Virus record (IMG/VR): IMGVR_UViG_2778261231_000014
Coordinates: 1 to 13,592 of that record
DNA length: 13,592 nt
Source: a virus
Taxonomy: Duplodnaviria > Heunggongvirae > Uroviricota > Caudoviricetes
Reading direction: 5' to 3' (one strand)
Numbering within the stretch: position 1 is the stretch's first letter; every line of letters starts with the position of its first letter. The position numbers and the translations under genes are program-made. Under the pieces are notes generated by a model. That model searched no databases and had not been told where the DNA came from. It worked only from the letters and a program-made list of their open reading frames with translations. This document shows, one piece after another, positions 1-13,592 of this stretch.

Positions 1-291
1 ATGACGAAATGCGCTATCTTGCAATTTATCTGCGCTATCGAGCTTCGCTTCCAGTTCAGCGATTCGCTTCTCTGCGGTTTCCAACTCATCCAGCAGCGCC
101 AGCACGGTGGCGGGGTTGGCTGCGGCGATAAATGCAGCATCACGCGCTTCGTTTTCACTGAATACCATGGCTATTTGCTCATGGTTCACGCCGTCAGTGG
201 AGTAAATCTCATCGTCGAACTCAACAGCCCACCGGCCTTTCGTCGCCTTCTCCGCCGCTTCACGCAGAGCCTGGTAATTAATCTCGCTCAC
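1..291 (-). CDS. Ead/Ea22-like phage protein, partial (first 97 codons; 3' end runs off the window start)
   Basis: GTG start at 291-289 with AGGAGG about 6 nt upstream; 4-nt overlap with the stop of the upstream gene (288-290). Translation begins VSEINYQALREAAEKATKGRWAVEFDD..., which I recall as typical of the Ead/Ea22 family. The + strand ORF 1..492 is its antisense. Confidence 0.45.
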   Translation of the reverse strand, partial: MSEINYQALREAAEKATKGRWAVEFDDEIYSTDGVNHEQIAMVFSENEARDAAFIAAANPATVLALLDELETAEKRIAELEAKLDSADKLQDSAFRH

Positions 292-878
292 TGGTTGCCT
301 CCTTTGCGAAGCTGGGCGGCGATATCTTCGAGAACGCCATCAGAGAATGAGCGGTCAAAATCGCCTTCCGGCGCATTAGCCATAAACTCAGTAGAGGTAA
401 GAATCATCCTGGCAATATCCGCGGCGTTCTTTGCAGTATCATCAATAAAACCAGCTTCCCAGGCAGCCAGCATTCTGTTCGCCACAAAGTAAGCTCCCTC
501 CTTGCGTGCTTCAGTCTTCACTTCAGCCAGGAAAGCGTCGGTGGCTGGGGTTTTGTTATCTGACTCCAGCCACTGGTTGTAGTAATAATCGAACATGCCA
601 GTAGGATAACCACATCCGCTGTGCACGTGGTCTTTCATAGCAGAACCACACATGCAGTAGTCATTGTCAGTATTGCTAATGATGTCGATAAGTTGCTGTG
701 TCCGTTGCTTCAACATCGCATTCTCCGCAGCCAGCGCCGCGCATCTGGCTTTAAGCTCTGATAACGGGCCGGAAATCTTTTTGGTGGTCATGCCGATCAT
801 GGTGGCAATGCGAGCACTATTCAGGCCCGGGTTATTACGCAGGGCTGCAAGAATCTGCCCACGAATTGTTATGGTCAT
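288..878 (-). CDS. Hypothetical phage protein (196 aa) with a possible N-terminal winged-helix segment and a Cys/His cluster
   Basis: ATG at 878-876 preceded by AAGGGGG; ATGA start/stop overlap with the DnaC-like gene implies translational coupling. Contains CMCGSAMKDHVHSGC. Family not recognised with certainty. Confidence 0.6.
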   Translation of the reverse strand: MTITIRGQILAALRNNPGLNSARIATMIGMTTKKISGPLSELKARCAALAAENAMLKQRTQQLIDIISNTDNDYCMCGSAMKDHVHSGCGYPTGMFDYYYNQWLESDNKTPATDAFLAEVKTEARKEGAYFVANRMLAAWEAGFIDDTAKNAADIARMILTSTEFMANAPEGDFDRSFSDGVLEDIAAQLRKGGNQ

Positions 879-1729
879 GCTGCCCCCTTAGAACGGTAAG
901 AATCCCACGTGAATGACAGAGTGCACCCGCCGCCATCGCTCATGCGGTCAAGAACGCGCTCGCCGATGAATGCTGCCAGCTCTTCCCTTGTCTGGTTGCT
1001 GATCAGGATGGTCGGCTTCATCCGCTCGTACCGGGTGTTGATGATTTCGAACATGATCAGCTTCTCTGCTTCGCTGCCGAACTGGACGCCCACCTCATCG
1101 ATGATCAGCAGGTCCGGAGTGGTGAAGTGCGAAATCACGTCGTTCTCGCAGCGCGTCGCTGTTTTCGACCACGTTGATTTGAACTCACGGGCAATCTTCA
1201 GCGCCGTGGTGAAAATTACCGGGCTCTGGTGGTTCTCGATGACGTAGCGGGCGATCGCCAGGGCGAGGTGGTTTTTACCGGTTCCCGGCTTTCCGCACAT
1301 CACCAGCCCACCTCCCTGCTTCAGCCGCTCGGGCCACTTTGCGGCATAAGCCTGGCAAACACGCAGCGCGCGTTCTGACTCTTTGCCAACCGGCTGGTAG
1401 TTTTCCAGCGTGCACGTCACAAAGCGCTCGGGGATTTCGAGCTGGCGCAGCAGGCGGTCGATGTTCTGCTGGCGCGCGCGGTCTTCCCAGCGTTTTTTCT
1501 CTGCATACAGGAAGGTCAACTCATCGCGCAGGCAGCCCGGACAGCGAGTCGGCGGTGACGGTAGTTTTATCAGGCTGCTGGTAAGAACGCGTTTACGCTG
1601 TTCGTACTCGCCATGTTTCTCGCACAGCACTGTTTCGCAGACGGTCTCGCAGTTAGGGAGTTGCTCTGGAGGTCTACCAAGGACTTCCAGCATTTTTTCG
1701 ATAGCGTCGATTTTTTCGAGCAGTTCCAT
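875..1729 (-). CDS. DnaC-like replicative helicase loader (AAA+ ATPase, IstB/DnaC family; lambda P-position analog)
   Basis: Walker A GKPGTGKNHLALAIA and Walker B LLIIDEVG in the translation. Preferred start is ATG 1729-1727 with GAGGGA upstream, 2 nt after the O-like stop; the track ORF extends to 1747. Confidence 0.85.
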   Translation of the reverse strand: MELLEKIDAIEKMLEVLGRPPEQLPNCETVCETVLCEKHGEYEQRKRVLTSSLIKLPSPPTRCPGCLRDELTFLYAEKKRWEDRARQQNIDRLLRQLEIPERFVTCTLENYQPVGKESERALRVCQAYAAKWPERLKQGGGLVMCGKPGTGKNHLALAIARYVIENHQSPVIFTTALKIAREFKSTWSKTATRCENDVISHFTTPDLLIIDEVGVQFGSEAEKLIMFEIINTRYERMKPTILISNQTREELAAFIGERVLDRMSDGGGCTLSFTWDSYRSKGAA

Positions 1730-1731
1730 AC

Positions 1732-2601
1732 TCAGTCCCTCGCCCATGATGGGATTTCAGTCTGGCCGTAGTCTTTGCCAGCGAAGTTCTCGGATACGCG
1801 AGACTGATTGCGGGTAGGCTGCTTGGCGCCCTTAGGCTCAAACAATCCCTGCCAGCCGTTAGCGATGCTCTGGTTTATAATTTCTTCAGGCTGATATCCG
1901 CTGCACTTGCAACGCTCGAGCAGGTTGATGGCCTGGGTAACCGTCTGCTGAGACTTGATCGGTTTCTTCAGGTCGCGACGATAATCGACCCATGACTTCC
2001 AGACTGAAACTGACAGCCATTCAGGAAGGTCAACACCAGCCGGATCGAACGAAGCATGTTTGGGGGATTTAGGGGGTTTATTAATATTGTCTTTATTGTC
2101 TTTTGTAATAGTGTCTTTTGTGTGTCCCCATTTTGGTGACAGGGTTGTCACTGTTTTGGTGACACTTTTTGTCACCACCGTAGGGACACTGTCACTACCA
2201 TGGTGACAGTCACTACTATGGTGACATTTTGGCGCAGGCTTAGTGCCCGGAATTACCCACTCACTCAGGTTTTTGTTGGGCCCGATCAGCATGCCGTCGG
2301 ACACCAAAACATTCATCGCAATGAGTTCGTTTTTGGCAGCGTTAACCTTCTGGCGAGGTAGCCTGGTCAGCTCAGAAAGTTGTGAGTCTGCTATGCGGTC
2401 CATCTTCTTGTTGAACCCATAGGTTTTGCGGCAAACAGCATGAGCTACCTTGGCCTGATTTTTGGTCAGGTTCGCGCCGATAAGCTCCTCATACAACTCG
2501 TTTGCCAGACGGGTGTACCCATCGTCTGTATCGGCCACGCGTTGCTCCTGTATTCCCGAAACTACAGCGGGAAAGTTGAGAATTTCTGCGGTGTTTGACA
2601 T
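1732..2601 (-). CDS. Replication initiator protein, lambda O-like N-terminal domain
   Basis: N-terminus MSNTAEILNF...ADTDDGYTRLAN...LTKNQAKV...RKTYGFNKKMDRIADSQLSELTRLP...GPNKNLSEW closely follows the lambda O N-terminal domain as I remember it. ATG 2601-2599 with GGGAG RBS; the track ORF starts at an upstream in-frame GTG at 2628. Iterons lie inside the central linker. Confidence 0.85.
   Translation of the reverse strand: MSNTAEILNFPAVVSGIQEQRVADTDDGYTRLANELYEELIGANLTKNQAKVAHAVCRKTYGFNKKMDRIADSQLSELTRLPRQKVNAAKNELIAMNVLVSDGMLIGPNKNLSEWVIPGTKPAPKCHHSSDCHHGSDSVPTVVTKSVTKTVTTLSPKWGHTKDTITKDNKDNINKPPKSPKHASFDPAGVDLPEWLSVSVWKSWVDYRRDLKKPIKSQQTVTQAINLLERCKCSGYQPEEIINQSIANGWQGLFEPKGAKQPTRNQSRVSENFAGKDYGQTEIPSWARD
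2075..2230. repeat. ori-like element inside the O-like gene: four to five roughly 22-bp iterons plus an adjacent AT-rich tract
   Basis: Repeated units TTTTGGTGACAGGGTTGTCACTG / TTTTGGTGACACTTTTTGTCACC / ...GGGACACTGTCACTA / CCATGGTGACAGTCACTACT / ATGGTGACATTTT at 2131-2230; AT-rich tract with repeated ATTGTCTTT at about 2075-2130. Same layout as lambda ori inside O. Confidence 0.6.
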
Positions 2602-2604
2602 ACT
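2576..2604 (+). promoter_or_regulatory. Putative promoter for a short + strand (antisense) transcript: TTGAGA-17-CATACT
   Basis: -35-like TTGAGA at 2576-2581 and -10-like CATACT at 2599-2604 with 17-bp spacer. Weak match; proposed mainly because a strong + strand terminator lies about 70 nt downstream. Confidence 0.25.
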
Positions 2605-2640
2605 TACTCCCGTTACTTGCCGTAACACAGTGTGATAAGG

Positions 2641-2676
2641 GCCTTTGAAGTTACCGCTTCAAGGGCTTTTTCTTTT
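2641..2676 (+). terminator. Rho-independent terminator on the + strand, in the gap between the O-like and YdaT-like genes
   Basis: 10-bp stem GCCTTTGAAG / CTTCAAGGGC (one G-U pair), 6-nt loop, then TTTTTCTTTT. The U-tract is 3' only on the + strand, opposite to the local genes. Confidence 0.6.
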
Positions 2677-2686
2677 CTTGTGCCTC

Positions 2687-3229
2687 TCATATAACCCCCA
2701 ACATTGACGTGACCATCGTCATCAGCGGCCCTACCTGCTCCGGCATGAGGCGGAACAGCGACGCTATACCCTCGCTTACCTCTTTCAGCTTCTGATGCTC
2801 TGGAGCGCCCAGAAGCACTGCCTGCTTAGCTTCGGCACACTCTTTCATCGCGGATGCGATCAGCGACATCGTGTCGTTCTGTGGTGCAAGGCGGTTGCGA
2901 AATTCCAGTGGAAGTACCGCCATGATTGCGGGCGTCAGCTGGCGCACGTTCTCGCGGTACTGCTCAGAGTCGAAACGGTTATCCAGAAAGCGAAAAAGTT
3001 TCTGGCGCGCCCTGCTGATGTCTTCCGGGAAGCTGATGGCGGTACCGCCCTGCTCCCGGTATTCGTTGATGATCAGTGCCGAAACGACGTCCTGATTGTC
3101 CAGCGCCGAAGACCATGCCCGGACCGCATCGCGGATCTTTTCGTGGTCTGGCGCCGCCTTAGGTTGAGCGCGGTTTATCATCGCTCCCGGGTGTATTCCG
3201 GTATTGTGTTGATACGCAAGTGAATGCAT
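2687..3229 (-). CDS. YdaT-like regulatory protein (CII-position analog of Rac-type prophages)
   Basis: Sits immediately downstream of the cro-like gene. Motifs EYREQGG and LTPAIMAVLPLEFRNRL resemble Rac YdaT as I recall it. Start could be ATG 3229 or internal ATG 3181. Confidence 0.6.
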   Translation of the reverse strand: MHSLAYQHNTGIHPGAMINRAQPKAAPDHEKIRDAVRAWSSALDNQDVVSALIINEYREQGGTAISFPEDISRARQKLFRFLDNRFDSEQYRENVRQLTPAIMAVLPLEFRNRLAPQNDTMSLIASAMKECAEAKQAVLLGAPEHQKLKEVSEGIASLFRLMPEQVGPLMTMVTSMLGVI

Positions 3230-3258
3230 TGCTTTCCCTTTCGTGGTTAGGGCCGCCG

Positions 3259-3480
3259 TTAGGCGGCAAAGATACCTGGATATAGAACTTCGCGAGGAAG
3301 CCCCGTCACTTCTTCGTACTTACGCATTTTTGTTACTGGAAGGCTGCCACCTCGCTTTTTAAGCATATTGATGGCCTGTGGCGTTACGCCGACCTTTTCA
3401 GCAAGCACCTTTTGAGAGCCGCCCACTGCATTAATGGCTTTCTCAAGCGGGGTGCTTGCGTTGGATTCTTTGTTGATCAT
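3259..3480 (-). CDS. Cro/YdaS-like small HTH regulator (73 aa)
   Basis: HTH-like segment QKVLAEKVGVTPQAINMLKK; GGAG RBS 7 nt upstream of ATG 3480; divergent from the repressor gene across an operator region. Confidence 0.7.
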   Translation of the reverse strand: MINKESNASTPLEKAINAVGGSQKVLAEKVGVTPQAINMLKKRGGSLPVTKMRKYEEVTGLPREVLYPGIFAA

Positions 3481-3597
3481 GTTTTGCTCCGCTCATGTGT
3501 AATCAACACCATGTTAATTCATGATGTGGATTAAATCAACATTATGGTGATGGAAAAAATCCACATGTTGTTTACCATGCATGGAGCGGAGGGTTTT
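3481..3597. promoter_or_regulatory. Immunity operator/promoter region (OR-like) between the divergent cro-like and cI-like genes
   Basis: Four copies of AATC(A/C)ACA or its complement at 3501-3508, 3525-3532 (TGTGGATT), 3534-3541, 3558-3565. 3525-3541 forms an imperfect 17-bp palindrome TGTGGATTAAATCAACA. A leftward TTGATT-17-TAACAT promoter candidate lies on the - strand. Confidence 0.6.
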
Positions 3598-4308
3598 ATG
3601 AGTAGCATTTCTGAAAGAATTAAATTTTTACTGGCAAGGGAAGGCTTGAAGCAGCGGGATTTGGCTGAGGCTTTGTCGACTAGCCCACAGACCGTCAACA
3701 ACTGGATAAAAAGAGACGCGTTAAGTCGTGAGGCGGCGCAACAAATATCTGAAAAATTCGGTTATTCTCTTGACTGGTTATTAAATGGAGAGGGTTCTCC
3801 AAAGAAGGATCTGGAGAGCAACATCCCGCCAGAGTCTGAGTGGGGAGTTGTTGATGCATGGGATAAAGACACCCCGCTTCCTGTTGATGAGGTTGAAGTG
3901 CCATTTCTTAAGGATATTGAATTTGCGTGTGGTGATGGTCGAGTTCAGTGCGAAGACCACAATGGATTTAAGCTGAGATTCTCCAAGGCAACGCTCAGAA
4001 GAGTGGGTGCAAATAGTGATGGTTCTGGAGTGCTTTGCTTTCCCGCTTCTGGTGACAGCATGGAGCCCGTTATTCCTGACGGCGCAACGGTAGCAGTCGA
4101 TACAGGCAACAAGCGGATTATTGACGGCGAACTCTATGCTATTAACCAGGGCGATTTAAAGCGCATAAAGCAGCTTTATCGAAAGCCTGGTGGGAAGCTA
4201 TTAATACGAAGCATCAATCGCGATTATGACGATGAAGAGGCTGATGAGGCAGATGTCGAGATAATCGGTTTTGTGTTCTGGTACTCGGTATTGCGATATC
4301 GCCGATAA
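3598..4308 (+). CDS. CI-like phage repressor (N-terminal XRE-type HTH plus C-terminal S24/LexA-like peptidase)
   Basis: HTH RIKFLLAREGLKQRDLAEALSTSPQTVNNWIK; S24 signature GDSMEP and a downstream Lys (LKRIK). Start ATG 3598 with GGAGGG RBS; in-frame ATGs from 3544 exist but overlap the operators. Confidence 0.85.
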   Translation: MSSISERIKFLLAREGLKQRDLAEALSTSPQTVNNWIKRDALSREAAQQISEKFGYSLDWLLNGEGSPKKDLESNIPPESEWGVVDAWDKDTPLPVDEVEVPFLKDIEFACGDGRVQCEDHNGFKLRFSKATLRRVGANSDGSGVLCFPASGDSMEPVIPDGATVAVDTGNKRIIDGELYAINQGDLKRIKQLYRKPGGKLLIRSINRDYDDEEADEADVEIIGFVFWYSVLRYRR

Positions 4309-4314
4309 TTTTAG

Positions 4315-4425
4315 TGGCCTGAAGAGACGTTTGGGTGATAAGAGAATATCTGATAGTAGGCGTGGTTACTTTGCTCTCGGTTGTTGCGATCGTGCTTATG
4401 GTGGCCTGATGAGACGTTTGGGTGA
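4315..4425. repeat. Two copies of a 25-bp direct repeat GTGGCCTGA(A/T)GAGACGTTTGGGTGAT, 86 bp apart, between the cI-like and KilA-N genes
   Basis: Copy 1 at 4315-4339, copy 2 at 4401-4425, one mismatch. Read directly from the sequence. Confidence 0.7.
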
Positions 4426-4457
4426 TTATTTTATTTTTCACAGCAATAGGATGATTT

Positions 4458-5219
4458 ATGACACAGTTTCAACTTGCATTAATCGCCAGAGAAGTTGATG
4501 GAGAAGTCATCCATCTTCGCACCAAAGACGGTTACATCAATGCCACCGCAATGTGCAAGTCTGCTGGGAAGCTACTTGCTGACTATACACGACTAAAAAC
4601 AACGCAAGATTTTTTTGATGAATTATCCCGCGATATGGGGATTCCCATATCGGAATTAATTCAATCATTTAAAGGCGGAAGAGCAGAGAATCAAGGGACT
4701 TGGGTTCATCCAGACATCGCAATTAACTTAGCTCAGTGGCTATCTCCAAAATTTGCAGTGCAAGTATCGAGATGGGTGCGTGAGTGGATGTCAGGCGAAA
4801 GAGCGCCTGCCGAACTCCCTATCCACCTTAAGCGGTATATGACAAACCGAGGCAGGGTTCCTCATACGCACTTTTCTATGCTTAATGAACTGACGTTTAA
4901 CCTGGTTGCGCCACTTGAGCAGGCAGGATATACGCTGCCAGAAAAAATGGTCCCTGATATTTCAGAAGGTAGGGTTTTCTCGCAATGGCTTCGTGAAAAC
5001 CGGGGTGTTGAGCCGAAGACGTTCCCAACATATAACCATGAGTACCCAGATGGCCGGACATTCCCGGTACGTCTATACCCAAACGAATATCTTGCAGATT
5101 TCAAACAACACTTCAACGAAGTGTGGCTGCCTCAGTACGCTCCTAAATATTTTGCAGAACGAGACCAAAGGGCATTGACGTTGATTGAGAAAATCATGTT
5201 GCCTGACCTTGATTCCTAA
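4458..5219 (+). CDS. KilA-N domain protein (253 aa) with an unassigned C-terminal domain
   Basis: N-terminal approximately 100 aa (INATAMCKSAGKLLADYTRLKTTQDFF...VHPDIAINLAQWLSPKFAVQVSRWV) fit the KilA-N/APSES-like fold. AGGA RBS; lower GC than the flanks. Confidence 0.65.
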   Translation: MTQFQLALIAREVDGEVIHLRTKDGYINATAMCKSAGKLLADYTRLKTTQDFFDELSRDMGIPISELIQSFKGGRAENQGTWVHPDIAINLAQWLSPKFAVQVSRWVREWMSGERAPAELPIHLKRYMTNRGRVPHTHFSMLNELTFNLVAPLEQAGYTLPEKMVPDISEGRVFSQWLRENRGVEPKTFPTYNHEYPDGRTFPVRLYPNEYLADFKQHFNEVWLPQYAPKYFAERDQRALTLIEKIMLPDLDS

Positions 5220-5227
5220 ATGTTATA

Positions 5228-5250
5228 CCCGGCCACCAAGCCGGGGTTTT
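5228..5250 (+). terminator. Putative intrinsic terminator after the KilA-N gene
   Basis: Stem CCCGGC / GCCGGG, loop CACCAA, followed by GTTTT. Sits between the convergent KilA-N and 65-aa genes. Confidence 0.4.
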
Positions 5251-5446
5251 ACTGCCCTTTCCGCACTATCTCAGCTGCATCCCTGTTCACACCCTTACCT
5301 ATCACGTTTCCCGTTTCCTTCCGGTACCGTTCCAGCTTGTCGATGATGTTTTGCTGGGTCATAGGTAAATCTGCCAGTGACAACTCCATGACCGCCCGCC
5401 CCATGGCGTGAACCATCATGTTCACTCTTTCTTCATCCAAGCCCAT
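5249..5446 (-). CDS. Small hypothetical protein (65 aa), divergent from the early-left promoter
   Basis: AAGGAG RBS 8 nt upstream of ATG 5446-5444; possible extended -10 TGATATGCT on the - strand upstream. No family recognised with confidence. Confidence 0.55.
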   Translation of the reverse strand: MGLDEERVNMMVHAMGRAVMELSLADLPMTQQNIIDKLERYRKETGNVIGKGVNRDAAEIVRKGQ

Positions 5447-5501
5447 TACCCACTCCTTTTTGATGTTTTTTTCAGCATATCACTTATGCCACCAAAAAAT
5501 A

Positions 5502-5576
5502 AATCAACATAAAAATCAACAAGAAACGATTAAATCAACAAAATAAATCCACAAGGTGTTGACCTATAAATCCACA
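5502..5576. promoter_or_regulatory. Second operator-like cluster (OL-like): five direct copies of AATC(A/C)ACA
   Basis: AATCAACA at 5502, 5514, 5533; AATCCACA at 5546, 5569. Same motif family as the cI/cro intergenic region; the last copy lies between the -35 and -10 of the rightward promoter. Confidence 0.55.
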
Positions 5577-5587
5577 TGATGTTTAAT
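5559..5587 (+). promoter_or_regulatory. Putative early-left (pL-like) sigma70 promoter: TTGACC-17-TTTAAT
   Basis: TTGACC at 5559-5564, TTTAAT at 5582-5587, 17-bp spacer containing AAATCCACATGATG. Points toward the recombination-gene operon. Confidence 0.45.
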
Positions 5588-5633
5588 TATCCCATCGAAA
5601 CGAAACATCGACAGCTGAGCGAAGTTAGCCAGC

Positions 5634-5664
5634 GGCGGACAGCAAGTCGCCTGCTTTTTAACAA
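5634..5664 (+). promoter_or_regulatory. nut-like site in the leader: bulged hairpin followed by a boxA-like TGCTTTTTAACAA (alternatively a leader intrinsic terminator)
   Basis: Hairpin GGCG(G)AC-AGCAA-GTCGCC at 5634-5651, then TGCTTTTTAACAA at 5652-5664, which is one mismatch from the rrn boxA core TGCTCTTTAACAA as I recall it. Confidence 0.35.
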
Positions 5665-6003
5665 CATGCAGATTTACAGCGTCAATGACCTGTTAAGACC
5701 CCTACACGTAAACGTGCTGTATCACCGGGTGCGATCCGGTCGGTGAGAGAGTATCCCCGCGCGAGAGCGAGAACGGCGTGAGAACGGGCAACACTGGCAG
5801 GGAGTTGGCGCTGACCAATACAGGGAATGTTATGGGATGTGGTGAAGGGTTCATGGACGGGAATATGTCGCACGTAAAGCGGCGAGGCCCGAGGAGCTAT
5901 TGCCGAAGATAAGTAGGCCGAATCGGGTCGAAATGGGTCTCCCACCTACCACATCGCCAAAGCATTTCTCCCGCATCAGCGGGTAACGACAGAGGGTAAG
6001 GGG

Positions 6004-6300
6004 ATGATCGACGACATCAAGCGCATCGACTCAATGATAAATGCGCTTCGCAATATGAAACAGGACATCAAGCGTCAGCAGAAACTAAGTGAAATAAACA
6101 GTTTAGACCTGTCGCCGAAGCAAGCTCAAAAGCGCAATGCCGATGCTGACTGGATTGCGATGGAACAGATTAAGCGTCGGCATGAGCTGCACGCTCTGTC
6201 TGTTGAGCTTGGGTTCGCTGAGCGCCGGGAAAGTTATGCTCCATTTGAATTAACTGACGGGTGGCACCGATTCGACCACAAGCCGCGCGAACCTCAATAG
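6004..6300 (+). CDS. Hypothetical early protein (98 aa), first gene of the rightward early operon
   Basis: RBS AGGGTAAGGGG before ATG 6004; followed immediately by an intrinsic terminator. No family recognised. Confidence 0.55.
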   Translation: MIDDIKRIDSMINALRNMKQDIKRQQKLSEINSLDLSPKQAQKRNADADWIAMEQIKRRHELHALSVELGFAERRESYAPFELTDGWHRFDHKPREPQ

Positions 6301-6321
6301 CCGCCTAACCAGCGGCTTTTT
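6299..6321 (+). terminator. Rho-independent terminator after the first early gene
   Basis: Stem AGCCGC / GCGGCT, 7-nt loop, then TTTTT; overlaps the TAG stop at 6298-6300. Confidence 0.6.
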
Positions 6322-6456
6322 CATACCTGGAGTCATTTACGAGTGGCTCAAGTTATGACAACCGGCGGCCATCCACCGCCCATTGAAACACTGAATAAAT
6401 GCGTTGAAGTCTTGTATTAACCGTTCCGTTCGCCGCGATAAGGCCAAGAGGAAATC

Positions 6457-6663
6457 ATGGTAAACCAGCACTACGGTACACAGACAGTAAACCGCGGCGC
6501 AGTTCAGCCGGGGATGCTCGTCAAACACAAGGATTCAACCTGGACGGCATCAGCTAATGCTCGTGGTCGTTTGTATCTGCATCGCGGCGTTGAGATGACT
6601 TACACCAGGGATTTGCTGGTTGAAGTTTATCTGAACGGTCTGGGGAATGGCCTCAGCCATTAA
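6457..6663 (+). CDS. Hypothetical small protein (68 aa)
   Basis: AAGAGG RBS 5 nt upstream of ATG 6457; same orientation as the operon. The overlapping - strand ORF 6337..6528 starts with GTG and has no RBS. Confidence 0.5.
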   Translation: MVNQHYGTQTVNRGAVQPGMLVKHKDSTWTASANARGRLYLHRGVEMTYTRDLLVEVYLNGLGNGLSH

Positions 6664-6696
6664 CGGAGAGTTGCCAAAACACTTTAAGGACAGGTG

Positions 6697-6855
6697 ATGA
6701 AAAAAGAATGTGGTTATTGCCACAAGCCTGTTGAAGAAGGCGCAGAAGTAAAGAGCACCTTGCTCTATCTCAACGGTTCGCAACTGGCACAGAAAGAAAA
6801 AGAATATTGCTCTAAGCAATGCGCTGAATACGACCAGATGGCGCACGAAAGTTAA
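6697..6855 (+). CDS. Small Cys4 protein (52 aa), putative zinc-ribbon; absent from the ORF track because it is under 60 aa
   Basis: Translation MKKECGYCHKPVEEGAEVKSTLLYLNGSQLAQKEKEYCSKQCAEYDQMAHES has CxxC...CxxxC. By position it matches the small zinc-binding gene of Rac-type prophages (ydaE position). Confidence 0.45.
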   Translation: MKKECGYCHKPVEEGAEVKSTLLYLNGSQLAQKEKEYCSKQCAEYDQMAHES

Positions 6856-6940
6856 ATAGCAGTCCTGAAATATGAAATGAAAAATTCGCCATTAATTTGG
6901 CGCGGCTTCTTACACCCTTAATTTAACAACTGGAGATTTT

Positions 6941-7228
6941 ATGGAAATCGTAAAAATCGAAATGAACCTGAAAGCAGTGAATAAAGAAGTGGCTGCATTC
7001 AACTGCGAGAAGAAAGTATCAGGCGTTATTCACTCAACTACAAACGGTGAAACAACAGTCATTCTCGACGGTGGCTATGTGCTTGGCAAGTTTGATTGCC
7101 CGCACTGCGCCATTGAGGAGATCAGCTTGCTGGTACTCAAAATCAGCGATAGCGATTACGCCGGCTGGGGAACCTACCGTACATACAAGCAAGATTTTAT
7201 GAATGAGGCGATCGTAGCCGTCAGTTAA
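6941..7228 (+). CDS. Hypothetical protein (95 aa) immediately upstream of the recE-like gene (racC position)
   Basis: GGAG RBS 5 nt upstream of ATG 6941; a hairpin GCCCAC-CGAA-GTGGGC without a U-tract follows at 7235-7250. Confidence 0.55.
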   Translation: MEIVKIEMNLKAVNKEVAAFNCEKKVSGVIHSTTNGETTVILDGGYVLGKFDCPHCAIEEISLLVLKISDSDYAGWGTYRTYKQDFMNEAIVAVS

Positions 7229-7368
7229 GCGAAAGCCCACCGAAGTGGGCCCGCCATGTCCGGCCTCACCGACCAAAGTTACACCGGAAACAACATTAAA
7301 ACCAAAGTTAACCCAATGGGCGCTATCAATGGTCCGGGGATTCTAACACCCAAAAATGAGGATCTCAC

Positions 7369-10300
7369 ATGGAATTCTTTAATGTGGTTAAAGCCACTCA
7401 GAAATCCGGAAAGCAAGATGCAGTGGTCTGGTTCACTGCTAAAACCGAGGCTCGCGCCAATCTGATGCTGGATGTTGCGCTGGAAGATGCAGGTATCGAA
7501 ACAGGTCGGGGTAAGGACTACGCCAAACCGATTCGCACTGATTTCCCAGTTGTCGACGGCCTGCCGAAAGAAGGTGAAGTTGATTTTACCTGGTGTGATC
7601 GCTACGAGCTTCAGGACGATGGGCGCACCTGGCTGCCAAAAGCCGCTGGTGTGTCTACTGGTTCCGTTGACGCCCCCTACACACCTACTCCGACCGTAAT
7701 CGTTGAAGATGCGACTGCGTCCGAAATTGTCCCGGTTGAAAACCGTACTCCAGCGGTCCGCTTTGCCGTCCATCTGATGAACGATAAATACCAAACCCAC
7801 GTCACTAAAGAGCAGCAGTTGGCTGCCAGCGAAATGTCACTGGATGAAGGCAATACATATCTCCATAGCCTGCTTGTGGCAAGGAACGATGTGCCCGCGA
7901 CCGCCAAACTCAGCCTGAATGCTGAGTGGAAAATGATTCGGGCGGTTAAGGACATTTTCACACCCGACGAAGAGCACGAACCAAGATTGATCGCTGCATT
8001 CATGTCTGACTGGGTGAACACCGATGCCGGTGACCGCAATCAACTGGTAGAAGACTGGCGCAGTGGTAAGTTGCAGTTGCTCAAAACTGAAACCAGCAAC
8101 GCTGCTGACGTTACAACGGGTCAAGATCTCACTGTTGAGGACGGTATCCAGACCGACGAGAACGGCCGGGCAGAAGGTGGCGTCGTTGATGGTGAAGTCG
8201 ATACCGAAGAGCAATCCCAGCAGACACAGCAACCGAACCTGATCGTTGTTGCCACCCTGCCATTCCGCCAGCGCGTACTGGCTCAGTTCATCGGTGATGG
8301 TGAATATCTCTATCACATCGACGCAGGGCAGAAAAATGAGATTGTCCGCCTTGAGATGGACACCGATGACGCGTACGTCCAGAACCTGCTGCTGGCAGCT
8401 GAGAATGTGGAAGCATTCAAAAAAGCCATTGAGCACGATATTCATAAAGTCGTGAATGCCGTTAAGAAAGTCTTCCCTGTCGATGGAAAAATCCCTGAAC
8501 TCGCAACCTTAATCCAGTTTTTGAAATTGTGGTTCGCTACAGATCACATCGACCGCGGTATCCTCGTTCGCGAATGGGCCGCCGGTAATCGCATCAGTAG
8601 TGTGCAGCGTACTGATTCCGGCACTAATGCCGACGGCGGTTACGTCACTGACCGTGGACCTGACGCACACCACACACTGGACACTCTCGATTTAGAGATT
8701 GCGTGTGCCCTTCTGCCTATGGACTTCAACCACTTCGAGATCCCGGGCAGCATTCTTCGTCGCGCTAAAGAAATCGTGACCAAAAAAGAAGAACCATGGA
8801 AATCATGGAGCAACATCCTGCGCAATCAGCCAGGCGTTCTGGGTGTTAACCGCACGGCTATTTTTAACCTGGTACGTATCGCACCGGAAAATATTCATTT
8901 AACTCCTGTCGCTCACCTGGAATTTGTTAACCAGACCATGACAGCCGCGTTCAATTCCGCGGTCGAGTTATTGCCGTTGCATGAGGCTGAACCCGCAGCA
9001 CAGGAAATTCCCCAACCTGAAGGTAAGGAGTCTCCGCGCAAATCCTTCTGCACTCACGAAGAGAACCTGCAACGCGTGCGTGAAGAAGGAGCACGCCGCC
9101 GCGCAGAGGAAGCGGCAGCACAACCGCAGAAAGTCGAACAAGAACTGGTTAAAAATGTCGGCAACGGAATATTCGACGTTACGGCTTTGCTGCAGAACTC
9201 AGCAACTCATGGCACGAAAAAGGCTACGGAGACCACCAGCAATGTGCAGGTTCAAGAAACTGTCAGTGATGAAAAACAAGCTGGTGATGAAGTACAGCCA
9301 GGCGAAAGCAGTCTGGAGTCTGGTGAAGAGTCAGATACCAGCCAGAAGGACGATGTAAACCAGAATACGGATTCTGTCGCCAAAAATAGCGATTCTGTAA
9401 GCCAAACCGAACCAGTTGCAGCACAAACCGAGCCAGAAGCGCAATCTGACGAACCGGCTGTTGTTTATCCCGCTTATTTCGAGCCAGGCCGCTATGAAGG
9501 GCTGCCAAACGAGGTTTACCACGCCGCCAACGGCATCAGCTCAACCCAGGTGAAAGATGCGCGCGTTTCGCTGATGTACTTCAATGCGCGCCACGTAGAG
9601 AAAACCATCGTCAAAGAGCGCTCAGCGGTGCTGGACATGGGCAACTTGGTGCATGCGCTGGCGTTGCAGCCTGAACTACTGGACGCAGAATTCAGCGTTG
9701 AACCGGTGATCCCTGAAGGCGCATTCACAACGGCCGCGACCCTGCGCGCCTTTATCGATGAGCACAATGCCAGCCTGCCGGCGCTGCTGTCTGCCGACGA
9801 CATCAAGGTGTTACTGGAAGAGTACAACGCCACCCTGCCGCCGCAGGTTCCGCTTGGCGCTAACCTGGAAGAAACGGCACAGAACTATATGGCGCTGCCA
9901 GCTGACTTCCAGCGTATTGATGGTGACCAGAAGCAGACGGCGACGGCAATGAAGGCATGCATTAAAGAGTACAACGCCACCCTGCCGCCGCCGGTTAAAA
10001 CCAGCGGCAGCCGTGACGCGCTGCTGGAGCAGTTGGCAATCATCAACCCTGACCTTGTGGCTCAGGAAGCACAGAAACCGGCACCACTGAAAGTGTCCGG
10101 TACCAAAGCAGACATGATCCAGGCCGTGAAGGCAGTCAAACCAGATGCCGTATTTGCCGACGAACTGCTGGATGCCTGGCGCGATAACCCGGAAGGAAAA
10201 GTGCTGGTCACCCGCCAGCAGCTGAGCACCGCGCTGAATATTCAAAAAGCGCTTCTGGCACACCCGACCGCCGGCATGCTGCTGACCCACCCTAGCCGAG

Positions 10301-10758
10301 CCGTTGAGGTGAGCTACTTTGGTTTTGACGAGGAGACGGGCTTGGAAGTTCGTGTGCGCCCTGACCTTGAGATCGACCTGGATGGCGTGCGTATAGGTGC
10401 AGACCTGAAAACCATCAGCATGTGGAATGTTAAGCAGGAAAGCCTGCGCGCCAGGCTACACCGGGAAATTATTGAACGTGATTATCACCTGAGCGCGGCT
10501 ATGTACTGCGAAACCGCAGCGCTGGATCAGTTCTTCTGGATTTTCGTCAACAAAGACGAGAACTACCACTGGATCGCCATCATCGAGGCATCCGCTGAAC
10601 TACTGGAGCTGGGTATGCTCGAGTACCGCAAAGCGATGCGCAATATCGCAACCGGATTCGACACAGGTGAATGGCCAGCGCCAATCACTGCTGACTACAC
10701 CGACGAACTGAACGACTTCGACCTGCGCCGCCTTGAAGCGCTGCGTACTCAGGCATAA
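7369..10758 (+). CDS. recE: RecE-like exonuclease VIII (1129 aa): long N-terminal region, acidic linker, C-terminal PD-(D/E)XK nuclease domain
   Basis: Single long ORF with GAGGA RBS. C-terminal RVRPDLEIDLDGVRIGADLKT fits a PD...(D/E)xK signature; N-terminal DFPVVDGLPKEGEVDFTW resembles what I recall of RecE. Directly followed by an annealing-protein gene. Confidence 0.7.
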   Translation: MEFFNVVKATQKSGKQDAVVWFTAKTEARANLMLDVALEDAGIETGRGKDYAKPIRTDFPVVDGLPKEGEVDFTWCDRYELQDDGRTWLPKAAGVSTGSVDAPYTPTPTVIVEDATASEIVPVENRTPAVRFAVHLMNDKYQTHVTKEQQLAASEMSLDEGNTYLHSLLVARNDVPATAKLSLNAEWKMIRAVKDIFTPDEEHEPRLIAAFMSDWVNTDAGDRNQLVEDWRSGKLQLLKTETSNAADVTTGQDLTVEDGIQTDENGRAEGGVVDGEVDTEEQSQQTQQPNLIVVATLPFRQRVLAQFIGDGEYLYHIDAGQKNEIVRLEMDTDDAYVQNLLLAAENVEAFKKAIEHDIHKVVNAVKKVFPVDGKIPELATLIQFLKLWFATDHIDRGILVREWAAGNRISSVQRTDSGTNADGGYVTDRGPDAHHTLDTLDLEIACALLPMDFNHFEIPGSILRRAKEIVTKKEEPWKSWSNILRNQPGVLGVNRTAIFNLVRIAPENIHLTPVAHLEFVNQTMTAAFNSAVELLPLHEAEPAAQEIPQPEGKESPRKSFCTHEENLQRVREEGARRRAEEAAAQPQKVEQELVKNVGNGIFDVTALLQNSATHGTKKATETTSNVQVQETVSDEKQAGDEVQPGESSLESGEESDTSQKDDVNQNTDSVAKNSDSVSQTEPVAAQTEPEAQSDEPAVVYPAYFEPGRYEGLPNEVYHAANGISSTQVKDARVSLMYFNARHVEKTIVKERSAVLDMGNLVHALALQPELLDAEFSVEPVIPEGAFTTAATLRAFIDEHNASLPALLSADDIKVLLEEYNATLPPQVPLGANLEETAQNYMALPADFQRIDGDQKQTATAMKACIKEYNATLPPPVKTSGSRDALLEQLAIINPDLVAQEAQKPAPLKVSGTKADMIQAVKAVKPDAVFADELLDAWRDNPEGKVLVTRQQLSTALNIQKALLAHPTAGMLLTHPSRAVEVSYFGFDEETGLEVRVRPDLEIDLDGVRIGADLKTISMWNVKQESLRARLHREIIERDYHLSAAMYCETAALDQFFWIFVNKDENYHWIAIIEASAELLELGMLEYRKAMRNIATGFDTGEWPAPITADYTDELNDFDLRRLEALRTQA

Positions 10759-10763
10759 GGGGA

Positions 10764-11882
10764 ATGATGATGGAAAACACGAATATCGTAACCGCTGAAC
10801 AGCAGACTCCAAACACGATCTCAGCCAGCAATGCCATTTTCAACGTGCAGGCTTTAACCCAGCTTCAGTCTGTCGCCGGGTTGATGGCACAGGCAGCCGT
10901 AACGGTGCCTGAGCACCTCCGCGGCAATCCGGCAGACTGCATGGCCATCATCATGCAGGCGATGCAGTGGGGTATGAACCCTTACGCCGTGGCGCAAAAG
11001 ACGCACCTGGTTAACGGTGTCCTGGGATACGAAGCGCAACTGGTTAATGCGGTGATCTCCAGCTCAAACGCCATCGTTGGCCGCTTTCACTATGAGTACG
11101 AGGGCGACTGGTCGAAATGTGCCAGCAGCCGCGAGATAACCGTTAAAAAGCCTGCGAAAGGTGGCGGGACGTACGACAAGAAAGAAATGGTACGCGGTTG
11201 GGAAAGTGCTGATGAACAAGGACTGTCGGTACGGGTAGGTGCCGTTATTCGCGGTGAAAGTGATATCACCTGGGGAGAGCCTGTTTTCCTCTCCAGCGTA
11301 ATCACACGTAATTCTCCACTTTGGGTATCAAACCCGAAACAGCAGATCGCTTATCTGGCACTCAAATACTGGGCGCGCCTGTATTGCCCTGCAGTTGTTC
11401 TTGGTGTGTACACCCCTGATGAGATTGAACAGCGCACAGAAAAAGAGATCAACCCAACGCCGCAACGCGTTAGCCTGGCTGATATCTCAGGTGACACCGT
11501 CACAACCACGCAAAGCGCACAGGAATCGTCGGTAAATGTCGACTCTCTTGCCGATGATTTCCGCGAACGCATCGAATCTGCTCAGGACGTGGATAGCGCC
11601 AAATCGCTGCGTGCCGACATTGAAACGGCGAAAGCTACGCTGGGATCCGCACTATTCACCGAGCTGAAAAACAAAGCCGTAAAGCGTTATTACCTAGTGG
11701 ATGCACGCAACAAGGTTGAGGAGGCTATTAAATCCCTGCCCCAGCCCGACGAGCCGCATGCAGCCGAACGGTTCGCTGAAGCCGAGCGCATGCTTGCATC
11801 TTCAAAGCGTCACTTAGGCGATGAACTGCACGATCAATTCAGCATCACCCTGGCGGATATGAAACCGGAATACGTGGCCTGA
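10764..11882 (+). CDS. Single-strand annealing protein, Bet/RecT (Red-beta) superfamily
   Basis: ADCMAIIMQAMQWGMNPYAVAQKTHLV and SPLWVSNPKQQIAYLALKYWARLYCPAVVLGVYTPDE align by eye with lambda Bet. The true start may be the third ATG at 10770, which has better spacing from AAGGGG. Confidence 0.65.
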   Translation: MMMENTNIVTAEQQTPNTISASNAIFNVQALTQLQSVAGLMAQAAVTVPEHLRGNPADCMAIIMQAMQWGMNPYAVAQKTHLVNGVLGYEAQLVNAVISSSNAIVGRFHYEYEGDWSKCASSREITVKKPAKGGGTYDKKEMVRGWESADEQGLSVRVGAVIRGESDITWGEPVFLSSVITRNSPLWVSNPKQQIAYLALKYWARLYCPAVVLGVYTPDEIEQRTEKEINPTPQRVSLADISGDTVTTTQSAQESSVNVDSLADDFRERIESAQDVDSAKSLRADIETAKATLGSALFTELKNKAVKRYYLVDARNKVEEAIKSLPQPDEPHAAERFAEAERMLASSKRHLGDELHDQFSITLADMKPEYVA

Positions 11883-11920
11883 CGAGACCGGGAGGGGTAA
11901 CCCTCCCTCAAGGAGATTAT

Positions 11921-12163
11921 ATGCGACTGATCAATCGAGGAAGTAAGCAATCACCTTTAGCTCGCCAAGCATGCGACATCGCGCTGGCAGCTCACTTGCA
12001 AACATATGGCGACTATGGGCGAAGCAAGATGAAAGAGACTTATACGGTGAAGGTTGAAGGCATGAAAGTCTGGGTGGAGGTGGTGAACCGAAAGGCGAGC
12101 TACGTGGCCACAGCGATGACCGGCATGCGCCGTCTCCGCTCCCTGCCCGGGCAGGTTGGTTGA
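11921..12163 (+). CDS. Hypothetical protein (80 aa)
   Basis: AAGGAG RBS 6 nt upstream of ATG 11921; sits where Rac/lambda carry a restriction-alleviation gene, but no sequence support for that function. Confidence 0.45.
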   Translation: MRLINRGSKQSPLARQACDIALAAHLQTYGDYGRSKMKETYTVKVEGMKVWVEVVNRKASYVATAMTGMRRLRSLPGQVG

Positions 12164-12204
12164 AAAAGATTTTGAATGGCCCGAACGGGCAACTGGAGAG
12201 AGCT

Positions 12205-12402
12205 ATGGATGATATTTTGGTAACGTCAGACCTGACCAGTCGCTACAAAATTTCACGCAAAACCCTTTGGTCATGGCAAAGTGCAGACACAATGCCTCGG
12301 GGCTTCGTATGCCCGTTCCCACCCCCTGACTGGCCCGGCAACCCTAACCGCTGGCGCTCTGAGTCAATCAAAGAGTGGGAGGATAAAAAGAAGATAAATT
12401 AA
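12205..12402 (+). CDS. AlpA/Xis-like small DNA-binding protein (excisionase or integrase regulator family)
   Basis: [34 protein letters not shown]...[12 protein letters not shown] fits the AlpA/phage-excisionase HTH pattern. ATG 12205 with GGAGAG RBS; the track ORF starts at an upstream TTG at 12160. Confidence 0.55.
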
Positions 12403-13592
12403 CTGAAGGGCTCTCCGATGATCTCTTCAAGATGGCTCTGCCAAACGCGGAGCCAGTGTTTCTGATCATCGATATAGTCATGAAGGTTGTAATGCGCCAT
12501 AACCCCCACCATCTGATGCCCGAGCAGCTTTTCAATTACGTGCGGCGGGCAACCTAACTCAGAGAGATTTGTGGCTATCGTCCGCCTCATATCATGAAGC
12601 GACCACTCTGCCATACCTGTTCCATTCCAAATAGAACGGGCGTAATTGGATGCCACAGGTGAATGAACGGGCGAATCTTTGATCCCGCCATCAATTTTAC
12701 GTTGTGAAGTCACCAGGTGATTGGTGTTTATTTTCTTGAGGTGATTTCTGACCAGGTTAACGGCGGCGTCTGAGAGTCCCCTTCTAATATGTACCCGAGT
12801 TTTATAACTGCCCGCAGGCACGACCCACTCATTATCATCCAATCGAAACCATGATCTCTCACTAAGTCGAATCTCAGCCGTACGGCATCCGGTAAGCATA
12901 ATAAATTTCACCAGGAAAACGGACTCTATCGACATATGGCTTTTCAACCACTGATAGATTTTGCGCAGATCGTCATCGTCCATCCTGCGAGTTCTCTTTT
13001 TAGGCTTTTGCCCGACATCAGATGGCAGTAATCCCTCGAGTGGGTTTGAGGCGATCACACTTCTGTTAACGCAGAACCTAAACGCCCGTTTGCACAGCGA
13101 AAGCATGTAATGAGCCATCACCCTGCTTTCTATAGAATCGAAGACGTTGATCCAGTGCATTTTCGCTGTGTTATCGACTTTGACATTCTTCATCGGTTCG
13201 GCGATATGTTTCTCAAACACCTGGCGATAGTAATCGACTTTAACTAGCCCGTTAGCGATACAGTGCCTTTCAATCCAGTAATTGAACGCTTCGGCAACGG
13301 ACATCGCTTCCTGTCGGGTCTGCTTATCCAGCTTCACCTGCTCTCGCGGATCCAGTCCCTCAGTTAACCAGTTTCTGAATTGTTGGCGACGCTCTCTTGC
13401 CTGGGTGATACTCATTGCAGGATAATCACCAACATTGAGTTTTACCGCTTTACCGGCCCAGCGATACCGATAGAAAAATGATATTTTTCCGGCCTGGCTG
13501 ATTCTGGCGTTGAGCCCGTGCGAATCAGAAATAATCTCGATATCATCTCTTTTCTTGCCGAGCGCCTTCCTGAGCTTTGTGTCGGTGATCAT
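12399..13592 (-). CDS. int: Tyrosine site-specific recombinase (phage integrase, P4-like family)
   Basis: 397-aa ORF with catalytic-region motifs LTGCRTAEI (Arg), HDMRRT (His-x-x-Arg) and LLGHQ...AHYN (His/Tyr); N-terminal arm-binding-like domain. The ATG coincides with the window end. Confidence 0.9.

Follow-up and report, generated by a model that had tools for sequence, protein, structure and literature searches.

A probable M3/oop-type small RNA gene at the cII/O junction of a phi80/Rac-like lambdoid prophage

The window, which is the whole stretch of 13,592 nucleotides that was analysed, is the early region of a lambdoid prophage of the phi80/Rac-like type, and the element found between its cII-like and O-like genes, on the strand opposite to both, is with a probability of about 85%, as judged from its sequence, an expressed small RNA gene of the M3/oop type. 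Positions 2612-2671 are identical in 60 of 60 bases to positions 36229-36288 (complement) of the phi80 record JX871397, in which the ncRNA PHI80_R1 is named “M3 RNA” and annotated “homolog of lambda oop RNA”, and the record X13065 carries the misc_feature “M3 RNA”. The identity with phi80 extends as an exact block of 113 bp (2588-2700), and in a megablast comparison of 2300-3300 with phage records the phi80 match covers cII, M3 RNA, a Cro-like regulator and replication protein 15. In reviews that cite Bothwell, Stark and Altman (1976), M3 RNA is described as an RNA induced by phi80 and as a classic non-tRNA, hairpin-type substrate of E. coli RNase P; its end positions and its exact site of cleavage by RNase P are taken here from the GenBank annotation and from reviews. 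An OOP-like antisense RNA gene at the cII/O junction, which the original prediction had proposed, is borne out by this identity and by a promoter that aligns with lambda pO. Since phi80 M3 RNA consists of the same 60 nt, the + strand transcript that had been predicted is already described for an identical sequence. This RNA has been known from phi80 for decades and is nothing unusual in a lambdoid prophage.

The features of the window are collected in Table 1. In the closest complete E. coli genomes, 77% of the window is matched at 98% identity. The credible genes between 288 and 3480 all lie on the - strand, which leaves the terminator opposed to this gene block, as had been proposed. An AT-rich stretch (2068-2115) adjoins the iterons, gp15 binding sites are annotated at the equivalent place in phi80, and the iterons together with the AT-rich stretch are presumed to be a replication origin within the O-like gene. 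A GTG at 2628, which begins the longest open reading frame and would make the O-like gene overlap the RNA, was rejected as the start, because the ATG at 2601 has a GGGAG Shine-Dalgarno sequence and matches the annotated start of phi80 gene 15, and because the Pfam domain starts at residue 21 and the upstream stretch varies by indels among relatives. CAT is present at the position of the O-like ATG in every relative.

Table 1. Features of the window and of the candidate RNA gene, in window coordinates
Feature	Position	Strand	Basis or remark
DnaC/IstB-like ATPase	875-1747	-	
O-like replication initiator, 289 aa, ATG at 2601-2599	1732-2601	-	Pfam Phage_rep_O, 3.3e-38
Five palindromic iterons, TGTCAC-N7-GTGACA	2123-2226	.	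within the O-like gene; promoter about 390-490 bp away
-35 hexamer TTGAGA of the pO-like promoter	2576-2581	+	promoter scan; aligned to lambda pO -35 TTGAGT
Extended -10, TGaCATACT	2596-2604	+	scan; conserved in relatives
M3/oop-like small RNA, 60 nt, GUUACUUGCCGUAACACAGUGUGAUAAGGGCCUUUGAAGUUACCGCUUCAAGGGCUUUUU	2612-2671	+	100% identity to phi80 M3 RNA
5' hairpin, GUUAC / UUGCC loop / GUAAC	2612-2626	+	fold; IMG/VR relatives
Single-stranded linker, ACACAGUGUG-AU	2627-2636	+	fold; IMG/VR relatives
Intrinsic terminator	2637-2676	+	scan, fold, covariation across 30 sequences
cII-like gene, 180 aa, phi80 CII type	2687-3229	-	Pfam YdaT family
Cro-like HTH protein	3259-3480	-	
CI-like S24 repressor	3544-4308	+	
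KilA-N protein	4458-5219	+	
RecE	7369-10758	+	
RecT	10764-11882	+	
Integrase	12399-13592	-	

The phi80 “CII” protein, which corresponds to the cII-like gene of Table 1 (2687-3229, -), matches the Pfam model YdaT_toxin and bears the RefSeq name “toxin YdaT family protein”; phi80 CII and YdaT are two naming traditions for one gene family. Elsewhere in the window, a match to the Rfam family isrB, an Hfq-binding sRNA first described in Salmonella, lies at 7230-7327 (-) with 38.2 bits (gathering score 35) and has a GC-rich hairpin, GGGCCCACUUCGGUGGGCUUUCG, at its end; it is placed just upstream of, and opposed to, the RecE-like gene. A promoter-like GTGAGA-17-TAGAAT with a TG extension (7368-7340, -) stands about 6 nt upstream of this match.

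The promoter of the candidate RNA gene, TTGAGA-17-CATACT with the -10 hexamer at 2599-2604, was recovered by a scan at the place where the original prediction had put it, with nine of 12 consensus positions matched and TG at 2596-2597. It had been called weak, and it is not particularly weak, having five of six matches in the -35 hexamer, a 17-nt spacing and a TG-extended -10; from its sequence it looks like a constitutive sigma-70 promoter of the extended -10 type. CAT at 2599-2601 is the reverse complement of the O-like start codon, the TG is supplied by the second codon, TCA, and the -35 hexamer sits within O-like codons 7-9 (I-L-N), read on the opposite strand. The O-like N-terminus, MSNTAEILNF (2571-2601, -), resembles MTNTAKILNF of lambda O, and the remainder of the two proteins diverges. 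The codons of this N-terminus carry the -35, the spacer and the -10 of the antisense promoter.

The terminator scan of the window finds a + strand hairpin at 2637-2670 followed by TCTTTTCTTG. A core with a 10-bp stem (2641-2650 / 2657-2666), a 6-nt loop and the T run TTTTTCTTTT directly after it (2667-2676) is present in the sequence as it had been described, in the + orientation, and inclusion of a U.G closing pair makes the stem 11 bp long (2641-2651 / 2656-2666) with the 4-nt loop UACC. The 60-nt RNA folds at -22.9 kcal/mol (z = -3.8), a value as good being reached by one of 200 shuffles, and the + strand of 2605-2680, folded as RNA, reaches -24 kcal/mol (z = -3.4). Consensus scans of the window returned seven promoter-like sites where 12.5 are expected and 24 terminator-like sites where 14.3 are expected. 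Consensus matches for a promoter and a terminator alone are not beyond chance; the significance of the element comes instead from its identity to a known RNA, its conservation and its covariation. That promoter-like matches are no commoner than chance, and that the cII-like stop codon is closely followed by the hairpin, would suit a hairpin that serves the - strand mRNA, as a stabiliser, a processing site or a terminator after the cII-like gene, next to a + strand promoter match that arose by chance. Such a role is very improbable, given that the fold of the - strand here is no better than that of its shuffles (z = -0.35), that no run of U follows the hairpin on that strand, that phi80 has a known + strand RNA of identical sequence, and that the O-like gene requires read-through from upstream.

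Comparison of relatives also points to the + strand. With the cII-like protein as bait, 33 loci were fetched from different Enterobacteriaceae species, and in 28 of them the same layout, a start-codon -10, a 5' hairpin, a linker and a terminator, follows right after the cII-like stop codon on the opposite strand; the genera with this architecture include Enterobacter, Klebsiella, Leclercia, Citrobacter and Yokenella. RNAalifold recovered the terminator hairpin from an alignment of 30 members, with compensatory changes at eight of 14 pairs. Standard pairs fill 95.1% of the cells. The figure is 80.3 +/- 1.2% for shuffles, of which 0 of 500 came as high as the real alignment, and 36-55% for slid controls; the covariation score is 0.445 against 0.206. 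Many of the stem pairs are G.U and turn into A.C mismatches on the other strand, and since a stem so rich in G.U cannot pair there, the constraint acts on the + strand RNA.

A 5' hairpin followed by a terminator is obtained when each member is folded, with 5' hairpins of several unrelated sequence classes. A single column-wise structure of the 5' hairpin for all subtypes was abandoned, as the subtypes are not alignable there, and the 5' hairpins were judged by per-sequence folds. At least 119 IMG/VR contigs contain the terminator core of the M3 type without a mismatch. At least 100 IMG/VR relatives keep the 5' stem GTTAC/GTAAC unchanged around a loop that varies (TTGCC, TTGGC, CTGAC, CCGAA, CCGAC), and the linker, which spans 10-12 nt between the two hairpins, holds a motif, ACACAGTGT, that is nearly invariant within the M3 subtype. 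Elsewhere in the window this motif is not enriched beyond chance and gives no sign of a set of operator-like sites. In most of the subtypes other than M3 the 5' hairpin has a longer loop, the linker reads ACCWGAA and the tail is weaker (CUUUCGCC), and their stem sequences differ from the M3 stem by compensatory changes. The loci L011, L021, L031 and L032 are without the RNA, and another gene follows their cII-like gene directly. This following gene has a poly-C/poly-G run whose length varies from about 7 to 11 bases.

The promoter is conserved before genes that are unrelated. Its -10 is CAT(A/T)(A/C)T in all 31 family members, in which it contains the start codon of whichever gene follows, and the TG extension is present in 29 of the 31. 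Among 114 IMG/VR contexts, CATACT or CATAAT is found in 107, of which 102 have the TG and 103 have the hexamer at one fixed distance from the terminator stem. The proteins encoded downstream in these contexts have at least eight unrelated N-termini, including MSNTAEI, MSKTRKKY, MAEKLMHN, MAGQTKQV, MPAINEKA and MSSLSQLY, and all of the downstream genes have NCA as second codon, for Ser, Ala, Thr or Pro, from which the TG derives. This invariant second codon points to selection on the promoter sequence rather than on the protein.

The persistence of the -10 and TG before unrelated genes also speaks for a reading in which the promoter is the functional unit and the RNA a by-product, so that convergent firing tunes transcription of the origin and the replication genes and the terminator serves only to limit the length of the antisense transcript. 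The origin iterons lie about 400 bp from the promoter, and in lambda the inactivation of pO lowers plasmid replication, raised OOP does not, and interference between polymerases was proposed by the authors. However, the body of the RNA is constrained as well, with its invariant 5' stem around a variable loop, its ACACAGUGU linker, unchanged throughout the M3 subtype, and its 5' hairpin, found in all subtypes. A promoter without a working RNA is possible on this balance and is held only tentatively, and a role of the promoter and a role of the RNA are compatible and can both apply.

The extent of the M3-type RNA sets what it can pair with. Its +1, taken from the phi80 annotation, is G2612, which abuts the O-like Shine-Dalgarno sequence GGGAG (2611-2607) and lies 11 nt upstream of the ATG; its 3' end at 2671, with the T run reaching 2676, falls 15 nt short of the cII-like stop codon (2689-2687). 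The RNA is perfectly complementary to the cII-O spacer (85 nt) of the early mRNA, and it pairs with this spacer only, because it starts past the Shine-Dalgarno sequence and ends before the cII-like stop. A short antisense RNA, as predicted, is what the coordinates give, with a length of about 60 nt in place of about 65 nt. The proposed complementarity to the ribosome binding site and start codon of the O-like gene has to be given up, as the RNA begins at 2612 and both elements lie under the -10 region of the promoter instead.

These boundaries bear on whether the RNA mainly represses translation of the O-like gene by pairing at its ribosome binding region. The duplex would start 1 nt away from the Shine-Dalgarno sequence, at -11 relative to the ATG, in a part of the mRNA that usually lies under the 30S subunit, whose footprint is well established, and its geometry equals that in lambda. 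The complements of the Shine-Dalgarno sequence and of the start codon are nevertheless absent from the RNA, and in lambda OOP has no effect on the stability of the O-P mRNA and a pO-minus mutant shows no decrease of O protein, all of which makes translational repression as the main function unlikely.

The regulatory target and mechanism of the M3-type RNA in phi80-type phages are what we infer from lambda. The promoter would fire against the early rightward (pR-type) operon, with transcription starting at G2612 and stopping after about 60 nt at the intrinsic terminator. The RNA would then pair with the cII-O spacer of the early polycistronic mRNA and RNase III would cut the duplex, as it does for lambda OOP; by this cut the upstream cII-like message may be detached and made less stable, which would shift the decision toward lytic growth. 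Firing head-on against pR-type transcription, the promoter may in addition alter how much transcription reads through into the O-like and DnaC-like genes and the origin, a role that has been proposed for lambda pO. By analogy, the RNase III/cII mechanism is given an even chance of holding for the phi80-type RNA. Because the cII coding sequence lies outside this RNA, the mechanism known from lambda may not hold here in the same form, and since it abuts the O-like Shine-Dalgarno sequence and has no cII-like overlap, an effect on O-like translation or a processing by RNase P is possible.

A more doubtful proposal is that the phi80-type RNA, which is wholly intergenic and an RNase P substrate, acts unlike lambda OOP, and that the start-codon promoter is a portable cassette. 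The RNA might provide a site for processing by RNase III or RNase P and thereby determine the balance between cII-like and O-like expression, it might occlude the ribosome standby region of the O-like gene, or its processed hairpin might act in trans. If this is true, the strictly conserved extended -10 that is formed from a start codon and an NCA codon and stands before unrelated replication genes marks a portable regulatory cassette for phage replication modules. The papers that were read yielded no experimental test of M3 RNA function.

The M3/oop-type element is a textbook part of lambdoid early regions, and automated pipelines will go on “rediscovering” it, because Rfam has no family for it and the RefSeq features of the genomes listed do not include it. 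For this element the Rfam search gave no family at the gathering score, and none for OOP or M3 at any threshold tried (including E <= 10); the best sub-threshold match was ctRNA_pGA1, with 20.4 bits for a threshold of 45. Of 5426 complete E. coli genomes, 83 carry a 141-bp region with the element, and many of these are phi80dlacZ laboratory strains; no RNA feature lies under the match in the RefSeq features of the 30 genomes listed of these 83. Oop/M3-like RNAs about 15-80 nt downstream of YdaT-type cII stops, on the opposite strand, form a larger unannotated set, of which none is in Rfam. A covariance model built from the collected family would remedy the missing annotation. The start-codon design of the promoter also means that a synonymous change of codon 2 should remove the promoter and leave the protein unchanged.

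Among known systems, phi80 is the closest. It shares the -10 element, the terminator, the position between cII and the initiator gene and the opposite orientation, and its cII gene is about 90% identical to the cII-like gene of the window; it differs in its -35, which is TTGATT and not TTGAGA, and in its O-like gene, which is a different allele beyond codon 5. A mosaic joint lies at 2587/2588, within the promoter spacer, with the phi80-identical block (2588-2700) on one side and the other O-like allele and the -35 to its left. A lambda/P22 hybrid with a comparable joint at -19 of pO has been reported (PMC3349717). In HK639, an “M3-like RNA” is annotated at the equivalent position.

The analogy with lambda OOP, which the original prediction had drawn, holds for the junction, the orientation and the promoter, and fails for the overlap with cII, as the RNA ends 15 nt before the stop codon. 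In lambda, the final 55 nt of the cII coding sequence are covered by OOP; the lack of such an overlap in the window follows from a cII-O spacer of 85 nt, against 32 nt in lambda. OOP is also longer, with 77 nt against 60 nt, the lambda cII gene is of 294 bp whereas the cII partner in the window is a YdaT-family protein of 180 aa, and the body of the RNA, with 20 of 60 positions identical in an ungapped comparison with OOP, gives no convincing alignment beyond +4. OOP exerts RNase III-dependent antisense control of cII in lambda, the convergent promoters pO and pR control replication, and OOP has only a minor role under some conditions. Control of lambda pO by LexA is not claimed here: of three lambda replication papers searched, two do not name LexA, and the third names it just as the SOS repressor, with no link to pO.

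The order of the genes is that of lambda, with cI, cro, cII, the RNA, O and a P-like gene, and lambda OOP shares with the RNA of the window its locus at the cII/O junction, its orientation, its self-termination and, by the folds of both RNAs, its plan of two hairpins. Lambda, read leftward, has TTGAGT-17-CATAAT, in which CAT is the complement of the O start codon, followed by the complement of the Shine-Dalgarno sequence and then by the G that is the +1 of OOP. In the alignment, lambda pO and the promoter of the window are identical in 34 of 44 bases (77%) from -39 to +5, and they share the 17-nt spacer, the TG extension, the O start codon within the -10 and a +1 G placed 11 nt from the ATG.

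Follow-up and report, generated by a model that had tools for sequence, protein, structure and literature searches.

The 13,592-bp stretch of viral DNA analysed here (the window) carries an array of inverted repeats next to an AT-rich tract, both inside the reading frame of an O-like replication initiator gene, and the question raised by this locus is whether the same bases that encode part of the initiator also form the origin at which it acts. The lambdoid ori-in-O design has been textbook knowledge since about 1979 to 1981. In lambdoid phages, the origin is made up of iterons and an AT-rich tract and occupies a central part of O (PMC7466680), and the iterons that lambda, P22, and L carry within the initiator gene are particular to each phage (PMC8022706). 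Our data indicate that positions 2079 to 2226 are very probably the replication origin of a lambdoid prophage, an origin that resembles ori-lambda and lies where its own initiator gene encodes the linker of the protein. The anatomy of the region, its lambda register, its constraint at the DNA level, and the covariation of its half-sites with the initiator were all observed, as described below. Since the layout is the textbook lambdoid arrangement, the reading put forward in the original prediction, which was made from the sequence alone, is correct. The features of the locus are listed in Table 1.

Table 1. Features of the putative origin and of the surrounding early genes, in window positions
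Feature	Position	Strand	Details
CI/LexA-type repressor gene	3544-4308	+	Divergent; upstream of O
cro-like HTH gene	3259-3480	-	Upstream of O
phi80-type cII gene	2687-3229	-	Upstream of O
O-like replication initiator gene	1732-2601	-	289 aa; ATG at 2601; ORF spans 1732-2628
Phage_rep_O N-terminal domain coding region	2254-2544	-	Holds the predicted recognition helix TRLPRQKVNAAKNELIAM
Iteron 1	2208-2226	-	+ strand AGTCACTACTATGGTGACA; coding strand TGTCACCATAGTAGTGACT; farthest from the AT-rich tract
Iteron 2	2190-2208	-	+ strand TGTCACTACCATGGTGACA; coding strand TGTCACCATGGTAGTGACA; register of lambda ITN1
Iteron 3	2170-2188	-	+ strand TGTCACCACCGTAGGGACA; coding strand TGTCCCTACGGTGGTGACA; register of lambda ITN2
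Iteron 4	2146-2164	-	+ strand TGTCACTGTTTTGGTGACA; coding strand TGTCACCAAAACAGTGACA; register of lambda ITN3
Iteron 5	2123-2141	-	+ strand TGTCCCCATTTTGGTGACA; coding strand TGTCACCAAAATGGGGACA; register of lambda ITN4; adjoins the AT-rich tract
AT-rich tract (presumed DNA unwinding element)	2079-2122	-	44 bp; coding strand CACAAAAGACACTATTACAAAAGACAATAAAGACAATATTAATA
C-rich element	2062-2076	-	CCCCCTAAATCCCCC on the coding strand; directly after the AT-rich tract
DnaC/IstB-like AAA+ helicase loader gene	875-1747	-	Pfam PF01695 (E, 1.8e-16); PHROG 50 (E, 1.3e-83)

A GGGAG ribosome-binding site precedes the ATG of the O-like gene by 8 nt. Its product matched PHROG 678, "replication initiation O-like" (E, 2.6e-77), and residues 21 to 115 covered the whole Phage_rep_O profile of Pfam (PF04492; profile positions 1-95/95; E, 3.3e-38). 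The protein is divided into an N-terminal DNA-binding domain (aa 20 to 116), a linker (aa 117 to 186), and a C-terminal domain (aa 187 to 289). T, K, S, P, D, H, G, and N together make up 79% of the linker and large hydrophobic residues 9%, a composition that indicates a hydrophilic connection between two domains; thus, "low-complexity linker," the term under which the array had originally been located, is a fair description. The iterons encode aa 126 to 160 and the AT-rich tract encodes aa 160 to 175. A PDB sequence search with the O-like protein returned no homologue at an E value of ≤1, and a single-sequence AlphaFold2 model (mean pLDDT, 41; pTM, 0.25) was too poor for use.

The helicase loader gene lies directly downstream, with a start that overlaps the stop codon of O by 16 nt. 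This loader is of the DnaC type, compared to the P type in lambda, and it is the presumed partner of the O-like C-terminal domain. The gene order CI-like, cro-like, cII-like, O, and loader fits an early rightward operon. An oop-like RNA gene of the phi80 M3 type adjoins O, and genes for KilA-N, RecE-like, RecT, and integrase proteins are located farther along the window. A simple consensus scan of the cI-cro interval found no sigma-70 consensus promoter of the pR type, so transcriptional activation of the origin is argued from gene order alone. In an Rfam scan of the window, no match fell in or near the origin; the sole match was isrB at 7230-7327.

The iterons were delineated by a repeat search and TRF, which resolved five 19-bp units at 2123-2226 (plus-strand reading) with start-to-start spacings of 18, 20, 24, and 23 bp (mean, ~21 bp). 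The original prediction had called four to five iterons of roughly 22 bp, each holding an inverted GGTGACA/TGTCAC pair; the repeats, their place, and the inverted pair were borne out, and the count is five, whereas the unit measures 19 bp rather than 22 bp. All five units are inverted repeats with the pattern TGTCAC-N7-GTGACA. The arms of iteron 4 form a perfect palindrome, two of the five units carry one arm mismatch, and the terminal base is changed in iteron 1, which has one base in common with iteron 2 and represents an extra copy relative to the four of lambda. When up to two mismatches were allowed, TGTCAC-N7-GTGACA matched six times in the window against a chance expectation of 0.53, the mean over shuffles; five of these matches lie within a 104-bp cluster, and none of 200 shuffles contained six or more. 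The remaining match, at 4039-4057 within the CI-like gene and with two mismatches, was taken as chance because 0.53 matches are expected. Terminator-like matches on the plus strand at 2134-2153 and 2146-2164 were also rejected, since the palindromic iterons account for them and the strand concerned, antisense to O, is not expected to be reached by any transcript.

The AT-rich tract follows the last iteron directly in the direction of the gene, so that the order from iterons to AT-rich tract is as in lambda. Its GC content is 20% (2080-2119), and no 40-mer of the 13.6-kb window is less stable than 2079-2118 by nearest-neighbour ΔG (-41.9 kcal/mol versus a window mean of -56.0 with a standard deviation of 4.0, i.e., ~3.5 standard deviations above the mean), in keeping with the AT-rich neighbour that had been proposed for the array. 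When window 2123, the final base of iteron 5, is included, the tract opens with ACACAAAAGACACTATTACAAAAGA, which is identical in 25 of 25 bases to the start of the lambda AT-rich region; these lambda bases are also present in the primers of an earlier study (PMC3349717). The C-rich element CCCCCTAAATCCCCC next to it encodes PPKSP, the start of the O-like C-terminal module, and is common to the origins of mEpX1, GZ7/KO-TP1, and P22 but absent in lambda and phi80.

We compared the region with ori-lambda (NC_001416, 39034-39160), which lies within gene O and comprises ITN1 to ITN4 and an AT-rich tract of 38 to 40 bp. In the lambda record, the four iterons begin at 39034, 39054, 39078, and 39101 and are thus spaced by 20, 24, and 23 bp, exactly the distances between the starts of iterons 2 to 5 of the window. 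An ungapped alignment anchored on the ACACAAAAGA motif placed lambda, phi80, P22, mEpX1, GZ7, mEp043, Proteus phage V3, and the window in one iteron register. Over the layout of iterons 2 to 5 and the start of the AT-rich tract, the half-site hexamers are the sole difference from lambda. The likeness extends to the Phage_rep_O N-terminal domain (58.5% identity over aa 1 to 118), to the 19-bp inverted-repeat iterons with a central A-tract, to an equal distance between iterons and AT-rich tract, and to the direction of the origin with respect to its gene and early transcription. With the gapless fit to ITN1 to ITN4, the shared domain, the 25 identical bases, and a DnaC-like loader gene next to O, the lambda ori-in-O arrangement claimed in the original prediction is thus sustained at the sequence level. 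On the other hand, the window differs from lambda in its recognition helix (LPRQKVNAAKNEL versus LPVKRCNEAKLEL), in having five iterons instead of four, in the sequence to the right of the AT-rich tract (CCCCCTAAATCCCCC versus the palindrome GAGAATTCTGGCGAATCCTCTGAC), in its unrelated C-terminal domain, and in the DnaC-like AAA+ loader that takes the place of lambda P.

Other characterised origins share the layout and differ in detail. In P22, a rep_origin is annotated at 32840-32984 within gene 18 (BK000583), and its right half (AT-rich tract plus ACCCCCTTACCCCC) is closer to the window than the right half of lambda is; however, its half-sites are TTTACC/GGTAAA, its N-terminal domain is 48% identical, and the partner is the DnaB-type helicase gp12, with no loader. 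phi80 has four annotated gp15 binding sites within gene 15 (JX871397) in the same layout and register, and the window resembles it further in carrying the phi80 M3 (oop-like) RNA gene and a phi80-type cII immediately upstream of O, whereas the N-terminal domains are only 36 to 42% identical, the AT-rich tract has another sequence, and the partner gp14 is lambda P-like. The unannotated origins of mEpX1, N7, and Hafnia phage Pocitis76 share with the window the AT-rich tract, the C-rich element, the iteron register, and the type of C-terminal domain and DnaC-like partner (57 to 62% identity), but they differ by one base in the half-site (TGTCTC versus TGTCAC) and in the helix (LSRQNVNKAKKEL versus LPRQKVNAAKNEL). 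The mEpX1 group is the nearest neighbouring specificity class.

The Stx phages 933W and P27 have six-iteron origins; in the window, too, there is one more iteron on the distal side, and an Escherichia coli ES2 relative of the window has about six. In Stx phages, the extra distal iterons add residues to the O linker and are bound weakly (PMC7466680); their iterons and O proteins, however, belong to the lambda specificity class. Initiator-binding repeats beside an AT-rich unwinding element are found in iteron plasmids too (P1, R6K, RK2, and pSC101; Rep_3 type), but in these plasmids the repeats are direct, initiator monomers bind them, and the rep gene does not contain them (PMC5043065). An iteron plasmid origin of the Rep_3/RepA type was therefore rejected: the repeats of the window are inverted and lie inside the gene, and the initiator is a Phage_rep_O protein, not Rep_3.

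The half-sites of the aligned origins are ATCCCT/AGGGAT in lambda, TTCCCG/CGGGAA in phi80, TT(T)ACC/GGTAA(A) in P22 and GZ7, TGTCTC/GAGACA in mEpX1, and TGTCAC/GTGACA in the window, so the iteron sequence indeed differs from that of lambda. From this difference, a distinct initiator specificity had originally been deduced. We evaluated half-sites against initiators in 102 complete O-like ORFs out of 113 fetched loci, scoring the dominant linker palindrome arm of each. The half-site followed the predicted recognition helix without exception: LPRQKVN occurred with TGTCAC in 89 of 89 genes and LSRQNVN with TGTCTC or AGTCTC in 4 of 4, and the lambda helix LPVKRCN, which served as the positive control of the method, occurred with ATCCCT in 4 of 4. 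This covariation supports the deduction and suggests that the LPRQKVN helix is matched to its half-site, the two making up a specificity pair unlike that of lambda, phi80, P22, or the mEpX1 group.

The 89 genes of the TGTCAC class are joined to eight mutually unrelated clusters of C-terminal domains, which indicates that the iterons travel with the N-terminal domain and not with the rest of the gene. The partners encoded within the class vary as well and include the DnaC-like loader of the window, an ES18-type primase/helicase (mEp043 and SEN22), and a DnaB-type helicase (Proteus phage V3). Klebsiella phage GZ7 presents the reverse case. Its C-terminal half and AT-rich tract show ~79% DNA identity to the window (76% amino acid identity for the C-terminal domain), and the similarity ends at window position 2123, the exact start of the iterons, beyond which GZ7 has another N-terminal domain (52% identity) and other iterons. 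Taken together, the eight C-terminal fusions and GZ7 argue that the N-terminal domain and the iterons constitute one exchangeable module; the conserved AT-rich tract is the junction between modules.

To locate the class more widely, we considered the exact pattern of the two AT-proximal iterons, which was present in 20 species-representative genomes, all of them Enterobacterales and including Xenorhabdus, Photorhabdus, Serratia, Arsenophonus, Erwinia, Pantoea, Providencia, Enterobacter, and Klebsiella. The species count for the TGTCAC class is at least 20, and the range includes Escherichia, Xenorhabdus, Arsenophonus, and Providencia. An AT-rich anchor stood at a fixed offset, 41 nt from the start of the pattern, in all 20 genomes, and in 19 of them the pattern lay inside an O-like ORF with the LPRQKVN helix. 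The exception, locus L102, lies on a 275-kb Klebsiella plasmid, where an IS3-family insertion cuts the O gene just upstream of the iterons. We considered L102 as a free-standing origin and rejected this, since the insertion accounts for the missing N-terminal domain; no free-standing copy of the origin was found among the 20 species-representative genomes.

Among phages, the inspected origins of mEp043, SEN22, and Proteus phage vB_BPM-V3 have TGTCAC-N7-GTGACA iterons, the LPRQKVN helix, and the same AT-rich tract start, but they contain four iterons and have unrelated C-terminal domains and other partners. Sf101, PhiR12, and the Erwinia phages phiEt88 and Midgardsormr38 probably belong to the same class, into which they were placed by N-terminal domain similarity alone. 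The records of mEp043, SEN22, and vB_BPM-V3 contain no origin feature, and neither iterons nor an origin are discussed in the genome paper of Sf101. A search for the iteron strings across papers searchable in full text retrieved only unrelated primer sequences and no phage paper. Thus, the arrangement is the textbook lambdoid ori-in-O, and the iteron class was not found described in the literature searchable in full text. We consider it reasonably likely that TGTCAC-N7-GTGACA and LPRQKVN define a distinct, so far uncharacterised lambdoid replication-specificity class that is widespread in Enterobacterales.

As the array is translated, the repeats could instead serve the protein only, which would need a repeated linker rich in T, K, S, and V and leave the DNA itself without function; part of the region does read as a VTKSVTKTVT-like low-complexity peptide. 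The five iterons, however, are read in frames 0, 0, 2, 2, and 1 and yield the unrelated peptides CHHSSDC, CHHGSDS, SVPTVVT, SVTKTVT, and LSPKWGH, and the inverted repeat within each copy would be meaningless at the peptide level. We also assembled 52 distinct origins of the same class with 208 iterons from phage records and IMG/VR contigs. In this set, the arms carried 1.0 to 2.0 bits of information per position, compared to 0.6 to 0.9 bits at spacer positions 9 to 13, which favour an A-tract; conserved arms around a variable spacer are, as a pattern of conservation, the signature of a putative dimer binding site. Iteron copy number ranges from 3 to 6 among close relatives, which fits a linker tolerant of insertions and speaks against a required peptide repeat, as does the covariation of the half-site with the recognition helix across the 102 genes. 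Given the three reading frames and the retention of arms with varying spacers in the 52 origins, the repeats are constrained as DNA and not as peptide, and a mere peptide repeat is scarcely credible.

That the sites bind O but act mainly in regulation (autoregulation of O, a transcriptional roadblock, or titration and exclusion of phages with the same specificity) is also very unlikely. Plasmid-borne lambda iterons together with oop do inhibit rep-lambda phages in a way that does not need the AT-rich tract (PMC3349717), and the oop-like RNA gene adjoins O in the window too. Yet an AT-rich tract that is base-for-base lambda-like and held at the 41-nt offset in 20 of 20 genomes would not be needed by a purely regulatory array, and a regulatory function would be an added role rather than an alternative. 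Somewhat greater weight, though still that of an unlikely case, is due to an origin by descent that no longer works, the prophage being defective or never induced and the array a recent relic kept as coding sequence. Consistent with this, the element is chromosomal: the window is >99% identical to chromosomal prophages in 10 of 5,426 complete E. coli genomes, the exact allele being confined to these 10, and decayed copies exist elsewhere, such as the IS-disrupted O gene of L102. [quoted passage not shown] Moreover, near-identical copies (99 to 100% N-terminal domain identity) are present on viral contigs of 46 to 51 kb. An origin of the ori-lambda type therefore remains the best explanation of the region.

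In lambda, O dimers bind and bend the 19-bp inverted repeats and open the neighbouring AT-rich region of ~40 bp on supercoiled DNA, and pR transcription across the region activates the origin (PMC5043065). By homology with lambda, binding, melting, loader recruitment, and origin firing at the window locus could proceed along similar lines. Minus-strand transcription of the early rightward type, running from the cro-like gene through the cII-like gene and O to the loader gene, would make the O-like protein. Dimers of its Phage_rep_O N-terminal domain would then bind the five palindromic iterons with their A-tract centres, occupying iterons 2 to 5 and perhaps, with lower affinity, the additional distal copy (iteron 1), as in the Stx phages. 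The resulting bent nucleoprotein complex on supercoiled DNA may open the 44-bp AT-rich tract at 2079-2122, and the C-terminal domain of the O-like protein would recruit the phage DnaC-like loader, and thereby host DnaB, to the strands so exposed. At the same time, this DNA encodes the tolerant hydrophilic linker of the initiator.

Because the design has long been textbook, these findings carry little weight for general biology. They do provide a precise origin annotation (iterons at 2123-2226 and a presumed unwinding tract at 2079-2122) for a prophage family that lacks one in public records, and they define what appears to be a replication-specificity class common in enterobacterial prophages, and so probably a class of incompatibility or exclusion. 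The helix/half-site pairs assembled here (half-sites ATCCCT for lambda, TTCCCG for phi80, TTACC for P22/GZ7, TGTCTC for mEpX1, and TGTCAC for the window class) could guide experiments on iteron recognition by O and the design of orthogonal replicons of the lambda-dv type. Compared to the mEpX1 class, the half-site of the window differs at position 5, A to T, a single base pair per half-site, and the start of the helix differs by P to S and K to N, with two more substitutions farther along. If the pairing is as it appears, the two classes would offer a naturally occurring minimal pair with which to work out how iterons are read by initiators of the O type, a question on which there is no solved structure.

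Regarding the identity of the element, the Rac prophage, whose origin is oriJ, was weighed in view of the RecE-, RecT-, YdaS-, and YdaT-type genes and was set aside; the Rac initiator YdaU is not known to be O-like. Matches to K-12 span only 2569-2640 and correspond to the phi80-derived segments of strains of the DH5alpha/DH10B type.

Comparison of the O-like replication initiator gene (O) with its phage relatives revealed two points at which similarity changes. DNA similarity to the Klebsiella phages GZ7, RCIP0034, and 6 LV-2017, about 79% over window positions 1732 to 2123, ends where the iterons, the inverted repeats inside O, begin; similarity to phi80 sets in at about 2588, within the first codons of the gene. 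Position 2123, where the iterons adjoin the AT-rich presumed unwinding element (AT tract), is a mosaic boundary. Taken together, these two limits indicate that O is assembled from at least three modules, with the conserved AT tract as a putative recombination junction.

Directly after the AT tract lies a C-rich element (see the table). It is kept in the origins of mEpX1, GZ7, and the ES2 prophage, in all of which the partner, the gene 3' of O, encodes a DnaC-type loader, and it is present in similar form in the P22 origin; in lambda and phi80, however, a GAGAATTCTG..CCTCTGAC palindrome occupies its place. The C-rich element may be an origin element, or it may simply encode PPKSP, the start of the C-terminal module of O.

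At positions 2920 to 4240 of a locus on plasmid unnamed4 of Klebsiella sp. WOUb02, an insertion of the IS3 family (transposase ORFs at 2920 to 3675 and 3789 to 4088) interrupts an O-like gene directly 5' of a complete TGTCAC-class iteron array. The insertion deprives the rest of the gene (iterons, AT tract, and C-terminal half) of its N-terminal DNA-binding domain. The E. coli ES2 prophage (NZ_CM184352) has about six iterons of the same TGTCAC class as the window, and a ParB/RepB/Spo0J-family gene lies directly upstream of its O-like gene and overlaps it, an unusual neighbor for a lambdoid replication module.

An oop-like antisense RNA gene lies at the 5' end of O. Window positions 2588 to 2690 are 100% identical to a stretch of phi80 in which M3 RNA is annotated as a "homolog of lambda oop RNA". 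A promoter-like site (TTGAGA-17-CATACT, 2576 to 2604) and a strong terminator (stem at 2637 to 2670 plus a T-run), both on the plus strand, bound a predicted RNA of about 60 to 70 nt with a predicted folding energy of -23.4 kcal/mol (z, -3.9). Its predicted 5' end lies about 10 nt before the ATG of O (at 2601); from there it runs antisense across the leader of O and the interval between cII and O. Position and phi80 homology identify the two genes that bear Pfam "toxin" names as cII and cro of a lambdoid immunity region.

Features of the window outside the iteron array
Feature	Position	Strand	Basis or remark
C-rich element	2062-2076		CCCCCTAAATCCCCC (coding strand); directly after AT tract
oop-like antisense RNA gene	2576-2680	+	phi80 identity, promoter-like site, terminator
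cII-position gene, 180 aa	within 2687-3480	-	Pfam YdaT_toxin; PHROG CII-like transcriptional activator
cro-position gene	within 2687-3480	-	HTH_3; YdaS_toxin just under Pfam cut-off
isrB Hfq-binding sRNA match	7230-7327	-	Rfam, 38.2 bits versus gathering score of 35, E 6e-4
RecE-like ORF, 1129 aa	7369-10758	+	Unusually long; Exonuc_VIII N-terminal match, PDDEXK-like DUF3799 C-terminus
RecT	10764-11882		After RecE-like ORF
DUF4060 protein			After RecT
Integrase	12399-13592	-	At end of window

The RecE-like ORF, RecT, the DUF4060 protein, and the integrase make up a Rac-like arm for recombination and integration, to which the phi80-like cII/oop segment is joined. The isrB match is located just upstream of the RecE-like ORF, on the opposite strand.

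Follow-up and report, generated by a model that had tools for sequence, protein, structure and literature searches.

In phage lambda, the spacer between cro and cII holds rutA, nutR and rutB. The module theory of lambdoid phages by Susskind and Botstein is said to include conserved boundary or linker sequences, and such sequences were reportedly also described between lambdoid modules in the 2001 work of Clark et al. on HK620. In E. coli, when the 5′-most segment of an operon is stabilized, its 3′ end is located directly past a stable hairpin that has no U-tract, as in the malE-malF case; many of these protective hairpins extend into coding sequence, and they are shared with related genera and have elevated conservation at wobble positions (PMC5927463), and rut sites follow them (PMC6061677). 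Inverted repeats at the ydaS-ydaT junction serve as binding sites for the YdaT proteins of Rac and CP-933P, and the published YdaT box is TTGATT-N6-AATCAA (PMC9986795, PMC11879457).

The window, by which we mean the whole stretch of 13,592 nucleotides analyzed here (IMG/VR record IMGVR_UViG_2778261231_000014), is the early region of a phi80-like lambdoid phage. Positions 2687-3600 were 91.6% identical to the cII/gene 30 (cro)/cI region of phi80, and parts of the same segment were 95% identical to HK225. The gene layout was assigned from Pfam and the phi80 annotation (Table 1). A long hairpin followed by a T-run was present on the plus strand at 2637-2670, opposite the cII/O junction, where phi80 has M3 RNA (the oop homologue). 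A gene with a KilA-N domain was located between cI and pL (4458-5245, plus strand) and had its own terminator at 5228-5245; its slot is that of phi80 gene 40A, and it is a swapped, moron-type insert at the rex position.

Table 1. Features of the early region, in window coordinates
Feature	Position	Strand	Remark
cI	3598-4308	+	
cro-like gene	3259..3480	-	phi80 gene 30 homologue, 73 aa, HTH_3 / YdaS family
cII gene	2687..3229	-	YdaT family, 180 aa
O-like gene	2628->1732	-	pR operon
DnaC/IstB-like loader	1747->875	-	pR operon
pL	near 5550-5590	+	
nutL boxA	5652-5664	+	TGCTTTTTAACAA; sole boxA in the window
phi80-annotated "nutL core"	5705-5716	+	CACGTAAACGTG
N	6004-6300	+	
tL1A-type intrinsic terminator	6299..6317	+	at N stop; AGCCGC-CUAACCA-GCGGCU then U5
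Leader hairpin	5634-5651		GGCG-GACAGCAAGU-CGCC; boxA immediately 3′
cro-end stem-loop	3252..3267	-	on the pR transcript; conserved, ~180 loci; RNAalifold consensus helix
5′ arm	3267->3262	-	GCCGCC; last two cro codons GCC GCC (Ala-Ala)
Loop	3261->3258	-	UAAC
cro stop codon	3259..3261	-	UAA; first three loop bases
3′ arm	3257->3252	-	GGCGGC; non-coding
Single-stranded spacer	3243..3251	-	CCUAACCAC; C/A-rich, G-free, directly 3′ of the stem
cII ribosome-binding region	3230..3242	-	GAAAGGGAAAGCA
First 23 nt of YdaT-type cII	3207..3229	-	ATGCATTCACTTGCGTATCAACA; far edge of the conserved island 3207-3267

An earlier note on this DNA had described a palindrome at 3252-3267 that covers the last codons and the stop of the cro-like gene and lies between this gene and the YdaT-like gene. 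Its description was accurate. The arms and loop were read directly as gccgcc (3252-3257), gtta (3258-3261) and ggcggc (3262-3267), the two Ala codons form the 5′ arm with UAA in the loop, and cII starts at 3229 on the minus strand, 22 nt past the 3′ arm. The form in the pR (minus-strand) RNA is GCCGCC-UAAC-GGCGGC, with a free energy of -11.6 kcal/mol when folded alone. The centroid fold of a 121-nt context kept only the 6-bp hairpin and one long-range helix (z = -0.81 for the context fold). When random sequences were drawn from the window's first-order (dinucleotide) statistics, a perfect 6-bp hairpin of G and C only occurred in 33% of the trials, with a mean of 0.47 per window, and a single such hairpin in 13.6 kb is within chance expectation. 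Since the lone hairpin is not significant, its reality was judged by comparison with other phages. No match to an Rfam covariance model was found in 3100-3500 at the gathering score or at E<=10. The exact 16-mer was also present in about 20 unrelated viral contigs, in some of them as an ordinary terminator (L205, L185, L175), and by our own estimate this is about the number expected by chance for that collection. Part of the junction was also directly repeated (CCTAA-GGCGGC-...-ACCACGAAA) within cII, in codons 22-31 (about 3137-3163, minus strand); this repeat occurs in only one cII allele and not in phi80 and is therefore probably due to chance.

The hairpin occupies the same place in the pR operon as lambda nutR and tR1, directly after cro, and in both phages it is followed by C/A-rich RNA (...AAACCACACC in lambda, CCUAACCAC here). 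The placement proposed in the earlier note is correct as to location, whereas identity as a nut site does not hold: in contrast to lambda, the hairpin in the window has no boxA, no GNRA-like pentaloop, no twin at nutL and no linkage to N, and the cro-cII spacer is 29 nt compared to 118 nt in lambda. Relatives with the same cII family fill this slot in several ways. A lambda boxA and boxB (GCCCTGAAAAAGGGC) was present in the cro-cII spacer of L143, a relative with a YdaT-type cII, and a boxA (CGCTCTTTAACA) with a hairpin in those of L151 and L152, the loop being GUAA in L152; these three nutR cassettes lie about 100 nt upstream of locus position 3001. Phage IdasGreatGrand has a boxA in its cro-cII spacer (L252, 1031-1099), and mEp237 and Klebsiella phages have no hairpin and a cro-cII spacer of just 2 nt. 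The compact GC hairpin is therefore one of several alternative cassettes, and the phi80-type cro-cII spacer should not be annotated as nutR or tR1. The 1988 record of the phi80 early region (X13065, L003) contains a frameshift within cII relative to the 2012 genome (JX871397, L002), and its cII translation breaks after ...PGHDK; this frameshift probably accounts for the old 132-aa cII annotation and for the apparent 173-bp spacer between gene 30 and cII.

The comparison across phages indicates that the hairpin is a real, selected RNA element that is strongly conserved in phi80-like phages. Conservation, which the earlier note had made a check on the hairpin, was found in about 180 phage and prophage loci; the loci are linked by common descent and by recombination, and nearby sequence served as the anchor for two of the three samples, so that these counts and those that follow do not represent independent events. 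The first sample comprised 127 viral or prophage loci chosen solely by the 21-mer of the cII ribosome-binding site and start, CACGAAAGGGAAAGCAATGCA. There were 63 distinct 70-mers upstream of it, all of which converged on GCCGC[C/T]-stop-GGCGGC-CCTAAC. Within a set of 144 loci, a perfect GCCGC...GCGGC core was found in 136, the exceptions being point variants of single loci, and the 48-nt junction folded at a mean of -12.4 kcal/mol compared to -7.2 kcal/mol for shuffles. The second sample used the cII protein as its anchor and was limited to a single genome for each species; the hairpin was present in 19 of its 32 loci. None of these 19 showed a change at the 10 core stem positions, and the outer pair was changed once, in L167, in a manner compatible with a G.U wobble; the 9-nt spacer adjoining the stem differed in 9 of the 19 and was more variable than the stem. 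The third sample pooled 182 loci. Their Cro proteins fell into 6 clusters without similarity at 30% identity (8 at 50% and 11 at 70%), and every one of the 182 ended in Ala-Ala, regardless of family.

Alignment information was 0.1-1 bit per site over the 60 nt upstream, rose abruptly to 2 bits where the 5′ arm begins and remained at about 1.9 bits across the UTR and 23 nt into cII; it dropped beyond this point, where the three cII alleles diverge. The loops varied in sequence and in length, from 4 to 8 nt (UAAC, UAACC, UGACC, UAAUC, UAAUU, UGAUU, UGACA, UAAA and GUGAUACU). The stop codon (TAA or TGA) was within the loop in all canonical variants, and in one Cro family, with GCCGC-GUGAUACU-GCGGC, it was just past the stem. 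At its wobble position, the last Ala codon had C in 44, U in 60, A in 1 and G in 1 of the 106 canonical unique sequences; C and U both pair with the opposite G, and the U.G variants hold 6 bp only in the sense RNA. The RNAalifold consensus was the cro-end helix, with 92.7% of the cells paired, broken variants included. True compensatory double changes came from one locus only, L168, which carries a different 7-bp hairpin (UCACCAU-AUUC-AUGGUGA) at the same place and a Cro ending in ...PPITL; no second instance of this alternative hairpin was found in the viral contigs. Because the arms are invariant and do not co-vary, compensatory covariation was nearly absent, and selection acting on sequence instead of structure is formally still compatible with the data. 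The evidence is of a kind other than classical covariation, namely that the arms are kept, the loop is free and the hairpin has been replaced once.

The hairpin also persisted when its downstream neighbors changed. It was retained in L153, L171, phage D2 and L167 though the UTR and the 5′ end of cII had diverged, and in L176, L184 and L202 it stood, followed by C[C/A]TAACCA, ahead of a gene for a 73-aa lambda-type CII (METLTTRNKAEARRIES...); the spacer CCUAACCAC accompanied the hairpin even with this type of downstream gene. The synonymous sites in the first 23 nt of cII (3207-3229, minus strand, MHSLAYQ...) were also conserved across the three divergent alleles, at nearly 2 bits per site. This suggests a constraint at the nucleic acid level, for example a translation initiation region or a site related to CII and pRE. 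Neither a scan nor inspection by eye detected sigma-70-like hexamers of a pRE-like promoter on the plus strand of the conserved island.

We consider the hairpin best filed as a probable new member of the class of 3′-protective intercistronic hairpins. Our leading explanation, held tentatively and at somewhat less than an even chance, is that it is a protective hairpin of the malE-malF or Dar-Sorek type that doubles as a linker for module exchange. The properties described for the E. coli hairpins (PMC5927463) were found here: the stem-loop is stable, rich in G and C and without a U-tract, it lies at the 3′ boundary of cro, the 5′-most gene of the pR operon, it overlaps coding sequence, and it is conserved with constrained wobble positions. 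As in that class, C-rich RNA follows, here the G-free C/A-rich stretch 3′ of the hairpin. The phi80-type hairpin differs in that its stem is just 6 bp with the stop codon in the loop and in that it lies at a phage mosaic breakpoint.

Under the protective reading, the cII-O-P part of the transcript would be cut by an endonuclease, or transcription would be ended downstream by Rho. The 3′->5′ exonucleases PNPase and RNase II would then degrade the RNA back and halt at the stem, which would leave a stable cro-only RNA that ends just past 3252. Cro output would thereby be uncoupled from, and favored over, CII output, the same result that lambda attains via tR1. In phi80, neither a terminator nor a nutR is annotated in the pR operon before Q, and the window likewise has none, which leaves room for such a decay-based mechanism. 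The stem would in addition serve as a homology patch for exchange of cro/immunity modules, because it is under selection and the sequence upstream is free to vary, and an incoming cro gene would adopt GCC-GCY-UAA as Ala-Ala-stop. Each ribosome that finishes cro melts the 5′ arm, which speaks against protection. Many relatives lack the hairpin, such as mEp237 and the Klebsiella phages, and its role would therefore be modulatory and not essential. If protection is the function, the phi80-like group sets the Cro:CII ratio, which is the heart of the lysis-lysogeny decision, by shielding the cro message from decay, and so differs from the termination-antitermination route of lambda nutR/tR1.

A linker role could also be the whole explanation. 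The hairpin would then be a pure recombination linker or "portable stop" adaptor without a role in gene expression, persisting as a patch of homology for cro/immunity exchange or as a palindrome that itself stimulates exchange. BLAST alignments with E. coli genomes and phages stopped at query 581/582, equal to window 3267/3268 and the outer edge of the stem, and the 71-bp piece 3197-3267 was 94-98% identical in phages that were otherwise unalignable. Upstream of this edge stand the 6 unrelated Cro clusters, and downstream any of three YdaT-type alleles or a lambda-type cII. For all 6 Cro families the 5′ base of the stem is the exact point at which homology begins, so that the hairpin is a practical crossover patch for cro/immunity modules; the homology extends to CCTAACCA in some cases and to cII codon 8 in others. 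The invariance of the arms, which do not co-vary, agrees with this reading as well. However, in a neutral patch the 3′ arm, which is non-coding, would not be better conserved than the spacer beside it, the arms would not stay constant as the loop alters in length and sequence, and the hairpin would not be swapped for a different one as in L168. Like the boundary sequences of other lambdoid phages, the hairpin is a short conserved stretch between non-homologous alternative modules in many phages; unlike them, it is a defined hairpin, and its arms are conserved more strongly than the loop and the spacer, which points to a function beyond homology. We regard the pure linker as unlikely. Something must maintain the patch, and a linker role is compatible with a functional hairpin and is probably its consequence. 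If the proposed protective role holds, a selected hairpin of 16 nt supplies both homology and a built-in stop codon to any arriving cro gene, and this would be a concrete, testable example of why the breakpoints of lambdoid mosaics are so sharp.

A related hairpin stands in the other early operon. The tL1A-type hairpin, (A)GCCGC-CUAACCA-GCGGC(U)-U5-6, and the cro hairpin have the 10-mer GCCGCCUAAC in common, and a terminator of this type was located 1.9-3.6 kb from the cro hairpin in ~24 of roughly 70 loci for which sufficient sequence was available. Of the ORFs upstream of it, at least 12 unrelated ones ended ...Ala-Ala-UAA inside it, and others stopped just before. The recurrence of the 5′ arm and loop (GCCGCCTAAC) at the tL1 junction, with these Ala-Ala-TAA endings, again favors a linker. 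The tL1A-type terminator (window 6299-6317; L119, L120, L128, L131, L134 and others) is thus also an exact mosaic junction with a "borrowed" stop codon. The cro hairpin resembles phi80 tL1A (JX871397) in the shared 10-mer and in its location, as each lies at or across the stop codon of the gene that opens an early operon; both are also mosaic junctions, with unrelated ORFs upstream that terminate in Ala-Ala-UAA within the hairpin. The two differ in that tL1A has a tract of 5-6 U and a 7-nt loop, whereas the cro hairpin has no U-tract and must allow transcription onward into cII, O and P.

These likenesses raise a broader idea, which we put forward as speculative and rather unlikely: in phi80-like lambdoid phages, "junction hairpins" of one family (GCCGCC-UAA...GCGGC) might follow the first gene in each of the two early operons and act as universal module adaptors. 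The copy after the gene in the N position would have a U-tract (tL1) and the copy after cro none. Any gene recombined upstream would gain Ala-Ala-stop, potentially an ssrA-like degradation signal, together with a defined RNA 3′ end that resists exonucleases, and it would be the adaptor, not the gene, that determines how much of the two decision proteins is made. The hairpins would also be preferred crossover points behind the mosaicism of the immunity region.

A direct role in termination was judged improbable. The earlier note had seen no U-tract and had not taken the hairpin for an intrinsic terminator, and we agree on both points: past the stem the minus strand continues with CCCUAACCACG and the plus strand with AAAGAUACC, and the hairpin was absent from the terminator scan. 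Despite the 6-bp stem of G and C only, the lack of a U-tract means that it is not an intrinsic terminator. It could still be a factor-dependent pause site or partial terminator, that is, a true equivalent of tR1 that pauses RNA polymerase or acts with Rho, NusA or NusG, so that part of pR transcription would end before cII. It sits at the tR1 position of lambda, it has 10 nt in common with tL1A, a genuine terminator after the first gene of the other early operon, and the C/A-rich, G-free RNA 3′ of the stem is reminiscent of the rut sites that follow protective hairpins in E. coli. Against this, the stem is followed by a G/C-rich hybrid, CCCUAACC, in place of a U-tract, boxA is absent, and the phi80 and HK639 pR operons have no annotated nutR or putR with which such a terminator could be overcome. 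The untranslated RNA past the stem is 22 nt, of which the first 9 are C/A-rich and G-free, far short of a tR1-type rut site of ~60-80 nt. The hairpin may be tR1-like in a weaker sense, as a U-tract-less hairpin that sets the 3′ end of a cro-only RNA.

Translational coupling was given an equally small chance, and this estimate is a joint one for two variants. Ribosomes that stop at the UAA in the loop would melt the hairpin and re-initiate at cII 29 nt downstream, or else the hairpin would insulate or unmask a weak cII ribosome-binding site. The stop codon does lie in the loop, and cII starts 19-22 nt past the stem in all YdaT-type junctions, including those with a diverged UTR; the hairpin-less relatives have cro and cII 2 nt apart, a classic coupled arrangement. 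The spacing is, however, 32 nt ahead of lambda-type cII genes. The MFE fold pairs CCCU with AGGG of the SD, but this pairing is lost in phi80 (CUCU, AUGG). Across 77 natural contexts, the predicted SD-AUG accessibility was 0.50, compared to 0.49 and 0.51 when either arm was disrupted in silico. Masking or insulation of the SD was rejected, as these arm mutants left the predicted accessibility of the cII TIR unchanged. By this modeling, a translational role appears less likely than a protective one.

C-terminal Ala-Ala can be part of an ssrA-like signal for ClpXP or a Tsp signal. Selection might act on the protein, with GCC-GCY providing Cro with such a protease tag and the palindrome being secondary, but we consider this very improbable. 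That all 182 junction Cro proteins end in AA whatever their family, as do many unrelated proteins upstream of the tL1-type hairpin, is what a tag would predict. A tag leaves unexplained why the wobble base is restricted to C or U and why the 3′ arm, which is non-coding, is conserved. In L168, whose Cro belongs to the cluster 3 family, the hairpin follows the stop codon, and it was kept although AA was lost; Cro proteins at hairpin-less junctions were not AA-terminated. The Ala-Ala ending is best seen as a by-product of the hairpin sequence, and it may still act as a degradation tag.

The idea that the palindrome is a nutR boxB for phage N or a DNA site for a dimeric protein such as a YdaT-type CII is close to refuted and was given only a very slight chance: its position agrees with nutR and YdaT proteins do bind inverted repeats at the corresponding junction, but the half-sites are spaced 4, 5, 7 or 8 bp apart, which is incompatible with a fixed dimer site, the hairpin occurs with three divergent YdaT-type cII alleles and a lambda-type CII and with unrelated cI, Cro and CII specificities, and neither a boxA nor inheritance together with N was found. 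A YdaT/CII operator was rejected separately, the published box being absent and unrelated and the variable arm spacing arguing against a dimer site.

The earlier note had also seen no obvious boxA and had not regarded the hairpin as a canonical nutR. Exact and degenerate searches of the minus strand at 1-3600 detected no boxA-like motif, nutL has no matching hairpin, and no second copy of the phi80 nutL core CACGTAAACGTG was found in the window. The suggested comparison with the leader hairpin at 5634-5651 yielded nothing in common, as both stem and loop are different. Among about 140 hairpin loci, many with >5 kb of left-operon sequence, a phi80-type N was detected by tblastn only in the window, phi80 and L067; these three have a 100% identical N and different loops (UAAC, UAACC and GUGAUACU, respectively). 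HK639 carries the hairpin and is annotated with putL antiterminator RNA and no N. The phi80 record has an annotated nutL, no nutR and no terminator between pR and Q, and our search of the literature for a phi80 nutR found nothing relevant. With no boxA, no nutL twin and no link to N, identity as nutR or boxB was rejected.

Elsewhere in the window, a match to Rfam isrB, an Hfq-binding sRNA, was detected on the minus strand at 7230-7327 (38.2 bits, compared to a gathering score of 35), just upstream of an ORF of 1129 aa at 7369-10758.

Follow-up and report, generated by a model that had tools for sequence, protein, structure and literature searches.

The intergenic region between divergent cro and cI genes of a prophage as a probable phi80-type right operator

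Positions 3481–3597 of the window (the whole 13,592-nt stretch of viral DNA analysed here) very probably form the right operator (O-R) in a prophage of the phi80 immunity type, and comparison with annotated phage records points to a lambda-type switch with three operators. The region is already known as the phi80 right operator, which has been sequenced and annotated since 1988. The comparison supports a reading in which the functional units would be three 19-bp dyads, each opening at one copy of AATCMACA. A palindrome of 17 bp at 3525–3541, singled out in an earlier sequence-only reading, is not an operator; it spans the spacer between two operators and half of the second, OR2. A leaderless or alternative-start cI transcript, also suggested by that reading, is not supported on sequence grounds. 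Beyond correct annotation, the importance of these assignments is small.

The phi80 right operator in the window

The region is the gap between a divergent gene pair, cro (3259–3480, minus strand) and cI (3598–4308, plus strand). Its extent of 117 bp and its description as an immunity switch region were both given in the sequence-only reading and both hold, the region corresponding to the phi80 O-R region. Operator and promoter coordinates were obtained by projecting the phi80 feature table (JX871397) onto the window by alignment, and the names OR1, OR2 and OR3 are given by analogy with lambda. The features are as follows.

3259–3480, minus strand: cro-like gene (73 aa, HTH_3/YdaS-like), homologue of phi80 gene 30
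3487–3490, minus strand: cro Shine–Dalgarno GGAG, 6 nt ahead of the cro ATG, read from the sequence
3501–3519, no strand: OR1, CI operator, AATCAACA-CCA-TGTTAATT; JX871397 protein_bind feature "CI operator", mapped by alignment
3511–3516, minus strand: pR −10 TAACAT, a JX871397 regulatory feature, with a predicted start near 3504
3525–3532, minus strand: orphan inverted half-site AATCCACA, from the half-site search; in the 14 bp that separate OR1 from OR2 and also form the pR spacer
3525–3541, no strand: 17-bp palindrome TGTGGATT-A-AATCAACA, made up of the orphan half-site and the OR2 left half; not an annotated operator
3534–3539, minus strand: pR −35 TTGATT, from JX871397 and the hexamer scan
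3534–3552, no strand: OR2, CI operator, AATCAACA-TTA-TGGTGATG; JX871397
3550–3556, plus strand: pRM −35, a weak hexamer, either the annotated ATGGAA (17-bp spacer) or TGGAAA (16-bp spacer)
3558–3576, no strand: OR3, CI operator, AATCCACA-TGT-TGTTTACC; JX871397
3573–3578, plus strand: pRM −10 TACCAT; JX871397, with a predicted start near 3585
3588–3593, plus strand: cI Shine–Dalgarno GGAGGG, 4 nt ahead of ATG 3598 and within the predicted leader of about 13 nt
3598–4308, plus strand: cI repressor gene (236 aa), with an HTH N-terminal domain and an S24 (LexA-like) self-cleaving C-terminal domain

The intergenic region shares 115 of its 117 bases with coliphage phi80, and over 3200–4350 the identity to phi80 is 91.4%. 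Both mismatches are at 3524–3525 (AT here, GC in phi80), in the OR1–OR2 spacer, where they touch none of the annotated operators or promoter hexamers. The three 19-bp CI operators, the pR and pRM hexamers, the Shine–Dalgarno sequence and the cI start are identical to those of phi80. The phi80 records are X13065, from Ogawa et al. (1988), and JX871397/NC_021190, from Rotman et al. (2012). At homologous positions, X13065 and JX871397 mark an "O-R region", the promoters pR and pRM, three CI operators and a cI gene of 236 aa. For CI binding at the operators and for the positions of the promoters the source is the phi80 annotation in GenBank, while the sequence identity to phi80, the site positions, the dyad structure and the conservation of sites and start codon were established here. 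A full-text literature search, whose coverage left the original phi80 papers outside, found no paper that footprints the phi80 operators or maps the start of pRM.

The flanking proteins agree with this assignment. The cro product (Pfam HTH_3) matches phi80 gp30 at 72 of 73 residues; the homologue of phi80 gene 30 is labelled "Cro-like transcriptional regulator" in JX871397, and the complement of the cro Shine–Dalgarno, CTCC, is kept in relatives. CI matches phi80 CI at 229 of 236 residues, with residues 1–83 (the DNA-binding domain) 100% identical. It carries the Pfam domains Phage_CI_repr, HTH_3 and Peptidase_S24 (E = 1.4e-19, residues 108–226), and its linker holds Cys111-Gly112. Because the CI N-terminal domain and the operators are identical to those of phi80, the prophage of the window is predicted to be homoimmune with it. 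The window differs from phi80 in its replication genes, in the gene that follows cI (a KilA-N protein here, 40A in phi80) and at seven residues of CI, located in the linker and the C-terminal domain. As a whole it is a mosaic, nearest overall to phage HK225 and E. coli prophages. The phi80 cI–OR–cro segment also occurs in widely used laboratory strains, DH5alpha, DH10B and TOP10 among them, via phi80dlacZ.

A second operator cluster with the same half-sites, O-L, lies 2.0 kb from O-R. Positions 5470–5745 are identical to phi80 O-L at 271 of 276 bases, and the five substitutions lie outside the annotated operators, the half-site at 5533–5540 and the pL hexamers.

5502–5587, no strand: O-L region, from JX871397 features, half-site matches and weight-matrix scores
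5502–5521: annotated third O-L site, two direct half-sites
5533–5540: orphan half-site in O-L
5546–5564: OL2 operator; JX871397
5569–5587: OL1 operator; JX871397
5559–5564 and 5582–5587, rightward: pL, −35 TTGACC and −10 TTTAAT; JX871397

Operators, promoters and the proposed switch

The half-site AATCMACA occurs nine times in the window, where 1.03 copies would be expected, and 0 of 200 shuffles reach nine, and every copy falls in one of two clusters (3501–3565 and 5502–5576). The full operator consensus is AATCMACA-NNN-TGTTGATT. In O-R its left half is perfect at all three sites and its right half is degenerate, with 4–7 of 8 dyad pairs across the three, and the consensus halves of O-R and O-L all share one direction along the genome. 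The sequence-only reading correctly placed further half-site copies at 3501–3508 (AATCAACA) and 3558–3565 (AATCCACA), but it went astray in parsing the sites: the three same-orientation AATCMACA copies are left halves of 19-bp operators whose weaker right halves were overlooked.

Scoring and conservation both single out these 19-bp units. A symmetrised 19-bp weight matrix (PWM) was applied in leave-one-out fashion, with each operator dropped in turn and 13574 19-mers ranked. The five well-formed operators score 21.6–25.3, and the best other 19-mer in the 13.6 kb scores 10.2; each of the five, once dropped, still comes fourth or fifth. OR1, with 7 of 8 pairs in its 19-bp dyad, scores 25.3 (rank 4/13574); OR2 (22.1) and OR3 (21.7) both rank fifth. 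OR2 has 7 of 8 pairs when framed as 17 bp at 3535–3551, which bears on the earlier count of one imperfect 17-bp palindrome in the gap: the palindrome described is present, but the count is incomplete, as one of equal quality forms the core of OR2. Across 12 diverged lineages, conservation is 0.81–1.00 in half-sites, 0.56–0.83 in operator centres and 0.51–0.64 in non-operator segments. The OR1 half-sites reach 0.93–0.98, OR2 has 1.00 in its left half and 0.84 in its right, and OR3 has 0.81, 0.56 and 0.91 in its left half, centre and right half. Among 25 distinct sequences the OR1–OR2 spacing is always 33 bp and the OR2–OR3 spacing 24–25 bp.

A relaxed hexamer scan agrees with the annotation of both promoters. 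Its top minus-strand pair is TTGATT/17/TAACAT (8/12) and its top plus-strand pair TGGAAA/16/TACCAT; in relatives the pRM −10 reads TACCAT, TACTAT or TATCAT. A strict consensus scan for promoters and terminators over 3300–3800 returned 0 sites, both promoters scoring just 7–8/12, and Rfam (gathering threshold) and tRNA scans gave no match in the region. A published survey found no OxyR site near pRM in phi80 (PMC2903704).

The operators are laid over these promoters in a familiar way. OR1 overlies the −10 of pR together with its predicted start. OR2 overlies the pR −35 and adjoins the pRM −35, its centre (3543) falling at about −42 relative to the predicted start of pRM, and OR3 sits between the pRM −35 and −10, overlapping the −10 by 4 bp, with its centre at about −18. 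In the proposed switch, CI dimers on OR1 (pR −10/start) and OR2 (pR −35) would turn off leftward transcription from pR, and cro, cII and the replication genes would be silenced with it. CI at OR2 would activate the weak pRM from the same position that lambda CI uses at its own pRM and, again by analogy, occupation of OR3 at high CI would repress pRM. Cro probably acts on the same operators as CI, perhaps preferring them in another order, since the recognition helices of the two proteins are related; their HTH regions align and have the motif PQ.(V/I)N in common. Cooperation between O-L and O-R may be expected by analogy. Lambda-style pairwise cooperativity is only assumed, because the OR1 and OR2 centres are 33 bp apart and not the roughly 24 bp of lambda. 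The pRM transcript would run from near 3585 with a leader of about 13 nt carrying GGAGGG, and ATG 3598 would open the 236-aa repressor.

The inverted half-site and the cI start codon

The moderate conservation of GTGGATTA (3526–3533), the core of the orphan half-site, is the one item that the standard phi80 model does not explain. Its value across the 12 lineages is 0.83, above the 0.57 of 35 non-operator columns (Mann–Whitney p = 0.007) and below the 0.91 of true half-sites (p = 0.0003), statistics that are soft because the relatives share ancestry.

It is unlikely that the orphan half-site (3525–3532) acts as an extra functional element within the known switch. Such an element might take one of three forms. 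Binding of Cro (gp30), or of a fourth subunit of CI, might compete with OR2 and block pR; flanking contacts might lengthen OR2; or it might belong to a second rightward promoter, as minus-strand TGATTTAAT (3538–3530) resembles an extended −10. Conservation above the non-operator columns argues for such a role, as do an OR1–OR2 spacer of exactly 14 bp in 25 of 25 sequences and the reading GTTGATTA, the other permitted half-site variant, in L049. The promoter form can point to the TTTAAT hexamer in TGATTTAAT, which is the annotated pL −10 hexamer, but that hexamer lacks the near-essential A at −11. Conservation below that of true half-sites argues the other way, and so does the softness of the statistics. 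The innermost A is invariant in every true half-site, whereas the equivalent position 3525 is hypervariable; L004 has no orphan half-site (AGAAGATA), L007 has GCGGATAA, and the copy in L059 is off by 1 nt. O-L has no equivalent conserved inverted copy: the GATT before 5533 becomes AATT, CATA, AATA or GATC in relatives.

Slightly less probable again is the proposal that the orphan half-site (core GTGGATTA) is an uncharacterised functional fourth recognition element, for example a Cro-preferred or subunit-docking site. If this were true, the orphan half-site and the OR2 left half would offer a protein an alternative binding register that shuts CI out of OR2, and the fourth element would account for an OR1–OR2 distance of 33 bp rather than a lambda-like 24 bp. 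A canonical 19-bp operator at 3514–3532, with the orphan half-site for its right half, was rejected: its PWM score is 3.9 (rank 21), and real operators score no lower than 21.6.

An account along the lines of the sequence-only reading, in which the palindrome at 3525–3541 is the main operator, the other AATCMACA copies are auxiliary and cI has a leaderless or alternative start (at an ATG from 3544 to 3577, or at 3598), is very improbable. The palindrome itself is real: TGTGGATTAAATCAACA is 14/17 palindromic, as had been claimed, seven of its eight arm pairs being complementary. A 7/8 palindrome of 17 bp is marginally unusual taken alone, as one turns up in about 5% of shuffles of the 117 bp and seven in the whole window. 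This palindrome is absent from the annotated phi80 operators, and its half-sites point away from the dyad, opposite to the arrangement in all five well-formed operators. Judging from HTH dimer geometry, a symmetric dimer that reads AATCAACA-N3-TGTTGATT should be unable to read the palindrome likewise. The outer pair is broken in phi80 (C for T) and is completed in the window by one substitution within the AT at 3524–3525 (phi80 GC), at the hypervariable 3525, and the Pantoea relative L004 has the same operators without the inverted copy. Two other symmetric sequences were set aside. The 8-bp inverted repeat CTCCGCTC/GAGCGGAG (3487–3494 and 3584–3591) coincides with the two Shine–Dalgarno contexts and is not regarded as structural, because GGAG alone is conserved in relatives; the perfect palindrome CCATGCATGG (3575–3584) is not conserved.

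For the start of cI, the same reading could draw on in-frame ATGs that are indeed present at 3544, 3550, 3565 and 3577, on the GenBank record of HK225, which starts the repressor at the ATG equivalent to 3544, and on documented leaderless genes of the cI type, lambda cI and CP-933P paaR2 (PMC8630535). The strong ribosome-binding site that it assigned to ATG 3598 is likewise present, as GGAGGG at 3588–3593. A leaderless message starts at the A of its AUG and has neither leader nor Shine–Dalgarno; as predicted from the sequence, the cI message does not have this form. The −10 TACCAT at 3573–3578 places the predicted start around 3585, leaving about 13 nt before ATG 3598, which runs against a leaderless or alternative start "as with lambda pRM". 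The pRM −10 ends 19 nt short of that ATG, the GGAGGG lying between the two, and no ATG of the region lies 6–8 nt past any acceptable −10. A GGAGG-type Shine–Dalgarno 9–12 nt past the −10 and an ATG 18–26 nt past it are kept in all 25 distinct relatives. The equivalent of ATG 3598 is used as the cI start in X13065, in JX871397 and by PGAP. Upstream in-frame ATGs are missing or stopped in at least six lineages: L004, L007, L045, L046, L047 and L049 have none, L045, L046 and L047 have an in-frame stop 15–18 nt ahead of the start. In L039 and L044, 1-nt indels between OR2 and OR3 change the frame. Two specific leaderless candidates were also rejected. CATTAT (3540–3545) with TTCATG, which would serve ATG 3550, scores 7/12 and lies within OR2, the A of that ATG is just 5 nt past CATTAT where about 7 nt is expected, and ATG 3550 is not conserved; ATG 3581 is 3 nt past the −10 and out of frame.

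Least probable of all are two CI forms, 236 aa from ATG 3598 and 254 aa from ATG 3544 on a long establishment (pRE-type) transcript: ORF 3544–4308 is open, a transcript arriving from beyond cro would include the upstream ATGs and the HK225 repressor is annotated with an extended start, but no upstream ATG has a properly spaced Shine–Dalgarno, the N-terminal extension is not conserved and is broken in several relatives, and the upstream ATGs are by-products of CATG/ATG-rich operator sequence. The repressor start belongs at 3598 (236 aa); ATG 3544, the start of the longest ORF and the choice made in the HK225 record, should not be used.

Comparison with known switches

By sequence, the nearest solved structure to CI residues 3–66 is the phage 434 repressor (PDB 1per, 2or1, 1r69; E = 1.5e-4). 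The similarity is confined to the N-terminal domain of CI, and both N-terminal domains are five-helix HTH_3 folds that end in DWLLNG. The recognition helices differ, PQTVNNW in CI here and QQSIEQL in 434. So do the operators: those of 434 are 14-bp ACAA...TTGT sites, and those of the window are 19-bp AATCAACA sites.

The PaaR2/YdaS/YdaT switch of the cryptic prophage CP-933P (E. coli O157:H7) has a homologous gene set, the Cro of the window being YdaS-like and its cII YdaT-like (Pfam; PMC8630535). It resembles the window in its short divergent intergenic region, overlapping operators and pR/pRM-type promoters. Its repressor lacks the kind of S24 peptidase fusion seen in the CI described here, and its mRNA (paaR2) was found experimentally to be leaderless (PMC8630535). 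The lambda cI mRNA is also leaderless (PMC8630535), and in this phi80-type switches are predicted to differ from lambda, with a short Shine–Dalgarno leader on the pRM message for cI.

In its general plan the switch resembles that of lambda. In each, cI and cro diverge, the operators are three dyads, pRM is weak, the repressor is a self-cleaving S24 protein and a further operator cluster lies about 2 kb from the first; O1 and O2 lie over pR in both, with O2 at about −42 and O3 at about −18 from the pRM start, here a predicted one. The cleavage site sets the two repressors apart: Cys-Gly is the predicted site in the CI of the window, where lambda has Ala-Gly, the lambda site and the cleavage chemistry being reported in Eguchi et al. 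(1988). The operators differ as well, at 19 bp against the 17 bp of lambda and of unrelated sequence, and the consensus halves of O-R and O-L all point one way here, unlike those of lambda. Finally, OR1 and OR2 are 33 bp apart in the window and about 24 bp apart in lambda, and the longer spacer carries the orphan inverted half-site.

The phi80 immunity region and its mosaic surroundings

The 117-bp gap between the cro-like and cI-like genes (3481-3597) is the right operator (O-R) region of phage phi80, carried by a mosaic phi80-immunity prophage. An immunity switch had rightly been placed here from the sequence alone; the element has been known since 1988 and is annotated in GenBank. Window positions 3200-4350 match phi80 (X13065, JX871397) over their full length at 91.4% identity; the figure is 94% for phage HK225 and 97% for prophages in several E. 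coli strains. DH5alpha, DH10B, TOP10 and other strains also contain the phi80 copy of this segment. The gap differs from phi80 by only two mismatches, at 3524-3525 (AT here, GC in phi80). CI shares 229 of 236 residues with phi80 CI, including all of residues 1-83 (the HTH domain), and Cro is identical to phi80 gp30 at 72 of 73 positions. A second cluster of half-sites is the phi80 left operator (O-L) region (271/276 identical), and none of the substitutions touches an annotated operator, the extra half-site at 5533-5540 or a pL hexamer.

Elsewhere the window is a lambdoid early region of mosaic make-up, nearest overall to HK225 and E. coli prophages. The genes run in the order DnaC-like loader, O-like initiator, YdaT-type cII, cro and cI, followed by a KilA-N gene (4458-5219, replacing phi80 gene 40A), O-L/pL and N, and then by a RecE-like exonuclease, RecT and an integrase. 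Right behind the cI stop codon is a 31-bp direct repeat, 90% identical (4309-4339 and 4396-4426). Similarity to phi80 stops soon past the second copy and restarts near 5250; similarity to phage PhiR5_2 starts at 4401. The repeat appears to be a conserved linker at a junction between recombined mosaic segments. A 98-aa ORF at 6004-6300 fits the N antiterminator gene of phi80 (record M11919) in size and position, and the places that JX871397 gives for the phi80 nutL boxA and core correspond to about 5652-5716 here. An Rfam match to the Hfq-binding sRNA isrB (RF01386; 7230-7327, minus strand; 38.2 bits where the gathering score is 35, with E = 5.8e-4) lies between an ORF at 6941-7228 and the RecE-like gene at 7369-10758.

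Phi80 features were transferred by alignment, window coordinates being those of locus L001 plus 1698. JX871397 marks three 19-bp sites as 'CI operator' and also gives pR, pRM and the cI start. From X13065 come an 'O-R region' of 81 bp and a cI of 236 aa. The names OR1-OR3 are ours, after lambda. Assignments of CI binding and promoters draw on the GenBank feature tables together with sequence and comparative evidence.

Features in and around the cro-cI gap (operators and promoter hexamers transferred from JX871397, cI start from the phi80 annotation)
3259-3480, minus strand: cro-like ORF
3501-3519: OR1, AATCAACA-CCA-TGTTAATT
3516-3511: pR -10, TAACAT
3534-3552: OR2, AATCAACA-TTA-TGGTGATG
3539-3534: pR -35, TTGATT
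3544: ATG at which the cI-like long ORF opens
3550-3555: pRM -35, ATGGAA
3558-3576: OR3, AATCCACA-TGT-TGTTTACC
3573-3578: pRM -10, TACCAT
3588-3593: cI Shine-Dalgarno GGAGGG, preceding ATG 3598
3598: cI start, ATG

Operators, half-sites and the 17-bp palindrome

The sequence-only reading had described the switch as one palindrome with accompanying half-sites. Its strings are real and correctly placed (TGTGGATTAAATCAACA at 3525-3541, AATCAACA at 3501, AATCCACA at 3558), but the operator unit was wrong, the true units being three 19-bp operators. Because the phi80 annotation maps there, the three same-orientation half-sites are the consensus left halves of these operators; the right halves are weaker, with 7/8, 6/8 and 5/8 consensus matches in OR1, OR2 and OR3. 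The 13.6-kb window has nine copies of the half-site octamer AATCMACA where 1.03 are expected, and 0/200 shuffles reach nine. The copies are confined to two clusters: three plus-strand copies and one minus-strand copy at 3501-3565, and five plus-strand copies at 5502-5576. The five well-formed operators, three from O-R and two from O-L, were used to build a symmetrised weight matrix, on which they score 21.6-25.3; the best other 19-mer in the window reaches 10.2. When each operator is left out in turn, it still ranks 4th-5th of 13,574 positions.

Comparative evidence comes from 77 related loci retrieved with the CI protein, which yielded 25 distinct cro-cI gaps of this operator type for alignment. 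Some of these relatives, found in Pantoea, Citrobacter, Rosenbergiella and metagenomic viral contigs, share only 63-82% identity in CI. Across 12 diverged lineages, whose relatedness makes the statistics indicative only, the fraction conserved is 0.81-1.00 for operator half-sites, 0.83, 0.72 and 0.56 for operator centres, 0.58 for the cro leader, 0.64 for the left part of the OR1-OR2 spacer and 0.51 for the stretch from the pRM -10 to the Shine-Dalgarno. Judged from these alignments, the pattern is the classic operator signature. OR1 and OR2 are spaced 33 bp apart in every one of the 25 sequences; for OR2 and OR3 the distance is 24-25 bp.

The 17-bp palindrome has seven of eight arm pairs complementary and is by itself only marginally unusual: one turns up in roughly 5% of shuffled versions of the 117 bp, and the window has seven that are equally good. 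The gap itself contains other dyads at 3535-3551 (7/8 pairs) and 3501-3519 (19 bp, 7/8 pairs). The palindrome joins the left OR2 half (3534-3541) to a fourth perfect half-site on the opposite strand (3525-3532), which falls in the 14-bp OR1-OR2 spacer that is also the pR spacer. These half-sites face away from the dyad, the opposite of their arrangement in real operators, and therefore a dimer reading AATCAACA-N3-TGTTGATT cannot bind the palindrome in the same mode, as we infer from fixed HTH-dimer geometry. If the inverted copy is scored as a right half, within the canonical 19-mer frame 3514-3532, it reaches 3.9 and is not operator-like.

The outermost base of the inverted half-site, T3525, is C in phi80, and 3524 and 3525 are the most variable positions in the region (AT, GC, AC, TC, TT, GT, GA and AA among sequences that are otherwise near-identical). 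At the core GTGGATTA (3526-3533) conservation is moderate, above non-operator columns (0.83 vs 0.57, p = 0.007) and below true half-sites (0.83 vs 0.91, p = 0.0003). One Pantoea locus (L004) lacks the core yet keeps all three operators at the same spacing, and no conserved equivalent of the inverted half-site was found in O-L. The core could be conserved because it adds a contact for Cro or CI, extends OR2 or belongs to a promoter. As to a promoter, minus-strand TGATTTAAT (3538-3530) resembles an extended -10 and contains TTTAAT, the pL -10 hexamer in JX871397 (window 5582-5587). A start from it would lie near 3523, toward cro; promoter function is doubtful because there is no A at -11.

O-L (5502-5587) has five perfect AATCMACA half-sites, all on the plus strand, and the consensus halves of O-L and O-R share one direction along the genome. 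A right half is recognisable only at 5546-5564 and 5569-5587. The orphan direct half-sites at 5502, 5514 and 5533 score 2.3, -2.2 and -3.1 with the weight matrix, and their start-to-start spacings are 12, 19 and 13 bp; the third O-L operator of JX871397 (5502-5521) consists of two direct half-sites. This distal site is made of direct half-sites in the window, whereas in related loci L039 (about 3861-3900) and L059 (about 3295-3335) it is a long-spaced inverted pair, AATACACA-N14/15-TGTGTATT.

Promoters, the cI start and the proposed switch

In a relaxed hexamer scan, the best plus-strand pair (TGGAAA/16/TACCAT or ATGGAA/17/TACCAT) is the annotated pRM and the best minus-strand pair (TTGATT/17/TAACAT) the annotated pR. 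Both fall under threshold in a strict scan, as expected for a pRM dependent on activation. Since the pRM -10 ends at 3578, the transcript is expected to start near 3585, giving a predicted cI message 5'-AGCGGAGGGUUUUAUG with a leader of about 13 nt, nearly all Shine-Dalgarno and spacer.

The sequence-only reading had noted in-frame ATGs from 3544 and GGAGGG before ATG 3598, both present, and had proposed a leaderless or alternative-start repressor. Comparison with relatives does not support that proposal. All 25 distinct relatives keep a GGAGG-type Shine-Dalgarno 9-12 nt past the -10 and an ATG 18-26 nt past it, and none has an ATG at leaderless distance (6-8 nt). The upstream in-frame ATGs (3544, 3550, 3565 and 3577) are not conserved: they are missing from loci L004, L007, L045, L046, L047 and L049, L045-L047 have an in-frame stop 15-18 nt ahead of the cI start, and a 1-nt insertion in L039 and L044 shifts the frame. 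The upstream ATGs arise incidentally from the CATG/ATG-rich operators. X13065, JX871397 and PGAP all agree on the 3598 equivalent, and the phi80 records and PGAP give a 236-aa repressor from this Shine-Dalgarno-served ATG. Only the HK225 record takes the longest ORF (L082, JQ086371, 938-1711; 257 aa from the 3544 equivalent), probably a start-codon mis-annotation. A perfect 8-bp inverted repeat, CTCCGCTC/GAGCGGAG (3487-3494 and 3584-3591), is formed by the cro and cI Shine-Dalgarno contexts, and a perfect 10-bp palindrome, CCATGCATGG (3575-3584), overlies the -10 of pRM and its predicted start. In relatives, nothing of either is conserved beyond GGAG.

By the phi80 annotation, CI binds OR1, OR2 and OR3, with OR1 overlapping the annotated pR -10, OR2 overlapping its -35 and OR3 lying between the pRM hexamers. 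Geometry and the lambda paradigm suggest that CI on OR1 and OR2 would repress pR, that CI on OR2 (centre 3543, about -42 from the predicted pRM start) would activate the weak pRM, and that at high CI, OR3 (centre 3567, about -18) would mediate its repression. Cro, whose HTH aligns with that of CI (GxxQxxLAExxxxxPQx(V/I)N), probably uses the same operators, and the O-L cluster 2.0 kb off could cooperate with O-R. Among solved structures, the N-terminal domain of the 434 repressor comes closest to CI in sequence. CI also has an S24 self-cleavage domain, with Cys111-Gly112 in the linker; Eguchi, Ogawa and Ogawa reportedly found in 1988 that RecA stimulates cleavage of phi80 CI at a Cys-Gly bond.

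Lambda cI and the homologous CP-933P paaR2 are leaderless by experiment (PMC8630535). The phi80-type cI is predicted from its sequence to carry a short Shine-Dalgarno leader, and in this respect the switch would therefore be unlike both.

Follow-up and report, generated by a model that had tools for sequence, protein, structure and literature searches.

Under the idea of modular evolution, linker or boundary sequences act as the mosaic joints of lambdoid phages. One hotspot of such mosaicism is the interval between cI and N (Degnan et al. 2007, as cited in PMC8585504). The bstA gene sits behind cI, probably sharing its promoter, and the published aba element consists of 29 bp upstream plus 34 bp of bstA, with CCCGCC terminal repeats (PMC8585504). 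Rad52-like recombinases of phages, RecT of phi80 among them, make mosaics by recombining homologies that are short and diverged (PMC3945230). In T4-type phages, the PeSL elements are mobile regulatory cassettes, with a promoter plus terminator stem-loops (PMC2839356).

We analyzed a pair of direct repeats in a phage sequence of 13,592 nucleotides, referred to here as the window. Like other lambdoid joints, the locus has a short conserved sequence between nonhomologous modules, breakpoints that coincide with it, and combinatorial flanks. It differs from them in that a specific gene end is kept as a noncoding relic, in tandem, enclosing a putative mini-gene. We give a probability of about 0.8 to the reading that the repeats are relics of a cI gene end at a recombination joint and that they bracket an 87-nt mini-cassette containing a small open reading frame (ORF). 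The features are as follows.

3501-3519, 3534-3552, and 3558-3576, no strand assigned: phi80-type OR operators, three 19-bp CI sites, exact match to the phi80 annotation (NC_021190)

3598-4308, plus strand: phi80-type cI, 236 codons, ending ...FVFWYSVLRYRR-TAA; 97% identity to phi80 cI; Pfam Peptidase_S24 and Phage_CI_repr

4314-4339, plus strand: copy 1 of the repeat, read as a relic of a lambda-family cI 3′ end; 4315-4338 reads WPEETFG-stop; 25 of 26 nt as in lambda

4335-4409, plus strand: candidate small membrane-protein gene, GTG at 4335 to TGA at 4407-4409, predicted to encode MIREYLIVGVVTLLSVVAIVLMVA

4340-4400, plus strand: 61-nt insert (spacer), the body of the small ORF, nearly invariant in ~94 loci

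4401-4426, plus strand: copy 2 of the repeat, read as a second cI 3′-end relic; 4402-4425 reads WPDETFG-stop

4458-5219, plus strand: KilA-N domain gene, a BstA-family abortive-infection homolog of 253 aa; Pfam KilA-N, 8e-27; phrog_6287 BstA, 2e-82

5228-5255, plus strand: terminator-like hairpin with a T-run, closing the cI-small ORF-bstA unit

5502-5521, 5546-5564, and 5569-5587, no strand assigned: phi80-type OL operators, by phi80 operator match

All six phi80 CI operators were present without a mismatch (3501-3576 and 5502-5587). The cI coordinates were transferred from the phi80 annotation, which puts the start at 3598; the mechanical ORF begins at 3544, inside the OR operators. We take the KilA-N/BstA gene to be cargo behind the repressor, predicted to be expressed in the lysogen. 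At 253 aa, its product is shorter than the 307-aa BTP1 protein.

The repeat is GTGGCCTGA(A/T)GAGACGTTTGGGTGAT, and its two copies are identical at 25 of 26 positions, the single difference being A4323 versus T4410. An initial annotation had reported 25-bp repeats lying 86 bp apart; the pair is real, and we correct its size to 26 nt (4314-4339 and 4401-4426) and its start-to-start period to 87 nt, with 61 nt between the copies. In a repeat search, weaker similarity reached 5 nt further upstream, giving 31 nt (4309-4339 and 4396-4426) at 90%. The pair had been placed between the repressor stop and the KilA-N start, and it is indeed flanked by the repressor TAA (4306-4308) and the KilA-N ATG (4458). 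It had also been judged too long and too exact for chance. With up to 3 mismatches allowed, the window contained exactly 2 matches, and none of 200 dinucleotide-preserving shuffles reproduced the pair, in agreement with that judgment.

We found the repeat to be the end of a cI gene. Lambda cI ends with cag tgg cct gaa gag acg ttt ggc tga t (...QWPEETFG-stop), and copy 1 is identical at 25 of 26 nt to its last 8 codons plus one base, at the cI-rexA junction. The lambda-type cI of phage PhiR5_2 ends with ...VIASQWPEETFG-stop, as does that of lambda itself (VIASQWPEETFG-TGA), and many wild phages end their real cI with the motif sequence. The window differs from these cases. Here, the motif lies outside any repressor ORF, is present twice, and stands behind a phi80-type repressor. 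The in-frame ORFs that end in copies 1 and 2 have only 7 and 21 codons. Because the window's own repressor is of the phi80 type and its reading frame ends (...FWYSVLRYRR-TAA) 5 nt upstream of copy 1, neither copy is part of the repressor gene and both are relics. We read both as noncoding relics of the 3′ end of another, lambda-family repressor gene. A literature search for WPEETFG gave no matches.

Paired sites for a regulator, perhaps the KilA-N domain itself, had been among the roles first suggested for the repeats. Two matching sites about eight helical turns apart, upstream of a gene for a DNA-binding domain, fit such a role, and the BTP1 aba element has terminal direct repeats that are functionally required (PMC8585504). 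Still, we consider it extremely improbable that the repeats serve phi80 CI, or KilA-N/BstA through an aba-like self-immunity element. The best comparisons with the phi80 CI operators left 7 to 10 mismatches of 19 to 20 positions (at least 7 in a 19-bp site), and no inverted-repeat pair was reported inside the 26-mers. The pair precedes ~25 different, unrelated downstream sequences, and the same KilA-N/BstA gene is also found with just one copy ahead of it. If BTP1 is taken as a guide, aba would be expected at 4429-4491, which leaves the repeats outside it, and the CCCGCC repeat of aba is unrelated to them.

Our locus resembles the BstA-aba prophage defense locus (PMC8585504): a BstA homolog, the KilA-N gene of the window, occupies the canonical place behind the repressor. 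In three other loci (L060, L074, and L157; L numbers are our handles for individual loci), the motif is likewise followed by a BTP1-type bstA leader with aba. The difference is that the 26-nt repeats are not the aba element and are independent of bstA. We rejected the repeats as an aba element since they lie at 4314-4426, upstream of 4429-4491; no CCCGCC-type terminal repeat was seen in the latter interval. We also rejected a tie to bstA in general, since most loci have the pair without bstA and bstA also occurs with a single copy.

RNA elements had been suggested as well. The region is conserved and intergenic, and its small hydrophobic ORF resembles a type I toxin, so that an sRNA, an attenuator, or the antisense partner of such a toxin could be imagined here. 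Fold z-scores were 0.07 on the plus strand and −1.41 on the minus strand. For this region, Rfam gave no match either at the gathering threshold or at E values up to 10, apart from chance snoRNA matches, and a promoter scan of 4300-4460 found no site on either strand. A structured or regulatory RNA is thus very unlikely.

Comparison with related phages and prophages located the breakpoints. Homology around the window changes at 4313/4314, 4401, and 4425/4426, every one of them at a copy edge. Phage phi80 shares cI, both copies, and the 61-nt insert; similarity stops at 4425, after which phi80 continues with gene 40A. PhiR5_2 is similar only from 4401 onward; its one copy closes a genuine lambda-type cI, with the same KilA-N/bstA gene directly behind it. 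HK225 matches two thirds of the window at 97% identity, and behind its phi80-like cI allele come one relic copy and different cargo. None of 5,426 complete Escherichia coli genomes contained the whole of 4250-4480. Phi80-type prophages, including the phi80 segments of DH10B, DH5alpha, and TOP10, matched 4250-4425/6, homology to E. coli KL53 likewise stopped at 4425/4426, E. coli CB7286 with its H-19B-type cI matched only 4313-4426, and ML35-like strains matched only 4401-4480. The initial annotation had proposed an alignment with relatives to see whether the copies bracket an indel. They do: HK225 and PhiR5_2 have one copy, phi80 has two, and the extra unit of two-copy relatives is the 61-nt insert plus one copy. 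Its idea of a duplication scar from moron insertion came closest to our reading, while missing the cI-end identity of the repeats and the gene-like nature of the insert. We rejected a transposable element with a target-site duplication, as the insert ends carry no inverted repeat. A 26-nt duplication equal to a gene end is also atypical for a transposon target-site duplication.

We then examined the motif wherever it occurred, using an IMG/VR scan with the motif core, the window, and five GenBank/RefSeq loci. A true repressor end was defined as an in-frame ORF of at least 150 codons, or at least 60 if cut by the contig edge; full-length examples had 216 to 259 codons. Of 130 occurrences, 81 were true ends of repressor ORFs from several cI families and 49 were relics behind unrelated repressors. 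Their flanks comprised 20 left types and 48 right types in 67 combinations. We regard the 26-nt gene-end sequence as an ordinary mosaic joint, a known kind of feature.

In our model, the 26-nt cI end would serve as a common joint for lambdoid reassortment, with repressor alleles exchanged on its left and lysogen-expressed cargo on its right. That cargo would include rexAB-type leaders, 40A, DUF6932, BstA, and terminators. Motif copies would supply the homology by which repressors or cargo are swapped and the 87-nt unit is gained, lost, or duplicated. Recombination between these copies would decide whether the unit itself (body plus motif), as a mini-cassette, is retained, lost, duplicated, or moved. 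These exchanges would be homologous recombination, plausibly by the phage RecE/RecT system, both proteins of which are encoded in the window, or by RecA.

In the window, phi80-like sequence meets lambda-immunity/bstA-like sequence exactly at copy 2. The change from the cassette type to the lambda-immunity/bstA type falls within 4411-4427, and an exchange there, inside copy 2, would have joined phi80 immunity and the cassette to a bstA-like gene found elsewhere behind a genuine lambda cI. The stretch identical in both parental types is only ~17 nt at this joint, and ~30 nt is cited as the minimum homology for Red-beta (PMC3945230). Since the shared stretch is below that minimum, this particular joint could possibly have been made by microhomology-mediated or illegitimate joining. 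As an observation on cargo of this kind, the DUF6932 gene lies downstream of the cassette in CB7286, and in KL53 (L004, 2603-3811) an ISVsa5 (IS4-like) insertion interrupts it.

To define the two-copy cassette, scans were anchored on the spacer or on the two copies and covered E. coli and Enterobacter prophages, IMG/VR, and metagenomes. They gave ~94 loci after chance matches were discarded (L179 to L181 from the viral scan; L188, L196, and L218 from the metagenome scan). The cassette had 11 left and 25 right flank types in 39 combinations and stood behind about nine differently ending repressor genes. In 9 of the 94 loci, copy 1 was the true end of a cI, reading ...VGKVVASQWP(E/D)ETFG. The ~25 sequences that followed copy 2 included a rexA-type leader, intrinsic terminators, BTP1-type bstA with aba, and phi80 40A; the bstA leader of the window followed it in ~10 loci. 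In the common cloning strains DH10B, DH5alpha, TOP10, NEB10-beta, and HST04, the cI end of phi80 is present together with both copies and the small ORF, at 98.9% identity to 4250-4425 of the window.

Copy 2 often differed from that of the window only at positions synonymous for cI (ACT, GGA, TAG), which is what exchange between relic copies and coding cI ends would be expected to produce. These variants, together with chimeric copies, are indirect evidence of homologous recombination within the motif. Relic copies have decayed in their 3′ halves: the stop was lost in L152, copy 2 was truncated in L135, and several substitutions broke the cI frame in L142. Recombination by itself would be expected to make the copies more variable, and recent spread, not selection, could be why the spacer varies so little. 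We also compared the spacer with cI tails, as it might be a decayed segment of a cI C terminus. Local alignment gave a P value of ~0.07 against 26 real cI tails and ~0.08 against the phi80-type tail, neither of them significant; a shared 10-mer, GGTTGTTGCG, at most hints at such an origin.

The insert holds most of a small ORF. Its frame is open from the TGA at 4320-4322 to the TGA at 4407-4409, and the predicted peptide is M(I)REYLIVGVVTLLSVVAIVLMVA, of 23 to 24 codons. The ORF is built from the last 5 nt of copy 1, which contain the candidate start, the insert, and the first 9 nt of copy 2, which supply its last two codons and stop (Val-Ala-stop). An ATG start at 4338 was present in 56 of the 94 loci, those with G4340; the window has only the GTG at 4335. 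In loci whose copy 1 truly ends a cI, the start and the cI-frame stop share bases (GTGA/TGATG), a classic coupling arrangement. The Shine-Dalgarno (SD)-like sequence of the window is weak (GAAGAGA), and a common copy-1 variant reads GAGGTG, 8 nt, and ATG.

We found coding-like properties in this ORF. The best 18-residue Kyte-Doolittle mean was 3.08, a value matched by 1 of 20,000 dinucleotide-preserving shuffles in the ORF frame and by none of 5,000 in any frame. Of the six polymorphic sites in the spacer, five were at third codon positions (binomial P of ~0.018, on sparse data). Three polymorphisms were synonymous, and the amino acid changes were only I/M, I/M, and L/I. By frame arithmetic, these third positions are also third positions of one antisense frame; that frame contains neither a start nor a stop within the cassette and is broken in the paralog described below.

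A diverged paralog, MMRDYLIVGTVTVLTATVIFLIVA, was found on the metagenomic contig L140, immediately upstream of the cassette and itself followed by a full motif. It has the same length and 69% nucleotide identity, with differences at the three codon positions of 7, 4, and 11 and a dN/dS of ~0.39 from this single paralog. Only ~2 to 2.5% of random-mutation simulations retained an open and equally hydrophobic frame. On the minus strand of the same contig, ~330 nt past the cI stop, three small hydrophobic ORFs are followed by a terminator: a 39-aa ORF (MDDLIYPILLTLLIVGLVGVFMRLDKFFFKRRSDRDVPE), the diverged paralog, and the standard cassette. A degenerate-pattern scan for further paralogs yielded only L140, and local tblastn was too noisy to add members.

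Searches with the peptide gave no family match in Pfam, NCBIfam, or PHROGs, and an exact look-up of all three candidate starts in a collection of 15 billion proteins found it absent. By tblastn against phages, phi80 was the only match, and the ORF is unannotated there.

We think it probable that the insert encodes a real small membrane protein with a single hydrophobic helix. The contrary view accepts the relics and holds that the 61-nt insert is neutral DNA, an older coding fossil, that hitch-hikes between the copies and makes no peptide. Recent spread would account for a spacer that is nearly identical everywhere, and the lone GTG and weak SD of the window, the empty protein and family searches, and the single diverged paralog all suit that account. 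What makes it unlikely in our judgment is a hydrophobic codon phase far beyond that of the shuffles, polymorphism concentrated at third positions with conservative amino acid changes, and a paralog that retains length, frame, and hydrophobicity despite 31% nucleotide divergence. In addition, the unit persists in ~94 loci though it is flanked by deletion-prone direct repeats. As a gene, the ORF is probably a modestly novel, previously unannotated element of the locus. We infer that it may be co-transcribed with cI from pRM, translated, and functional.

A separate question is whether the motif is kept for a role in cis on the mRNA, as a portable intercistronic junction or an RNA processing site, with recombination being secondary. 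Such a junction, with its stop/start overlap and purine-rich SD-like stretch, would couple translation of the next gene to that of cI or the small ORF. Many downstream ORFs do start at a TGATG or GTGA overlapping the cI stop, the motif stays intact in relics behind several unrelated classes of repressor, and the GAGGTG variant makes a good SD. Set against this, loci with one copy vary freely in the stop codon (TGA, TAA, or TAG) and the bases after it, relic copies show the 3′ decay described for L152, L135, and L142, and no RNA structure was found by folding. The bstA gene of the window, moreover, has its own SD and ATG 32 nt past copy 2. We therefore consider a cis role quite unlikely and retain the reading of the copies as gene-end relics at a recombination joint.

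The 87-nt unit is not the only cassette flanked by the motif. YoaK-family genes occurred at a motif spacing of 125/126 nt and a 113-aa ORF at a spacing of 371 nt, and some arrays had three copies. Genes for the 32-aa YoaK-family proteins lay directly after the cI-end motif and were followed by another copy in six loci (L109, L115, L028, L057, L131, and L147). The candidate peptide resembles the YoaK-type small membrane proteins of enterobacteria (32 aa) in having a single hydrophobic helix in fewer than 35 aa, and its gene occupies the same slot directly behind the cI-end motif, before another motif copy. It differs in that the 23/24-aa peptide has no YoaK match in NCBIfam or Pfam and its translation is predicted only.

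These cassettes lead us to a tentative and rather speculative extension of the model, possible at best. The cI-end motif may act as a docking site at which motif-flanked mini-cassettes load the highly transcribed slot behind the repressor, the hidden peptide being functional in lysogens. The cassettes would be the gene for the 23- to 24-aa peptide, YoaK-type genes, and other small ORFs, and they would expand, contract, and move between immunities, loosely like PeSL or integron cassettes. The likeness to PeSL cassettes (PMC2839356) is that short repeated intergenic motifs flank small novel ORFs, which recombination inserts, deletes, and shuffles. Unlike those elements, the cI-end motif is a relic coding end without promoter or hairpin, and no mini-circles are known for it.

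The locus offers a base-pair-level view of how cargo is acquired behind a prophage repressor, in a slot that holds the defense genes RexAB and BstA. In our reading, a 26-nt gene end is reused as a joint, and its relics record past swaps. The region also matters for annotation: spurious ORFs of 75 aa arise on both strands, and a probable membrane-peptide gene of 23 to 24 codons lies hidden in it. This hidden gene is absent from protein databases yet present in phi80 and in the phi80-derived segments of DH5alpha, DH10B, and TOP10. If the peptide is expressed in lysogens, it would be a new candidate for prophage-conferred phenotypes. The two 75-codon ORFs cross the cassette in other frames (4271-4498 on the plus strand and 4214-4441 on the minus strand) and are by-products of the repeat, likely to be taken for genes in error.

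A second element was seen near the joint. The cI-rexA spacer of lambda (L223, 260-330, minus strand) contains GGCAAGGTGTTCTGGTCGGCGCATAGCTG(A/G), which reads IGKVFWSAHS(W)-stop and looks like a gene end from another S24 repressor. It was found again flanking the cassette, to the right of copy 2 in L003 and L004 and to the left of copy 1 in L128, L130, L131, L138, and L156. We considered whether IGKVFWSA(H/Y)SW-stop is a real repressor end in L128 and L131 and rejected this, as it is a relic there too. This element appears to be a second portable junction element, with several gene-end relics seemingly layered behind cI.

Elsewhere in the window, Rfam matched the isrB Hfq-binding sRNA at 7230-7327 on the minus strand (38.2 bits; gathering score, 35), a position just upstream of the RecE-like gene. 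In L162, copy 2 is followed by a small hydrophobic ORF, MDMRKYLAIIIAAALAALIVWQWVLDVG, with an MR-x-YL start like that of the cassette peptide.

What the first reader, a model, noticed from the sequence alone, without database searches (positions are those of the whole stretch)
4458..5219. KilA-N-domain gene downstream of the repressor, in the slot where lambda carries rexAB
The gene follows the CI-like repressor on the same strand and ends in a terminator-like hairpin. It has lower GC than neighbouring genes, consistent with a horizontally acquired moron. Genes at this position are often expressed in the lysogen and mediate exclusion or defence. Only the N-terminal domain is recognisable; the roughly 150-aa C-terminal half has no family I can name.
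Basis: inference. Interest (0 to 1): 0.6.

Follow-up and report, generated by a model that had tools for sequence, protein, structure and literature searches.

The report
BstA-family defence gene after cI

Summary
ORF 4458-5219 (+, 253 aa) starts 149 nt after a phi80-type CI repressor on the same strand. It has a canonical KilA-N domain (residues 13-112, E 8e-27) and is followed by a GC hairpin with a T-run at 5228-5250.

The "unnameable" C-terminal half is the BstA-like C-terminal domain (Pfam PF26567 BstA_C):
- PADLOC BstA model, E 1.6e-20, C-domain only.
- PHROG 6287 "BstA abortive infection", full length, E 2e-82.
- Profile-profile comparison with BstA proper: 97.9% probability over both domains.

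BstA (Owen et al. 2021) is a prophage abortive-infection protein encoded directly downstream of cI. It blocks DNA replication of superinfecting phages and is silenced for its own phage by a DNA element, aba.

The same 253-aa protein follows several distinct S24 repressors in ten prophages. In phage PhiR5_2 it follows a true lambda cI, which is literally the rexAB slot. Near-identical backbones (phi80, HK225, E. coli G3/10) carry unrelated cargo there.

This branch has a canonical KilA-N domain, is about 50 aa shorter than BstA, and is about 29% identical to BTP1 BstA over the C-domain only. It has not been tested experimentally, no aba element could be recognised, and the C-domain has no solved structural relative.

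Verdict: new member of a known kind; modest interest.

The parts
3598..4308 (+). phi80-type CI repressor (HTH + S24 peptidase). It presumably supplies the pRM/pRE transcript that reads into the target gene. The longest ORF starts at 3544.
   Evidence: Pfam Peptidase_S24 E 1.7e-19 and Phage_CI_repr E 2.4e-10. The 711-bp cI is annotated in phi80, DH10B and G3/10. pRM and the operators are annotated in phi80.
4309..4426 (+). Slot leader that belongs to the backbone, not to the cargo. It holds two direct repeats (4309-4339 and 4396-4426) that read as pseudo 3' ends of a lambda-type cI (TGG CCT GAA GAG ACG TTT GGG TGA = WPEETFG*; second copy WPDETFG*). It is the left boundary of the exchangeable cargo.
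   Evidence: Repeats found. The same segment occurs in phi80 and G3/10 with different cargo and in L086-L095. In PhiR5_2 the motif is the real end of lambda cI. It is absent from homologue loci not next to a cI gene (L006, L085).
4427..4457 (+). Cargo-specific 31-nt leader with the ribosome-binding site AGGA (4447-4450). Together with the first ~34 nt of the CDS, it is the position where the aba self-immunity element lies in BTP1.
   Evidence: Conserved with the gene in PhiR5_2, L005 and L086-L095. The aba position is taken from PMC8585504. No aba-like sequence was recognised.
4458..5219 (+). BstA-family gene, 253 aa: KilA-N domain + linker + BstA_C domain.
4494..4793 (+). N-terminal KilA-N (APSES-like) DNA-binding domain, residues 13-112.
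   Evidence: Pfam E 8.1e-27. The AF2 model has pLDDT about 90-97 in this region. The best Foldseek hits are the Mbp1, PCG2 and Bqt4 APSES domains, all marginal (best E 1.1e-3).
4809..5216 (+). C-terminal BstA-like domain (PF26567 BstA_C), residues 118-253. It is the presumed effector domain, mainly helical with one small beta-hairpin.
5228..5250 (+). Intrinsic-terminator-like hairpin with a T-run. It ends the cI-cargo transcript and forms the right boundary of the exchangeable cargo.
   Evidence: The stem is conserved behind different cargos in phi80 and G3/10 and in L086-L095, L002 and L005.
5249..5446 (-). Convergent 65-aa ORF (phrog_3975, function unknown). It belongs to the phi80 backbone and is not a partner of the target gene.
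   Evidence: 97% identical to the phi80/DH10B copy; the 67-aa ORF at this place in other backgrounds is unrelated.
5559..5587 (+). pL-type promoter (TTGACC, 17-nt spacer, TTTAAT) flanked by AAATCAACA/AAATCCACA operator repeats. It marks the far edge of the immunity slot. The N homologue follows at 6004-6300.
   Evidence: Sequence. The region is near-identical to phi80, where pL, three CI operators, nutL and N (98 aa) are annotated.

Best explanation
The gene is a single-gene abortive-infection module of the BstA family, carried as an exchangeable cargo cassette in the immunity region of a phi80/HK225-like lambdoid prophage.

**Shown here (sequence level)**
- Two-domain architecture: a KilA-N DNA-binding domain plus BstA_C.
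- Homology to BstA over both domains.
- Position directly downstream of cI on the same strand, with no intervening promoter or terminator and a terminator behind it.
- Cassette-like spread between different immunity types.

**Inferred from BstA work (Owen et al. 2021)**
- The gene is transcribed with cI from pRM in the lysogen.
- The protein is present constitutively.
- When a foreign phage infects, the protein goes to the replicating phage DNA, presumably through the KilA-N domain.
- The C-domain then blocks phage DNA replication, so the infected cell dies without releasing progeny.

**Inferred, and weakest**
- The prophage escapes its own protein on induction through a cognate DNA element (aba) carried inside the cassette, most likely around the start of the gene.
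For: **Family membership**
- PHROG 6287 "BstA abortive infection system, replication inhibitor": residues 1-252 against profile positions 6-301 of 304, E 2e-82.
- PADLOC BstA HMM: E 1.6e-20 on residues 120-237.
- tblastn and BLASTP against BTP1 BstA: 29% identity over residues 133-251, E 7e-15.
- hhalign of a 36-sequence alignment of this branch against 30 BstA-proper sequences: probability 97.9%, E 3.9e-13, 225 columns covering both domains.
- Precomputed Pfam gives PF04383 + PF26567 (BstA_C) for this protein and PF26567 for BstA proper.

**Structure**
- AF2 gives two confident domains joined by a flexible linker. This matches the two-domain prediction made for BstA.
- The N-domain's best structural matches are APSES DNA-binding domains, at marginal scores.

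**Genomic position**
- The gene follows cI in the window, in ten prophages with different repressors, in phage PhiR5_2, in Proteus phage vB_BPM-V3 and in E. coli DY612.
- This is the architecture reported for BstA.
- No promoter or terminator lies between cI and the gene, and a terminator follows it.

**Experimental basis for the family**
- BstA from BTP1, K. pneumoniae and E. coli confers abortive-infection defence, blocks phage DNA replication and colocalises with phage DNA, with a cognate aba element (PMC8585504).
Against: - No experiment exists for this branch. The tested BstA proteins share 42-48% identity with BTP1 BstA, whereas this one shares about 29%, and only in the C-domain.
- The N-domain is a canonical KilA-N, while BstA proper has only a remote KilA-N-like domain. 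DNA or target recognition may therefore differ.
- The PADLOC BstA profile is covered only over 149-271 of 292 positions.
- No aba-like element was found. There is no pair of CCCGCC repeats, no unusual conservation at the 5' end of the CDS, and the only conspicuous repeat upstream belongs to the backbone.
- The branch is 53-62% identical across several phyla and often lies outside recognisable prophages, for example next to aceK in Stenotrophomonas and beside IS1595-type transposases. That is unusual for a fast-evolving defence gene.
- In phage vB_EcoS-613R10 an 86% homologue is not next to cI.
Confidence: 0.7

Rival explanations
1. It is a regulatory or antirepressor-type protein of the KilA-N/Bro-N/Rha/ORF6N class. 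The N-domain binds phage or host DNA, the C-domain mediates protein contacts, and the protein tunes the lysis-lysogeny decision or transcription rather than aborting foreign infections.
For: - The C-domain occurs behind the interchangeable N-terminal modules KilA-N, Bro-N, Phage_pRha and ORF6N, which are typical of phage regulators and antirepressors.
- Many phage records annotate KilA-N proteins as transcriptional regulators.
- The C-domain gave only non-significant structural hits to proteins labelled antirepressor or regulatory.
Against: - An antirepressor would not be expected on the repressor's own lysogenic transcript.
- The closest characterised relatives are abortive-infection proteins, and BstA does not affect lysogenic development (section heading).
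- There is no match to the antirepressor C-domain family (ANT/KilAC) in Pfam.
Confidence: 0.1
2. It is a general mobile-element or host-associated DNA-binding factor whose primary role is not phage defence. Examples would be control of replication of the carrying element, or an enzyme acting on DNA. On this reading the prophage copy is one of many contexts.
For: - 53-62% identity across Proteobacteria, Verrucomicrobiota, Bacteroidota, Myxococcota, Armatimonadota and CPR bacteria.
- No conserved neighbour.
- Copies next to core genes and transposases.
- A fusion to a PriCT_2/DUF3987 primase-helicase and another to a DUF559 nuclease.
- Many invariant polar residues in the C-domain: R126, N130, E144, D167, S169, H194 and D198.
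Against: - Owen et al. also found 21% of BstA homologues outside prophages, yet the tested members defend.
- Single-gene defence modules are commonly spread by transposons and islands.
- In Enterobacteriaceae the gene is tied to the cI slot.
Confidence: 0.12
3. It is a host-killing or addiction function like P1 KilA: toxic on expression, and stabilising the prophage rather than excluding other phages.
For: - The N-domain is the one named after P1 KilA.
- Abortive-infection proteins are often toxic when overexpressed.
Against: - The gene sits on the constitutive lysogenic transcript without any recognisable antidote gene. The neighbouring 65-aa ORF belongs to the backbone and is not linked to the gene.
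- No P1 record appears among the 13 phage records that match the C-domain.
Confidence: 0.05

Closest known systems
BstA (ST313-td) of Salmonella prophage BTP1 and its tested homologues BstA-Kp and BstA-Ec (Owen et al. 2021, PMC8585504); Pfam PF26567 BstA_C; PHROG 6287; PADLOC/DefenseFinder BstA
   Same: - A single protein with an N-terminal KilA-N-type domain and the BstA C-terminal domain.
- Encoded immediately downstream of the prophage repressor on the same strand and followed by a terminator.
- Spread among lambdoid prophages.
- Homology is significant over both domains.
   Different: - 253 aa against about 300 aa.
- Canonical Pfam KilA-N domain (E 8e-27) in place of a remote KilA-N-like domain.
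- About 29% identity to BTP1 BstA, confined to the C-domain in pairwise comparison.
- Covers only 42% of the PADLOC profile.
- RefSeq names it only "KilA-N domain-containing protein".
- No experimental data and no recognisable aba element.
- Much more conserved across phyla.
Lambda RexAB
   Same: - Occupies the same place in the genome, between cI and pL/N, on the cI transcript. In PhiR5_2 the gene literally replaces rexAB behind a lambda cI.
- Both are prophage abortive-infection functions.
   Different: - No sequence or architectural relation.
- RexAB is a two-protein sensor and membrane-channel system, whereas this is one soluble DNA-binding-type protein.
P1 KilA and other KilA-N/Bro-N/Rha/ORF6N phage regulators and antirepressors (domain network of Iyer, Koonin and Aravind 2002; cited from my own knowledge and)
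   Same: - Shares the KilA-N DNA-binding domain.
- The BstA_C domain takes part in the same kind of N-domain shuffling.
   Different: - The C-terminal domain is different, with no ANT/KilAC match.
- The gene sits on the lysogenic transcript rather than the lytic one.
phi80 gene 40A (DUF7946), the G3/10 DUF6932 pair and the HK225 HK97-gp48/49-like genes
   Same: Alternative cargos at exactly the same slot of the same backbone, between the same left (pseudo cI end) and right (terminator) flanks.
   Different: The proteins are unrelated and their functions are unknown.

Membership tests
BstA abortive-infection family | BstA-like C-terminal domain (PF26567 / BstA HMMs) | tested here: met
   - PADLOC BstA E 1.6e-20 on residues 120-237.
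- PHROG 6287 E 2e-82.
- Precomputed PF26567 on this exact protein.
- BLASTP against BTP1 BstA E 7e-15.
- hhalign probability 97.9%.
- The local Pfam copy lacks the model, so it gave no hit.
BstA abortive-infection family | N-terminal KilA-N(-like) putative DNA-binding domain, with two domains separated by a linker | tested here: met
   - Pfam KilA-N E 8.1e-27.
- The AF2 model has two domains with low confidence at residues 113-120.
- The best structural matches are APSES-type folds, at marginal scores.
- The domain is more canonical than in BstA proper.
BstA abortive-infection family | Encoded directly downstream of a prophage repressor on the same strand (typical of the family, not universal) | tested here: met
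   Seen in the window, in 10 of 10 places holding the identical protein, and in PhiR5_2, Proteus phage vB_BPM-V3 and E. coli DY612. Exception: the 86% homologue in vB_EcoS-613R10.
BstA abortive-infection family | [quoted passage not shown] In BTP1 it is 63 bp spanning -29 to +34, with terminal CCCGCC direct repeats. | tested here: inconclusive
   - No pair of CCCGCC repeats anywhere in the window.
- No repeat brackets the start codon.
- No excess conservation of the leader or the 5' end of the CDS among relatives.
- aba elements are homologue-specific, so absence of similarity does not exclude one.
BstA abortive-infection family | Confers population-level defence by abortive infection and blocks phage DNA replication | not testable with these tools
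   This needs phage challenge and DNA-replication assays. It has been demonstrated only for BstA from BTP1, K. pneumoniae and E. coli.
BstA abortive-infection family | Expressed in the lysogen (shares the repressor promoter) | not testable with these tools
   The only indirect support is that no promoter or terminator consensus lies between cI and the gene. The pRM position is inferred from the phi80 annotation.
Phage antirepressor (Ant/KilAC) proteins | ANT/KilAC C-terminal domain | tested here: not met
   Pfam scans of the whole protein and of the C-terminal half gave no such hit.
Lambda RexAB | Homology to RexA or RexB; a two-gene system | tested here: not met
   No Rex hit in Pfam, PADLOC or PHROGs. 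The cargo is a single gene.

The most novel reading that the evidence does not exclude
The canonical-KilA-N/BstA_C branch may be functionally distinct from BstA proper. Four observations point that way:
- It is 53-62% identical across at least six phyla.
- It often lies outside prophages.
- Its C-domain carries an invariant R/N/E/D/S/H/D constellation on a fold with no solved relative.
- It shows no aba-type element.

It could therefore be an enzyme-like effector aimed at a universally conserved replication component, and it may use a different solution to self-immunity, or none. If so, it would be a separate defence subtype, or a non-defence function, that current defence finders do not label.
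Probability: 0.2. Interest if true: 0.55.

Novelty: new member of a known kind. Interest (0 to 1): 0.3.

Why it matters
**Annotation**
- The gene should be annotated as BstA-family (KilA-N + BstA_C) rather than "KilA-N domain-containing protein".
- The lysogen is predicted to resist some phages through abortive infection. That is relevant to phage-therapy host range and to prophage competition.

**The branch**
- It is common. The exact protein is indexed in 1,559 blocks of the collection and occurs in 22 of 5,426 complete E. coli genomes.
- It is probably under-called by defence finders, because the PADLOC profile is covered only in the C-domain.

**The locus**
- It is a clean example of cargo exchange in the cI-pL slot. 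The left flank is a pseudo 3' end of cI and the right flank is a terminator.
- This gives a simple handle for mining other cargos from the same slot (40A/DUF7946, the DUF6932 pair, HK97 gp48/49-like).

**Limits**
- None of this changes the known picture of BstA.
- The open questions about mechanism and aba remain open for this branch as well.

Tried and rejected
- **Local Pfam and NCBIfam on the C-terminal half.** No hit, because the local Pfam copy lacks PF26567. The domain name came from precomputed annotations.
- **The 31-nt direct repeat upstream as a candidate aba element.** Rejected. It is a pseudo 3' end of a lambda-type cI, it is present with unrelated cargos (phi80, G3/10), and it is absent from homologues not next to cI.
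- **The CTGATGAG in the second repeat as a hammerhead ribozyme core.** No Rfam hit anywhere near it.
- **BTP1-type aba (a pair of CCCGCC repeats).** Absent.
- **Reduced synonymous change at the 5' end of the CDS.** Not seen.
- **A conserved partner gene.** None found among 80 loci. The 65-aa convergent ORF is backbone, not cassette, and is unrelated to the small ORF after BTP1 bstA.
- **More recent mechanistic papers on BstA.** None found in the library.
- **Whether Owen's 72-homologue table contains this branch.** Only suggestive. It includes short C-terminal-only hits such as one in Hafnia alvei, but no sequences were available for comparison.

Full report
**1. Setting**

The window is the early region of a phi80/HK225-like lambdoid prophage. 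From left to right it holds:
- A DnaC-like gene and an O-like replication gene (-).
- A YdaT-type CII analogue (-).
- A Cro analogue at 3259-3480 (-).
- CI at 3598-4308 (+).
- The target gene at 4458-5219 (+).
- A 65-aa convergent ORF at 5249-5446 (-).
- A pL-type promoter with repeated operators near 5480-5590.
- A long leader, then the N homologue at 6004-6300 (+).
- recE, recT, xis and int.

The best-matching phage is HK225, at 97% identity over 67% of the window. The immunity region is about 95% identical to phi80, where pRM, pR, pL, the CI operators, nutL and N are annotated.

In this orientation the interval between cI and pL is the counterpart of the lambda rexAB interval.

**2. The observation**

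The ORF is exactly as described: 253 aa, with an AGGA site 7 nt before the ATG.
- Pfam KilA-N matches residues 13-112 at E 8e-27.
- A 6-bp all-GC hairpin followed by GTTTTAC lies 9 nt after the stop codon.
- No promoter-like or terminator-like site separates the gene from cI on the + strand.

GC content is 45.7%, against 51.2% for the window. That is the same as cI (46.7%), so composition marks the whole immunity module rather than this gene alone.

**3. What the C-terminal half is**

A tblastn search against phage genomes matched residues 133-251 to the BstA abortive-infection protein of Salmonella prophage BTP1 (BLASTP 29% identity, E 7e-15).

Further evidence:
- The PADLOC BstA model matches residues 120-237 (E 1.6e-20).
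- PHROG 6287, annotated as BstA, matches the full length (E 2e-82).
- The large protein collection carries precomputed Pfam hits PF04383 + PF26567 for this protein and its relatives, and PF26567 alone for BstA proper. Sources name PF26567 "BstA-like C-terminal domain" / BstA_C.
- A profile-profile comparison of 36 members of this branch with 30 BstA-proper sequences gives 97.9% probability (E 3.9e-13) over 225 columns spanning both domains.

Motifs shared by the two branches in the C-domain include P-x3-FS-x3-E, VPDIS-x-G, H-x-YPD and YP-x6-F.

**4. Structure**

AlphaFold2 with the family alignment gives two confident domains (mean pLDDT 89.4) joined by a low-confidence linker at residues 113-120. 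The C-domain alone reaches pLDDT 94 and pTM 0.85.

The N-domain's best matches are the APSES DNA-binding domains of Mbp1, PCG2 and Bqt4. The scores are marginal (best E 1.1e-3), but the matches fit what is expected for a KilA-N domain.

The C-domain has no solved relative:
- Foldseek against viral models found nothing significant.

The fold therefore gives no mechanistic hint, as is also the case for BstA.

**5. What is known about BstA**

All of the following comes from PMC8585504.
- BstA of BTP1 is encoded directly downstream of the cI-like repressor and is constitutively made in lysogens.
- It colocalises with infecting phage DNA, prevents phage DNA replication and causes abortive infection.
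- Homologues from K. pneumoniae and E. coli (48% and 42% identical) do the same.
- 79% of 72 surveyed homologues are prophage-associated, often right after a repressor.
- Self-immunity is provided by aba, a 63-bp DNA element spanning -29 to +34 of bstA, whose terminal CCCGCC repeats are essential. Each homologue has its own cognate aba.

The authors themselves note the synteny with rexAB.

**6. The cassette and the slot**

The identical 253-aa protein (0-6 nucleotide differences in the CDS) was found in ten prophages. In every one it lies immediately after an S24 repressor. These repressors differ in length (219-255 aa) and Pfam profile, and are combined with different Cro/CII and replication modules.

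In phage PhiR5_2 the gene (99.6% identical) starts 31 nt after a true lambda cI, which ends ...SQWPEETFG*. It also follows cI in Proteus phage vB_BPM-V3 and in E. coli DY612.

Conversely, phi80, E. coli G3/10 and HK225 share the window's backbone but carry other cargo between the same flanks:
- phi80: gene 40A / DUF7946.
- G3/10: a DUF6932 gene plus a 310-aa gene.
- HK225: HK97 gp48/49-like genes.

The cargo here is 4427-5250.
- Its left boundary falls right after ...GACGTTTGGGTGA.
- Its right boundary is the terminator CCCGGCCACCnnGCCGGGTTTT.

**7. The upstream direct repeat**

The 31-nt repeat at 4309-4339 and 4396-4426 translates as WPEETFG* and WPDETFG*. It is therefore two pseudo 3' ends of a lambda-type cI placed after the real phi80-type cI stop codon.
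- It is present whatever the cargo (phi80, G3/10, L086-L095).
- It is the genuine cI end in PhiR5_2.
- It is absent from homologues that are not next to a cI gene.

I read it as a recombination anchor or scar of cargo exchange, not as part of the defence module. Rfam finds no RNA family there.

**8. Search for an aba equivalent**

Nothing resembling the BTP1 aba element is present:
- There is no pair of CCCGCC repeats.
- No direct repeat brackets the start codon.
- The leader and the first 60 nt of the CDS are not more conserved than the rest of the gene among relatives.

aba elements are homologue-specific, so this result is inconclusive. If an element exists, it must lie within about -58..+790 relative to the ATG. 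That is the stretch shared with PhiR5_2, which is deposited as a phage with E. coli K-12 MG1655 as host.

**9. The wider family**

This branch has about 2,700 detectable relatives. It is 53-62% identical across Proteobacteria, Verrucomicrobiota, Bacteroidota, Myxococcota, Armatimonadota and CPR bacteria.

There is no conserved neighbouring gene. Some copies lie beside IS1595-type or other transposases, and Stenotrophomonas carries one next to aceK.

An exhaustive search with the C-domain found 411 clusters at 50% identity. Most are 240-300-aa proteins with an N-terminal domain of about 110-150 aa. Sampled N-domains are KilA-N, Bro-N, Rha or ORF6N. Two fusions stand out:
- One to a PriCT_2/DUF3987 primase-helicase.
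- One to a DUF559 nuclease.

Only 13 of 50,697 phage records encode the domain, and 22 of 5,426 complete E. coli genomes carry this cassette. In E. coli H6 the gene is annotated as two separate ORFs.

**10. Interpretation**

The most likely reading (confidence about 0.7) is a BstA-type abortive-infection moron co-transcribed with cI.
- Family membership and genomic position are shown.
- Expression, the defence phenotype, the replication block and self-immunity are inferred from the characterised relatives.

The rivals are less likely:
- A regulatory or antirepressor role.
- A non-defence role, suggested by the unusually strong conservation and the non-prophage copies.
- A KilA-like killing or addiction function.

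Only experiment can exclude them.

The neighbouring 65-aa ORF is not a partner. It is phi80 backbone and is replaced by an unrelated ORF elsewhere. It is also unrelated to the small ORF behind BTP1 bstA.

**11. Novelty and score**

The kind of system, its domain composition and its genomic position were described in 2021, and the C-domain now has a Pfam family. What is new:
- This particular branch is untested. It has a canonical KilA-N domain and is shorter. Pairwise comparison with BstA proper matches only the C-domain; the profile comparison aligns both domains.
- In Owen's table it is probably represented only by the "C-terminal-only" hits.
- RefSeq labels it merely as a KilA-N protein.

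I rate it a new member of a known kind, with interest 0.3.

Noticed in passing
window 4309-4339 and 4396-4426: These two direct repeats are in-frame pseudo 3' ends of a lambda-type cI (WPEETFG*, WPDETFG*), placed right after the real phi80-type cI stop codon. The same pair flanks different cargos in phi80, G3/10 and ten other prophages. It looks like the left recombination anchor for cargo exchange; the terminator at 5228-5250 is the right anchor.
   Followed up: yes
window 7230-7327 (-): Match to the Rfam isrB Hfq-binding sRNA (RF01386) at 38.2 bits, above the gathering score of 35, E 5.8e-4. It lies antisense in the gap between ORF 6941-7228 and recE.
   Followed up: no
window 4427-5250 compared with L003 (phi80/DH10B), L004 (E. 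coli G3/10) and L097 (HK225): The cI-pL slot of this backbone carries at least four unrelated cargos: this gene, phi80 40A/DUF7946, a DUF6932 gene plus a 310-aa gene, and HK97 gp48/49-like genes. The other three are uncharacterised candidates for lysogen-expressed functions.
   Followed up: partly
proteins P0282, P0316, P0369, P0280: The BstA_C domain is also found behind Bro-N, Rha and ORF6N domains. It occurs once at the end of a 1,230-aa PriCT_2 + DUF3987 primase-helicase + KilA-N protein, and once followed by a DUF559/Vsr-like nuclease domain.
   Followed up: partly
loci L005-L084: The KilA-N/BstA_C branch is 53-62% identical across at least six phyla, including CPR bacteria. An IS1595-type transposase lies within two genes upstream in six loci (and downstream in a seventh), and Stenotrophomonas has a copy next to a 587-aa gene I take to be aceK. 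This conservation is unusual for a defence gene.
   Followed up: partly
L099 (E. coli H6) 2530-3291: In strain H6 (and, from the hit table, probably H5) the gene is annotated as two separate ORFs of 113 aa each, so it looks inactivated there.
   Followed up: no
window 5249-5446 (-): A convergent 65-aa ORF (phrog_3975, unknown function) sits between the cargo terminator and pL. It is conserved with the phi80 backbone. Other backbones have an unrelated 67-aa ORF at the same place, so a small antisense ORF there may be a general feature of the slot.
   Followed up: partly
window 288-878 (-): A 196-aa ORF downstream of the DnaC-like gene has a weak N-terminal match to the Ren-like exclusion protein PHROG (phrog_142, E 1e-4) and strong matches to PHROGs of unknown function.
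   Followed up: no
window 4458-5219, annotation practice: The PADLOC BstA profile is matched only over positions 149-271 of 292, and RefSeq names the gene "KilA-N domain-containing protein". Automated defence-system finders therefore probably do not report this branch as BstA.
   Followed up: partly

Follow-up and report, generated by a model that had tools for sequence, protein, structure and literature searches.

The locus described here occupies positions 5502–5587 of a viral DNA stretch of 13,592 nt (the window, by which we mean the whole stretch that was analysed) and sits among the genes of a phage immunity region. On its left, the cI/cro intergenic region is enclosed by a cro-like gene on the minus strand (3259–3480; Pfam HTH_3), which corresponds to gene 30 of phage phi80, and by the cI repressor gene on the plus strand (3598–4308), whose product matches Pfam Phage_CI_repr/HTH_3 and Peptidase_S24 (S24). 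A PDB sequence search returned no structure of phi80 CI; the nearest solved structure is the N-terminal domain of the 434 repressor, with weak similarity in the HTH domain (E about 1e-4), and the 434 operator differs from the sites described below in both sequence and length. On the right of the locus follow, on the plus strand, a nutL signal (5652–5716) with boxA TGCTTTTTA at 5652–5660 and a boxB-like hairpin core CACGTAAACGTG at 5705–5716, both transferred from the phi80 genome record JX871397, and the gene for the antiterminator N (6004–6300, 98 aa; phrog_25091), which is the first gene of the operon read from the promoter pL. In record M11919 a nutL signal is annotated across the same stretch, and an N annotation at the equivalent of 6004–6300 is present in three phi80 records. 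RecE and RecT are encoded further right of the immunity region.

Two more genes lie between cI and the locus. The first (4458–5219, plus strand) encodes a KilA-N protein that matches the BstA abortive-infection family (phrog_6287, E 2e-82; PADLOC BstA, E 1.6e-20) and stands in the place of phi80 gene 40A; BstA genes are typically located downstream of the prophage repressor (PMC8585504). Between cI and this BstA-like gene we observed a 31-nt direct repeat (4309–4339 and 4396–4426), the copies of which are 90% identical and 87 bp apart. For BstA loci an anti-BstA (aba) DNA element has been described. The second gene, orf65 (5249–5446, minus strand; phrog_3975), has 65 codons and no assigned function and diverges from pL; it is unannotated in JX871397 and was called by PGAP in E. 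coli G3/10. A strong Shine–Dalgarno sequence precedes it, 382 relatives are found in IMG/VR, and the pN/pS values range from 0.06 to 0.40 with near-saturated synonymous sites; judged from this substitution pattern, purifying selection acts on orf65, which is a real gene.

Some features of the DNA downstream of the locus were recorded alongside. A G+C-rich hairpin (5634–5651) abuts the nutL boxA (region 5634–5664) and, together with a T-run, was scored as terminator-like by a scan, about 55 nt into the pL transcript. The boxA, when read as TGCTTTTTAACAA, is presumably one base off the rrn boxA. Many Stx1- and Stx2-converting phages contain unannotated DNA with about 95% identity to the long untranslated leader from boxA to N (5652–5968); beyond this leader, the immunity regions of these phages do not match the window. 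A scan of the window for structured RNA at the Rfam gathering threshold returned the Hfq-binding sRNA isrB alone (7230–7327, minus strand, 38.2 bits against a gathering score of 35), just upstream of recE. A 56-codon open reading frame at 5576–5746 was considered and rejected as a gene: its ATG lies within the operator at 5569–5587 and upstream of the expected start site of pL, and it has no family match.

A repeat cluster overlapping an early promoter

By pattern search we found nine copies of the 8-mer AATC(A/C)ACA (AATCMACA) in the window, where 1.03 were expected, and none of 200 dinucleotide-preserving shuffles reached nine copies. This clustering is real and not a product of chance. Five copies fall within the locus, all on the plus strand: three have the form AATCAACA and start at 5502, 5514 and 5533, and two have the form AATCCACA and start at 5546 and 5569, so that all five direct copies at 5502–5576 are where an initial annotation of the sequence had put them. 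The same annotation had described the 8-mer in both orientations between cI and cro, where we located the remaining four copies (starting at 3501, 3534 and 3558 on the plus strand and at 3525 on the minus strand). These two regions, referred to below as OL and OR, contain every copy in the 13.6-kb window. The last copy of the cluster is placed between the hexamers of a rightward promoter, TTGACC (5559–5564) and TTTAAT (5582–5587) with a 17-bp spacer, which also agrees with the earlier description; the promoter (5559–5587, plus strand) is expected to start near 5594.

Comparison with database records indicates which phage this arrangement belongs to. In a megablast of positions 3200–6300 phi80 matched at about 95% over 73% of the query, and for positions 5440–5640 the identity to phi80 is about 96–97%. 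When both sequences are aligned, all five 8-mers, the right halves of both operators on the promoter (see below) and both promoter hexamers are identical, and the five base changes are confined to the spacers and to the bases just downstream of the −10 element. The ‘O-L region’ of record X13065 maps onto 5502–5593. The CI operators annotated in JX871397 map onto 5502–5521, 5546–5564 and 5569–5587, and its pL has the −35 element at 5559–5564 and the −10 element at 5582–5587, after which nutL and gene N follow (the features of JX871397 were transferred by alignment, with an offset of +93 for nutL and of +198 for OR). In the record of phage HK225 a promoter is annotated at the bases equivalent to pL. 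A generic sigma-70 consensus scan called no promoter in 5150–6100, pL included, because its rule needs an A at the second position of the −10 element and TTTAAT has a T there; the pL call therefore relies on the phi80 and HK225 annotations.

The proteins agree with this assignment. Between the CI proteins of the window and of phi80, 7 of 236 residues differ, all of them outside residues 1–83; the Cro-like protein shares 72 of 73 residues with the product of phi80 gene 30, and N matches its phi80 counterpart with 100% identity. With an identical CI DNA-binding domain, an almost identical Cro and an identical N, the window carries the immunity of phi80. We therefore assign 5502–5587, with a probability of about 95%, to OL and the early leftward promoter pL of a mosaic lambdoid prophage with phi80 immunity (imm80). 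The initial proposal of a second CI/Cro operator cluster overlapping an outward promoter is thus borne out by the near-identity to phi80 and by the O-L, CI operators and pL annotated there. The resemblance covers the DNA itself and its flanks, with orf65 on one side and nutL and N on the other. The prophage is nevertheless not phi80 itself: besides the five base changes, the BstA-like gene replaces gene 40A, and the pL operon carries recE/recT, with likeness to phages HK225 and mEp237.

The OL/pL region of phi80 is already known and has been in public records since the 1980s, so that the repeat cluster is a rediscovery of a known repressor-controlled switch and nothing new. Ogawa and co-workers reportedly described phi80 OL/pL in 1988. 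A full-text literature search, with the primary phi80 papers outside its reach, returned no description of the phi80 operators.

Architecture of the operators

We next considered whether the 8-mer is a direct repeat in its own right, as initially described, or one half of a symmetric site. For each same-strand copy we compared the 8 bases located 3 bp beyond it with the inverted half-site TGTTGATT; a match at 5 or more of these 8 bases has a background probability of 3.3% across the window. At OR the right halves match at 7 of 8 (copy at 3501), 6 of 8 (3534) and 5 of 8 positions (3558), and the two proximal OL copies at 5546 and 5569 match at 6 of 8 positions each, whereas the distal OL copies at 5502 (2/8), 5514 (1/8) and 5533 (1/8) remain at background level. 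A 19-bp dyad in which AATCMACA-N3 is followed by a TGTTGATT-like right half consequently fits the three OR copies and the two copies on pL, or five out of eight on the same strand, and the same 19-bp reading is implied by the 19-bp length of the corresponding JX871397 features. In a relative from Pantoea stewartii the operators are near-perfect palindromes, for example AATCAACA-TAA-TGTTGATC. From these comparisons the 8-mer appears, at the five sites that fit, to be the conserved side of an operator of 19 bp with partial two-fold symmetry, the other half of which is degenerate.

With this definition the operators can be delimited as follows. The OL1-type CI/Cro operator at 5569–5587 (AATCCACA-TGA-TGTTTAAT) spans the spacer and the −10 element of pL, and the OL2-type CI/Cro operator at 5546–5564 (AATCCACA-AGG-TGTTGACC) spans its −35 element; both are annotated in JX871397. 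The distal OL3 (5502–5521) is made of two direct AATCAACA half-sites 12 bp apart and is given as a 20-bp CI operator in JX871397, and one more lone half-site AATCAACA at 5533–5540 on the plus strand bears no operator annotation in the phi80 record. The OR operators, mapped from the JX871397 annotation, are located at 3501–3519, 3534–3552 and 3558–3576 and overlap pR and pRM. The impression of direct repeats arises because all operators have their conserved half on one and the same strand and because three lone half-sites are added at the distal end. The description as direct repeats accordingly falls short for the five copies that fit 19-bp operators and holds for the three distal OL half-sites, which are without a symmetric partner and would not readily be used by a symmetric dimer.

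Inside OR we observed an additional inverted 8-mer at 3525–3532. Together with the neighbouring copy it forms TGTGGATT-A-AATCAACA at 3525–3541, a 17-bp near-palindrome with the opposite polarity of its half-sites, the left arm of which is imperfect in phi80 (CGTGGATT). It is possibly a separate site, perhaps one used by Cro.

Variation of OL among related prophages

If the repeats are operators of CI, they are expected to follow the repressor. We found the recognition helix SPQTVNNWIKR to be shared by the CIs of relatives from Pseudocitrobacter, Pantoea, Citrobacter, Rosenbergiella and E. coli 1218KP, and in those relatives whose fetched locus includes OL the motif AATCMACA is kept at both OR and OL; for Rosenbergiella it was observed at OR only, within the fetched locus. 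The same recognition helix thus goes along with the same motif in five genera. A prophage of Enterobacter sichuanensis shows the reverse situation: its CI (locus L010, 4902–5669) is nearly identical to the window CI over the C-terminal two-thirds and has an unrelated N-terminal HTH domain, and (A/T)TAACC repeats replace AATCMACA at both OR and OL. This CI is a natural chimera, and four lone direct half-sites are found at the distal OL end of the prophage. HK639, ENT1, SW-37 and many IMG/VR contigs likewise have the same flanks around OL cassettes with other repeats, and in the loci checked these heteroimmune repeats recur in the phage’s own cI/cro intergenic region. In the sequences compared the motif tracks the N-terminal DNA-binding domain of the repressor, which argues against any host factor as the protein that reads it.

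For a closer view of the imm80 type we compared 14 distinct OL variants. The varying columns are distributed very unevenly: 26 of 35 in the spacers, 9 of 40 in the 8-mers and 3 of 16 in the right halves, where OL1 (5569–5587) served as the search anchor, so that its invariance is given by construction. In the 1218KP variant the only change in the OL2 8-mer falls on the degenerate A/C position, and in more distant relatives two of its eight columns vary. The pair of half-sites at 5502 and 5514 with its 12-bp spacing was retained throughout the relatives examined (Pantoea, Citrobacter, Pseudocitrobacter, 1218KP and HK225), and the half-site at 5533 occurs in all E. coli-type imm80 variants and is absent from the Pantoea and Citrobacter relatives. 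Part of the conservation of OL may be due to recent recombination of the OL cassette and not to selection alone.

OL (about 5505–5590) behaves as an exchangeable cassette of about 90–110 bp (loci L010, L012, L013 and L015–L094), the flanks of which, the predicted orf65 promoter and the leader CCATCGAAACGAAACATCGA, bracket at least eight unrelated operator sets in different phages. In HK639, the ENT1-type Enterobacter phages and related prophages the cassette is flanked by orf65 with its predicted promoter and, at the opposite end, by the leader CCATCGAAACGAAACATCGA, just as in the window, and they also share the plan of two operators on pL and a third, distal site. They differ in that each type has its own operator sequence and in that the distal site is mostly a full palindrome instead of lone half-sites.

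A putative divergent orf65 promoter and other readings of the repeats

The distal half-sites (5502–5521 and 5533–5540) may have a function of their own, as they do not overlap pL and the pair is nonetheless conserved across genera. A putative promoter of orf65 can be predicted from the sequence at 5474–5502 on the minus strand, with an extended −10 element TGaTATGCT (5482–5474) and a weak −35 element TTATTT (5502–5497). The pair at 5502–5521 would be situated at about −35 to −54 of this promoter, which makes control of orf65 by CI a reasonable hypothesis. It is conceivable, at odds that we put clearly below even, that the distal half-sites mainly regulate the divergent orf65 promoter, which would add to the OL/pL reading and not replace it. 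CI bound upstream of the start would then activate or repress a small gene expressed in the lysogen, comparable to OR2 acting on pRM, a suggestion that we regard as equally tentative. The purifying selection on orf65 is in line with it, and so is the fixed position of the TGnTA(T/C)GCT and ATTTATTTTT elements upstream of orf65 (TGnTATGCT as the extended −10) in at least eight heteroimmune OL cassettes, in each of which the distal operator sits just beyond the orf65 promoter elements. On the other side, the promoter is a prediction with a weak −35 element, and a distal OL3 exists in lambda too, where no divergent gene accompanies it, so that the distal position by itself does not demand a role for orf65. 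The Enterobacter prophage of other immunity that shares the C-terminal domain of CI has its four lone half-sites in the same place. That lone half-sites let CI control the orf65 promoter in a pRM-like manner at OL, and that the lone-half-site array is a design feature of this CI family, is a proposition that we hold to be less likely than not.

The other readings fare much worse. One could take the AATCAA cores for sites of IHF or another bending protein, or the A-rich stretch for an UP element that stimulates pL; the consensus core of IHF is WATCAA, which AATCAA fits, and the stretch from −40 to −60 of pL is A+T-rich. On inspection, however, the TTR part of the IHF consensus was present at the right distance in none of the copies, and the OL repeat elements co-vary with immunity type, and we consider this reading very unlikely as an explanation of the repeats, while an UP-like contribution of the A+T-rich spacers to pL is possible. 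Still less probable, to a degree that leaves it only a slight chance, are origin-of-replication iterons or binding sites of some other direct-repeat-binding protein, such as the orf65 product, even if same-orientation repeats with irregular spacings of 12–23 bp in an A+T-rich stretch would suit them. In phi80 the origin repeats, which bind gp15, have been annotated within the O-like gene 15, at a distance of about 3.4 kb on the far side of cI and cro, and the motif also occupies the cI/cro intergenic region and goes with the N-terminal domain of CI. The orf65 product was rejected as the binder of the 8-mer: it is 98% identical in an Enterobacter prophage with entirely different OL repeats and hence cannot set their specificity. 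Finally, the initial alternative of host DnaA binding is arithmetically correct in that AAATCCACA shares 7 of 9 bases with the DnaA box TTATCCACA, but we regard host DnaA boxes that would recruit DnaA to the early promoter as next to impossible, as no OL copy among the five comes within one mismatch of TTWTNCACA, the 15 such matches in the window are below the 22.75 expected by chance, and the repeats at the OL position switch with phage immunity type, unlike a host-factor site.

DISCUSSION

We have assigned the repeat cluster at 5502–5587 to OL and pL of a phi80-immunity prophage, and the way in which it would work can be outlined from the phi80 and lambda paradigm, from homology and from the geometry of the sites, from which we infer CI occupancy of OL and repression of pL in this element. 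In the lysogen, CI dimers on 5569–5587 and 5546–5564 would cover the −10 element and spacer and the −35 element of pL, respectively. RNA polymerase would thereby be excluded, and nutL, N and the downstream early operon including recE and recT would stay silent. On induction after DNA damage, RecA-stimulated self-cleavage of CI via its S24 domain would free pL, and Cro (3259–3480) is expected on the same sites later. The distal half-sites at 5502/5514 and 5533 most likely serve for extra cooperative occupancy by CI and possibly help looping between OL and OR.

The overall layout is that of lambda, as the initial annotation had noted: two multipartite operator clusters, OR at 3501–3576 and OL at 5502–5587, flank cI at a distance of about 2.0 kb, and in the relatives the separation of OL and OR amounts to about 1.1–2.9 kb. 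As in lambda OL, the two proximal operators cover the −35 and −10 elements of the early promoter and a third one is distal, the promoter reads into nutL and N, and the repressor combines an HTH domain with a self-cleaving S24 domain. There are differences as well. The lambda operators are 17 bp long, whereas those of the window have 19 bp with one half strongly conserved and the other degenerate; the conserved halves are all on the same strand, so that OL does not mirror OR as it does in lambda; and the distal OL site consists of lone direct half-sites, with a small divergent gene abutting OL. For the lambda, HK022 and phiKO2 repressors, the only three tested, looping between OL and OR in vivo has been observed in a loopometer study (PMC8053113). 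Our search of the literature and of structures returned no looping assay for phi80 CI. Given the layout, repressor-mediated looping between OL and OR is plausible for a phi80-type CI.

Taken together, our analysis adds no new kind of biology. The same region is contained in the common cloning strains DH5alpha, DH10B, TOP10 and JM83. Further study might be rewarding only for the array of lone half-sites and for the orf65 promoter that CI possibly controls. For the prophage itself, the assignment to phi80 immunity fixes the regulatory map, with OR, pR, pRM, OL, pL, nutL and N, and it predicts which superinfecting phages the prophage excludes.

Follow-up and report, generated by a model that had tools for sequence, protein, structure and literature searches.

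We found that positions 5590–6003 of the window (the whole stretch of DNA analysed here, 13,592 nucleotides) are the pL-to-N leader of a phi80-type lambdoid prophage, and that this leader is a mosaic of RNA modules: a 5′ start, a boxA hairpin, a five-helix domain, a long-stem domain and a cassette that joins a hairpin to a Shine–Dalgarno (SD) sequence. Judged by sequence comparison, boxA and the five-helix domain are one conserved unit, which we found in more than 100 viral contigs. On balance, we lean towards reading the core of the leader (5634–5801) as a cis-acting RNA signal for processive antitermination, one that recruits Nus factors and is nut- or put-like. The unit is probably a variant of the signals by which phage transcription gets past terminators. 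Its boxA was known already, and the structured RNA family appears to be undescribed; no description of the structured element was found in the literature searched, which left out the primary phi80 papers.

Alignment of the window with phage phi80 gave 99% identity over 5248–6452. The GenBank record of phi80 (JX871397) already annotates pL, a ‘nutL boxA’, a ‘nutL core’, N, tL1A and tL1B, with three CI operators flanking pL, and a second record (M11919) holds a 278-bp ‘nutL regulatory signal’ that covers 5615–5892, directly upstream of N and tL1. The pL-like promoter reported in the first-pass annotation proved to be the annotated phi80 pL, which a generic promoter scan misses because its −10 element has no A at position 2. 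From the position of this promoter, transcription would start near 5594–5596. Every feature claimed in that annotation was present where it had been placed, and the features of the locus are as follows.

5502–5521, 5546–5564 and 5569–5587, plus strand: OL operators, carried over from the JX871397 annotation through the 99% alignment.
5559–5564 and 5582–5587, plus strand: pL promoter, annotated in phi80 (JX871397), with −35 TTGACC, a spacer of 17 nt and −10 TTTAAT.
5592–5637, plus strand: module A, which opens the pL transcript (~46 nt) and includes the hairpin GCUGAGCGAAGUUAGCCAGC (blastn, folds).
5634–5651, plus strand: bulged hairpin GGCgGAC-agcaa-GUCGCC, immediately 5′ of boxA, where rrn operons have boxB.
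5652–5664, plus strand: boxA TGCTTTTTAACAA, directly 3′ of the hairpin, a 12/13 match to rrn boxA TGCTCTTTAACAA.
5689–5801, plus strand: five-helix RNA domain (RNAalifold, covariance model R1, pair counts, coordinate mapping).
5804–5819, plus strand: predicted small hairpin GUUGG-CGCUGA-CCAAU, just 3′ of P1.
5828–5964, plus strand: module C, a large stem-closed domain whose closing stem pairs 5828–5843 with 5948–5964.
5957–6006, plus strand: module D, a portable translation-initiation cassette comprising the hairpin CCCGC-auca-GCGGG (5970–5983), an SD and an ATG.
6004–6300, plus strand: gene annotated as phi80 N, 98 aa (JX871397; PHROG 25091, function unknown).
6299–6321, plus strand: intrinsic terminator tL1A, the first terminator facing pL transcription (phi80 annotation and terminator scan).
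About 6495–6532 of phi80: rho-dependent terminator tL1B (phi80 annotation).

The leader is untranslated for about 400 nt, with no credible open reading frame (ORF) from about 5595 to the ATG at 6004, as had been noted. The length that had been called unusual is not so, given that the N leaders of lambda (~220 nt) and HK97 (~250 nt) occupy the same position. The GC and purine richness described earlier was confirmed (55.6% GC against 51.2% for the window; 58.0% purine against 50.8%, a modest enrichment). The ‘structured RNA’ that had been suspected in the leader is two separate modules of different ancestry, the five-helix domain and module C.

The sole difference between the phi80 boxA and the rrn sequence is C5 to U, in agreement with the single mismatch from the rrn core noted before, and its first nine positions (TGCTTTTTA, 5652–5660) carry the label ‘nutL boxA; putative’ in JX871397. 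TGCTTTTTAACAA was the sole match with two or fewer mismatches on both strands of the window. Such a match is a weak test taken alone, with 0.35 expected by chance and at least one in 59 of 200 shuffles; by our own arithmetic, about 0.016 matches with one mismatch or fewer are expected in 27 kb. We regard the site as real because it is conserved and not because of the match count. A boxA was kept in every member of the family, perfect (TGCTCTTTAACAA, 13/13) in Stx and APSE phages and variable at positions 5–6 in other members (TGCTCATT, TGCTATTT). BoxA is the binding site of NusB–NusE (PMC2724277, PMC3177189); its C5 contacts NusB extensively, and the lambda C5A change abolishes function (PMC3177189). 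The hairpin before boxA varies by lineage: hairpins of other sequence, with compensatory changes, occupy the same place in other lineages, and in some the hairpin lies 6 nt away or encloses boxA. The suggestion that hairpin and boxA form a nut- or rrn-type antitermination arrangement thus agrees with the annotated phi80 nutL boxA, the conservation of boxA and the covarying structure downstream, and both boxA and leader proved strongly conserved in related phages.

The five-helix domain is 113 nt long and starts 25 nt downstream of boxA. Its helices pair as follows.

P1: 5689–5694 with 5796–5801.
P2: 5700–5702 with 5786–5788.
P3: 5705–5708 with 5713–5716, annotated as ‘nutL core’ CACGTAAACGTG.
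P4a: 5717–5718 with 5750–5751.
P4: 5722–5728 with 5740–5746, plus 5730–5731 with 5737–5738; apical loop CGAUC, apical sequence GGGUGCGAUCC.
P5: 5757–5759 with 5774–5776, plus 5760–5762 with 5767–5769; loop GAGA.

Across the family, 96.6% of the cells in these helices were paired and 18 of 28 pairs showed compensatory change, in an alignment that was fitted to the model and in which the first search anchor forced invariance in part of P4. None of 500 shuffles matched this pairing, and slid controls dropped to 33–42% paired. A covariance-model search of homologues, the check proposed in the first-pass annotation, recovered this conserved structure and bore out its surmise that the leader may fold. 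The junction nucleotides (GACCCC, GAGAG and GAACGGGCAACAC) are near-invariant, and P4 and the junctions, rather than P3, are the most conserved parts of the RNA; the P3 loops are A-rich in all lineages (UAAA, AAAA, AGAAA, CAAAA). For P5, a GAGA-tetraloop hairpin with an outer stem of 3 bp took the place of the helices that the model had first proposed, and it pairs better (86.7% versus 98.9% paired, inner helix). We also considered a tRNA-like T-loop at the P4 apex (variant GGUUCGAUC), which we rejected when the T-stem could not form; the resemblance of the apex to a T-loop is left unexplained. The repeated GAGAACGG described earlier is present, with copies at 5769 and 5780, but is not a repeat element: the copies are the 3′ side of P5 and then a junction with the 3′ side of P2. 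Searches of Rfam returned no match for the window at the gathering threshold, and for 5500–6400 at E values up to 10 they returned spurious eukaryotic or weak matches only.

To collect members of the unit we used three independent sequence anchors together with BLAST. Named carriers are phages of Escherichia/Shigella (Stx), Edwardsiella, Hamiltonella (APSE), Providencia, Klebsiella and Erwinia; this host range is taken from named phages, as a scan of genome contigs with CGGGNGCGATCCGGTCGNTG was swamped by chance matches in high-GC genomes. By blastn, homology with Stx2a phages begins exactly at boxA, and boxA lies 26–100 nt upstream of P1 in every member found. Of 92 distinct contexts, 58 had a promoter-like site in the 200 nt upstream, compared with 23 on the control strand, and start-to-boxA distances cluster at 57 and 72 nt; 75 contexts had at least one terminator-like hairpin in the 1.2 kb downstream, compared with 33 on the control strand. 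In TL-2011c the order is promoter, element, terminator and Rha gene. Contig L138 contains a second, diverged copy with a perfect boxA right after a cro-like gene, which is the nutR position, so that the left/right pair rests on this single contig. Two viral-contig scans for further copies of this R type gave L208 alone, which carries the R-type copy only; the divergent members L191 and L179 also surfaced. Most phages, including phi80 and TL-2011c, have the leftward copy only and nothing comparable on the pR side, and R1 with filters off found no second nutR-like copy in the window and the rest of the phi80 right arm or in TL-2011c.

The modules around the unit have their own distributions. Module A is 95–100% identical in HK639, CobraSix and ENT1, whose downstream element differs. 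In other lineages a different small hairpin, GUGCGAAGCGCA, directly follows P1, and GGCGCTGAC is the 5′ half of an HK97/P22-type boxB. Module C is 91% identical to the HK97 N leader and homologous to the structured region of lambda and HK97 between nutL and the N start, its 5′ strand corresponding to lambda boxC GGGGUGUGUG. Its 16-bp stem was 96% paired with eight compensated pairs across eight phages, among them lambda, HK97 and phi80, and 0 of 500 shuffles were as good; in PA2-type Stx phages, module C precedes a Rha gene instead of N. Module D lies upstream of unrelated genes in HK225 (twice), HK639, ENT1, CobraSix, L021 and L092. We propose that modules C and D are distinct from the unit and govern how the first gene is translated.

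For the unit itself, we infer Nus binding and antitermination activity of the phi80 leader RNA, and a mechanism can be outlined. Nascent pL RNA would expose an rrn-type boxA at +58 soon after initiation, and boxA would recruit the host NusB–NusE(S10) pair. The five-helix domain (+95 to +207) would then fold and stay tethered to the elongating polymerase. There it would touch RNA polymerase, NusA, NusG or a phage factor that is optional, and these added contacts would stand in for lambda N on boxB or for HK022 put RNA. The modified complex would resist Rho along the 400-nt untranslated leader and pass tL1A, tL1B and the terminators further along the leftward operon. Running counter to this reading, most phages have a single copy of the unit, whereas lambda nut and HK022 put come in pairs (putL plus putR); a structured, highly conserved junction would also fit a ligand- or protein-binding regulatory RNA; and the phi80 boxA has U at the NusB-contacted position 5, where relatives carry the perfect consensus UGCUCUUUA.

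A further proposal, which we put forward tentatively and think possible rather than probable, is that boxA and the five-helix domain are a third class of phage processive-antitermination RNA, self-sufficient and with no need for an N protein. In such an RNA, recruitment of NusB–NusE in the rrn manner would be joined to a structured part that makes direct contact with the elongation complex, and lambdoid phages without N, among them Stx2a phages of the O104:H4/O103:H25 type and the APSE phages, would use it for antitermination of their early transcripts. Textbooks describe two forms of early lambdoid antitermination, N with nut and put RNA; a conserved 150-nt, boxA-linked RNA independent of any N family would, if this is true, be a third. 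It would also show, as a natural experiment, what has to be added to boxA and Nus factors before a polymerase resists terminators, a question that is open for rrn complexes as well. Stx2a phages of the outbreak type (O104:H4/O103:H25), which have no annotated N, carry the unit at the head of their leftward early operon, where it may control early genes at prophage induction; the unit is also found in APSE phages, which carry toxins of defensive aphid symbionts. Experiments should be easy, since the unit is present in the phi80 prophage of the common laboratory E. coli strains DH5alpha, DH10B and TOP10.

An alternative that we consider unlikely, though it has the existing annotation on its side, is a classical N-dependent nutL specific to phi80, in which the 98-aa N recognizes the structured RNA, for example P3 (CACG-UAAA-CGUG) as a boxB, and the wide conservation of the RNA reflects several unrelated N-like proteins that use it. 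GenBank labels N, nutL boxA and nutL core, the M11919 signal is directly upstream of N and tL1, and the A-rich P3 loops are loosely boxB-like. Antitermination by the leader may or may not need phi80 N, and the link of the mapped nutL to N comes from GenBank feature lines. We found that phi80 N lacks an arginine-rich motif at its N terminus, belongs to no Pfam family and has no relative among solved structures (PDB), and that it does not match the N-like PHROG 271, whereas HK97 N does. Lambda N is a disordered protein. In virulent phages such as Kagunavirus, homologues of phi80 N are found in the middle of operons, without an element closer than 1.5 kb. Among 128 element-bearing loci, phi80 N was found in 9, a basic 70-aa protein of PHROG 5305 in 11, an HK97-type N in 1 and none of these proteins in 107, although the loci examined were windows of up to 14 kb and a missing N can reflect truncation of the locus. 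PKKRQKPRKQAIKEA occurs in the PHROG 5305 proteins, and in Edno5 a protein with an ARM-like MNSRQRRAMRYR is encoded 750 nt downstream of the element, so that some members do precede candidate N-like basic proteins; TL-2011c has no annotated N between cI and Q. The RNA unit is unlinked to any one N family. Further evidence against recognition of P3 as a boxB is that P4 and the junctions are conserved most, and that P3 lies 44 nt from boxA, compared with a boxA–boxB spacing of 8–15 nt in lambda.

We think it distinctly improbable that the domain is some other regulatory RNA, such as an aptamer, a processed stable small RNA or a decoy, with boxA doing no more than shielding the leader from Rho. 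A multi-helix junction closed by P1 and bearing near-invariant nucleotides is typical of aptamers, the single copy in most phages would suit such a role, and protection of untranslated RNA from Rho by boxA alone is established for CRISPR arrays (PMC7665894). The unit has no conserved expression platform, however; the sequence 3′ of P1 is mosaic and the first downstream gene differs between lineages, which fits an element acting at a distance on polymerase. Three more observations argue against this alternative and for the antitermination reading: boxA and domain are inherited as one block whose recombination boundary coincides exactly with boxA, sister leaders hold the put-like antiterminator RNA in this slot, and L138 has a copy at the nutR position.

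Very improbable is the reading, raised as an alternative in the first-pass annotation, that the hairpin at 5634–5651 and the following UGCUUUUUAA form an intrinsic terminator or attenuator in the leader and so limit transcription from pL. A permissive generic scan does list the site, with five pairs, four of them G-C, followed by TGCTTTTTAA. The stem is bulged and weak (−5.7 kcal/mol, fold), though, and UGCU comes first after it, so the U-tract, its start interrupted by G and C, does not abut the stem. In relatives the U run is replaced by CUCUUUA, CAUUA or CUUCUUUA while the boxA consensus is kept, which indicates that what is conserved is boxA, not a terminator.

We give almost no credence to a small protein encoded in this region on either strand, although ORFs exist on the plus strand (44 aa, 5778–5912, from a GTG, and 26 aa from an ATG at 5666, the longest in the leader and both without an SD) and on the minus strand (87 aa, 5682–5945) and PHANOTATE called three small coding sequences, without PHROG matches, over the homologous stretch of phage phi346: all six frames of 5650–5803 contain stops in the window, no frame stays open across homologues (stops in every frame in 23 of 36 members, with different open frames among the rest), P5 varies in length, in part by indels of a size not divisible by three, and substitutions are compensatory for RNA pairing. 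For annotators, the unit is a reason against calling small ORFs over it.

Like lambda nut, the phi80 unit lies close to the promoter in the pL transcript, ahead of the first gene and the tL terminators, and it carries a boxA (of the CGCUCUUA / UGCUCUUUA type) annotated as nutL. In both, a GU-rich boxC-like strand forms a long structured stem before the N start, and one phage (L138) has a second copy just after cro. By contrast with lambda, no 15-nt boxB hairpin with a GNRA-like pentaloop occurs within about 10 nt of the phi80 boxA; the nearest 3′ hairpin is P3, which has a 4-nt loop and lies inside the five-helix domain. The hairpin precedes boxA in phi80, whereas the lambda order is boxA–boxB. 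The phi80 ‘N’ downstream is outside the N family, the RNA is not co-inherited with one N family, and a rightward copy of the unit is usually absent.

The structured region of the lambda N leader modulates repression of N by the NUT complex. In lambda, nutL precedes N by about 200 bp, and the RNA between them is highly structured (PMC5725501), sensitive to RNase III and of consequence for N translation (cited in PMC5725501). Module C shares its closing stem with this region and, like it, lies after the nut region and ahead of the SD of the first gene, but its interior is unrelated to that of lambda and is of the HK97 type.

Host boxA sites are known from rrn, suhB and CRISPR arrays, with the factors NusB/E/A/G plus SuhB. 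In rrn operons the order is boxB–boxA–boxC, and boxA alone suffices, boxB and boxC being dispensable (PMC2724277). The phi80 unit is like the rrn antiterminator (boxA UGCUCUUUAACAA) in having a hairpin 5′ of boxA, in its 12/13 match to the consensus (13/13 in Stx and APSE relatives) and in being part of a long untranslated transcript that has to be protected from Rho; it may also use host factors only, indirect evidence being its occurrence in phages where no N is annotated or detectable. The boxC-like UGGGAUGUGGUG of phi80 (5833–5844) is about 170 nt from boxA instead of adjacent. The phage unit differs further in the large RNA domain that is co-conserved with boxA and in its place in an early operon.

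The put RNA consists of two stem-loops of about 65–70 nt, with no boxA and no Nus requirement. Its transcript alone performs its function (PMC9378689). The phi80 element has no likeness to put in sequence or model: R1 gave no match in the HK639 locus at E values up to 10, and the put-like sequence of HK639 is unrelated and replaces the element between shared flanks. HK639 and CobraSix share with phi80 the first 46 nt (module A) and the last ~50 nt (module D) of the leader, CobraSix also module C, and in both phages the annotated ‘putL-like antiterminator RNA’ lies between these flanks. The phi80 domain and the put RNAs of HK022 and HK639 are thus alike as structured RNAs in the same slot of the same mosaic pL leader. 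The unit also occurs in phages that lack an N homologue and, like put, could act without a dedicated phage protein.

BLAST matched the stretch 5400-6320 over its full length to phage phi80 (99.3%), and also to the phi80 prophage that laboratory strains such as DH5alpha and DH10B carry. Together with the annotation transferred from the phi80 record JX871397, this match identifies 5590-6003 as the phi80 pL-to-N leader, whose boxA annotators had already noticed.

Features transferred to the window from JX871397 and, in the last line, from the older phi80 record M11919
-35 at 5559-5564, -10 at 5582-5587: pL, with three CI operators
5652-5660: 'nutL boxA; putative'
5705-5716: 'nutL core; putative'
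6004-6300: N
6299-6321: tL1A
about 200 nt beyond tL1A: tL1B, rho-dependent
5615-5892: 'nutL regulatory signal'

The first-pass annotation had described an ORF-free stretch, a hairpin (5634-5651) followed by a boxA-like 13-mer (5652-5664) and an excess of GC and purines; all were present, the last being modest. The length of about 400 nt given for the untranslated leader was borne out; this is long, but it is no exception for such a leader, as the lambda and HK97 N leaders span about 220-250 nt. The 13-mer was the sole match in the window at two or fewer mismatches; because 0.35 such matches are expected by chance, its reality rests on conservation.

Judged from its matches, the whole window is a lambdoid mosaic.

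Mosaic segments of the window
2569-4425: phi80-like, about 91% (cII, cro, cI)
5248-6452: phi80-like, 99%
6314-7771: HK225-like, 99%

The switch from phi80- to HK225-type sequence (6314-7771 at 99% identity, and 7369-10758) lies downstream of tL1A. The HK225-type part encodes a 1129-aa RecE-like protein in place of phi80's own genes there, which makes this prophage not phi80 proper but a hybrid of phi80 and HK225. Also in the HK225-like part, antisense and with a small ORF on one side and the RecE-like ORF on the other, lies an Rfam isrB match (7230-7327, minus strand; 38.2 bits, the gathering score being 35) that ends in a terminator hairpin, GGGCCCAC-UUCG-GUGGGCUU. isrB is an Hfq-binding sRNA of Salmonella islands.

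Local BLAST against the compared phage loci divided the leader into four modules.

Leader modules
5592-5637: module A, first 46 nt of the transcript; common to HK639, CobraSix and ENT1
5652-5839: module B, boxA plus an RNA domain, with its 5' edge exactly at boxA
5833-5962: module C, 91% identical to a stretch just upstream of HK97 N
5957-6006: module D, a hairpin-plus-SD cassette

Module B was 98.5% identical in HK225, 94-95% in Stx2a phages (TL-2011c, PA2/phi346) and 80% in Edwardsiella phage Edno5. Searching IMG/VR with three different anchor words and named phages by BLAST, we recovered well over 100 copies of this element. Named carriers span Enterobacterales phages: Escherichia and Shigella Stx phages, Edno5, Hamiltonella phages APSE-1, -2, -3, -7 and -8, Providencia phage PSTCR7lys, Klebsiella phage ST13-OXA48phi12.2 and Erwinia phage LS-2018a. 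In every copy, boxA (TGCTCTTTAACAA, CGCTCTTTAACAA, TGCTTTTTAACAA or minor variants) lay upstream of the same fold, a P1-closed junction obtained with RNAalifold and a covariance model. The element matched no Rfam family.

Helices of the RNA domain
5689-5694 with 5796-5801: P1
5700-5702 with 5786-5788: P2
5705-5708 with 5713-5716: P3
5717-5718 with 5750-5751: P4a
5722-5728 with 5740-5746, and 5730-5731 with 5737-5738: P4
5757-5759 with 5774-5776, and 5760-5762 with 5767-5769: P5, capped by a GAGA loop

Across 35 distinct sequences, in an alignment fitted to the model, 96.6% of cells were paired and 18 of 28 pairs showed compensatory change. None of 500 shuffles reached any of these measures, and sliding the partners lowered pairing to 33-42%. 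The first anchor word imposed invariance on part of P4; compensated variants in that part were found with the second and third. The annotated 'nutL core' 12-mer is exactly P3. Of the two copies of GAGAACGG reported earlier, one proved to form the 3' half of P5 and the other the junction together with the 3' strand of P2. Near-invariant positions were GACCCC, GAGAG and GAACGGGCAACAC in the junction and GGGYGCGAUCC at the apex of P4.

At one locus (L154, about 10380-10420) the element is reduced to its last ~40 nt, fused to an ORF, and at another (L179, 6215-6419) the P4-P5 part is tandemly duplicated within it; the two loci exemplify its decay and rearrangement. Within the small hairpin that follows P1, GGCGCTGAC (5807-5815) is identical to the 5' half of the boxB of HK97/P22 type, GCGCUGACAAAGCGC, and divergence from HK97 (L007, 1470-1485) begins after this shared sequence, which may be a recombination scar within a former boxB.

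The hairpin before boxA is weak (-5.7 kcal/mol). In many lineages boxA has a hairpin directly on its 5' side, with differing sequences and compensatory changes (GGCgGAC/GUCGCC, GCCaGAC/GUCaGGC, GGCGG/CCGCC, GAGAC/GUCUC); in the Stx type it stands 6 nt from boxA, and one further lineage has boxA enclosed within a stem. The nut or rrn arrangement proposed for this site holds for rrn, where the order is boxB-boxA-boxC (PMC2724277), but not for lambda, where the order differs.

The suggestion that the rest of the leader is structured RNA gained support from covariation in module C as well as in module B. In lambda, HK97, phi80 and PA2-type leaders module C folds as a large domain with a long closing stem; in eight phages 96% of the 16-bp stem was paired, 8 pairs were compensated, and none of 500 shuffles did as well. 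Its 5' strand, UGGGAUGUGGUG, corresponds to GGGGUGUGUG of lambda, the sequence called boxC. The lambda RNA between nutL and N is highly structured, and through it RNase III modulates both the translation of N and the repression of N by the NUT complex (PMC5725501). By homology, phi80 module C probably does likewise. Module D, about 50 nt, runs from a hairpin (CCCGC-auca-GCGGG) through UAACGACAGAGGGUAAGG to ATG and recurs at 95-100% identity immediately 5' of unrelated genes in several phages (HK225, L005, twice, 3149-3177 and 3383-3406; L006 2189-2230; ENT1, L009, 2267-2315; L010 1733-1782); it seems to be a portable module that serves translation initiation or marks a recombination boundary.

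Among 92 distinct contexts, a sigma-70-like promoter lay within 200 nt upstream of the element in 58 (23 on the control strand), with start-to-boxA distances clustering at 57 and 72 nt, and at least one terminator-like hairpin followed within 1.2 kb in 75 (control strand, 33). In TL-2011c, cI is followed by a BsuBI restriction-modification pair that occupies the rex position, then by promoter, element, terminator-like hairpin, Rha and recombination genes; N is not annotated, and the pR side has neither boxA nor element. In APSE-2 the recombination module comes after the element. The first downstream gene varies by lineage: phi80 N, Rha, a 70-aa basic protein (PHROG 5305) or other unknowns, or in some instead a mini-ORF of 2-5 codons with a strong SD. 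In the mini-ORF lineage, this SD, GAGGAG, immediately 3' of the element precedes the mini-ORF (ATG AAG CAC TAA, ATG AAG TAG or ATG AAG TAA; L027 at about 5160-5185, L041, L067, L089, L059, L038) and then GCGGAUAGACCGC, which could be a ribosome-loading or coupling device.

We lean, with modest confidence, towards a reading in which boxA would recruit NusB-NusE, the co-conserved domain would add contacts that make the elongation complex resistant to terminators and Rho through the leftward operon, and modules C and D would tune translation of the first gene. Against antitermination count the U at position 5 of the phi80 boxA, given the contact of C5 with NusB and the deleterious effect of C5A in lambda (PMC3177189), and the single copy of the element in most phages.

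The GenBank features imply a classical N/nutL pair, and thus a nut specific to phi80 N. We consider this doubtful, as the family-wide distribution argues that the RNA is independent of phi80 N: among 128 element-bearing loci, within the locus sequence examined, 9 had phi80 N, 11 the PHROG 5305 protein, 1 an HK97-type N and 107 none of these. The 98-aa phi80 N had no arginine-rich motif and no detectable Pfam, PDB or N-like PHROG relationship, and its homologues sit mid-operon in virulent phages where the element is absent. They are found at 63-77% identity amid small-gene clusters of virulent or unrelated phages (L012-L015: Salmonella STGO-35-1, Erwinia vB_EhrS_59, Escherichia phage 26, Morganella Mecenats66), and Erwinia phage 59 carries a separate HHpred-annotated lambda-N-like gene two genes upstream. 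These settings cast doubt on the very status of phi80 N as an N-type antiterminator.

A further point against antitermination is that an aptamer or protein-binding RNA would fit the conserved junction equally well; we regard another kind of regulatory RNA, with boxA serving only as a Rho shield, as unlikely. The leader terminator that the hairpin and U run had suggested is highly improbable, the hairpin being poor as a terminator and the U run not the conserved part, and a small protein is scarcely credible, since a reading-frame check rejected the element as protein-coding.

The boxA and a nutL region of phi80 are already on record. In Rfam and in literature short of the two primary phi80 papers, we found no description of the five-helix domain and its covariation, its block inheritance with boxA, its spread over Enterobacterales phages, its presence in phages that lack an N homologue, or its slot-equivalence with put-like RNA.

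Sites on the pR side varied in kind. In L092, L099, L116, L145 and L167 a conventional-looking nutR (CGCTCTTTAACAA, spacer, hairpin GGCUGAGUAAUCAGCC) lies on the minus strand 1.4-3.5 kb upstream of the element, so that left and right sites differ in kind. L166, with the studied element on its pL side, has on its pR side (minus strand, about 1.4 kb upstream) a boxA-linked sequence, ...GCAAATTGAAATAGCGCC..., in common with ENT1 (L009, 1560-1640), preceded by TGCTCTTTAACAA in L166 and the variant TGCTCATTAAGAA in ENT1; boxA plus structured RNA may thus come in several types.

Two findings have a bearing on function. L138 carries a leftward element and, 2.7 kb away on the other strand, a diverged copy, which directly follows the stop of a cro-like gene, has a perfect boxA and keeps P1, P3 and P4 but not P5; the same rightward copy occurs in L208. 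The L138 pair matches the nutL/nutR geometry of lambda and is exceptional: in phi80 and TL-2011c we found the leftward copy only. Modules A and D are common to phi80, HK639 and CobraSix, and CobraSix also has a module C-type stem; between the shared flanks, HK639 and CobraSix have the RNA to which the HK639 annotation gives the name 'putL-like antiterminator RNA'. The unit of boxA plus domain is thus a positional alternative to a recognised antiterminator RNA, and we rate the element as a putative member of the nut/put class of antitermination signals.

Follow-up and report, generated by a model that had tools for sequence, protein, structure and literature searches.

The question raised by this locus is whether a phage gene that stands where lambda carries its antiterminator gene N does the same work by the same means. 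Lambda N is an antiterminator, an intrinsically disordered peptide with an arginine-rich motif that binds boxB RNA. In the window (the whole stretch of 13,592 nucleotides that was analysed) the first-pass annotation had described a 98-aa ORF as the first gene after a pL-like promoter and a nut-like leader, with a terminator directly behind it, and had likened the arrangement to lambda N and tL1. The pL promoter, the boxA and a leader of 409 nt between pL and the gene were all confirmed, the ORF is gene N of coliphage phi80, and the analogy to lambda is also that of the phi80 records, which annotate a gene N, a nutL site (boxA and core), tL1A and tL1B. The best explanation for the locus is that it represents the immediate-early leftward unit of a lambdoid prophage of phi80 immunity, with the following features.

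5502-5521, 5546-5564 and 5569-5587, + strand: oL operators, from the phi80 JX871397 annotation
5559-5564 and 5582-5587, + strand: pL promoter, -35 box TTGACC and -10 box TTTAAT, from the phi80 JX871397 annotation
5645-5804, + strand: structured leader RNA, phi80 'nutL', 186.9 bits with the covariance model, inside the nutL feature of M11919
5652-5664, + strand: boxA TGCTTTTTAACAA, annotated (phi80 'nutL boxA' is window 5652-5660), one mismatch to the rrn boxA consensus
5705-5716, + strand: hairpin P2, CACG-UAAA-CGUG, annotated as 'nutL core'
5722-5746, + strand: hairpin P3, from the fold of the leader RNA
about 5755-5790, + strand: GAGA-capped hairpin region, from the fold of the leader RNA
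5833-5962, + strand: 3' leader segment with boxC-like GGGAUGUGGUG, 91% shared with N leaders of other phages
5970-5983, + strand: pre-gene hairpin CCCGC-AUCA-GCGGG, from the sequence
5992-5996, + strand: Shine-Dalgarno GAGGG, from the sequence, 7 nt before the ATG
6004-6300, + strand: gene N of phi80 type, ATG start, 98 aa (phi80 identity, PF26859, PHROG 25091)
6298-6300, + strand: stop codon TAG of N, from the sequence
6299-6321, + strand: intrinsic terminator tL1A, from the fold, the T-run and the phi80 annotation
6457-6663, + strand: kil, the first gene past the terminator (PHROG 294 Kil, HK225 annotation)
7369-10758, + strand: RecE (HK225 annotation)
10764-11882, + strand: RecT (HK225 annotation)

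Searching both strands of the window gave no boxA-like site besides that at 5652-5664. A hidden arginine-rich N gene within the leader was considered and rejected, the only leader ORFs being one of 44 aa and one of 56 aa, the longer of which overlaps the -10 box, and tblastn with twelve N proteins giving no match. Across the window and the 13 kb of phi80 examined, tblastn detected no arginine-rich N homolog.

Positions 5248-6452 of the window are 99% identical to phi80 DNA by megablast, and the protein encoded at 6004-6300 is 100% identical to the phi80 gene N product over 98 aa (AFV29181, AAA32296). Promoter, operators, boxA, leader, gene and terminator are all the same as in the phi80 records M11919, X13065 and JX871397. 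The phi80 features were transferred from JX871397, the window coordinate being the coordinate in L001 minus 601. This record labels the ORF gene N, "early transcription antiterminator protein N", and the hairpin behind it tL1A, "rho-independent leftward transcription terminator"; upstream of N it carries three CI operators, pL, 'nutL boxA' and 'nutL core', and it also annotates a second terminator, tL1B, which is rho-dependent. In the 1985 record M11919 the same CDS is the 'N protein', the 'nutL regulatory signal' of 278 bp maps to window 5615-5892, and the 't-L1' region maps to the window-equivalent 6362-6731, i.e. downstream of the hairpin at 6299-6317. Judged by sequence identity, the 98-aa gene and its hairpin are therefore the phi80 gene N and tL1A already described and annotated between 1985 and 2012, and finding them rediscovers a gene and a terminator that already have names. 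That phi80 N acts in trans as an antiterminator is taken from the GenBank annotations of Tanaka and Matsushiro (1985), Ogawa (1988) and Rotman (2012), which presumably go back to experiments of 1985-88. No discussion of phi80 N function was found in the openly available full-text literature.

Differences from phi80 concern the surroundings of this unit. Past 6452 the window continues as HK225-like sequence (kil, RecE/RecT), and with the loss of phi80 sequence from this point the rho-dependent tL1B is absent. The cI gene of the window is 91% identical at the DNA level, and a BstA-like gene is found in place of phi80 gene 40A. This gene (4458-5219, + strand), between cI and pL, encodes a 253-aa KilA-N protein that matches models of BstA abortive-infection proteins (PHROG 6287, E = 2e-82; PADLOC BstA, E = 1.6e-20). 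Window 6314-10400 is 96% identical to HK225, including kil, RecE and RecT. The recombination joint of phi80-like and HK225-like DNA sits at the T-tract of the terminator (window 6314; about 4384 in L003), where HK225 has a terminator with another stem (CCCGCC/GGCGGG) and then shares TTTTTCATACCT and the downstream sequence with the window. The exact arrangement of phi80 N with HK225-type RecET was present in 0 of 5,426 complete E. coli genomes, the best match covering 87% of 5248-7400 in two pieces. An antisense match to the Hfq-binding sRNA isrB of Rfam (7230-7327, - strand; 38.2 bits, gathering score 35) lies between the 95-aa ORF and recE, with a promoter-like site at 7368-7340 and a terminator-like hairpin at its end; HK225 has the same match.

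The terminator at 6299-6321 had been called clean and strong. The hairpin is real, it is the annotated tL1A, and clean is a fair description: the stem (6299-6304/6312-6317) has 6 bp, five of them G-C, the loop has 7 nt, and TTTT(T)CATA follows, i.e. a G+C-rich hairpin with an immediate U-run as in intrinsic terminators. Its folding energy is -9.6 kcal/mol (z = -4.4), and none of 200 shuffled sequences folded as well. As to strength, the U-tract of just 4-5 U predicts a terminator that is moderate rather than strong. The stop codon of N (6298-6300) overlaps the 5' arm of the stem (6299-6304). About 25 contexts of close N homologs preserve this overlap, with an offset of -2, but among more distant homologs the distance from stop codon to terminator is 4-57 nt, and the overlap is therefore not a feature of the family. 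In 45 of 68 distinct contexts the N homolog has an intrinsic terminator no more than 100 nt past its stop codon.

The ORF at 6004-6300 is a genuine gene by its identity to phi80 N and its wide range of homologs. At E<=0.01 there are 138 homologs of 59-100% identity across the Enterobacterales, with prophage hosts including Escherichia, Citrobacter, Serratia, Klebsiella, Proteus, Xenorhabdus and others. A profile HMM search of 1.8 billion proteins yielded 81 clusters, nearly all of about 100 aa; this exhaustive search retrieved small stand-alone relatives only and no informative domain fusions. The family corresponds to Pfam PF26859 (Phage_N_antitermin), for which a precomputed match exists on 120 of 120 listed homologs, and PHROG 25091 matches the 98-aa protein with E = 7e-62; UniProt-derived names of homologs read merely 'Probable regulatory protein', and local searches of Pfam, NCBIfam and PADLOC gave no meaningful match.

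The absence of an arginine-rich N-terminus, already remarked in the first-pass annotation, was confirmed. The N-terminus MIDDIKRIDSMINALRNMK has no arginine cluster, the charge of the protein is near neutral, the Pfam models N36 (PF11438) and N_peptide (PF25694) do not match at E<=1, and BLASTP produces no alignment to lambda N at E<=100. Lambda N itself and the genes upstream of the homologs in L005, L009, L170 and L175, used as positive controls for the Pfam N models, all match. The C-terminus ELTDGWHRFDHKPREPQ is not a lambda-type RNA-polymerase-binding tail (e.g. ...KGKSIPLI, CLPNV...TAR); such tails occur in upstream neighbours of homologs and are absent from phi80 N itself. The proviso that the protein, if an antiterminator, must be one of a different type agrees with its membership in the stand-alone family PF26859, which is not lambda-type. 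To our knowledge phi80 N is the only 'N' without an arginine-rich motif.

Positions invariant across genera, in the homologs of 59-100% identity, include H63, W87, H88 and P97, and conservation in the wider family is centred on H63, V67, A72, Y78, G-W-H (86-88) and P..P (94-97). AlphaFold2, given a 25-sequence alignment, yields a confident model (pLDDT 88.5) in which two long helices (2-30 and 38-69) run antiparallel and a beta-hairpin (81-92) follows towards the C-terminus; in distinction to the disordered lambda peptide, phi80 N is thus predicted to be an ordered helical hairpin. Foldseek comparison of the model with PDB and BFVD gave nothing below E = 0.26, the matches being generic coiled-coil hairpins which include DksA, DksA2 and Gfh1 without any of these standing out, and a profile search against PDB sequences gave nothing. 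Secondary-channel factors such as Gre and DksA combine a coiled-coil hairpin with a conserved acidic tip and a globular RNAP-binding domain. The predicted antiparallel hairpin of phi80 N, with helices of about 30 residues, resembles their coiled coil, but the residues at its tip are not conserved across the wider family and the fold matches are generic. Of the checks on remote homology and structure that had been proposed, homology leads to PF26859 and the fold searches were uninformative; the predicted helical hairpin with beta-hairpin matches no known antiterminator.

To place the family in its genomic setting, 75 loci encoding N homologs were reduced to 68 distinct contexts and the feature within 1.5 kb upstream of the homolog on the same strand was recorded. 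A genuine arginine-rich N gene is found in 28 contexts, the phi80-type leader RNA in 17, an HK639-type put-like RNA in 9, and none of these three devices in 16. At least one antitermination device is therefore located upstream in 52 of the 68 contexts; 50 of these 52 have just one, and two carry two devices each, the leader element being paired with an arginine-rich N in one. Among the arginine-rich neighbours are MATITVKKSRKPEFLRGASANRRHARRK...CCLPNVAVFSG, proteins with tails like the ...KGKSIPLI of lambda, and matches to Pfam N_peptide above threshold. In L005 (2678-3303), L006 (2708-3303), L009, L170, L175, L197, L198 and others the N homolog is the second gene, right after a lambda- or 933W-type N, and a gap of 2 nt separates the pair in Proteus. 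In L149, L151 and L154 a protein 100% identical to phi80 N is encoded behind an HK639-type put-like RNA.

The put-like RNA of these three loci (about 1832-1982) and of L008 (2576-2720) is 84-98% identical to the annotated HK639 putL-like RNA, the proteins downstream being 88-100% identical to phi80 N, and comparison of the HK639 version with that of ESNIH1 reveals compensatory changes in the stem. N homologs are also found outside the pL context, as small genes near the terminase in a Kagunavirus-classified phage and in Vibrio phages. The 52 contexts with a device and the 45 with a terminator, out of 68, strongly tie the family to a promoter-proximal slot that has an antitermination device before it and the first terminator behind it. 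In most phages the family is not a substitute for an RNA-binding N, and phi80 N differs from lambda N in that its homologs often coexist with a true arginine-rich N gene. Since the family usually stands behind an arginine-rich N or an antiterminator RNA, the status of phi80 N as 'the' N analog is in doubt, and it may be a companion of antitermination devices and not their RNA-binding subunit.

The leader RNA is a boxA-linked element of about 150 nt, detected in at least 119 viral contigs by exact-pattern scan (loci L026-L144), with at least 89 distinct versions among the matches listed. It is composed, in this order, of boxA, a variable hairpin, GACCCC, P2, P3, the GAGA-capped hairpin region and GGGCAACACUGGCAG, and contains conserved single-stranded blocks. 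In an alignment of 20 diverse copies boxA is nearly invariant, and RNAalifold reveals compensatory changes in P2, where one pair is A-U in 12 and G-C in 8 copies and another G-C in 10 and A-U in 7. Among 59 distinct copies ten pairs were changed on both sides, compared to 2.6 +/- 0.9 in shuffles and 1-3 in slid controls, in an alignment that was fitted to the covariance model and therefore leans toward structure. The covarying P2 (5705-5716), which is the candidate boxB, lies 40 nt from boxA and inside a larger structured RNA, in distinction to lambda nut.

The covariance model finds one copy of the element per locus, including divergent copies upstream of Xenorhabdus N homologs. Neither the model nor a boxA search detected a second, nutR-like copy of boxA or of the element in the rightward operon of the window or of the phi80 region. 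A weak partial second match (19.6 bits, E = 0.004) lies upstream of a Xenorhabdus N homolog on the opposite strand (L012 1193-1269, - strand), where a rightward, nutR-like copy would be expected. No Rfam family matches the leader at the gathering threshold or at E<=10, which says little, since the HK639 put-like RNA is also missed by Rfam.

Downstream of the element, the 3' leader segment at 5833-5962 is 91% identical to the leader just upstream of the arginine-rich N of HK97, HK106 and 933W-like phages; its counterpart in HK97 is L019 2501-2630, with the N CDS at 2648-3031. A tRNA-like reading of this segment was rejected, ARAGORN having found nothing. Since the segment is common to leaders of HK97/933W-type N genes, the phi80 leader is a mosaic of at least three modules, and since the same 3' leader and junction stand before HK97/933W-like N, phi80 N occupies exactly the N slot. 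The junction of about 30 nt (5962-5996, GCATTTCTCCCGCATCAGCGGGTAACGACAGAGGG, with hairpin and Shine-Dalgarno) is found again in HK225 and ahead of HK639_44, the genes behind it being unrelated; it may mark a mosaic boundary or act as a signal for processing or translation.

The distribution of the element is largely separate from that of the protein. A protein of the N family is encoded within 3 kb in just 9 of 128 element loci, and besides these no protein family is common to the neighbourhoods of the element. Copies of 94-95% identity occur in HK225, in KO-TP1 and in about 150 records of Stx phages of the PA2, TL-2011c and O104:H4 types. Neither phi80 N nor an arginine-rich N was found in the 6-8 kb examined of these Stx phages; in the regions examined of HK225 and KO-TP1 the phi80 N protein is absent and no arginine-rich N was detected. 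Behind the element the Stx phages have an intrinsic terminator, the RNAs isrK and C4 and a gene of Rha type. Phage PA2 (L017 4368-4555) shows an isrK-like match of 58.7 bits and a C4 antisense match of 77.1 bits before a Rha-family gene, an arrangement resembling a P1-type c4/ant module set in a pL operon. HK225 has three unrelated small genes between the same element and the same terminator junction; its first genes 041, 040 and 039 were considered as relatives of phi80 N and rejected as unrelated. In Edno5, a phage of Edwardsiella, an arginine-rich N homolog lies about 0.6 kb downstream of the element.

The put RNAs of HK022 and HK639 are cis-acting antiterminator RNAs that work independently of a protein. 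The phi80 element is like them a conserved structured RNA early in the pL transcript which is found in many phages without an N gene, and the ends of the phi80 leader are common to HK639, whose middle holds the putL-like RNA. It differs in having no alignment similarity to the HK639 putL-like RNA, in which the phi80 covariance model scores only an 8-bit chance match, and in being boxA-linked and single-copy in the regions examined. We know of no boxA in put RNAs.

From these data we favour, with a probability of roughly 0.55, the annotated account of an attenuated immediate-early unit, made up of pL, the nutL leader, N and tL1A, in which read-through is promoted by N, phi80 N being like lambda N the first gene of the pL operon, behind a boxA leader and before the first terminator. 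Unmodified RNA polymerase would mostly halt at tL1A, giving a short N message. As N accumulates, polymerase that has transcribed the nutL leader would become termination-resistant, probably with participation of the host NusB/NusE complex at boxA, and would read through into kil, recE/recT and the integration genes. The lack of an arginine-rich motif, the near-neutral charge and the predicted helical hairpin with its conserved GWH...P..P tail make it most likely that N binds the elongation complex or a host factor, not the boxB loop, and N would work alongside whatever cis-acting device stands upstream. The annotated account is supported by the 99% identity to phi80 with its annotated pL, nutL boxA and core, N and tL1A, by the hairpin energy and z-score and by the conserved architecture. 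Selection on the protein (59-100% identity across genera with invariant positions), its place in exactly the N slot, and the negative tblastn result for an arginine-rich N in the window and the 13 kb of phi80 examined also speak for it. Against it stand the conservation of the nutL RNA in Stx phages, HK225 and KO-TP1 without phi80 N or a detected arginine-rich N, the few element loci with the protein nearby, the phi80-identical N behind put-like RNA in L149, L151 and L154, the arginine-rich N upstream in 28 of 68 contexts, the homologs outside pL, the failure to find a nutR-like copy in the pR operon of the window or of phi80, and the UniProt-derived naming as a 'Probable regulatory protein'.

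The distributions of element and protein fit about as well with a reading in which the leader RNA, i.e. boxA with the element of about 150 nt, is itself the antitermination device, through Nus factors or directly on RNA polymerase like HK022 put, and the 98-aa protein is a separable companion, for example an accessory factor directed at the elongation complex or at Rho, or unrelated to read-through at tL1A. We hold this possible though rather doubtful. It would account for an element that is conserved with covariation, is present as one copy per locus in 119 or more viral contigs and has no protein gene common to its neighbourhoods, and that takes the same slot as an arginine-rich N or a put-like RNA, 50 of 52 device contexts having a single device. 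The leader of PA2-type Stx phages is followed by an intrinsic terminator, and neither kind of N was found in the 8 kb examined there; in HK225 element and terminator junction flank unrelated genes. The phi80 records however name N as the antiterminator and nutL as its site, Edno5 pairs the element with an arginine-rich N, so that the element could be an elaborate nut site, and the element has neither sequence similarity to put RNA nor the rightward second copy found with putL/putR. Put more specifically, and as a tentative proposal, phi80 'N' would be a portable immediate-early companion of three interchangeable devices (arginine-rich N with nut, put-like RNA, phi80-type RNA) and not a nut-recognising antiterminator, the device in phi80, HK225 and the N-less Stx phages (PA2, TL-2011c, O104:H4) being an unclassified boxA-linked RNA that acts without a phage protein.

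The remaining readings dispense with a dedicated antiterminator at this site. Read-through of tL1A could be set mainly by translation, a ribosome ending at the stop codon 6298-6300 close behind the polymerase blocking the hairpin. The overlap of stop codon and stem is visible in the sequence and is kept in the close-homolog contexts; we nevertheless consider this improbable, since distant homologs have their terminators past the stop, the conserved boxA and structured leader are left unexplained, and masking cannot yield the processive read-through needed for a 6-kb operon. The hairpin could also terminate only weakly and leakily, or be chiefly a mosaic junction and a stabiliser of the mRNA 3' end, with the downstream genes expressed without antitermination. 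The short stem and U-tract, the tL1 feature of M11919 that maps downstream of the hairpin, the rho-dependent tL1B of Rotman in phi80 sequence that is missing from the window after 6452, and the HK225 recombination joint at the T-tract all point this way. We give it very little credence, because a terminator recurs at this place with another stem in HK225 and in 45 of 68 homolog contexts, the z-score is -4.4, and phi80 has the terminator annotated.

The identification of gene and terminator alone adds nothing beyond the annotation of 1985-2012. The comparative data raise the question of the binding partner of phi80 N, and they draw attention to the leader RNA, which, if it is a self-sufficient antiterminator, would be one common to roughly 150 Stx-phage records without N in the regions examined. 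Whether this boxA-linked leader is self-sufficient thus matters for understanding early gene activation in Stx phages, a clinically important group.

Follow-up and report, generated by a model that had tools for sequence, protein, structure and literature searches.

We found that a perfect 26-bp direct repeat within the recE gene of a virus of the class Caudoviricetes is probably the footprint of a helix-end motif that belongs to an old insertion in a RecE-family exonuclease. By this account the two copies are kept alike by homogenization and can misalign, so that the 49 codons separating them are lost or doubled, and the module that carries them would be a SAP-like arm. The window, by which we mean the whole stretch of DNA analyzed, is 13,592 nucleotides long.

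By homology, the product of the gene is a member of the RecE family but not an equivalog of the Rac prophage enzyme. It is 95.4% identical to HK225 RecE, 99.4% identical to the mEp237 exonuclease over the C-terminal two thirds, and ∼82% identical to Gifsy-1 RecE over the nuclease region. An N-terminal Exonuc_VIII domain (Pfam PF06630) was found at aa 4-102 (E=1.5e-32, 113.6 bits versus a cut-off of 25), and DUF3799 scored 39.3 bits versus a cut-off of 26, while the score for the NCBIfam equivalog PRK09709, 514.9 bits, fell under its cut-off of 1269 bits. The only PDB sequence match was 3H4R (E=0.0023), and this structure was also the top Foldseek match (E=1e-5, probability 1.0). In the 3H4R alignment the catalytic residues are present: GNLVH lies opposite TAFH and supplies the His652 equivalent, RVRPD lies opposite RCRPD, and ADLK lies opposite MDVK. 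The recT gene is directly downstream of recE, an adjacency that fits membership of the RecE family. As expected for this family, the protein is predicted to act as a processive 5′-3′ dsDNA exonuclease in a toroidal tetramer.

The exact 26-mer, AAGAGTACAACGCCACCCTGCCGCCG, occurs on the + strand at 9818-9843 and 9965-9990. These copies, c2 and c3, are in frame and 147 bp (49 codons) apart, in agreement with what had been noticed in an earlier, sequence-only reading of this DNA. None of 200 dinucleotide shuffles yielded two matches, and a search of the whole window allowing up to 3 mismatches detected no further site. A repeat search widened the pair to 32 nt with 31/32 identity (9818-9849 versus 9965-9996). 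It also recovered the degenerate third unit, c1, that the same reading had described just upstream, with 75% identity to the reference copy. The distance is 60 nt from c1 to c2 and 147 nt from c2 to c3, and all three copies are translated in frame in the ORF at 7369-10758 (Table 1). The reading's interpretation of these copies as tandem modules of about 49 aa did not hold up, as Tandem Repeats Finder reported no tandem array in recE. When the 32-nt core was excluded from two successive 147-nt registers, the other 115 nt were 30% identical and the proteins had 1 of 38 residues in common, a level of likeness no better than random. The gene has a single 49-aa unit with a short motif on either side, and no tandem 49-aa modules.

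Table 1. Features of the recE region, with positions counted from the first letter of the window.
Feature	Position	Strand	Basis or remark
recE, predicted Gifsy-1/HK225-type RecE-family 5′-3′ exonuclease, 1129 aa	7369..10758	+	ORF, homology, Pfam, fold
PD-(D/E)XK domain, N-terminal part (aa 724-788), His652 equivalent included	9538..9732	+	DUF3799 positions 1-53 = aa 724-778
All-helical insertion (predicted), ∼155 aa (aa 789-944)	9733..10200	+	DUF3799 gap; split 3H4R alignment; AF2
Motif copy c1, DEHNASLPALL, degenerate	9758..9789	+	75% to reference copy; C-terminal end of model helix aa 789-802
Motif copy c2, EEYNATLPPQV	9818..9849 (exact 26-mer 9818-9843)	+	C-terminal end of model helix aa 809-822
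147-bp (49-codon) unit	9818..9964	+	Deleted or duplicated in natural variants
Motif copy c3, KEYNATLPPPV	9965..9996 (exact 26-mer 9965-9990)	+	C-terminal end of model helix aa 858-871
d1 element, KTSGSRDALLEQLAIINPD (aa 877-895)	9997..10053	+	K, S, G, R, LL, Q invariant in the alignment
d2 element, LKVSGTKADMIQAVKAVKPD (aa 907-926), SAP-like second helix	10087..10146	+	Sub-threshold Pfam SAP at aa 907-920
PD-(D/E)XK domain, C-terminal part, RPD...D-L-K catalytic motif	10201..10689	+	DUF3799 positions 75-222 = aa 955-1104
recT, predicted annealase partner	10764..11882	+	372-aa ORF; syntenic gene annotated RecT in HK225, mEp237 and E. coli prophages

The repeats had been placed between an acidic linker and the nuclease domain, but the alignments instead put them inside that domain. 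Positions 53 and 75 of the DUF3799 profile are separated by ∼176 query residues, and 3H4R aligned as two pieces that flank the insertion, chain 5-87 and chain 92-252. The H of the query GNLVHAL falls opposite H51 of the 3H4R chain, which is His652 in the numbering of Rac RecE. [quoted passage not shown] On this alignment, the repeats sit within the PD-(D/E)XK domain, in an insertion that matches the Rac rim loop 665-698. Structure prediction over the repeat region, which the sequence-only reading had proposed as a check, gave a helical model: AF2 of the insertion alone returned 8 helices at a pLDDT of 87.8, with the motif copies at helix C-termini. In a model of aa 700-1129 the insertion reached a pLDDT of ∼87-95; the N-terminus of the core is poorly predicted in that model (pLDDT of ∼30 at aa 700-749; pTM of 0.58), which was used only for secondary structure and the top PDB match. 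The insertion has a net charge of -8 and is confined to RecE-like proteins, being found in 84 representative clusters among 1.84 billion proteins. An NCBIfam search gave no match within it, and a literature search for the insertion or its repeats found no published description.

The three-motif layout is old, since most of ∼70 alleles, which come from many enterobacterial genera, retain the +20/+49-aa spacing. Comparison of 8 phage or prophage genes showed no indels in it. The same spacing was present at 57 of 74 loci, mostly GTDB species representatives, and in most 50%-identity representatives, and its indel-free conservation reaches from E. coli as far as Serratia, Proteus, and a phage that is recorded as an Actinobacillus phage. 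The identity of c2 and c3 had been taken as a sign that a protein module of ∼49 aa was recently duplicated in tandem. While a perfect 26-nt identity at a spacing of exactly 49 codons is what such a duplication would leave, and while such events do occur, as in the E. coli CUWW10 allele described below, the likeness in the window is limited to 32 nt, and alleles across Enterobacterales and beyond have this arrangement with flanks that have diverged. The true recent case in CUWW10 looks different, with identity over the whole unit, and the nearest relatives of the window already have a c2/c3 match of 23-24 nt. We therefore consider a recent duplication highly improbable. The perfect 26-mer of the window is one base away from the state of its relatives (ACG to CCG), so that a single point mutation would explain this allele as well as conversion would.

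If the peptide is conserved, codon bias might by itself make the two copies alike, and the sequence-only reading had named codon constraint alone as an explanation that would count against it. Codon choice does contribute. The motif codons are mostly preferred ones (GAG TAC AAC GCC ACC CTG CCG), 13% of c2/c3 comparisons between genomes reach at least 20 identical nt, and the window is only one base from the 23-nt match of its relatives. Codon choice is not the whole answer, however, as the probability of eight identical codons under the codon usage of recE itself was 0.0004. In a sample of 63 unbiased unique alleles, exact c2/c3 matches of at least 26 nt were about 10 times more common within genomes than between them (14.3% versus 1.4%; permutation p about 5e-5). 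Identity over 30 nt was 23.5 within versus 21.9 between genomes (p about 5e-5 even after GC3 stratification). These p-values are optimistic because the permutation treats alleles of shared ancestry as independent. The internal control, c1-c2, had no within-genome excess (p=0.5). We could distinguish ten homogenized haplotypes, some of which have rare codons in both copies (L036, L037, L053); c3 of L037 carries a rare residue, His, that is common to both copies in that genome. An origin from conserved peptide and codon bias only, with homogenization absent, is thus unlikely. The copies c2 and c3 are more alike within genomes than between them, the pattern that defines concerted evolution (intragenic gene conversion), in permutations that ignore phylogeny. 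The DNA identity is best read as the combined outcome of a conserved motif, codon bias, and recurrent homogenization of c2 and c3. We also considered, and rejected, a signal that the 26-mer might carry at the DNA or RNA level, because the nucleotides vary between lineages yet stay alike within each genome.

The suggestion that the repeat could recombine was borne out when copy number was compared across relatives, among which it is not invariant. E. coli 730V1, assembly GCF_014771275.1, has lost exactly 147 bp; the junction falls in the repeat and one 26-mer remains. E. coli CUWW10, assembly GCF_048012795.1, has a perfect 147-bp tandem duplication (147/147 identity) in which three 26-mers are spaced at 147 nt, and elsewhere its recE is 2 nt from that of the window, so that 730V1, the window, and CUWW10 carry 0, 1, and 2 copies of the unit. 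A divergent allele from Citrobacter koseri and a metagenome (L143) lacks the same 49 aa in an intact 912-aa ORF and represents a deletion independent of the one in 730V1. In 730V1 and CUWW10 the change in length is thus a single, exact repeat period and the junctions fall within the repeat, and the C. koseri allele is 49 aa short. An older, diverged duplicate of the 49-codon unit was present in P0012, and further unit duplications occurred in P0013, P0114/119/120, and L065. Rearranged alleles were rare. Among full-length near-identical alleles of E. coli they numbered 2 of ∼32, and among metagenome loci 1 of 24; a scan of IMG/VR with the 26-mer returned 42 loci, all of standard architecture, with copy-number variants in 0 of 42. 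The 730V1 and Citrobacter deletions remove the most conserved helix of the family, AMKACIK, and the deletion alleles may therefore be defective and not tolerated.

We asked whether these alleles might be assembly or sequencing artefacts, given that the 730V1 deletion protein is recorded on one contig only and that the support comes from assemblies. Against this, the rearrangements in 730V1 and CUWW10 are precise and in frame, with the repeat at their boundaries; the 1178-aa CUWW10 protein is found on 2 contigs with two independent NCBI accessions; and the L143 deletion protein is found on 2 contigs, one from a C. koseri isolate, where it is WP_200055788.1, and one from a metagenome. A 26-nt repeat would also be too short for assemblers, whether long-read or standard k-mer, to fabricate a perfect 147-bp duplication. 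We judge an artefact to be very unlikely. We give almost no credence to the idea that the repeat is a programmed contingency locus for frequent switching between RecE isoforms: alleles of 0, 1, and 2 units exist, and their rearrangements keep the frame and could in principle be reversed, but variants are rare, the repeat has only two short copies, and dedicated machinery or a phenotype is not evident.

The explanation we prefer is that c2 and c3 are two copies of a conserved helix-end motif, E-[YH]-N-A-[ST]-L-P, with the diverged c1 lying 20 codons upstream, and that the motif is part of a ∼155-aa all-helical module inserted in the PD-(D/E)XK domain of the Gifsy-1/HK225-type RecE. The likeness of c2 and c3 would have three causes: selection acting on the peptide, codon bias, and repeated homogenization of short tracts by intragenic gene conversion or unequal exchange. 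Being identical and in frame at a distance of 147 bp, the copies would serve as substrates for misalignment, whether through replication slippage, through unequal exchange, or through single-strand annealing following a break. Such misalignment would remove or duplicate the intervening 49 codons and leave the reading frame intact. The known outcome of single-strand annealing is deletion of one repeat plus the sequence between the repeats (PMC11611040, section 2).

What the module does is suggested by its position and by weak sequence matches. Among distant representatives, c3-d1 is the best-conserved stretch of the insertion, and in Klebsiella and Silvania alleles the d1 unit is duplicated as a 31-aa/93-nt tandem repeat. 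The SAP family (PF02037) matched aa 907-920 of the window protein with E=0.03 and 14.4-14.5 bits, under the gathering threshold of 23.9. It was the top family in 35 of 45 relatives, with a best E of 0.0024 and all matches below curated cut-offs. The MKL1 SAP domain aligned at d2 (E=0.63), and SAP domains superposed at 1.8-2.1 Å over 35 residues. A Pfam search with the insertion alone gave only sub-threshold matches, to SAP, DUF7668, and DnaG_DnaB_bind. A c3-d1-d2 profile run against PDB sequences matched N-WASP WH2 repeats ('SGRDALLDQI', E=1.3e-4); we judged this to be chance similarity of a short amphipathic helix, as a prophage nuclease has no actin to bind.

Our leading guess is a SAP-like role in DNA capture, in which the module would be a dsDNA-capture arm at the channel entrance with a length set by the copy number of the unit. 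The DNA-binding reading rests on the position of the insertion in the Rac loops, and the net charge of -8 calls for caution. It is possible, though we hold it to be the less probable view, that the insertion is a structural spacer or a module for docking RecT, host SSB, or another partner, and not a DNA-binding arm. The acidic charge, SAP matches that all remain under threshold, and the restriction of the module to RecE-like proteins would fit such a role, and physical interaction within exonuclease-annealase pairs is known (PMC11611040). A broader and more doubtful extension of the SAP-like arm is that an ordered helical 'crown' replaces the Rac rim loops and behaves as an accordion of 20-, 31-, and 49-aa sub-units through short repeats that encode the motif and are kept identical by conversion. 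The single-strand annealing activity of the RecET pair encoded at this very locus might then catalyze the changes and thereby modulate the engagement of the toroid with DNA ends or partner proteins.

RecET is a workhorse of recombineering. To our knowledge, structural understanding of RecE rests on the Rac enzyme, in which the rim loops are disordered, and a DNA complex has never been visualized. Across the prophages of Escherichia, Salmonella, Klebsiella, Enterobacter, Citrobacter, and related genera, a RecE of the Gifsy-1/HK225 type is widely distributed, and it offers a confidently predicted ordered module exactly at the position of the Rac rim loop. The 730V1, window, and CUWW10 alleles would provide a natural allelic series for the function of the rim. 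The locus is a compact natural case of concerted evolution combined with repeat-mediated in-frame length variation in a recombination gene, and the repeat is likely to cause 147-bp length heterogeneity during cloning, amplification, or assembly of this recE.

Among known systems, the RecE proteins of Gifsy-1/Gifsy-2, HK225, and mEp237, lambdoid phages in which they are annotated as RecE-family exonucleases, have the gene, the insertion, and the three-motif layout in common with the window; their exact c2/c3 matches are shorter, 22 nt in HK225 and SP-016. Rac prophage RecE (exonuclease VIII; 3H4R) has the same Exonuc_VIII N-terminus, C-terminal PD-(D/E)XK nuclease, conserved His, and D...D-x-K, followed by recT. 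It is shorter, however, at 866 aa versus 1129 aa for the window protein, and its rim loop 665-698 is disordered whereas the window equivalent is predicted to hold ∼155 ordered helical residues.

SAP and helix-extended-helix motifs (PF02037; FAN1 SAP, PF18081) may resemble c3-d1 and d2 in having two short amphipathic helices and an extended linker with G-x-K/R, and SAP-clan models are the most frequent weak matches to the insertion. They differ in that the window linker is longer, the module is acidic overall, and all scores lie below curated cut-offs. FAN1 likewise combines a SAP domain with a PD-(D/E)XK nuclease. As in misalignment between short direct repeats generally, through RecA-independent slippage or single-strand annealing, one repeat and the spacer are lost or tandemly doubled, and the junctions fall inside the repeat. 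Unlike the substrates of general slippage and annealing systems, the one described here would lie within the gene for the single-strand annealing exonuclease itself, with its copies kept alike by concerted evolution.

We identified the ORF that carries the repeats, by its sequence matches, as the RecE-family exonuclease gene of a lambdoid prophage. It was 95.4% identical in DNA to recE of phage HK225, 99.4% identical over its last two thirds to the mEp237 exonuclease, and ~80% identical over the nuclease region to genes of Gifsy-1/2, SPN3UB, FSL SP-016 and to Klebsiella prophage genes. Pfam found an N-terminal Exonuc_VIII domain (E=1.5e-32) and, above threshold, DUF3799, a PD-(D/E)XK family. 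The sole PDB sequence match was 3H4R, the nuclease domain of Rac RecE, which also ranked top in a Foldseek search with the AF2 model of residues 700-1129 (E=1e-5).

The exact 26-mer occurred only twice in the window, and the coordinates and sequence given for it in the sequence-only reading were right; two matches were seen in none of 200 dinucleotide-preserving shuffles. Similarity between the second and third motif copies, c2 and c3, reached 32 nt (31/32 identical), and a further copy, c1, was 75% identical, all three being in frame. The description of these repeats as tandem 49-aa modules did not hold: Tandem Repeats Finder reported no tandem array, and outside the 11-residue motif a single residue of 38 matched between two successive 49-aa registers, with nucleotide identity at 30%. 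The window is thus without such modules.

Features of the recE repeat region, with helices as predicted by AF2
Feature	Window position	Strand	Encoded peptide	Predicted helix (aa)	Comment
recE	7369-10758				1129 codons
c1	9758-9789		DEHNASLPALL	789-802	60 nt from c2
c2	9818-9849		EEYNATLPPQV	809-822	147 nt from c3
c3	9965-9996		KEYNATLPPPV	858-871	
26-mer AAGAGTACAACGCCACCCTGCCGCCG	9818-9843; 9965-9990	+			
147-bp unit	9818-9964				49 codons
KTSGSRDALLEQL segment	9997-10053				
d1				877-895	after K-x-S-G-x-[KR] element
d2				907-926	after K-x-S-G-x-[KR] element
recT	10764-11882				directly after recE

The repeats had been placed between the acidic linker and the nuclease domain. DUF3799 profile positions 1-53 aligned with residues 724-778 and positions 75-222 with residues 955-1104, so that ~176 residues stand in place of 22 profile positions, and the 3H4R alignment split into the same two pieces. 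With both matches flanking c1-c3 on either side, the alignments put the repeats within the nuclease domain instead. The active-site residue His652 of Rac RecE has been described by Bell, Tolun and colleagues (PMC11611040). The conserved His in our 3H4R alignment was chain residue 51; equating the two gives a numbering offset of 601, which sets the insertion between Rac residues ~688 and 693, part of the disordered channel-rim loop (665-698) described in that review. The placement is a direct reading of the alignment; what it means for function is our interpretation.

AF2 predicted eight helices in the insertion (residues 785-946, mean pLDDT 87.8), which were also confident when residues 700-1129 were modelled. 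The motif E-[YH]-N-A-[ST]-L-P closes three of them. The profile of the KTSGSRDALLEQL segment matched the WH2 actin-binding repeats of N-WASP ('SGRDALLDQI', PDB 3m3n and 2vcp, E=1.3e-4), probably a chance likeness between short amphipathic helices. The function of the module is the weakest part of our account. One candidate is a DNA-handling arm: the Rac loops at this position are described as DNA-binding (PMC11611040), d2 was aligned by the MKL1 SAP domain, and SAP was the commonest Pfam match among relatives (35/45, with FANC_SAP in 8), although every such match was below the Pfam threshold and no fold match was significant. The module's net charge of -8 also speaks against such an arm, and a partner-docking device or spacer is a serious rival.

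The DNA identity of the copies had been taken to suggest a recent duplication. Across the repeat region, not one indel separated eight genes of phages or prophages (Escherichia, Salmonella and Klebsiella, plus one phage on record as an Actinobacillus phage), and 57 of 74 loci, mostly GTDB species representatives, had the standard (20,49) aa spacing and anchor distance. When 1.84 billion representative proteins were scanned with the insertion using HMMER, only 84 clusters were returned; nearly all those inspected were RecE-like, and most kept the standard spacing, down to ~35-50% identity. The best-conserved part was c3-d1 (T-x-x-x-M-K-A-C-I-K-E-Y-N-A-T-L-P-x-x-x-K-T-S-G-S-R-D-x-L-L). Since the layout is kept across genera and to such low identity, recent duplication is not the origin of the repeat.

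Some host assignments call for care. In the Actinobacillus phage vB_Apl-pPE4 (PP818812.1), the C-terminal region of recE matched a number of E. coli proteins (P0121-P0127) at 97-98% amino-acid identity, and the recE and recT coordinates equalled those of a Rac-like prophage, recE-recT-ralR-xisR-intR, in E. coli A30 (NZ_CP028745.1); the host assignment may be doubtful, or there may have been a very recent transfer across genera. Serratia-like recE genes with the insertion, 57% identical to the window, in assemblies of an alphaproteobacterium (Sphingomonas sp. NPDC019816) and an actinomycete (Streptomyces sp. NPDC002677) are likely contamination.

We then considered the DNA identity itself. By recE's own codon usage, eight identical codons had P=0.0004. 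The motif codons are unusually biased, so a better null compares c2 of one genome with c3 of another. Among 63 unique alleles sampled without bias, the two copies matched exactly and in register over 26 nt or more in 14.3% of genomes versus 1.4% of between-genome pairs (permutation p ~5e-5, shared ancestry ignored). Mean identity over 30 nt was 23.5 within genomes versus 21.9 between, which held under GC3-stratified permutation (shared ancestry again ignored). The c1-c2 control showed no within-genome excess (p=0.5). Ten homogenised haplotypes could be distinguished; c2 and c3 shared ACT-CTG-CCT-GCA in Citrobacter youngae, a rare His plus CCA in Siccibacter, and CTT-CCA-CCT in Klebsiella sp. 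BIGb0407. We read the c2/c3 identity as recurrent short-tract homogenisation. A reservation is that in the window's closest relatives the match was already 23-24 nt, the perfect 26-mer being one base away (ACG to CCG).

The suggestion that the repeat could recombine was borne out by natural alleles, in which copy number varies. Alleles at least 99% identical to the window's recE were present in 34 of 5426 complete E. coli genomes. Strain 730V1 had an exact 147-bp deletion leaving a single 26-mer, while in CUWW10 the unit was perfectly duplicated in tandem, giving three 26-mers in a gene otherwise 2 nt different from the window; its 1178-aa protein was found under two independent accessions, on two contigs. 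On a metagenome contig (L143), a divergent allele had lost the same 49 residues; its 912-aa ORF was intact, with recT next to it downstream, and an identical protein is on record from Citrobacter koseri. One relative protein, P0012, had two diverged 49-aa units. Rearranged alleles are rare, with copy-number variants in 0 of 42 IMG/VR loci. Deletion alleles lack the best-conserved helix and so may carry a functional defect instead of being neutral.

In some lineages, duplication also involved sub-units of other sizes (Silvania confinis L065, 1537-2020; P0013, P0114, P0119, P0120), with the motif present four times, spaced +60, +60 and +147 nt. Klebsiella, E. coli and Silvania alleles had an additional 20-aa and an additional 31-aa unit; in Silvania the 31-aa unit formed a 93-nt tandem repeat, the two copies of KTSGSRDALLEQL...KPAP being 82% identical. 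At the 730V1 locus (892-1243 and 1-310), an upstream 'DNA breaking-rejoining protein' gene was annotated as frameshifted, with an Nmad5-family putative nucleotide-modification gene nearby. The 90% cluster holding the 920-aa 730V1 RecE was represented, oddly, by a 34-aa Logan fragment, so such variants can escape representative-only searches.

Two further E. coli loci were damaged. In NCTC_13148 (NZ_OZ510750.1, locus 3001-3729), recE was otherwise 99.8% identical, with similarity ending past the equivalent of window position 10107, and the annotated recT was a fragment without its N-terminus, from which we infer that a deletion has linked the 3' part of recE with mid-recT sequence. This prophage also has an HNH endonuclease gene just ahead of recE. 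In EC2001 (NZ_CP133811.1, locus 3502-5827), recE was cut at the equivalent of 9861, within the 147-bp unit, and a truncated recT adjoined IS26 and ISNCY transposase genes, which looks like prophage decay through IS-mediated rearrangement.

The variant structures fit misalignment between c2 and c3. Slippage, or single-strand annealing following a break, could delete the 147-bp unit, and slippage or unequal exchange could duplicate it. Duplication and deletion cycles with varying crossover points would homogenise the motif too, which may tie c2/c3 homogenisation to the copy-number variants. The outcome of single-strand annealing, one repeat and the intervening sequence deleted, is described in the same terms in the review (PMC11611040).

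The window protein is a member of the RecE family and not the Rac enzyme: it scores well under the NCBIfam equivalog cut-off for Rac RecE. Both the recE gene and this kind of mutational process are already known, and what appears undescribed in the literature is that RecE can have an ordered insertion at the rim of its channel, that this insertion shows concerted evolution and that its units are polymorphic in copy number.

What the first reader, a model, noticed from the sequence alone, without database searches (positions are those of the whole stretch)
11883..11920. GC-rich hairpin with a GTAA tetraloop between the annealing-protein gene and the next ORF
GGGAGGG-GTAA-CCCTCCC at 11890-11907 is a 7-bp G-C-rich stem with a GNRA-type loop, directly after the stop codon and just before the AAGGAG RBS of the next gene. 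There is no U-tract, so it is more likely an RNA stability or processing element, or a rho-dependent site, than an intrinsic terminator.
Basis: seen in the sequence. Interest (0 to 1): 0.3.

Follow-up and report, generated by a model that had tools for sequence, protein, structure and literature searches.

The report
Conserved RNA hairpin after phage recT
The hairpin is real: it is a small RNA stem-loop kept by selection just after the recT recombinase gene in many enterobacterial prophages. It is not a transcription terminator, and it most likely marks the boundary between recT and the next gene, protecting the recE-recT message.

Summary
GGGAGGG-GTAA-CCCTCCC lies at 11890-11907, 7 nt after the recT stop (TGA 11880-11882) and 2 nt before the AAGGAG SD of a DUF4060 gene (ATG 11921). 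It has no U-tract on either strand.

A single hairpin of this kind is not beyond chance: 32% of simulated windows hold one. The evidence comes from relatives:
- 38 of 42 recT stops in species-level genomes are followed by a stable hairpin starting 4-9 nt downstream, against 5 of 201 other ORF ends.
- In window-type relatives the stem is nearly invariant (0.3 bits) while the flanks are scrambled (1.6 bits).
- Unrelated stems (CGGCCCC, GCGGGGC, GCGGCCG, GGGGAGG) occupy the same position, so all 7 pairs show compensatory changes.
- Single-base variants are mostly C-to-T in the 3' arm. That gives G.U on the + strand only, so selection acts on the sense RNA.
- The hairpin follows recT whatever gene comes next (at least 12 unrelated cargo genes).

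In about three quarters of relatives the only SD sits before the hairpin and the ATG 8 nt after it, a T4 gene 25/38-like split RBS. The window has the other form, with the SD after the hairpin.

Best reading: a recT-linked intercistronic mRNA hairpin acting as a decay barrier or punctuation mark. The function is inferred, not shown. It is a new member of a known kind, of modest interest.

The parts
10764..11882 (+). recT (RecT-family single-strand annealing protein, 372 aa), with stop TGA at 11880-11882. The hairpin travels with the 3' end of this gene.
   Evidence: ORF. Pfam RecT E = 2.5e-36. Annotated as RecT in HK225 and in E. coli genomes.
11883..11889 (+). 7-nt spacer CGAGACC between the stop codon and the stem. 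Its sequence is free but its length is held at 6-7 nt (rarely 4-9) in relatives. It carries no SD here, whereas most relatives have GGGAGG at this place.
   Evidence: 5'-flank entropy 1.6 bits in window-type relatives.
11890..11896 (+). 5' arm of the stem, GGGAGGG.
   Evidence: Covariation.
11897..11900 (+). Tetraloop GTAA (GNRA type). It is variable in relatives.
11901..11907 (+). 3' arm of the stem, CCCTCCC. In relatives, C-to-T variants at five different positions keep G.U pairing on the + strand only.
11910..11915 (+). Shine-Dalgarno AAGGAG of the downstream gene, 2 nt after the stem and 5 nt before the ATG.
   Evidence: The same layout is seen in 25 distinct relatives.
11921..12163 (+). 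Downstream DUF4060 gene (80 aa). The start at 11921 is the one served by the SD next to the hairpin.
   Evidence: Pfam DUF4060 E = 4.7e-34 covering residues 3-77. PGAP annotation in E. coli genomes.

Best explanation
The feature is a stem-loop that forms in the sense (+) RNA of the early-left operon (recE-recT-DUF4060-xis). It belongs to the 3' flank of recT. It is not a terminator: RNA polymerase reads through it into DUF4060 and xis.

Most likely it is an intercistronic punctuation hairpin. It starts 7 nt after the stop codon, which puts it just outside the mRNA channel of a ribosome terminating on recT, so it can stay folded on a translated message. After any cleavage or termination further downstream it would block 3'-to-5' exonucleases. 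The recE-recT segment would then outlast the distal DUF4060-xis segment.

Because the hairpin has to be there, the next gene's ribosome-binding site is built around it. In this window the SD comes straight after the stem. In most relatives the SD comes straight before it, with the folded stem bringing SD and ATG together.

Shown: the hairpin exists, it is selected at the RNA level on the + strand, it is linked to recT and not to the downstream gene, it lacks terminator features, and two RBS layouts exist.

Inferred: the exonuclease-barrier or differential-stability function, and the ribosome-footprint reasoning. The latter rests on established knowledge that about 11-13 nt 3' of the P site lie inside the ribosome.
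For: 1. Enrichment. In species-level genomes, 38 of 42 recT stops are followed by a hairpin of -12 kcal/mol or better starting 4-9 nt after the stop. Only 5 of 201 other ORF ends in the same loci have one.
2. Purifying selection on the stem. In 20 distinct window-type sequences the entropy is 0.3 bits for the stem, against 1.6 (5' flank), 1.28 (loop) and 1.58 (3' flank).
3. Covariation. Unrelated stems (CGGCCCC/GGGGCCG, GCGGGGC/GCCCCGC, GCGGCCG/CGGTCGC, GGGGAGG/CCTCCCC) occupy the same position. 97.5% of cells pair, all 7 pairs show double changes, and 0 of 500 shuffles reach the observed values.
4. Strand. C-to-T changes at five positions of the 3' arm (L008/L204, L212, L241, L224) give G.U on + but A.C on -. 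Only one G-to-A change is seen in the 5' arm.
5. Loops are enriched for the extra-stable RNA tetraloops GNRA and UUCG.
6. The hairpin follows recT whatever comes next. At least 12 unrelated downstream genes were seen, including DUF4060, a Dam methylase, a dATP/dGTP pyrophosphohydrolase, a PerC-like protein, DUF977 and AlpA. phi80 has the same DUF4060-xis-int module but no recT, and it lacks the hairpin.
7. The hairpin is kept in both RBS layouts. Its need is therefore not explained by SD-ATG bridging alone.
8. The distantly related Rac recT also has an 8-bp hairpin 7 nt after its stop, and Acinetobacter and Thalassotalea RecT genes have hairpins of their own after the stop.
9. There is no U-tract, and a separate terminator-like site follows xis.
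Against: No transcript data were available, so no 3' end, processing site or half-life has been measured. An exonuclease barrier does not by itself explain three things: why the stem sequence GGGAGGG is so widely retained rather than only the pairing, why the stop-to-stem distance is so constant, or why the stem always sits within a few nt of the next gene's RBS elements. Seven base pairs is at the short end for a robust barrier to RNase R or PNPase. The covariation set was assembled by picking hairpins, so intact stems are favoured. Three relatives with a mismatch (L154, L179, L242) were left out of the in-register counts.
Confidence: 0.45

Rival explanations
1. The hairpin is a structural part of the downstream gene's translation-initiation region. 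It shortens and stiffens the path from the recT stop to the next start codon. In relatives it bridges the SD and the AUG. Here it would fix the standby site or promote coupling, setting how much DUF4060 is made relative to RecT.
For: In 73 of 101 distinct relatives the only SD (GGGAGG, CGGAGG or CAGGAG) lies directly after the recT stop and before the hairpin. The ATG lies a modal 8 nt (range 7-11) after it, with no SD in between. That geometry recurs with four unrelated stems. This is the arrangement shown experimentally for T4 genes 38 and 25, where the structure reduces SD-AUG spacing from 22 to 5 nt and from 27 to 11 nt (PMC3014915). PGAP calls the ATG 8 nt after the stem as the start in L002. 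In window-type relatives the SD is always within 1-8 nt of the stem.
Against: In this window the SD (AAGGAG) is downstream, with a normal 5-nt spacing, so no bridging is needed. Yet the stem is just as conserved in this layout. Deleting the hairpin would shorten the spacer equally well, so a positive role for the fold itself is still required. Under the published standby-site rule As = 15 + P + D - H (PMC3936740), my estimate is H about 9, P = 2 and D at least 7, giving As of at least 15. That predicts only a mild effect on initiation. More distant relatives (Rac, Pectobacterium L248) keep the hairpin 25-30 nt away from the next start.
Confidence: 0.25
2. It is a sequence-specific RNA or DNA site for a phage or host protein, for example an operator for a translational repressor. 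The GGGAGGG/CCCTCCC duplex itself would be what is recognised.
For: The stem sequence, and not only the pairing, is invariant across Escherichia, Salmonella, Klebsiella, Citrobacter, Enterobacter, Kluyvera and others, while flanks and loop vary.
Against: Wholly different stems replace it at the same position in close RecT relatives (Kluyvera, Rahnella, Scandinavium). The loop, usually the recognition element, is free to vary. GGGAGGG-loop-CCCTCCC hairpins are also common in unrelated viral contigs, many as terminators. No candidate binding protein co-varies with it.
Confidence: 0.08
3. It is a DNA-level feature of a mosaic joint. The conserved roughly 40-60 bp formed by the recT 3' end and the hairpin cassette would serve as a homology linker, at which recombination swaps the cargo genes between recT and xis/int. 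The inverted repeat would then be incidental or structural in DNA.
For: Homology to phi80 starts at window 11927, six bases after the A of the ATG. The same cassette, up to the ATG, precedes at least 12 unrelated genes.
Against: The wobble variants pair only on the + strand. Extra-stable RNA tetraloops are enriched. The stem is replaced by unrelated stems with compensatory changes. All of these point to RNA folding rather than DNA sequence homology. A conserved joint can also be a consequence of a selected RNA element rather than its purpose.
Confidence: 0.08
4. It is a weak or factor-dependent transcription terminator or pause site. It would be read through by N-type antitermination and would limit DUF4060-xis expression from unmodified polymerase.
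For: A G+C-rich hairpin sits inside a lambdoid early-left operon. A few distant RecT loci have a true T-run after their hairpin (for example Pantoea L261).
Against: There is no T-run within 12 nt on either strand in the window or in about 100 relatives. In most relatives the start codon of the next gene lies 8 nt after the stem, which would make that gene untranscribable. A better terminator candidate lies after xis.
Confidence: 0.07
5. It is a chance inverted repeat or a neutral remnant with no function.
For: A perfect G-C-rich 7-bp hairpin arises somewhere in 32% of simulated windows.
Against: Enrichment after recT stops is 90% against 2.5%. The stem is conserved amid saturated flanks. All seven pairs show compensatory changes.
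Confidence: 0.02

Closest known systems
Intercistronic mRNA-stabilising stem-loops in polycistronic messages. Examples from my own knowledge: REP hairpins at malE-malF, the stable C(UUCG)G and GNRA hairpins of T4 intercistronic regions, and the processed 3' hairpins of T7 early mRNAs.
   Same: A short, very stable sense-strand hairpin between two cistrons, without a U-tract. It has extra-stable tetraloops and is conserved by pairing. Polymerase reads through it.
   Different: It is not a REP element: it does not read as the REP consensus as I recall it (not aligned here), and the window holds a single copy. It is far too short for an RNase III site. It is tied to one particular gene (recT) across many phages and placed at a fixed 6-7 nt from its stop. 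Its stabilising activity has not been measured.
Split (hairpin-bridged) ribosome-binding sites of T4 genes 38 and 25 (Nivinskas et al. 1999; Malys and Nivinskas 2009; reviewed in PMC3014915).
   Same: In about three quarters of relatives the layout is SD, then a stable hairpin, then 7-11 nt, then the ATG. The linear SD-ATG distance of about 28 nt collapses to about 8 nt when the stem folds. The stem shows phylogenetic covariation.
   Different: The window itself does not have this layout: its SD lies after the hairpin with normal spacing. No reporter or probing data exist for any of these recT cassettes.
Intrinsic (Rho-independent) terminators.
   Same: A G+C-rich stem with a tetraloop immediately after a stop codon.
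   Different: There is no U-tract, the hairpin is internal to the operon, and the next RBS starts 2 nt after the stem.
boxB hairpins of lambdoid nut sites.
   Same: A small hairpin with a GNRA-like loop in a lambdoid early-left transcript.
   Different: The stem is 7 bp with a 4-nt loop, not 5 bp with a pentaloop. The loop is not conserved, I saw no boxA in the 7-nt spacer, and the hairpin lies distal to recE and recT rather than next to the promoter.

Membership tests
Intrinsic (Rho-independent) terminator | G+C-rich stem-loop | tested here: met
   7 bp with 6 G-C pairs, dG -16 kcal/mol.
Intrinsic (Rho-independent) terminator | Run of U (at least about 5 of 8) directly after the stem | tested here: not met
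   The sequence after the stem is TCAAGGAGATTA on + and GGTCTCGTCAGG on -. The terminator scan does not list the site. About 100 relatives lack a T-run as well.
Intrinsic (Rho-independent) terminator | Lies at the end of a transcription unit | tested here: not met
   Co-directional DUF4060 and xis follow. A terminator-like hairpin with a partial T-run lies after xis at 12433-12455, and the matching site in phi80 is annotated as a putative leftward terminator.
Intercistronic mRNA-stabilising or decay-barrier hairpin | Stable stem-loop on the sense strand between cistrons of one operon | tested here: met
   Strand is assigned from the G.U variants.
Intercistronic mRNA-stabilising or decay-barrier hairpin | Pairing maintained by selection (covariation, conserved stem against free flanks) | tested here: met
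Intercistronic mRNA-stabilising or decay-barrier hairpin | RNA 3' ends at the foot of the stem, and a longer half-life for the upstream segment than for the downstream segment | not testable with these tools
   It needs Term-seq or 3' RACE and rifampicin chase experiments. No transcript data were found.
Split (hairpin-bridged) RBS, T4 gene 38/25 type | SD upstream of the hairpin, with a linear SD-AUG spacing too long to work unfolded | tested here: not met
   Window: the 7 nt before the stem are CGAGACC (no SD), and AAGGAG lies after the stem, 5 nt from the ATG. The feature is met in 73 of 101 distinct relatives.
Split (hairpin-bridged) RBS, T4 gene 38/25 type | Destabilising the stem lowers translation and compensatory changes restore it | not testable with these tools
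   It needs reporter fusions or toeprinting.
boxB / nut antitermination site | Conserved loop recognised by N, with an adjacent boxA, in a promoter-proximal position | tested here: not met
   The loop varies freely among relatives. Reading the 7 nt before the stem shows no boxA-like sequence. The site lies after recE and recT.
RNase III processing site | About 20 bp or more of double-stranded RNA | tested here: not met
   The stem is 7-8 bp, and no longer helix forms in context.
Rho utilisation (rut) site | C-rich, G-poor, unstructured stretch of RNA | tested here: not met
   C/G is 0.83 in the spacer and 1.04-1.08 in the next 100 nt, and the region is structured.
Any curated Rfam family | Match to a covariance model | tested here: not met
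   No hit at or near 11883-11920, even at E up to 5.

The most novel reading that the evidence does not exclude
The hairpin may be the core of a portable translation-initiation cassette welded to the end of recT. In about three quarters of enterobacterial relatives the only SD of the next gene lies immediately after the recT stop. The hairpin must then fold to bring that SD within about 8 nt of the ATG, a split RBS so far documented mainly for T4 genes 38 and 25. The same cassette serves as the docking point for at least a dozen unrelated cargo genes, including a Dam methylase, a dNTP pyrophosphohydrolase, regulators and DUF4060. The window would carry a derived form in which the SD has moved behind the hairpin. 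One relative (L226) has SD-like sequences on both sides, as an intermediate would.
Probability: 0.4. Interest if true: 0.5.

Novelty: new member of a known kind. Interest (0 to 1): 0.33.

Why it matters
RecET-type modules are the basis of recombineering and are widespread in prophages, yet how expression is balanced along these operons is poorly described. A hairpin fixed to the end of recT across many genera is a simple, testable handle on that balance. It could act through mRNA stability of recE-recT relative to the distal genes, or through translation of the next gene.

The relatives also offer a large natural series of about 100 sequence variants, with two RBS layouts and several unrelated stems. 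These could be used to test how a folded stem between SD and AUG, or directly in front of an SD, affects initiation. They could also show how cargo genes are plugged into a conserved intergenic cassette.

For annotation, the hairpin should not be labelled a terminator. The upstream SD also explains apparently SD-less starts of the genes that follow recT in relatives.

Tried and rejected
1. Scanning viral contigs for GGGAGGG-N3-8-CCCTCCC. The pattern is generic: more than 120 loci, most of them unrelated phages, and many with T-runs. Only 8 loci were linked to recT. It was useful only to show that the stem sequence is not specific.
2. MAFFT alignment with flanks (A2). It put the divergent stems out of register by aligning their SD with the GGGAGGG arm. 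I therefore counted pairs in register by script and on an alignment of the hairpins alone (A3). The Rac row is misaligned in A3 and accounts for most of the unpaired cells.
3. Rfam at a permissive threshold. Nothing was found at the site.
4. Literature search for transcript or sRNA data at Gifsy or Rac recT. It was unproductive, because 'recT' matches many unrelated words.
5. HK225 and E. coli ECCRA-119 annotations as a map of the whole window. Both agree with the window only from recE onwards, and the left part is mosaic.
6. Readings considered and rejected: stop-codon readthrough or frameshift stimulator (the stop codon varies between TAA, TGA and TAG, and readthrough would add only 6 residues); boxB/nut; RNase III site; rut site; a terminator for a minus-strand transcript (no T-run, and the wobble variants do not pair on that strand).

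Full report
**Context.** The right part of the window is the early-left recombination and integration region of a lambdoid phage. Window 11500-12400 is 99.8% identical to coliphages HK225 and mEp237 and to prophages in many E. coli genomes. The genes are:
- a RecE-like exonuclease at 7369-10758 (+);
- recT at 10764-11882 (+);
- a DUF4060 gene at 11921-12163 (+);
- xis at 12205-12402 (+);
- a phi80-type integrase on the opposite strand at 12399-13592.

**Observation.**
- stop TGA at 11880-11882;
- spacer CGAGACC;
- GGGAGGG (11890-11896), GTAA, CCCTCCC (11901-11907);
- TC, then AAGGAG (11910-11915), ATTAT, and the ATG at 11921.

The 38-nt spacer folds into this hairpin with dG -16.0 kcal/mol. 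It is the most stable compact hairpin on the + strand of the window. There is no T-run after it on either strand.

Taken alone it is not statistically remarkable. A perfect, G-C-rich hairpin of at least 7 bp appears somewhere in 32% of simulated windows, even though this exact sequence never appears in shuffles.

**Relatives.** I collected recT loci from three sources: annotated phages and E. coli genomes, 80 viral contigs and 80 species-level genomes. I then read the sequence after each recT stop. About 100 distinct post-stop sequences carry a stable hairpin beginning 4-9 nt (mostly 6-7) after the stop.

Four results show that it is a selected feature of the sense RNA.

1. Enrichment. 38 of 42 recT stops in the genome set are followed by a hairpin of -12 kcal/mol or better starting 4-9 nt downstream. 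Only 5 of 201 other mechanical ORF ends in the same loci have one.
2. Conservation pattern. In the 20 distinct sequences that share the window's layout, column entropy is 0.3 bits in the stem. It is 1.6 bits in the 5' flank, 1.28 in the loop and 1.58 in the 3' flank.
3. Covariation. Unrelated stems sit at the same position:
   - CGGCCCC/GGGGCCG in Kluyvera;
   - GCGGGGC/GCCCCGC in Rahnella and a Pseudomonas lundensis contig;
   - GCGGCCG/CGGTCGC in Scandinavium;
   - GGGGAGG/CCTCCCC in Pectobacterium.

   On an alignment of the hairpins alone, 97.5% of cells pair, all seven pairs show changes on both sides, and no shuffle out of 500 reaches the observed values. The caveat is that the set was assembled by picking hairpins. 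Three relatives with one mismatch (L154, L179, L242) are outside the in-register count.
4. Strand. Single-base variants are C-to-T changes at five different positions of the 3' arm (CTCTCCC, CCCTTCC, CCCTCTC, CCCTCCT). These keep G.U pairing in the + strand RNA but would be A.C mismatches in the opposite strand. Loops are enriched for GNRA and UUCG tetraloops.

**The hairpin belongs to recT, not to the gene that follows.**
- In E. coli 2020S05-013-9 the hairpin follows recT, but the next gene is a different ORF. DUF4060 comes two genes later, without a hairpin.
- Across the collection at least a dozen unrelated genes follow the cassette. They include DUF4060, a D12 Dam methylase, a dATP/dGTP pyrophosphohydrolase, a PerC-like HTH protein, DUF977, AlpA and several unknowns.
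- phi80 shares the DUF4060-xis-int module but has no recT, and it lacks the hairpin. Its homology to the window starts at 11927, just after the ATG.
- The distantly related Rac recT of E. coli K-12 has its own 8-bp hairpin, again 7 nt after the stop.
- Acinetobacter and Thalassotalea RecT genes carry other hairpins after their stops.

**Two RBS layouts.**
- Layout (i), 73 distinct sequences: stop, GGGAGG, C[GGGAGGG-NNNN-CCCTCCC]G, GTAACGAN, ATG. An SD sits directly after the stop and before the stem. There is no SD between stem and ATG, and the ATG lies a modal 8 nt (range 7-11) after the stem.
  - The same geometry recurs with the unrelated stems. One example is taa-CGGAGG-TCGGCCCC-GTAT-GGGGCCGG-ATACCAGC-ATG.
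  - It is the arrangement established for T4 genes 38 and 25, where a structure between SD and AUG reduces the spacing from 22 to 5 nt and from 27 to 11 nt (PMC3014915).
- Layout (ii), 25 distinct sequences, including the window, Gifsy-1/-2, SPN3UB, PHB10 and a Klebsiella phage. The 7 nt before the stem are free and hold no SD. A canonical SD follows the stem within 1-8 nt.
- One relative (L226) has SD-like sequences on both sides.

**Interpretation.** The stem is as strongly conserved in layout (ii), where no bridging is needed, as in layout (i). The hairpin also persists in distant relatives where the next start is 25-30 nt away. The fold must therefore have a role that does not depend on the position of the SD and that is tied to the end of recT.

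The best-established role for such a hairpin (sense strand, no U-tract, internal to an operon) is a barrier to 3'-to-5' exonucleolytic decay, which lets the upstream segment outlive the downstream one. The fixed 6-7 nt distance from the stop places the first paired base just outside the mRNA channel of a ribosome sitting on the stop codon. The hairpin could therefore remain folded on a translated message. This last point is an inference from general knowledge of ribosome footprints. The RBS of the next gene is then built around the obligatory hairpin, either behind it (the window) or in front of it with bridging (most relatives). I put this at 0.45.

The main rival, at 0.25, is that the hairpin is primarily part of the downstream translation-initiation region. 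By the published standby-site rule (PMC3936740) the window's hairpin leaves ample single-stranded surface. My estimate is As of at least 15, so a strong effect on initiation is not predicted.

Other rivals are less likely for the reasons given in their entries. They are a sequence-specific protein site, a DNA-level recombination linker at a mosaic joint, a weak terminator or pause, and chance.

**What it is not.**
- It is not an intrinsic terminator. There is no U-tract, it is internal to the operon, and a better candidate lies after xis.
- It is not boxB/nut, because the loop is not conserved and the position is wrong.
- It is not an RNase III site, because 7 bp is too short.
- It is not a rut site, because C/G is about 1 and the region is structured.
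- It matches no Rfam family.

**Verdict.** The claims that this is not a terminator and that it is an RNA-level element hold. The stability role is plausible but untested, and the rho idea is unsupported. The link to recT and to the RBS architecture in relatives was missed.

The hairpin is a new member of a known kind, the intercistronic stable hairpin, and the window itself is of modest interest. The more interesting by-product is the widespread cassette of SD, hairpin and ATG after recT in relatives. It would be a new, large family of split ribosome-binding sites if confirmed experimentally.

Noticed in passing
window 7230-7327 (- strand): Rfam isrB (RF01386, an Hfq-binding sRNA first described in Salmonella) matches over the full model at 38.2 bits (gathering score 35, E = 5.8e-4). 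It lies just upstream of the recE start and antisense to the recET operon. A stable hairpin at 7229-7254 (-) looks like its 3' stem.
   Followed up: no
window 12433-12455 (+ strand): A terminator-like hairpin TGGCTCTGC-CAAAC-GCGGAGCCA followed by GTGTTTCTG lies about 30 nt after the xis stop, inside the 3' end of the convergent int gene. The corresponding site in phi80 is annotated as a putative leftward transcription terminator. This is the likelier end of the recE-recT-DUF4060-xis transcript.
   Followed up: partly
relatives: L002 884-920, L149-L256 (about 73 distinct sequences): Most recT relatives carry stop-GGGAGG-C[GGGAGGG-NNNN-CCCTCCC]G-GTAACGAN-ATG. The only SD lies before the hairpin and the ATG 8 nt after it, which resembles the T4 gene 25/38 split RBS. 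Four unrelated stems show the same geometry. The upstream GGGAGG could alternatively pair with the 3' arm, which would sequester the SD.
   Followed up: partly
relatives: region between recT and xis/int in L131-L259: The slot directly after the recT hairpin is a hot spot for variable cargo. It holds at least 12 unrelated genes, including a D12 Dam methylase, a dATP/dGTP pyrophosphohydrolase, a PerC-like HTH protein, DUF977, AlpA, DUF4060 and several ORFs with no Pfam match.
   Followed up: partly
L130 2451-2484 (E. coli K-12 Rac prophage, - strand of the record): The distantly related Rac recT is also followed, 7 nt after its TAA, by an 8-bp hairpin TGGCGGTG-TAATG-CACCGCCA. It lies about 25 nt upstream of ralR and has no adjacent T-run.
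   Followed up: no
window 11921-12163 versus the HK225 record (L001 2030-2164): The HK225 GenBank/RefSeq record annotates the DUF4060 gene as a 44-aa CDS. The 80-aa ORF starting at 11921 has the AAGGAG SD, and the Pfam DUF4060 match covers its residues 3-77. The deposited start therefore looks too far downstream.
   Followed up: partly
window 9985-10010 (- strand; weaker on the + strand at 9987-10012): The most stable compact hairpin of the whole window lies inside the recE coding region, on the antisense strand: CTGCCGCTGG-TTTTAA-CCGGCGGCGG, dG -19.6 kcal/mol. Its significance is unknown.
   Followed up: no
window 1-7300: The left part of the window is not collinear with HK225 or with the E. 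coli ECCRA-119 prophage, although both match from recE onwards. The immunity and replication region is a different mosaic module.
   Followed up: no

Follow-up and report, generated by a model that had tools for sequence, protein, structure and literature searches.

Gene content of the window and the xis–int junction

The stretch of DNA analysed, referred to as the window, was 13,592 nt long and came from an IMG/VR record (IMGVR_UViG_2778261231_000014) of a virus classified in Caudoviricetes. Its minus strand carries replication genes, cII and cro; these are followed on the plus strand by cI, kil, recE, recT, the gene for a DUF4060 protein and xis, after which int alone is turned round. In its entirety, the window represents the left arm of a lambdoid prophage of the phi80/HK225 type. 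As in lambda, xis closes the leftward early operon, whereas int is inverted. The DUF4060 gene (11921–12163, + strand; PF13269, E = 4.7e-34) was found between recT and xis, directly upstream of the latter, and is annotated in the same way in HK225 and phi80. Profiles of the Shiga toxin B subunit matched its product faintly and below threshold (E = 0.008–0.03). A match to the isrB family of Hfq-binding sRNAs (Rfam RF01386; 38.2 bits relative to the gathering score of 35, E = 5.8e-4) was detected at 7230–7327 (− strand), on the strand opposite to the recE-like gene (7369–10758) and a short distance upstream of its start.

The xis gene (12205–12402, + strand) encodes a 65-aa excisionase (recombination directionality factor). 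It opens with the ATG at 12205, closes with the TAA at 12400–12402 and is preceded by the Shine–Dalgarno sequence GGAGAG (12195–12200, + strand), which was read directly and matches the ribosome-binding site annotated in GenBank entry X04051. The spacing between GGAGAG and the ATG is 4 nt, or 6 nt if the core GGAG alone (12195–12198) is counted. The int gene (12399–13592, − strand) encodes a 397-aa tyrosine integrase of the phi80 type, with the ATG at 13592–13590 and a stop codon that is the complement of the TTA at 12399–12401. The two genes are convergent and their stop codons have TTAA in common (12399–12402, a feature assigned to no strand), exactly as the original prediction had claimed; the same 4-nt tail-to-tail overlap is annotated in phi80 and HK225.

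The large gene had been called an integrase, and Pfam domains confirmed a tyrosine integrase. Two matches scored above the cut-off, one to the N-terminal arm-type DNA-binding domain (PF13356, Arm-DNA-bind_3, E = 1.4e-18, aa 2–87, codons at 13332–13589, − strand) and one to the catalytic domain (PF00589, Phage_integrase, E = 7.8e-17, aa 203–371, codons at 12480–12986, − strand), a combination that points to the P4-class architecture and not to that of lambda. Candidate catalytic residues, located only by string search and by eye, were R237 (in GCR), H333-x-x-R336 (H333DMR336) and Y368 (in AHY). The annotated length of Int differs among records (397, 402 or 416 aa), and in relatives the protein always begins with M(I/L)(T/S)DTKL. 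The 402-aa form of the phi80 genome record, which uses an upstream ATG, was rejected, as this ATG is part of the third copy of a conserved DNA repeat, TGTGTAC, and some relatives have it out of frame or lack it. Because the upstream in-frame ATG is not conserved as a start, the int ORF is judged to be complete in the window, which ends exactly at the int start codon. Many IMG/VR prophage contigs (loci L011–L073) were also observed to end exactly at the int start codon, like the window end at 13592 (locus length of 4388, equal to the xis match plus 1193); these prophage predictions are cut at a gene boundary, without the att arm of about 200 bp.

A megablast search with the region 11800–13592 returned HK225 and mEp237 (99.9% identity), phi80 (99.4%) and X04051, a 1986 GenBank entry entitled 'Lambdoid bacteriophage phi 80 int-xis region'. 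The entry annotates a xis polypeptide (aa 1–65) and int with coordinates overlapping by 4 nt, as do the complete phi80 and HK225 genomes, and X04051 and the phi80 genome record JX871397 also mark the attP core, a leftward terminator and a putative promoter, pI. Xis of 65 aa and Int of 397 aa with identical protein sequences are encoded by phi80 (X04051, Leong et al. 1986 J Mol Biol 189:603; JX871397), HK225, mEp237 and mEpX1, which resemble the window at the DNA level (99.4–99.9%) and in the 4-nt overlap, the hairpin behind xis and the position of attP. Over all 397 residues, Int of the window is identical to that of phi80 and HK225, and within the xis–int coordinates the window showed no difference from these phages. 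The early genes upstream do differ, as the window carries recE/recT like HK225, whereas exo/rec and a dam pseudogene are found in phi80. Both genes, their convergent overlap and the position of att have thus been publicly documented since 1986 and recur in the annotation of several phage genomes, so that the novelty implied for the layout was not borne out. The same 1.5 kb was present at an identity of at least 99% in 173 of 5,426 complete E. coli genomes, or in 174 if one match of 95–99% is counted.

The small gene as an excisionase

The original prediction had described the small gene as an AlpA/Xis-like excisionase. The second part of this description held, since the protein is 100% identical to phi80 Xis (X04051, JX871397), which X04051 annotates as the xis polypeptide and which serves for excision in the CRIM system. 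In CRIM helper plasmids, phi80 Int by itself is used for integration and Int together with Xis for excision. The protein also matched PHROG 1553, 'excisionase', over residues 1–64 (E = 7e-34). Position ties it to its family as well: xis abuts the cognate int, the attP core lies 184–200 nt past int, and the pairing is retained in relatives. The 80-codon ORF from 12160 given in the ORF list, which initiates with TTG, was discarded as unsupported; the start at 12205 was favoured because the relatives begin with MDD(I/L)L. The TGA stop codon of the DUF4060 gene overlaps the TTG that opens this longer form.

The AlpA part of the description was retained only as a remote relationship. Neither Pfam AlpA (PF05930) nor HTH_17 (PF12728) was matched, at E of up to 1 for the 80-aa ORF form and of up to 0.01 for the 65-aa form, and no profile match was obtained to the lambda Xis family (Pfam Exc). 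Among NCBIfam models, a sub-threshold match to Gifsy-1 Xis was the sole result (18.8 bits relative to a cut-off of 60). The family is small, with 28 representatives at E ≤ 1e-3 among 1.84 billion. In an alignment of the window Xis with 22 remote relatives (A2), 9 of the 23 members matched HTH_17 and 3 matched Phage_AlpA. The first PDB match of the family profile was the GIsul2 excisionase 8c3t, an AlpA-family protein (E = 0.039), and a comparison of Xis with an AlpA-family protein in hhalign gave E = 8.9e-5, in register across the whole domain. Xis agrees with the strand-helix-turn-helix-wing-helix fold of AlpA/MerR-like excisionases. The small gene product is therefore best regarded as a remote relative of AlpA-type winged-helix directionality factors that functions like them but for which formal Pfam membership failed, as it stayed below every AlpA, HTH_17 and lambda Xis model of Pfam. 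A profile search had been proposed as one means of rejecting the gene; when run, it reached no Pfam family and, read literally, would have led to the wrong rejection of a true excisionase.

That same result, together with the fact that most of the E. coli genomes listed with xis have no RefSeq/PGAP annotation for it, would fit a chance ORF or a protein other than an excisionase, with the overlap as an annotation artefact. Such a reading has a negligible probability. The ORF is identical to the phi80 xis polypeptide, has a good Shine–Dalgarno sequence and was found to be under purifying selection (dN/dS of about 0.06–0.13 relative to four relatives from Kluyvera and metagenomes). The PHROG match, the AlpA-type excisionase fold with the hhalign result, and the helper plasmids, in which Int with Xis excises and Int alone integrates, speak against it as well, and it is effectively refuted.

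Conservation of the layout and signals around the junction

Related loci, 86 in total, were gathered from genomes and viral contigs with the closer Xis alignment (A1). In all those long enough to judge, xis and int were convergent and overlapping. Escherichia, Kluyvera and Buttiauxella had an overlap of 4 nt, the Citrobacter group one of 8 nt. Apparent overlaps of 39–56 nt in truncated IMG/VR contigs ending at the xis stop codon were spurious and were discarded. Among distant Xis relatives accompanied by a P4-class integrase, the overlap was 4 nt (Cedecea and a 50%-identical metagenomic protein), 23 nt or 37 nt, or the genes abutted exactly. The tail-to-tail pairing persisted down to about 32% Xis identity, across Escherichia, Kluyvera, Citrobacter, Buttiauxella, Cedecea and metagenomes; one relative with 33% identity was not located beside an integrase. 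Since the length of the overlap is variable and the pairing persistent, the pairing is taken as ancestral to the Xis family and the 4-nt overlap as no conserved element of it.

The layout is real but ordinary. The convergence is more than chance because xis is under purifying selection, the proteins are identical to those of phi80 and the arrangement recurs in relatives. In bacteria, convergent genes overlap most commonly by four bases, through complementary stop codons (TTA/TAA or CTA/TAG). As the length of the overlap varies (0, 4, 8, 23 or 37 nt) while the tail-to-tail layout persists, the TTAA at the junction is best read as compact packing of two convergent genes and, in itself, as no regulatory device. 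That it is functional on its own, for example as a fixed bidirectional stop or termination signal, is highly improbable. The recurrence of exactly 4 nt in most of the close and several of the distant relatives could be put forward for such a role; however, the overlap is 8, 23, 37 or 0 nt in others, complementary-stop overlaps of four bases are the commonest kind, and the consensus scan revealed no terminator-like sites spanning the xis/int junction. A long stem on the int-sense strand in xis (about 12318–12385; −56.7 kcal/mol for the 161-nt fold, z = −1.8) was also considered. Its shape was not conserved, which likewise counts against a signal at the junction, and it was set aside as a product of chance or of coding.

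A terminator-like hairpin with an interrupted T tract was identified 31 nt past the xis stop codon (12433–12465, + strand), within the int codons for WLRVWQSH. The hairpin itself (12433–12455) has a 9-bp G+C-rich stem with six G-C pairs and is followed by GTGTTTCTGA. Its fold had an energy of −16.1 kcal/mol (z = −2.3), and the phi80 genome record labels it 'putative leftward transcription terminator'. The stem was kept in relatives with one G-C to G-U change, and in the most distant locus the sequence was different and a small hairpin was still formed. This conservation may reflect the conserved Int codons and is weak evidence. Terminator-like sites were not enriched in the region, two being found relative to 1.7 expected in shuffled sequence. 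The hairpin is thus a candidate end of unmodified, non-antiterminated leftward transcripts, which would probably stop inside the 3' end of int. The second site was located inside int at 12711–12736 (+ strand, xis sense), with CACCAGGTGATTGGTG followed by TTTATTTTCT; it could act as a back-up stop for leftward read-through or, given the two sites relative to 1.7 expected, have arisen by chance. No minus-strand terminator-like site that could serve int was detected inside xis in the consensus scan.

The attachment site had been expected just past the window end, possibly with a tRNA gene near it. Extending the sequence placed the attP core annotated in phi80 (ACAATTTAAGAAAGTGT) 184–200 nt past the int ATG, that is, beyond the window end, and the prophage junction was seen in an E. 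coli chromosome, where the prophage copy was identical up to the attP core and then gave way to host DNA in the direction of kch. Contrary to expectation, the flank examined at this prophage border contained kch and no tRNA.

Between the attP core and the int ATG, phi80 carries an annotated 'possible' int promoter, pI, with weak hexamers, and the consensus scan detected no consensus sigma-70 promoter in this interval. Three direct repeats of TGTGTAC(A/C)C were found between the annotated −10 region and the int ATG, 7–46 nt past the window end, or 5–47 nt if the stretch is taken as 4656–4698 of locus L001. The TGTGTAC repeats were conserved from Escherichia to Cedecea and in metagenomic relatives (also loci L004, L005–L010 and L093–L095) while their flanks diverged; counted over the whole locus, the motif was not significant. 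Based on their position and conservation, these repeats are likely to be arm-type sites of Int, overlapping the int promoter or leader.

Control of the module and comparison with other systems

The site-specific recombination module of this phi80-type lambdoid prophage is best explained, with a probability of about 80%, by uncoupled control, in which Int would be made from its own att-proximal promoter and Xis would be gated by the repressor-controlled early operon. Xis, a small winged-helix directionality factor of AlpA/MerR-like fold, would be produced only after induction because its gene is the terminal one in that operon. The gene for the P4-class integrase is inverted relative to lambda and cannot be read from the leftward operon; because of this orientation, it would have to be transcribed from the P' arm of about 185 bp between the attP core and its start codon. 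This arm, with the putative int promoter, stays joined to int in phage and prophage alike. Int would then be present at a low level independently of the repressor, possibly autoregulated through the TGTGTAC repeats, and the supply of Xis would be the sole gate on excision. Leftward transcripts that are not antiterminated would probably end at the hairpin in the 3' end of int.

Two experimentally studied systems have this geometry. In phi24B (Fogg et al. 2011, PMC3064807), a promoter of its own serves the inverted int. Lysogens express this int without control by CI, and lysogeny stays stable since xis is still subject to CI and the lambda-like induction pathway. Like the window, phi24B is lambdoid, with int inverted relative to lambda and with xis on the pL-side strand, next to the 3' end of int. 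It differs in its unrelated integrase lineage and att site, and in its Xis, which matches Pfam AlpA directly (E = 5e-6, PMC3064807), whereas phi80 Xis does not. In the IntS/TorI system of KplE1 (CPS-53), both IntS and the directionality factor repress the promoter of intS, which overlaps att (Panis et al. 2010, PMC2951348). Compared with this arrangement, the phi80-type arm has three conserved TGTGTAC repeats between the annotated −10 region and the ATG and no consensus promoter; autoregulation was demonstrated for KplE1 int (PMC2951348), whereas for the phi80-type int we infer it. The KplE1/HK620/Sf6 type also differs in location, as KplE1 inserts beside a tRNA gene (argW) and the phi80 type in the yciI–kch region, with no tRNA in the flank examined.

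The original prediction held that the overlap implies transcriptional interference between the two genes. According to this idea, convergent transcription would itself be the control: leftward transcripts made after induction would run through xis and antisense into int, above all if antiterminated by N past the hairpin, collide with or occlude its transcription and form duplexes. This is possible but rather unlikely, and so is the proposed outcome, a fall of Int synthesis as Xis rises or the reverse in a lysogen. The geometry permits it, with zero intergenic space and an interrupted T tract in the sole terminator-like element after xis, and read-through is plausible, as phi80-type phages carry an N gene (listed in X13065). 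The tail-to-tail arrangement is, moreover, very persistent in the family. Against it stand the unconserved length of the overlap (0–37 nt), the hairpin 31 nt past xis and the uncoupling in phi24B and KplE1, work that accounts for the behaviour without interference. A literature search on phi80 gave no paper describing such an effect, and a query on xis/int interference gave the phage 186 Apl work alone. The overlap by itself does not carry the implication drawn from it; the idea is nevertheless compatible with uncoupled control, as an addition to it and not a replacement. A more specific and still less probable version is that N-antiterminated leftward transcripts pass the hairpin at 12433–12455 and continue antisense through all of int into attP, shutting off Int synthesis by collision or pairing. 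If true, such read-through would be the functional counterpart, reached via gene inversion, of sib retroregulation in lambda and would explain the persistence of the tail-to-tail packing in the family.

The module resembles lambda in several respects: xis lies at the far end of the pL operon and borders int and attP, a small winged-helix Xis is combined with an arm-binding tyrosine integrase, and a terminator-like element follows the module. The similarity to AlpA/IntA of CP4-57 lies in the fold superfamily of the small protein and in the P4-class integrase partner. In CP4-57, AlpA is encoded upstream of intA and activates it. The small gene of the window is instead downstream of and convergent with int, and its product stays below the Pfam AlpA threshold. 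Its remote profile similarity was to an AlpA-family (PF05930) protein from the locus of a relative and not to CP4-57 AlpA itself.

The module is the textbook-era phi80 int–xis pair on which the widely used CRIM tools for phi80-based integration and excision rest, and it has little weight as a discovery. In practical terms, the label 'left arm of a phi80/HK225-type prophage, ending at int' can be given to the window. Automated RefSeq annotation usually misses xis, and Pfam profiles fail to recognise this excisionase of AlpA-like fold. In E. coli chromosomes with the module, the integrase and the DUF4060 gene alone are usually listed and xis is omitted (12205–12402 in the window; 2606–2803 in locus L004). 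Two 'Xis' relatives in the databases (P0011 and P0012) are 100–104 aa long, as the called gene runs into the antisense of the integrase 3' end; these calls are an annotation artefact of the tail-to-tail packing.
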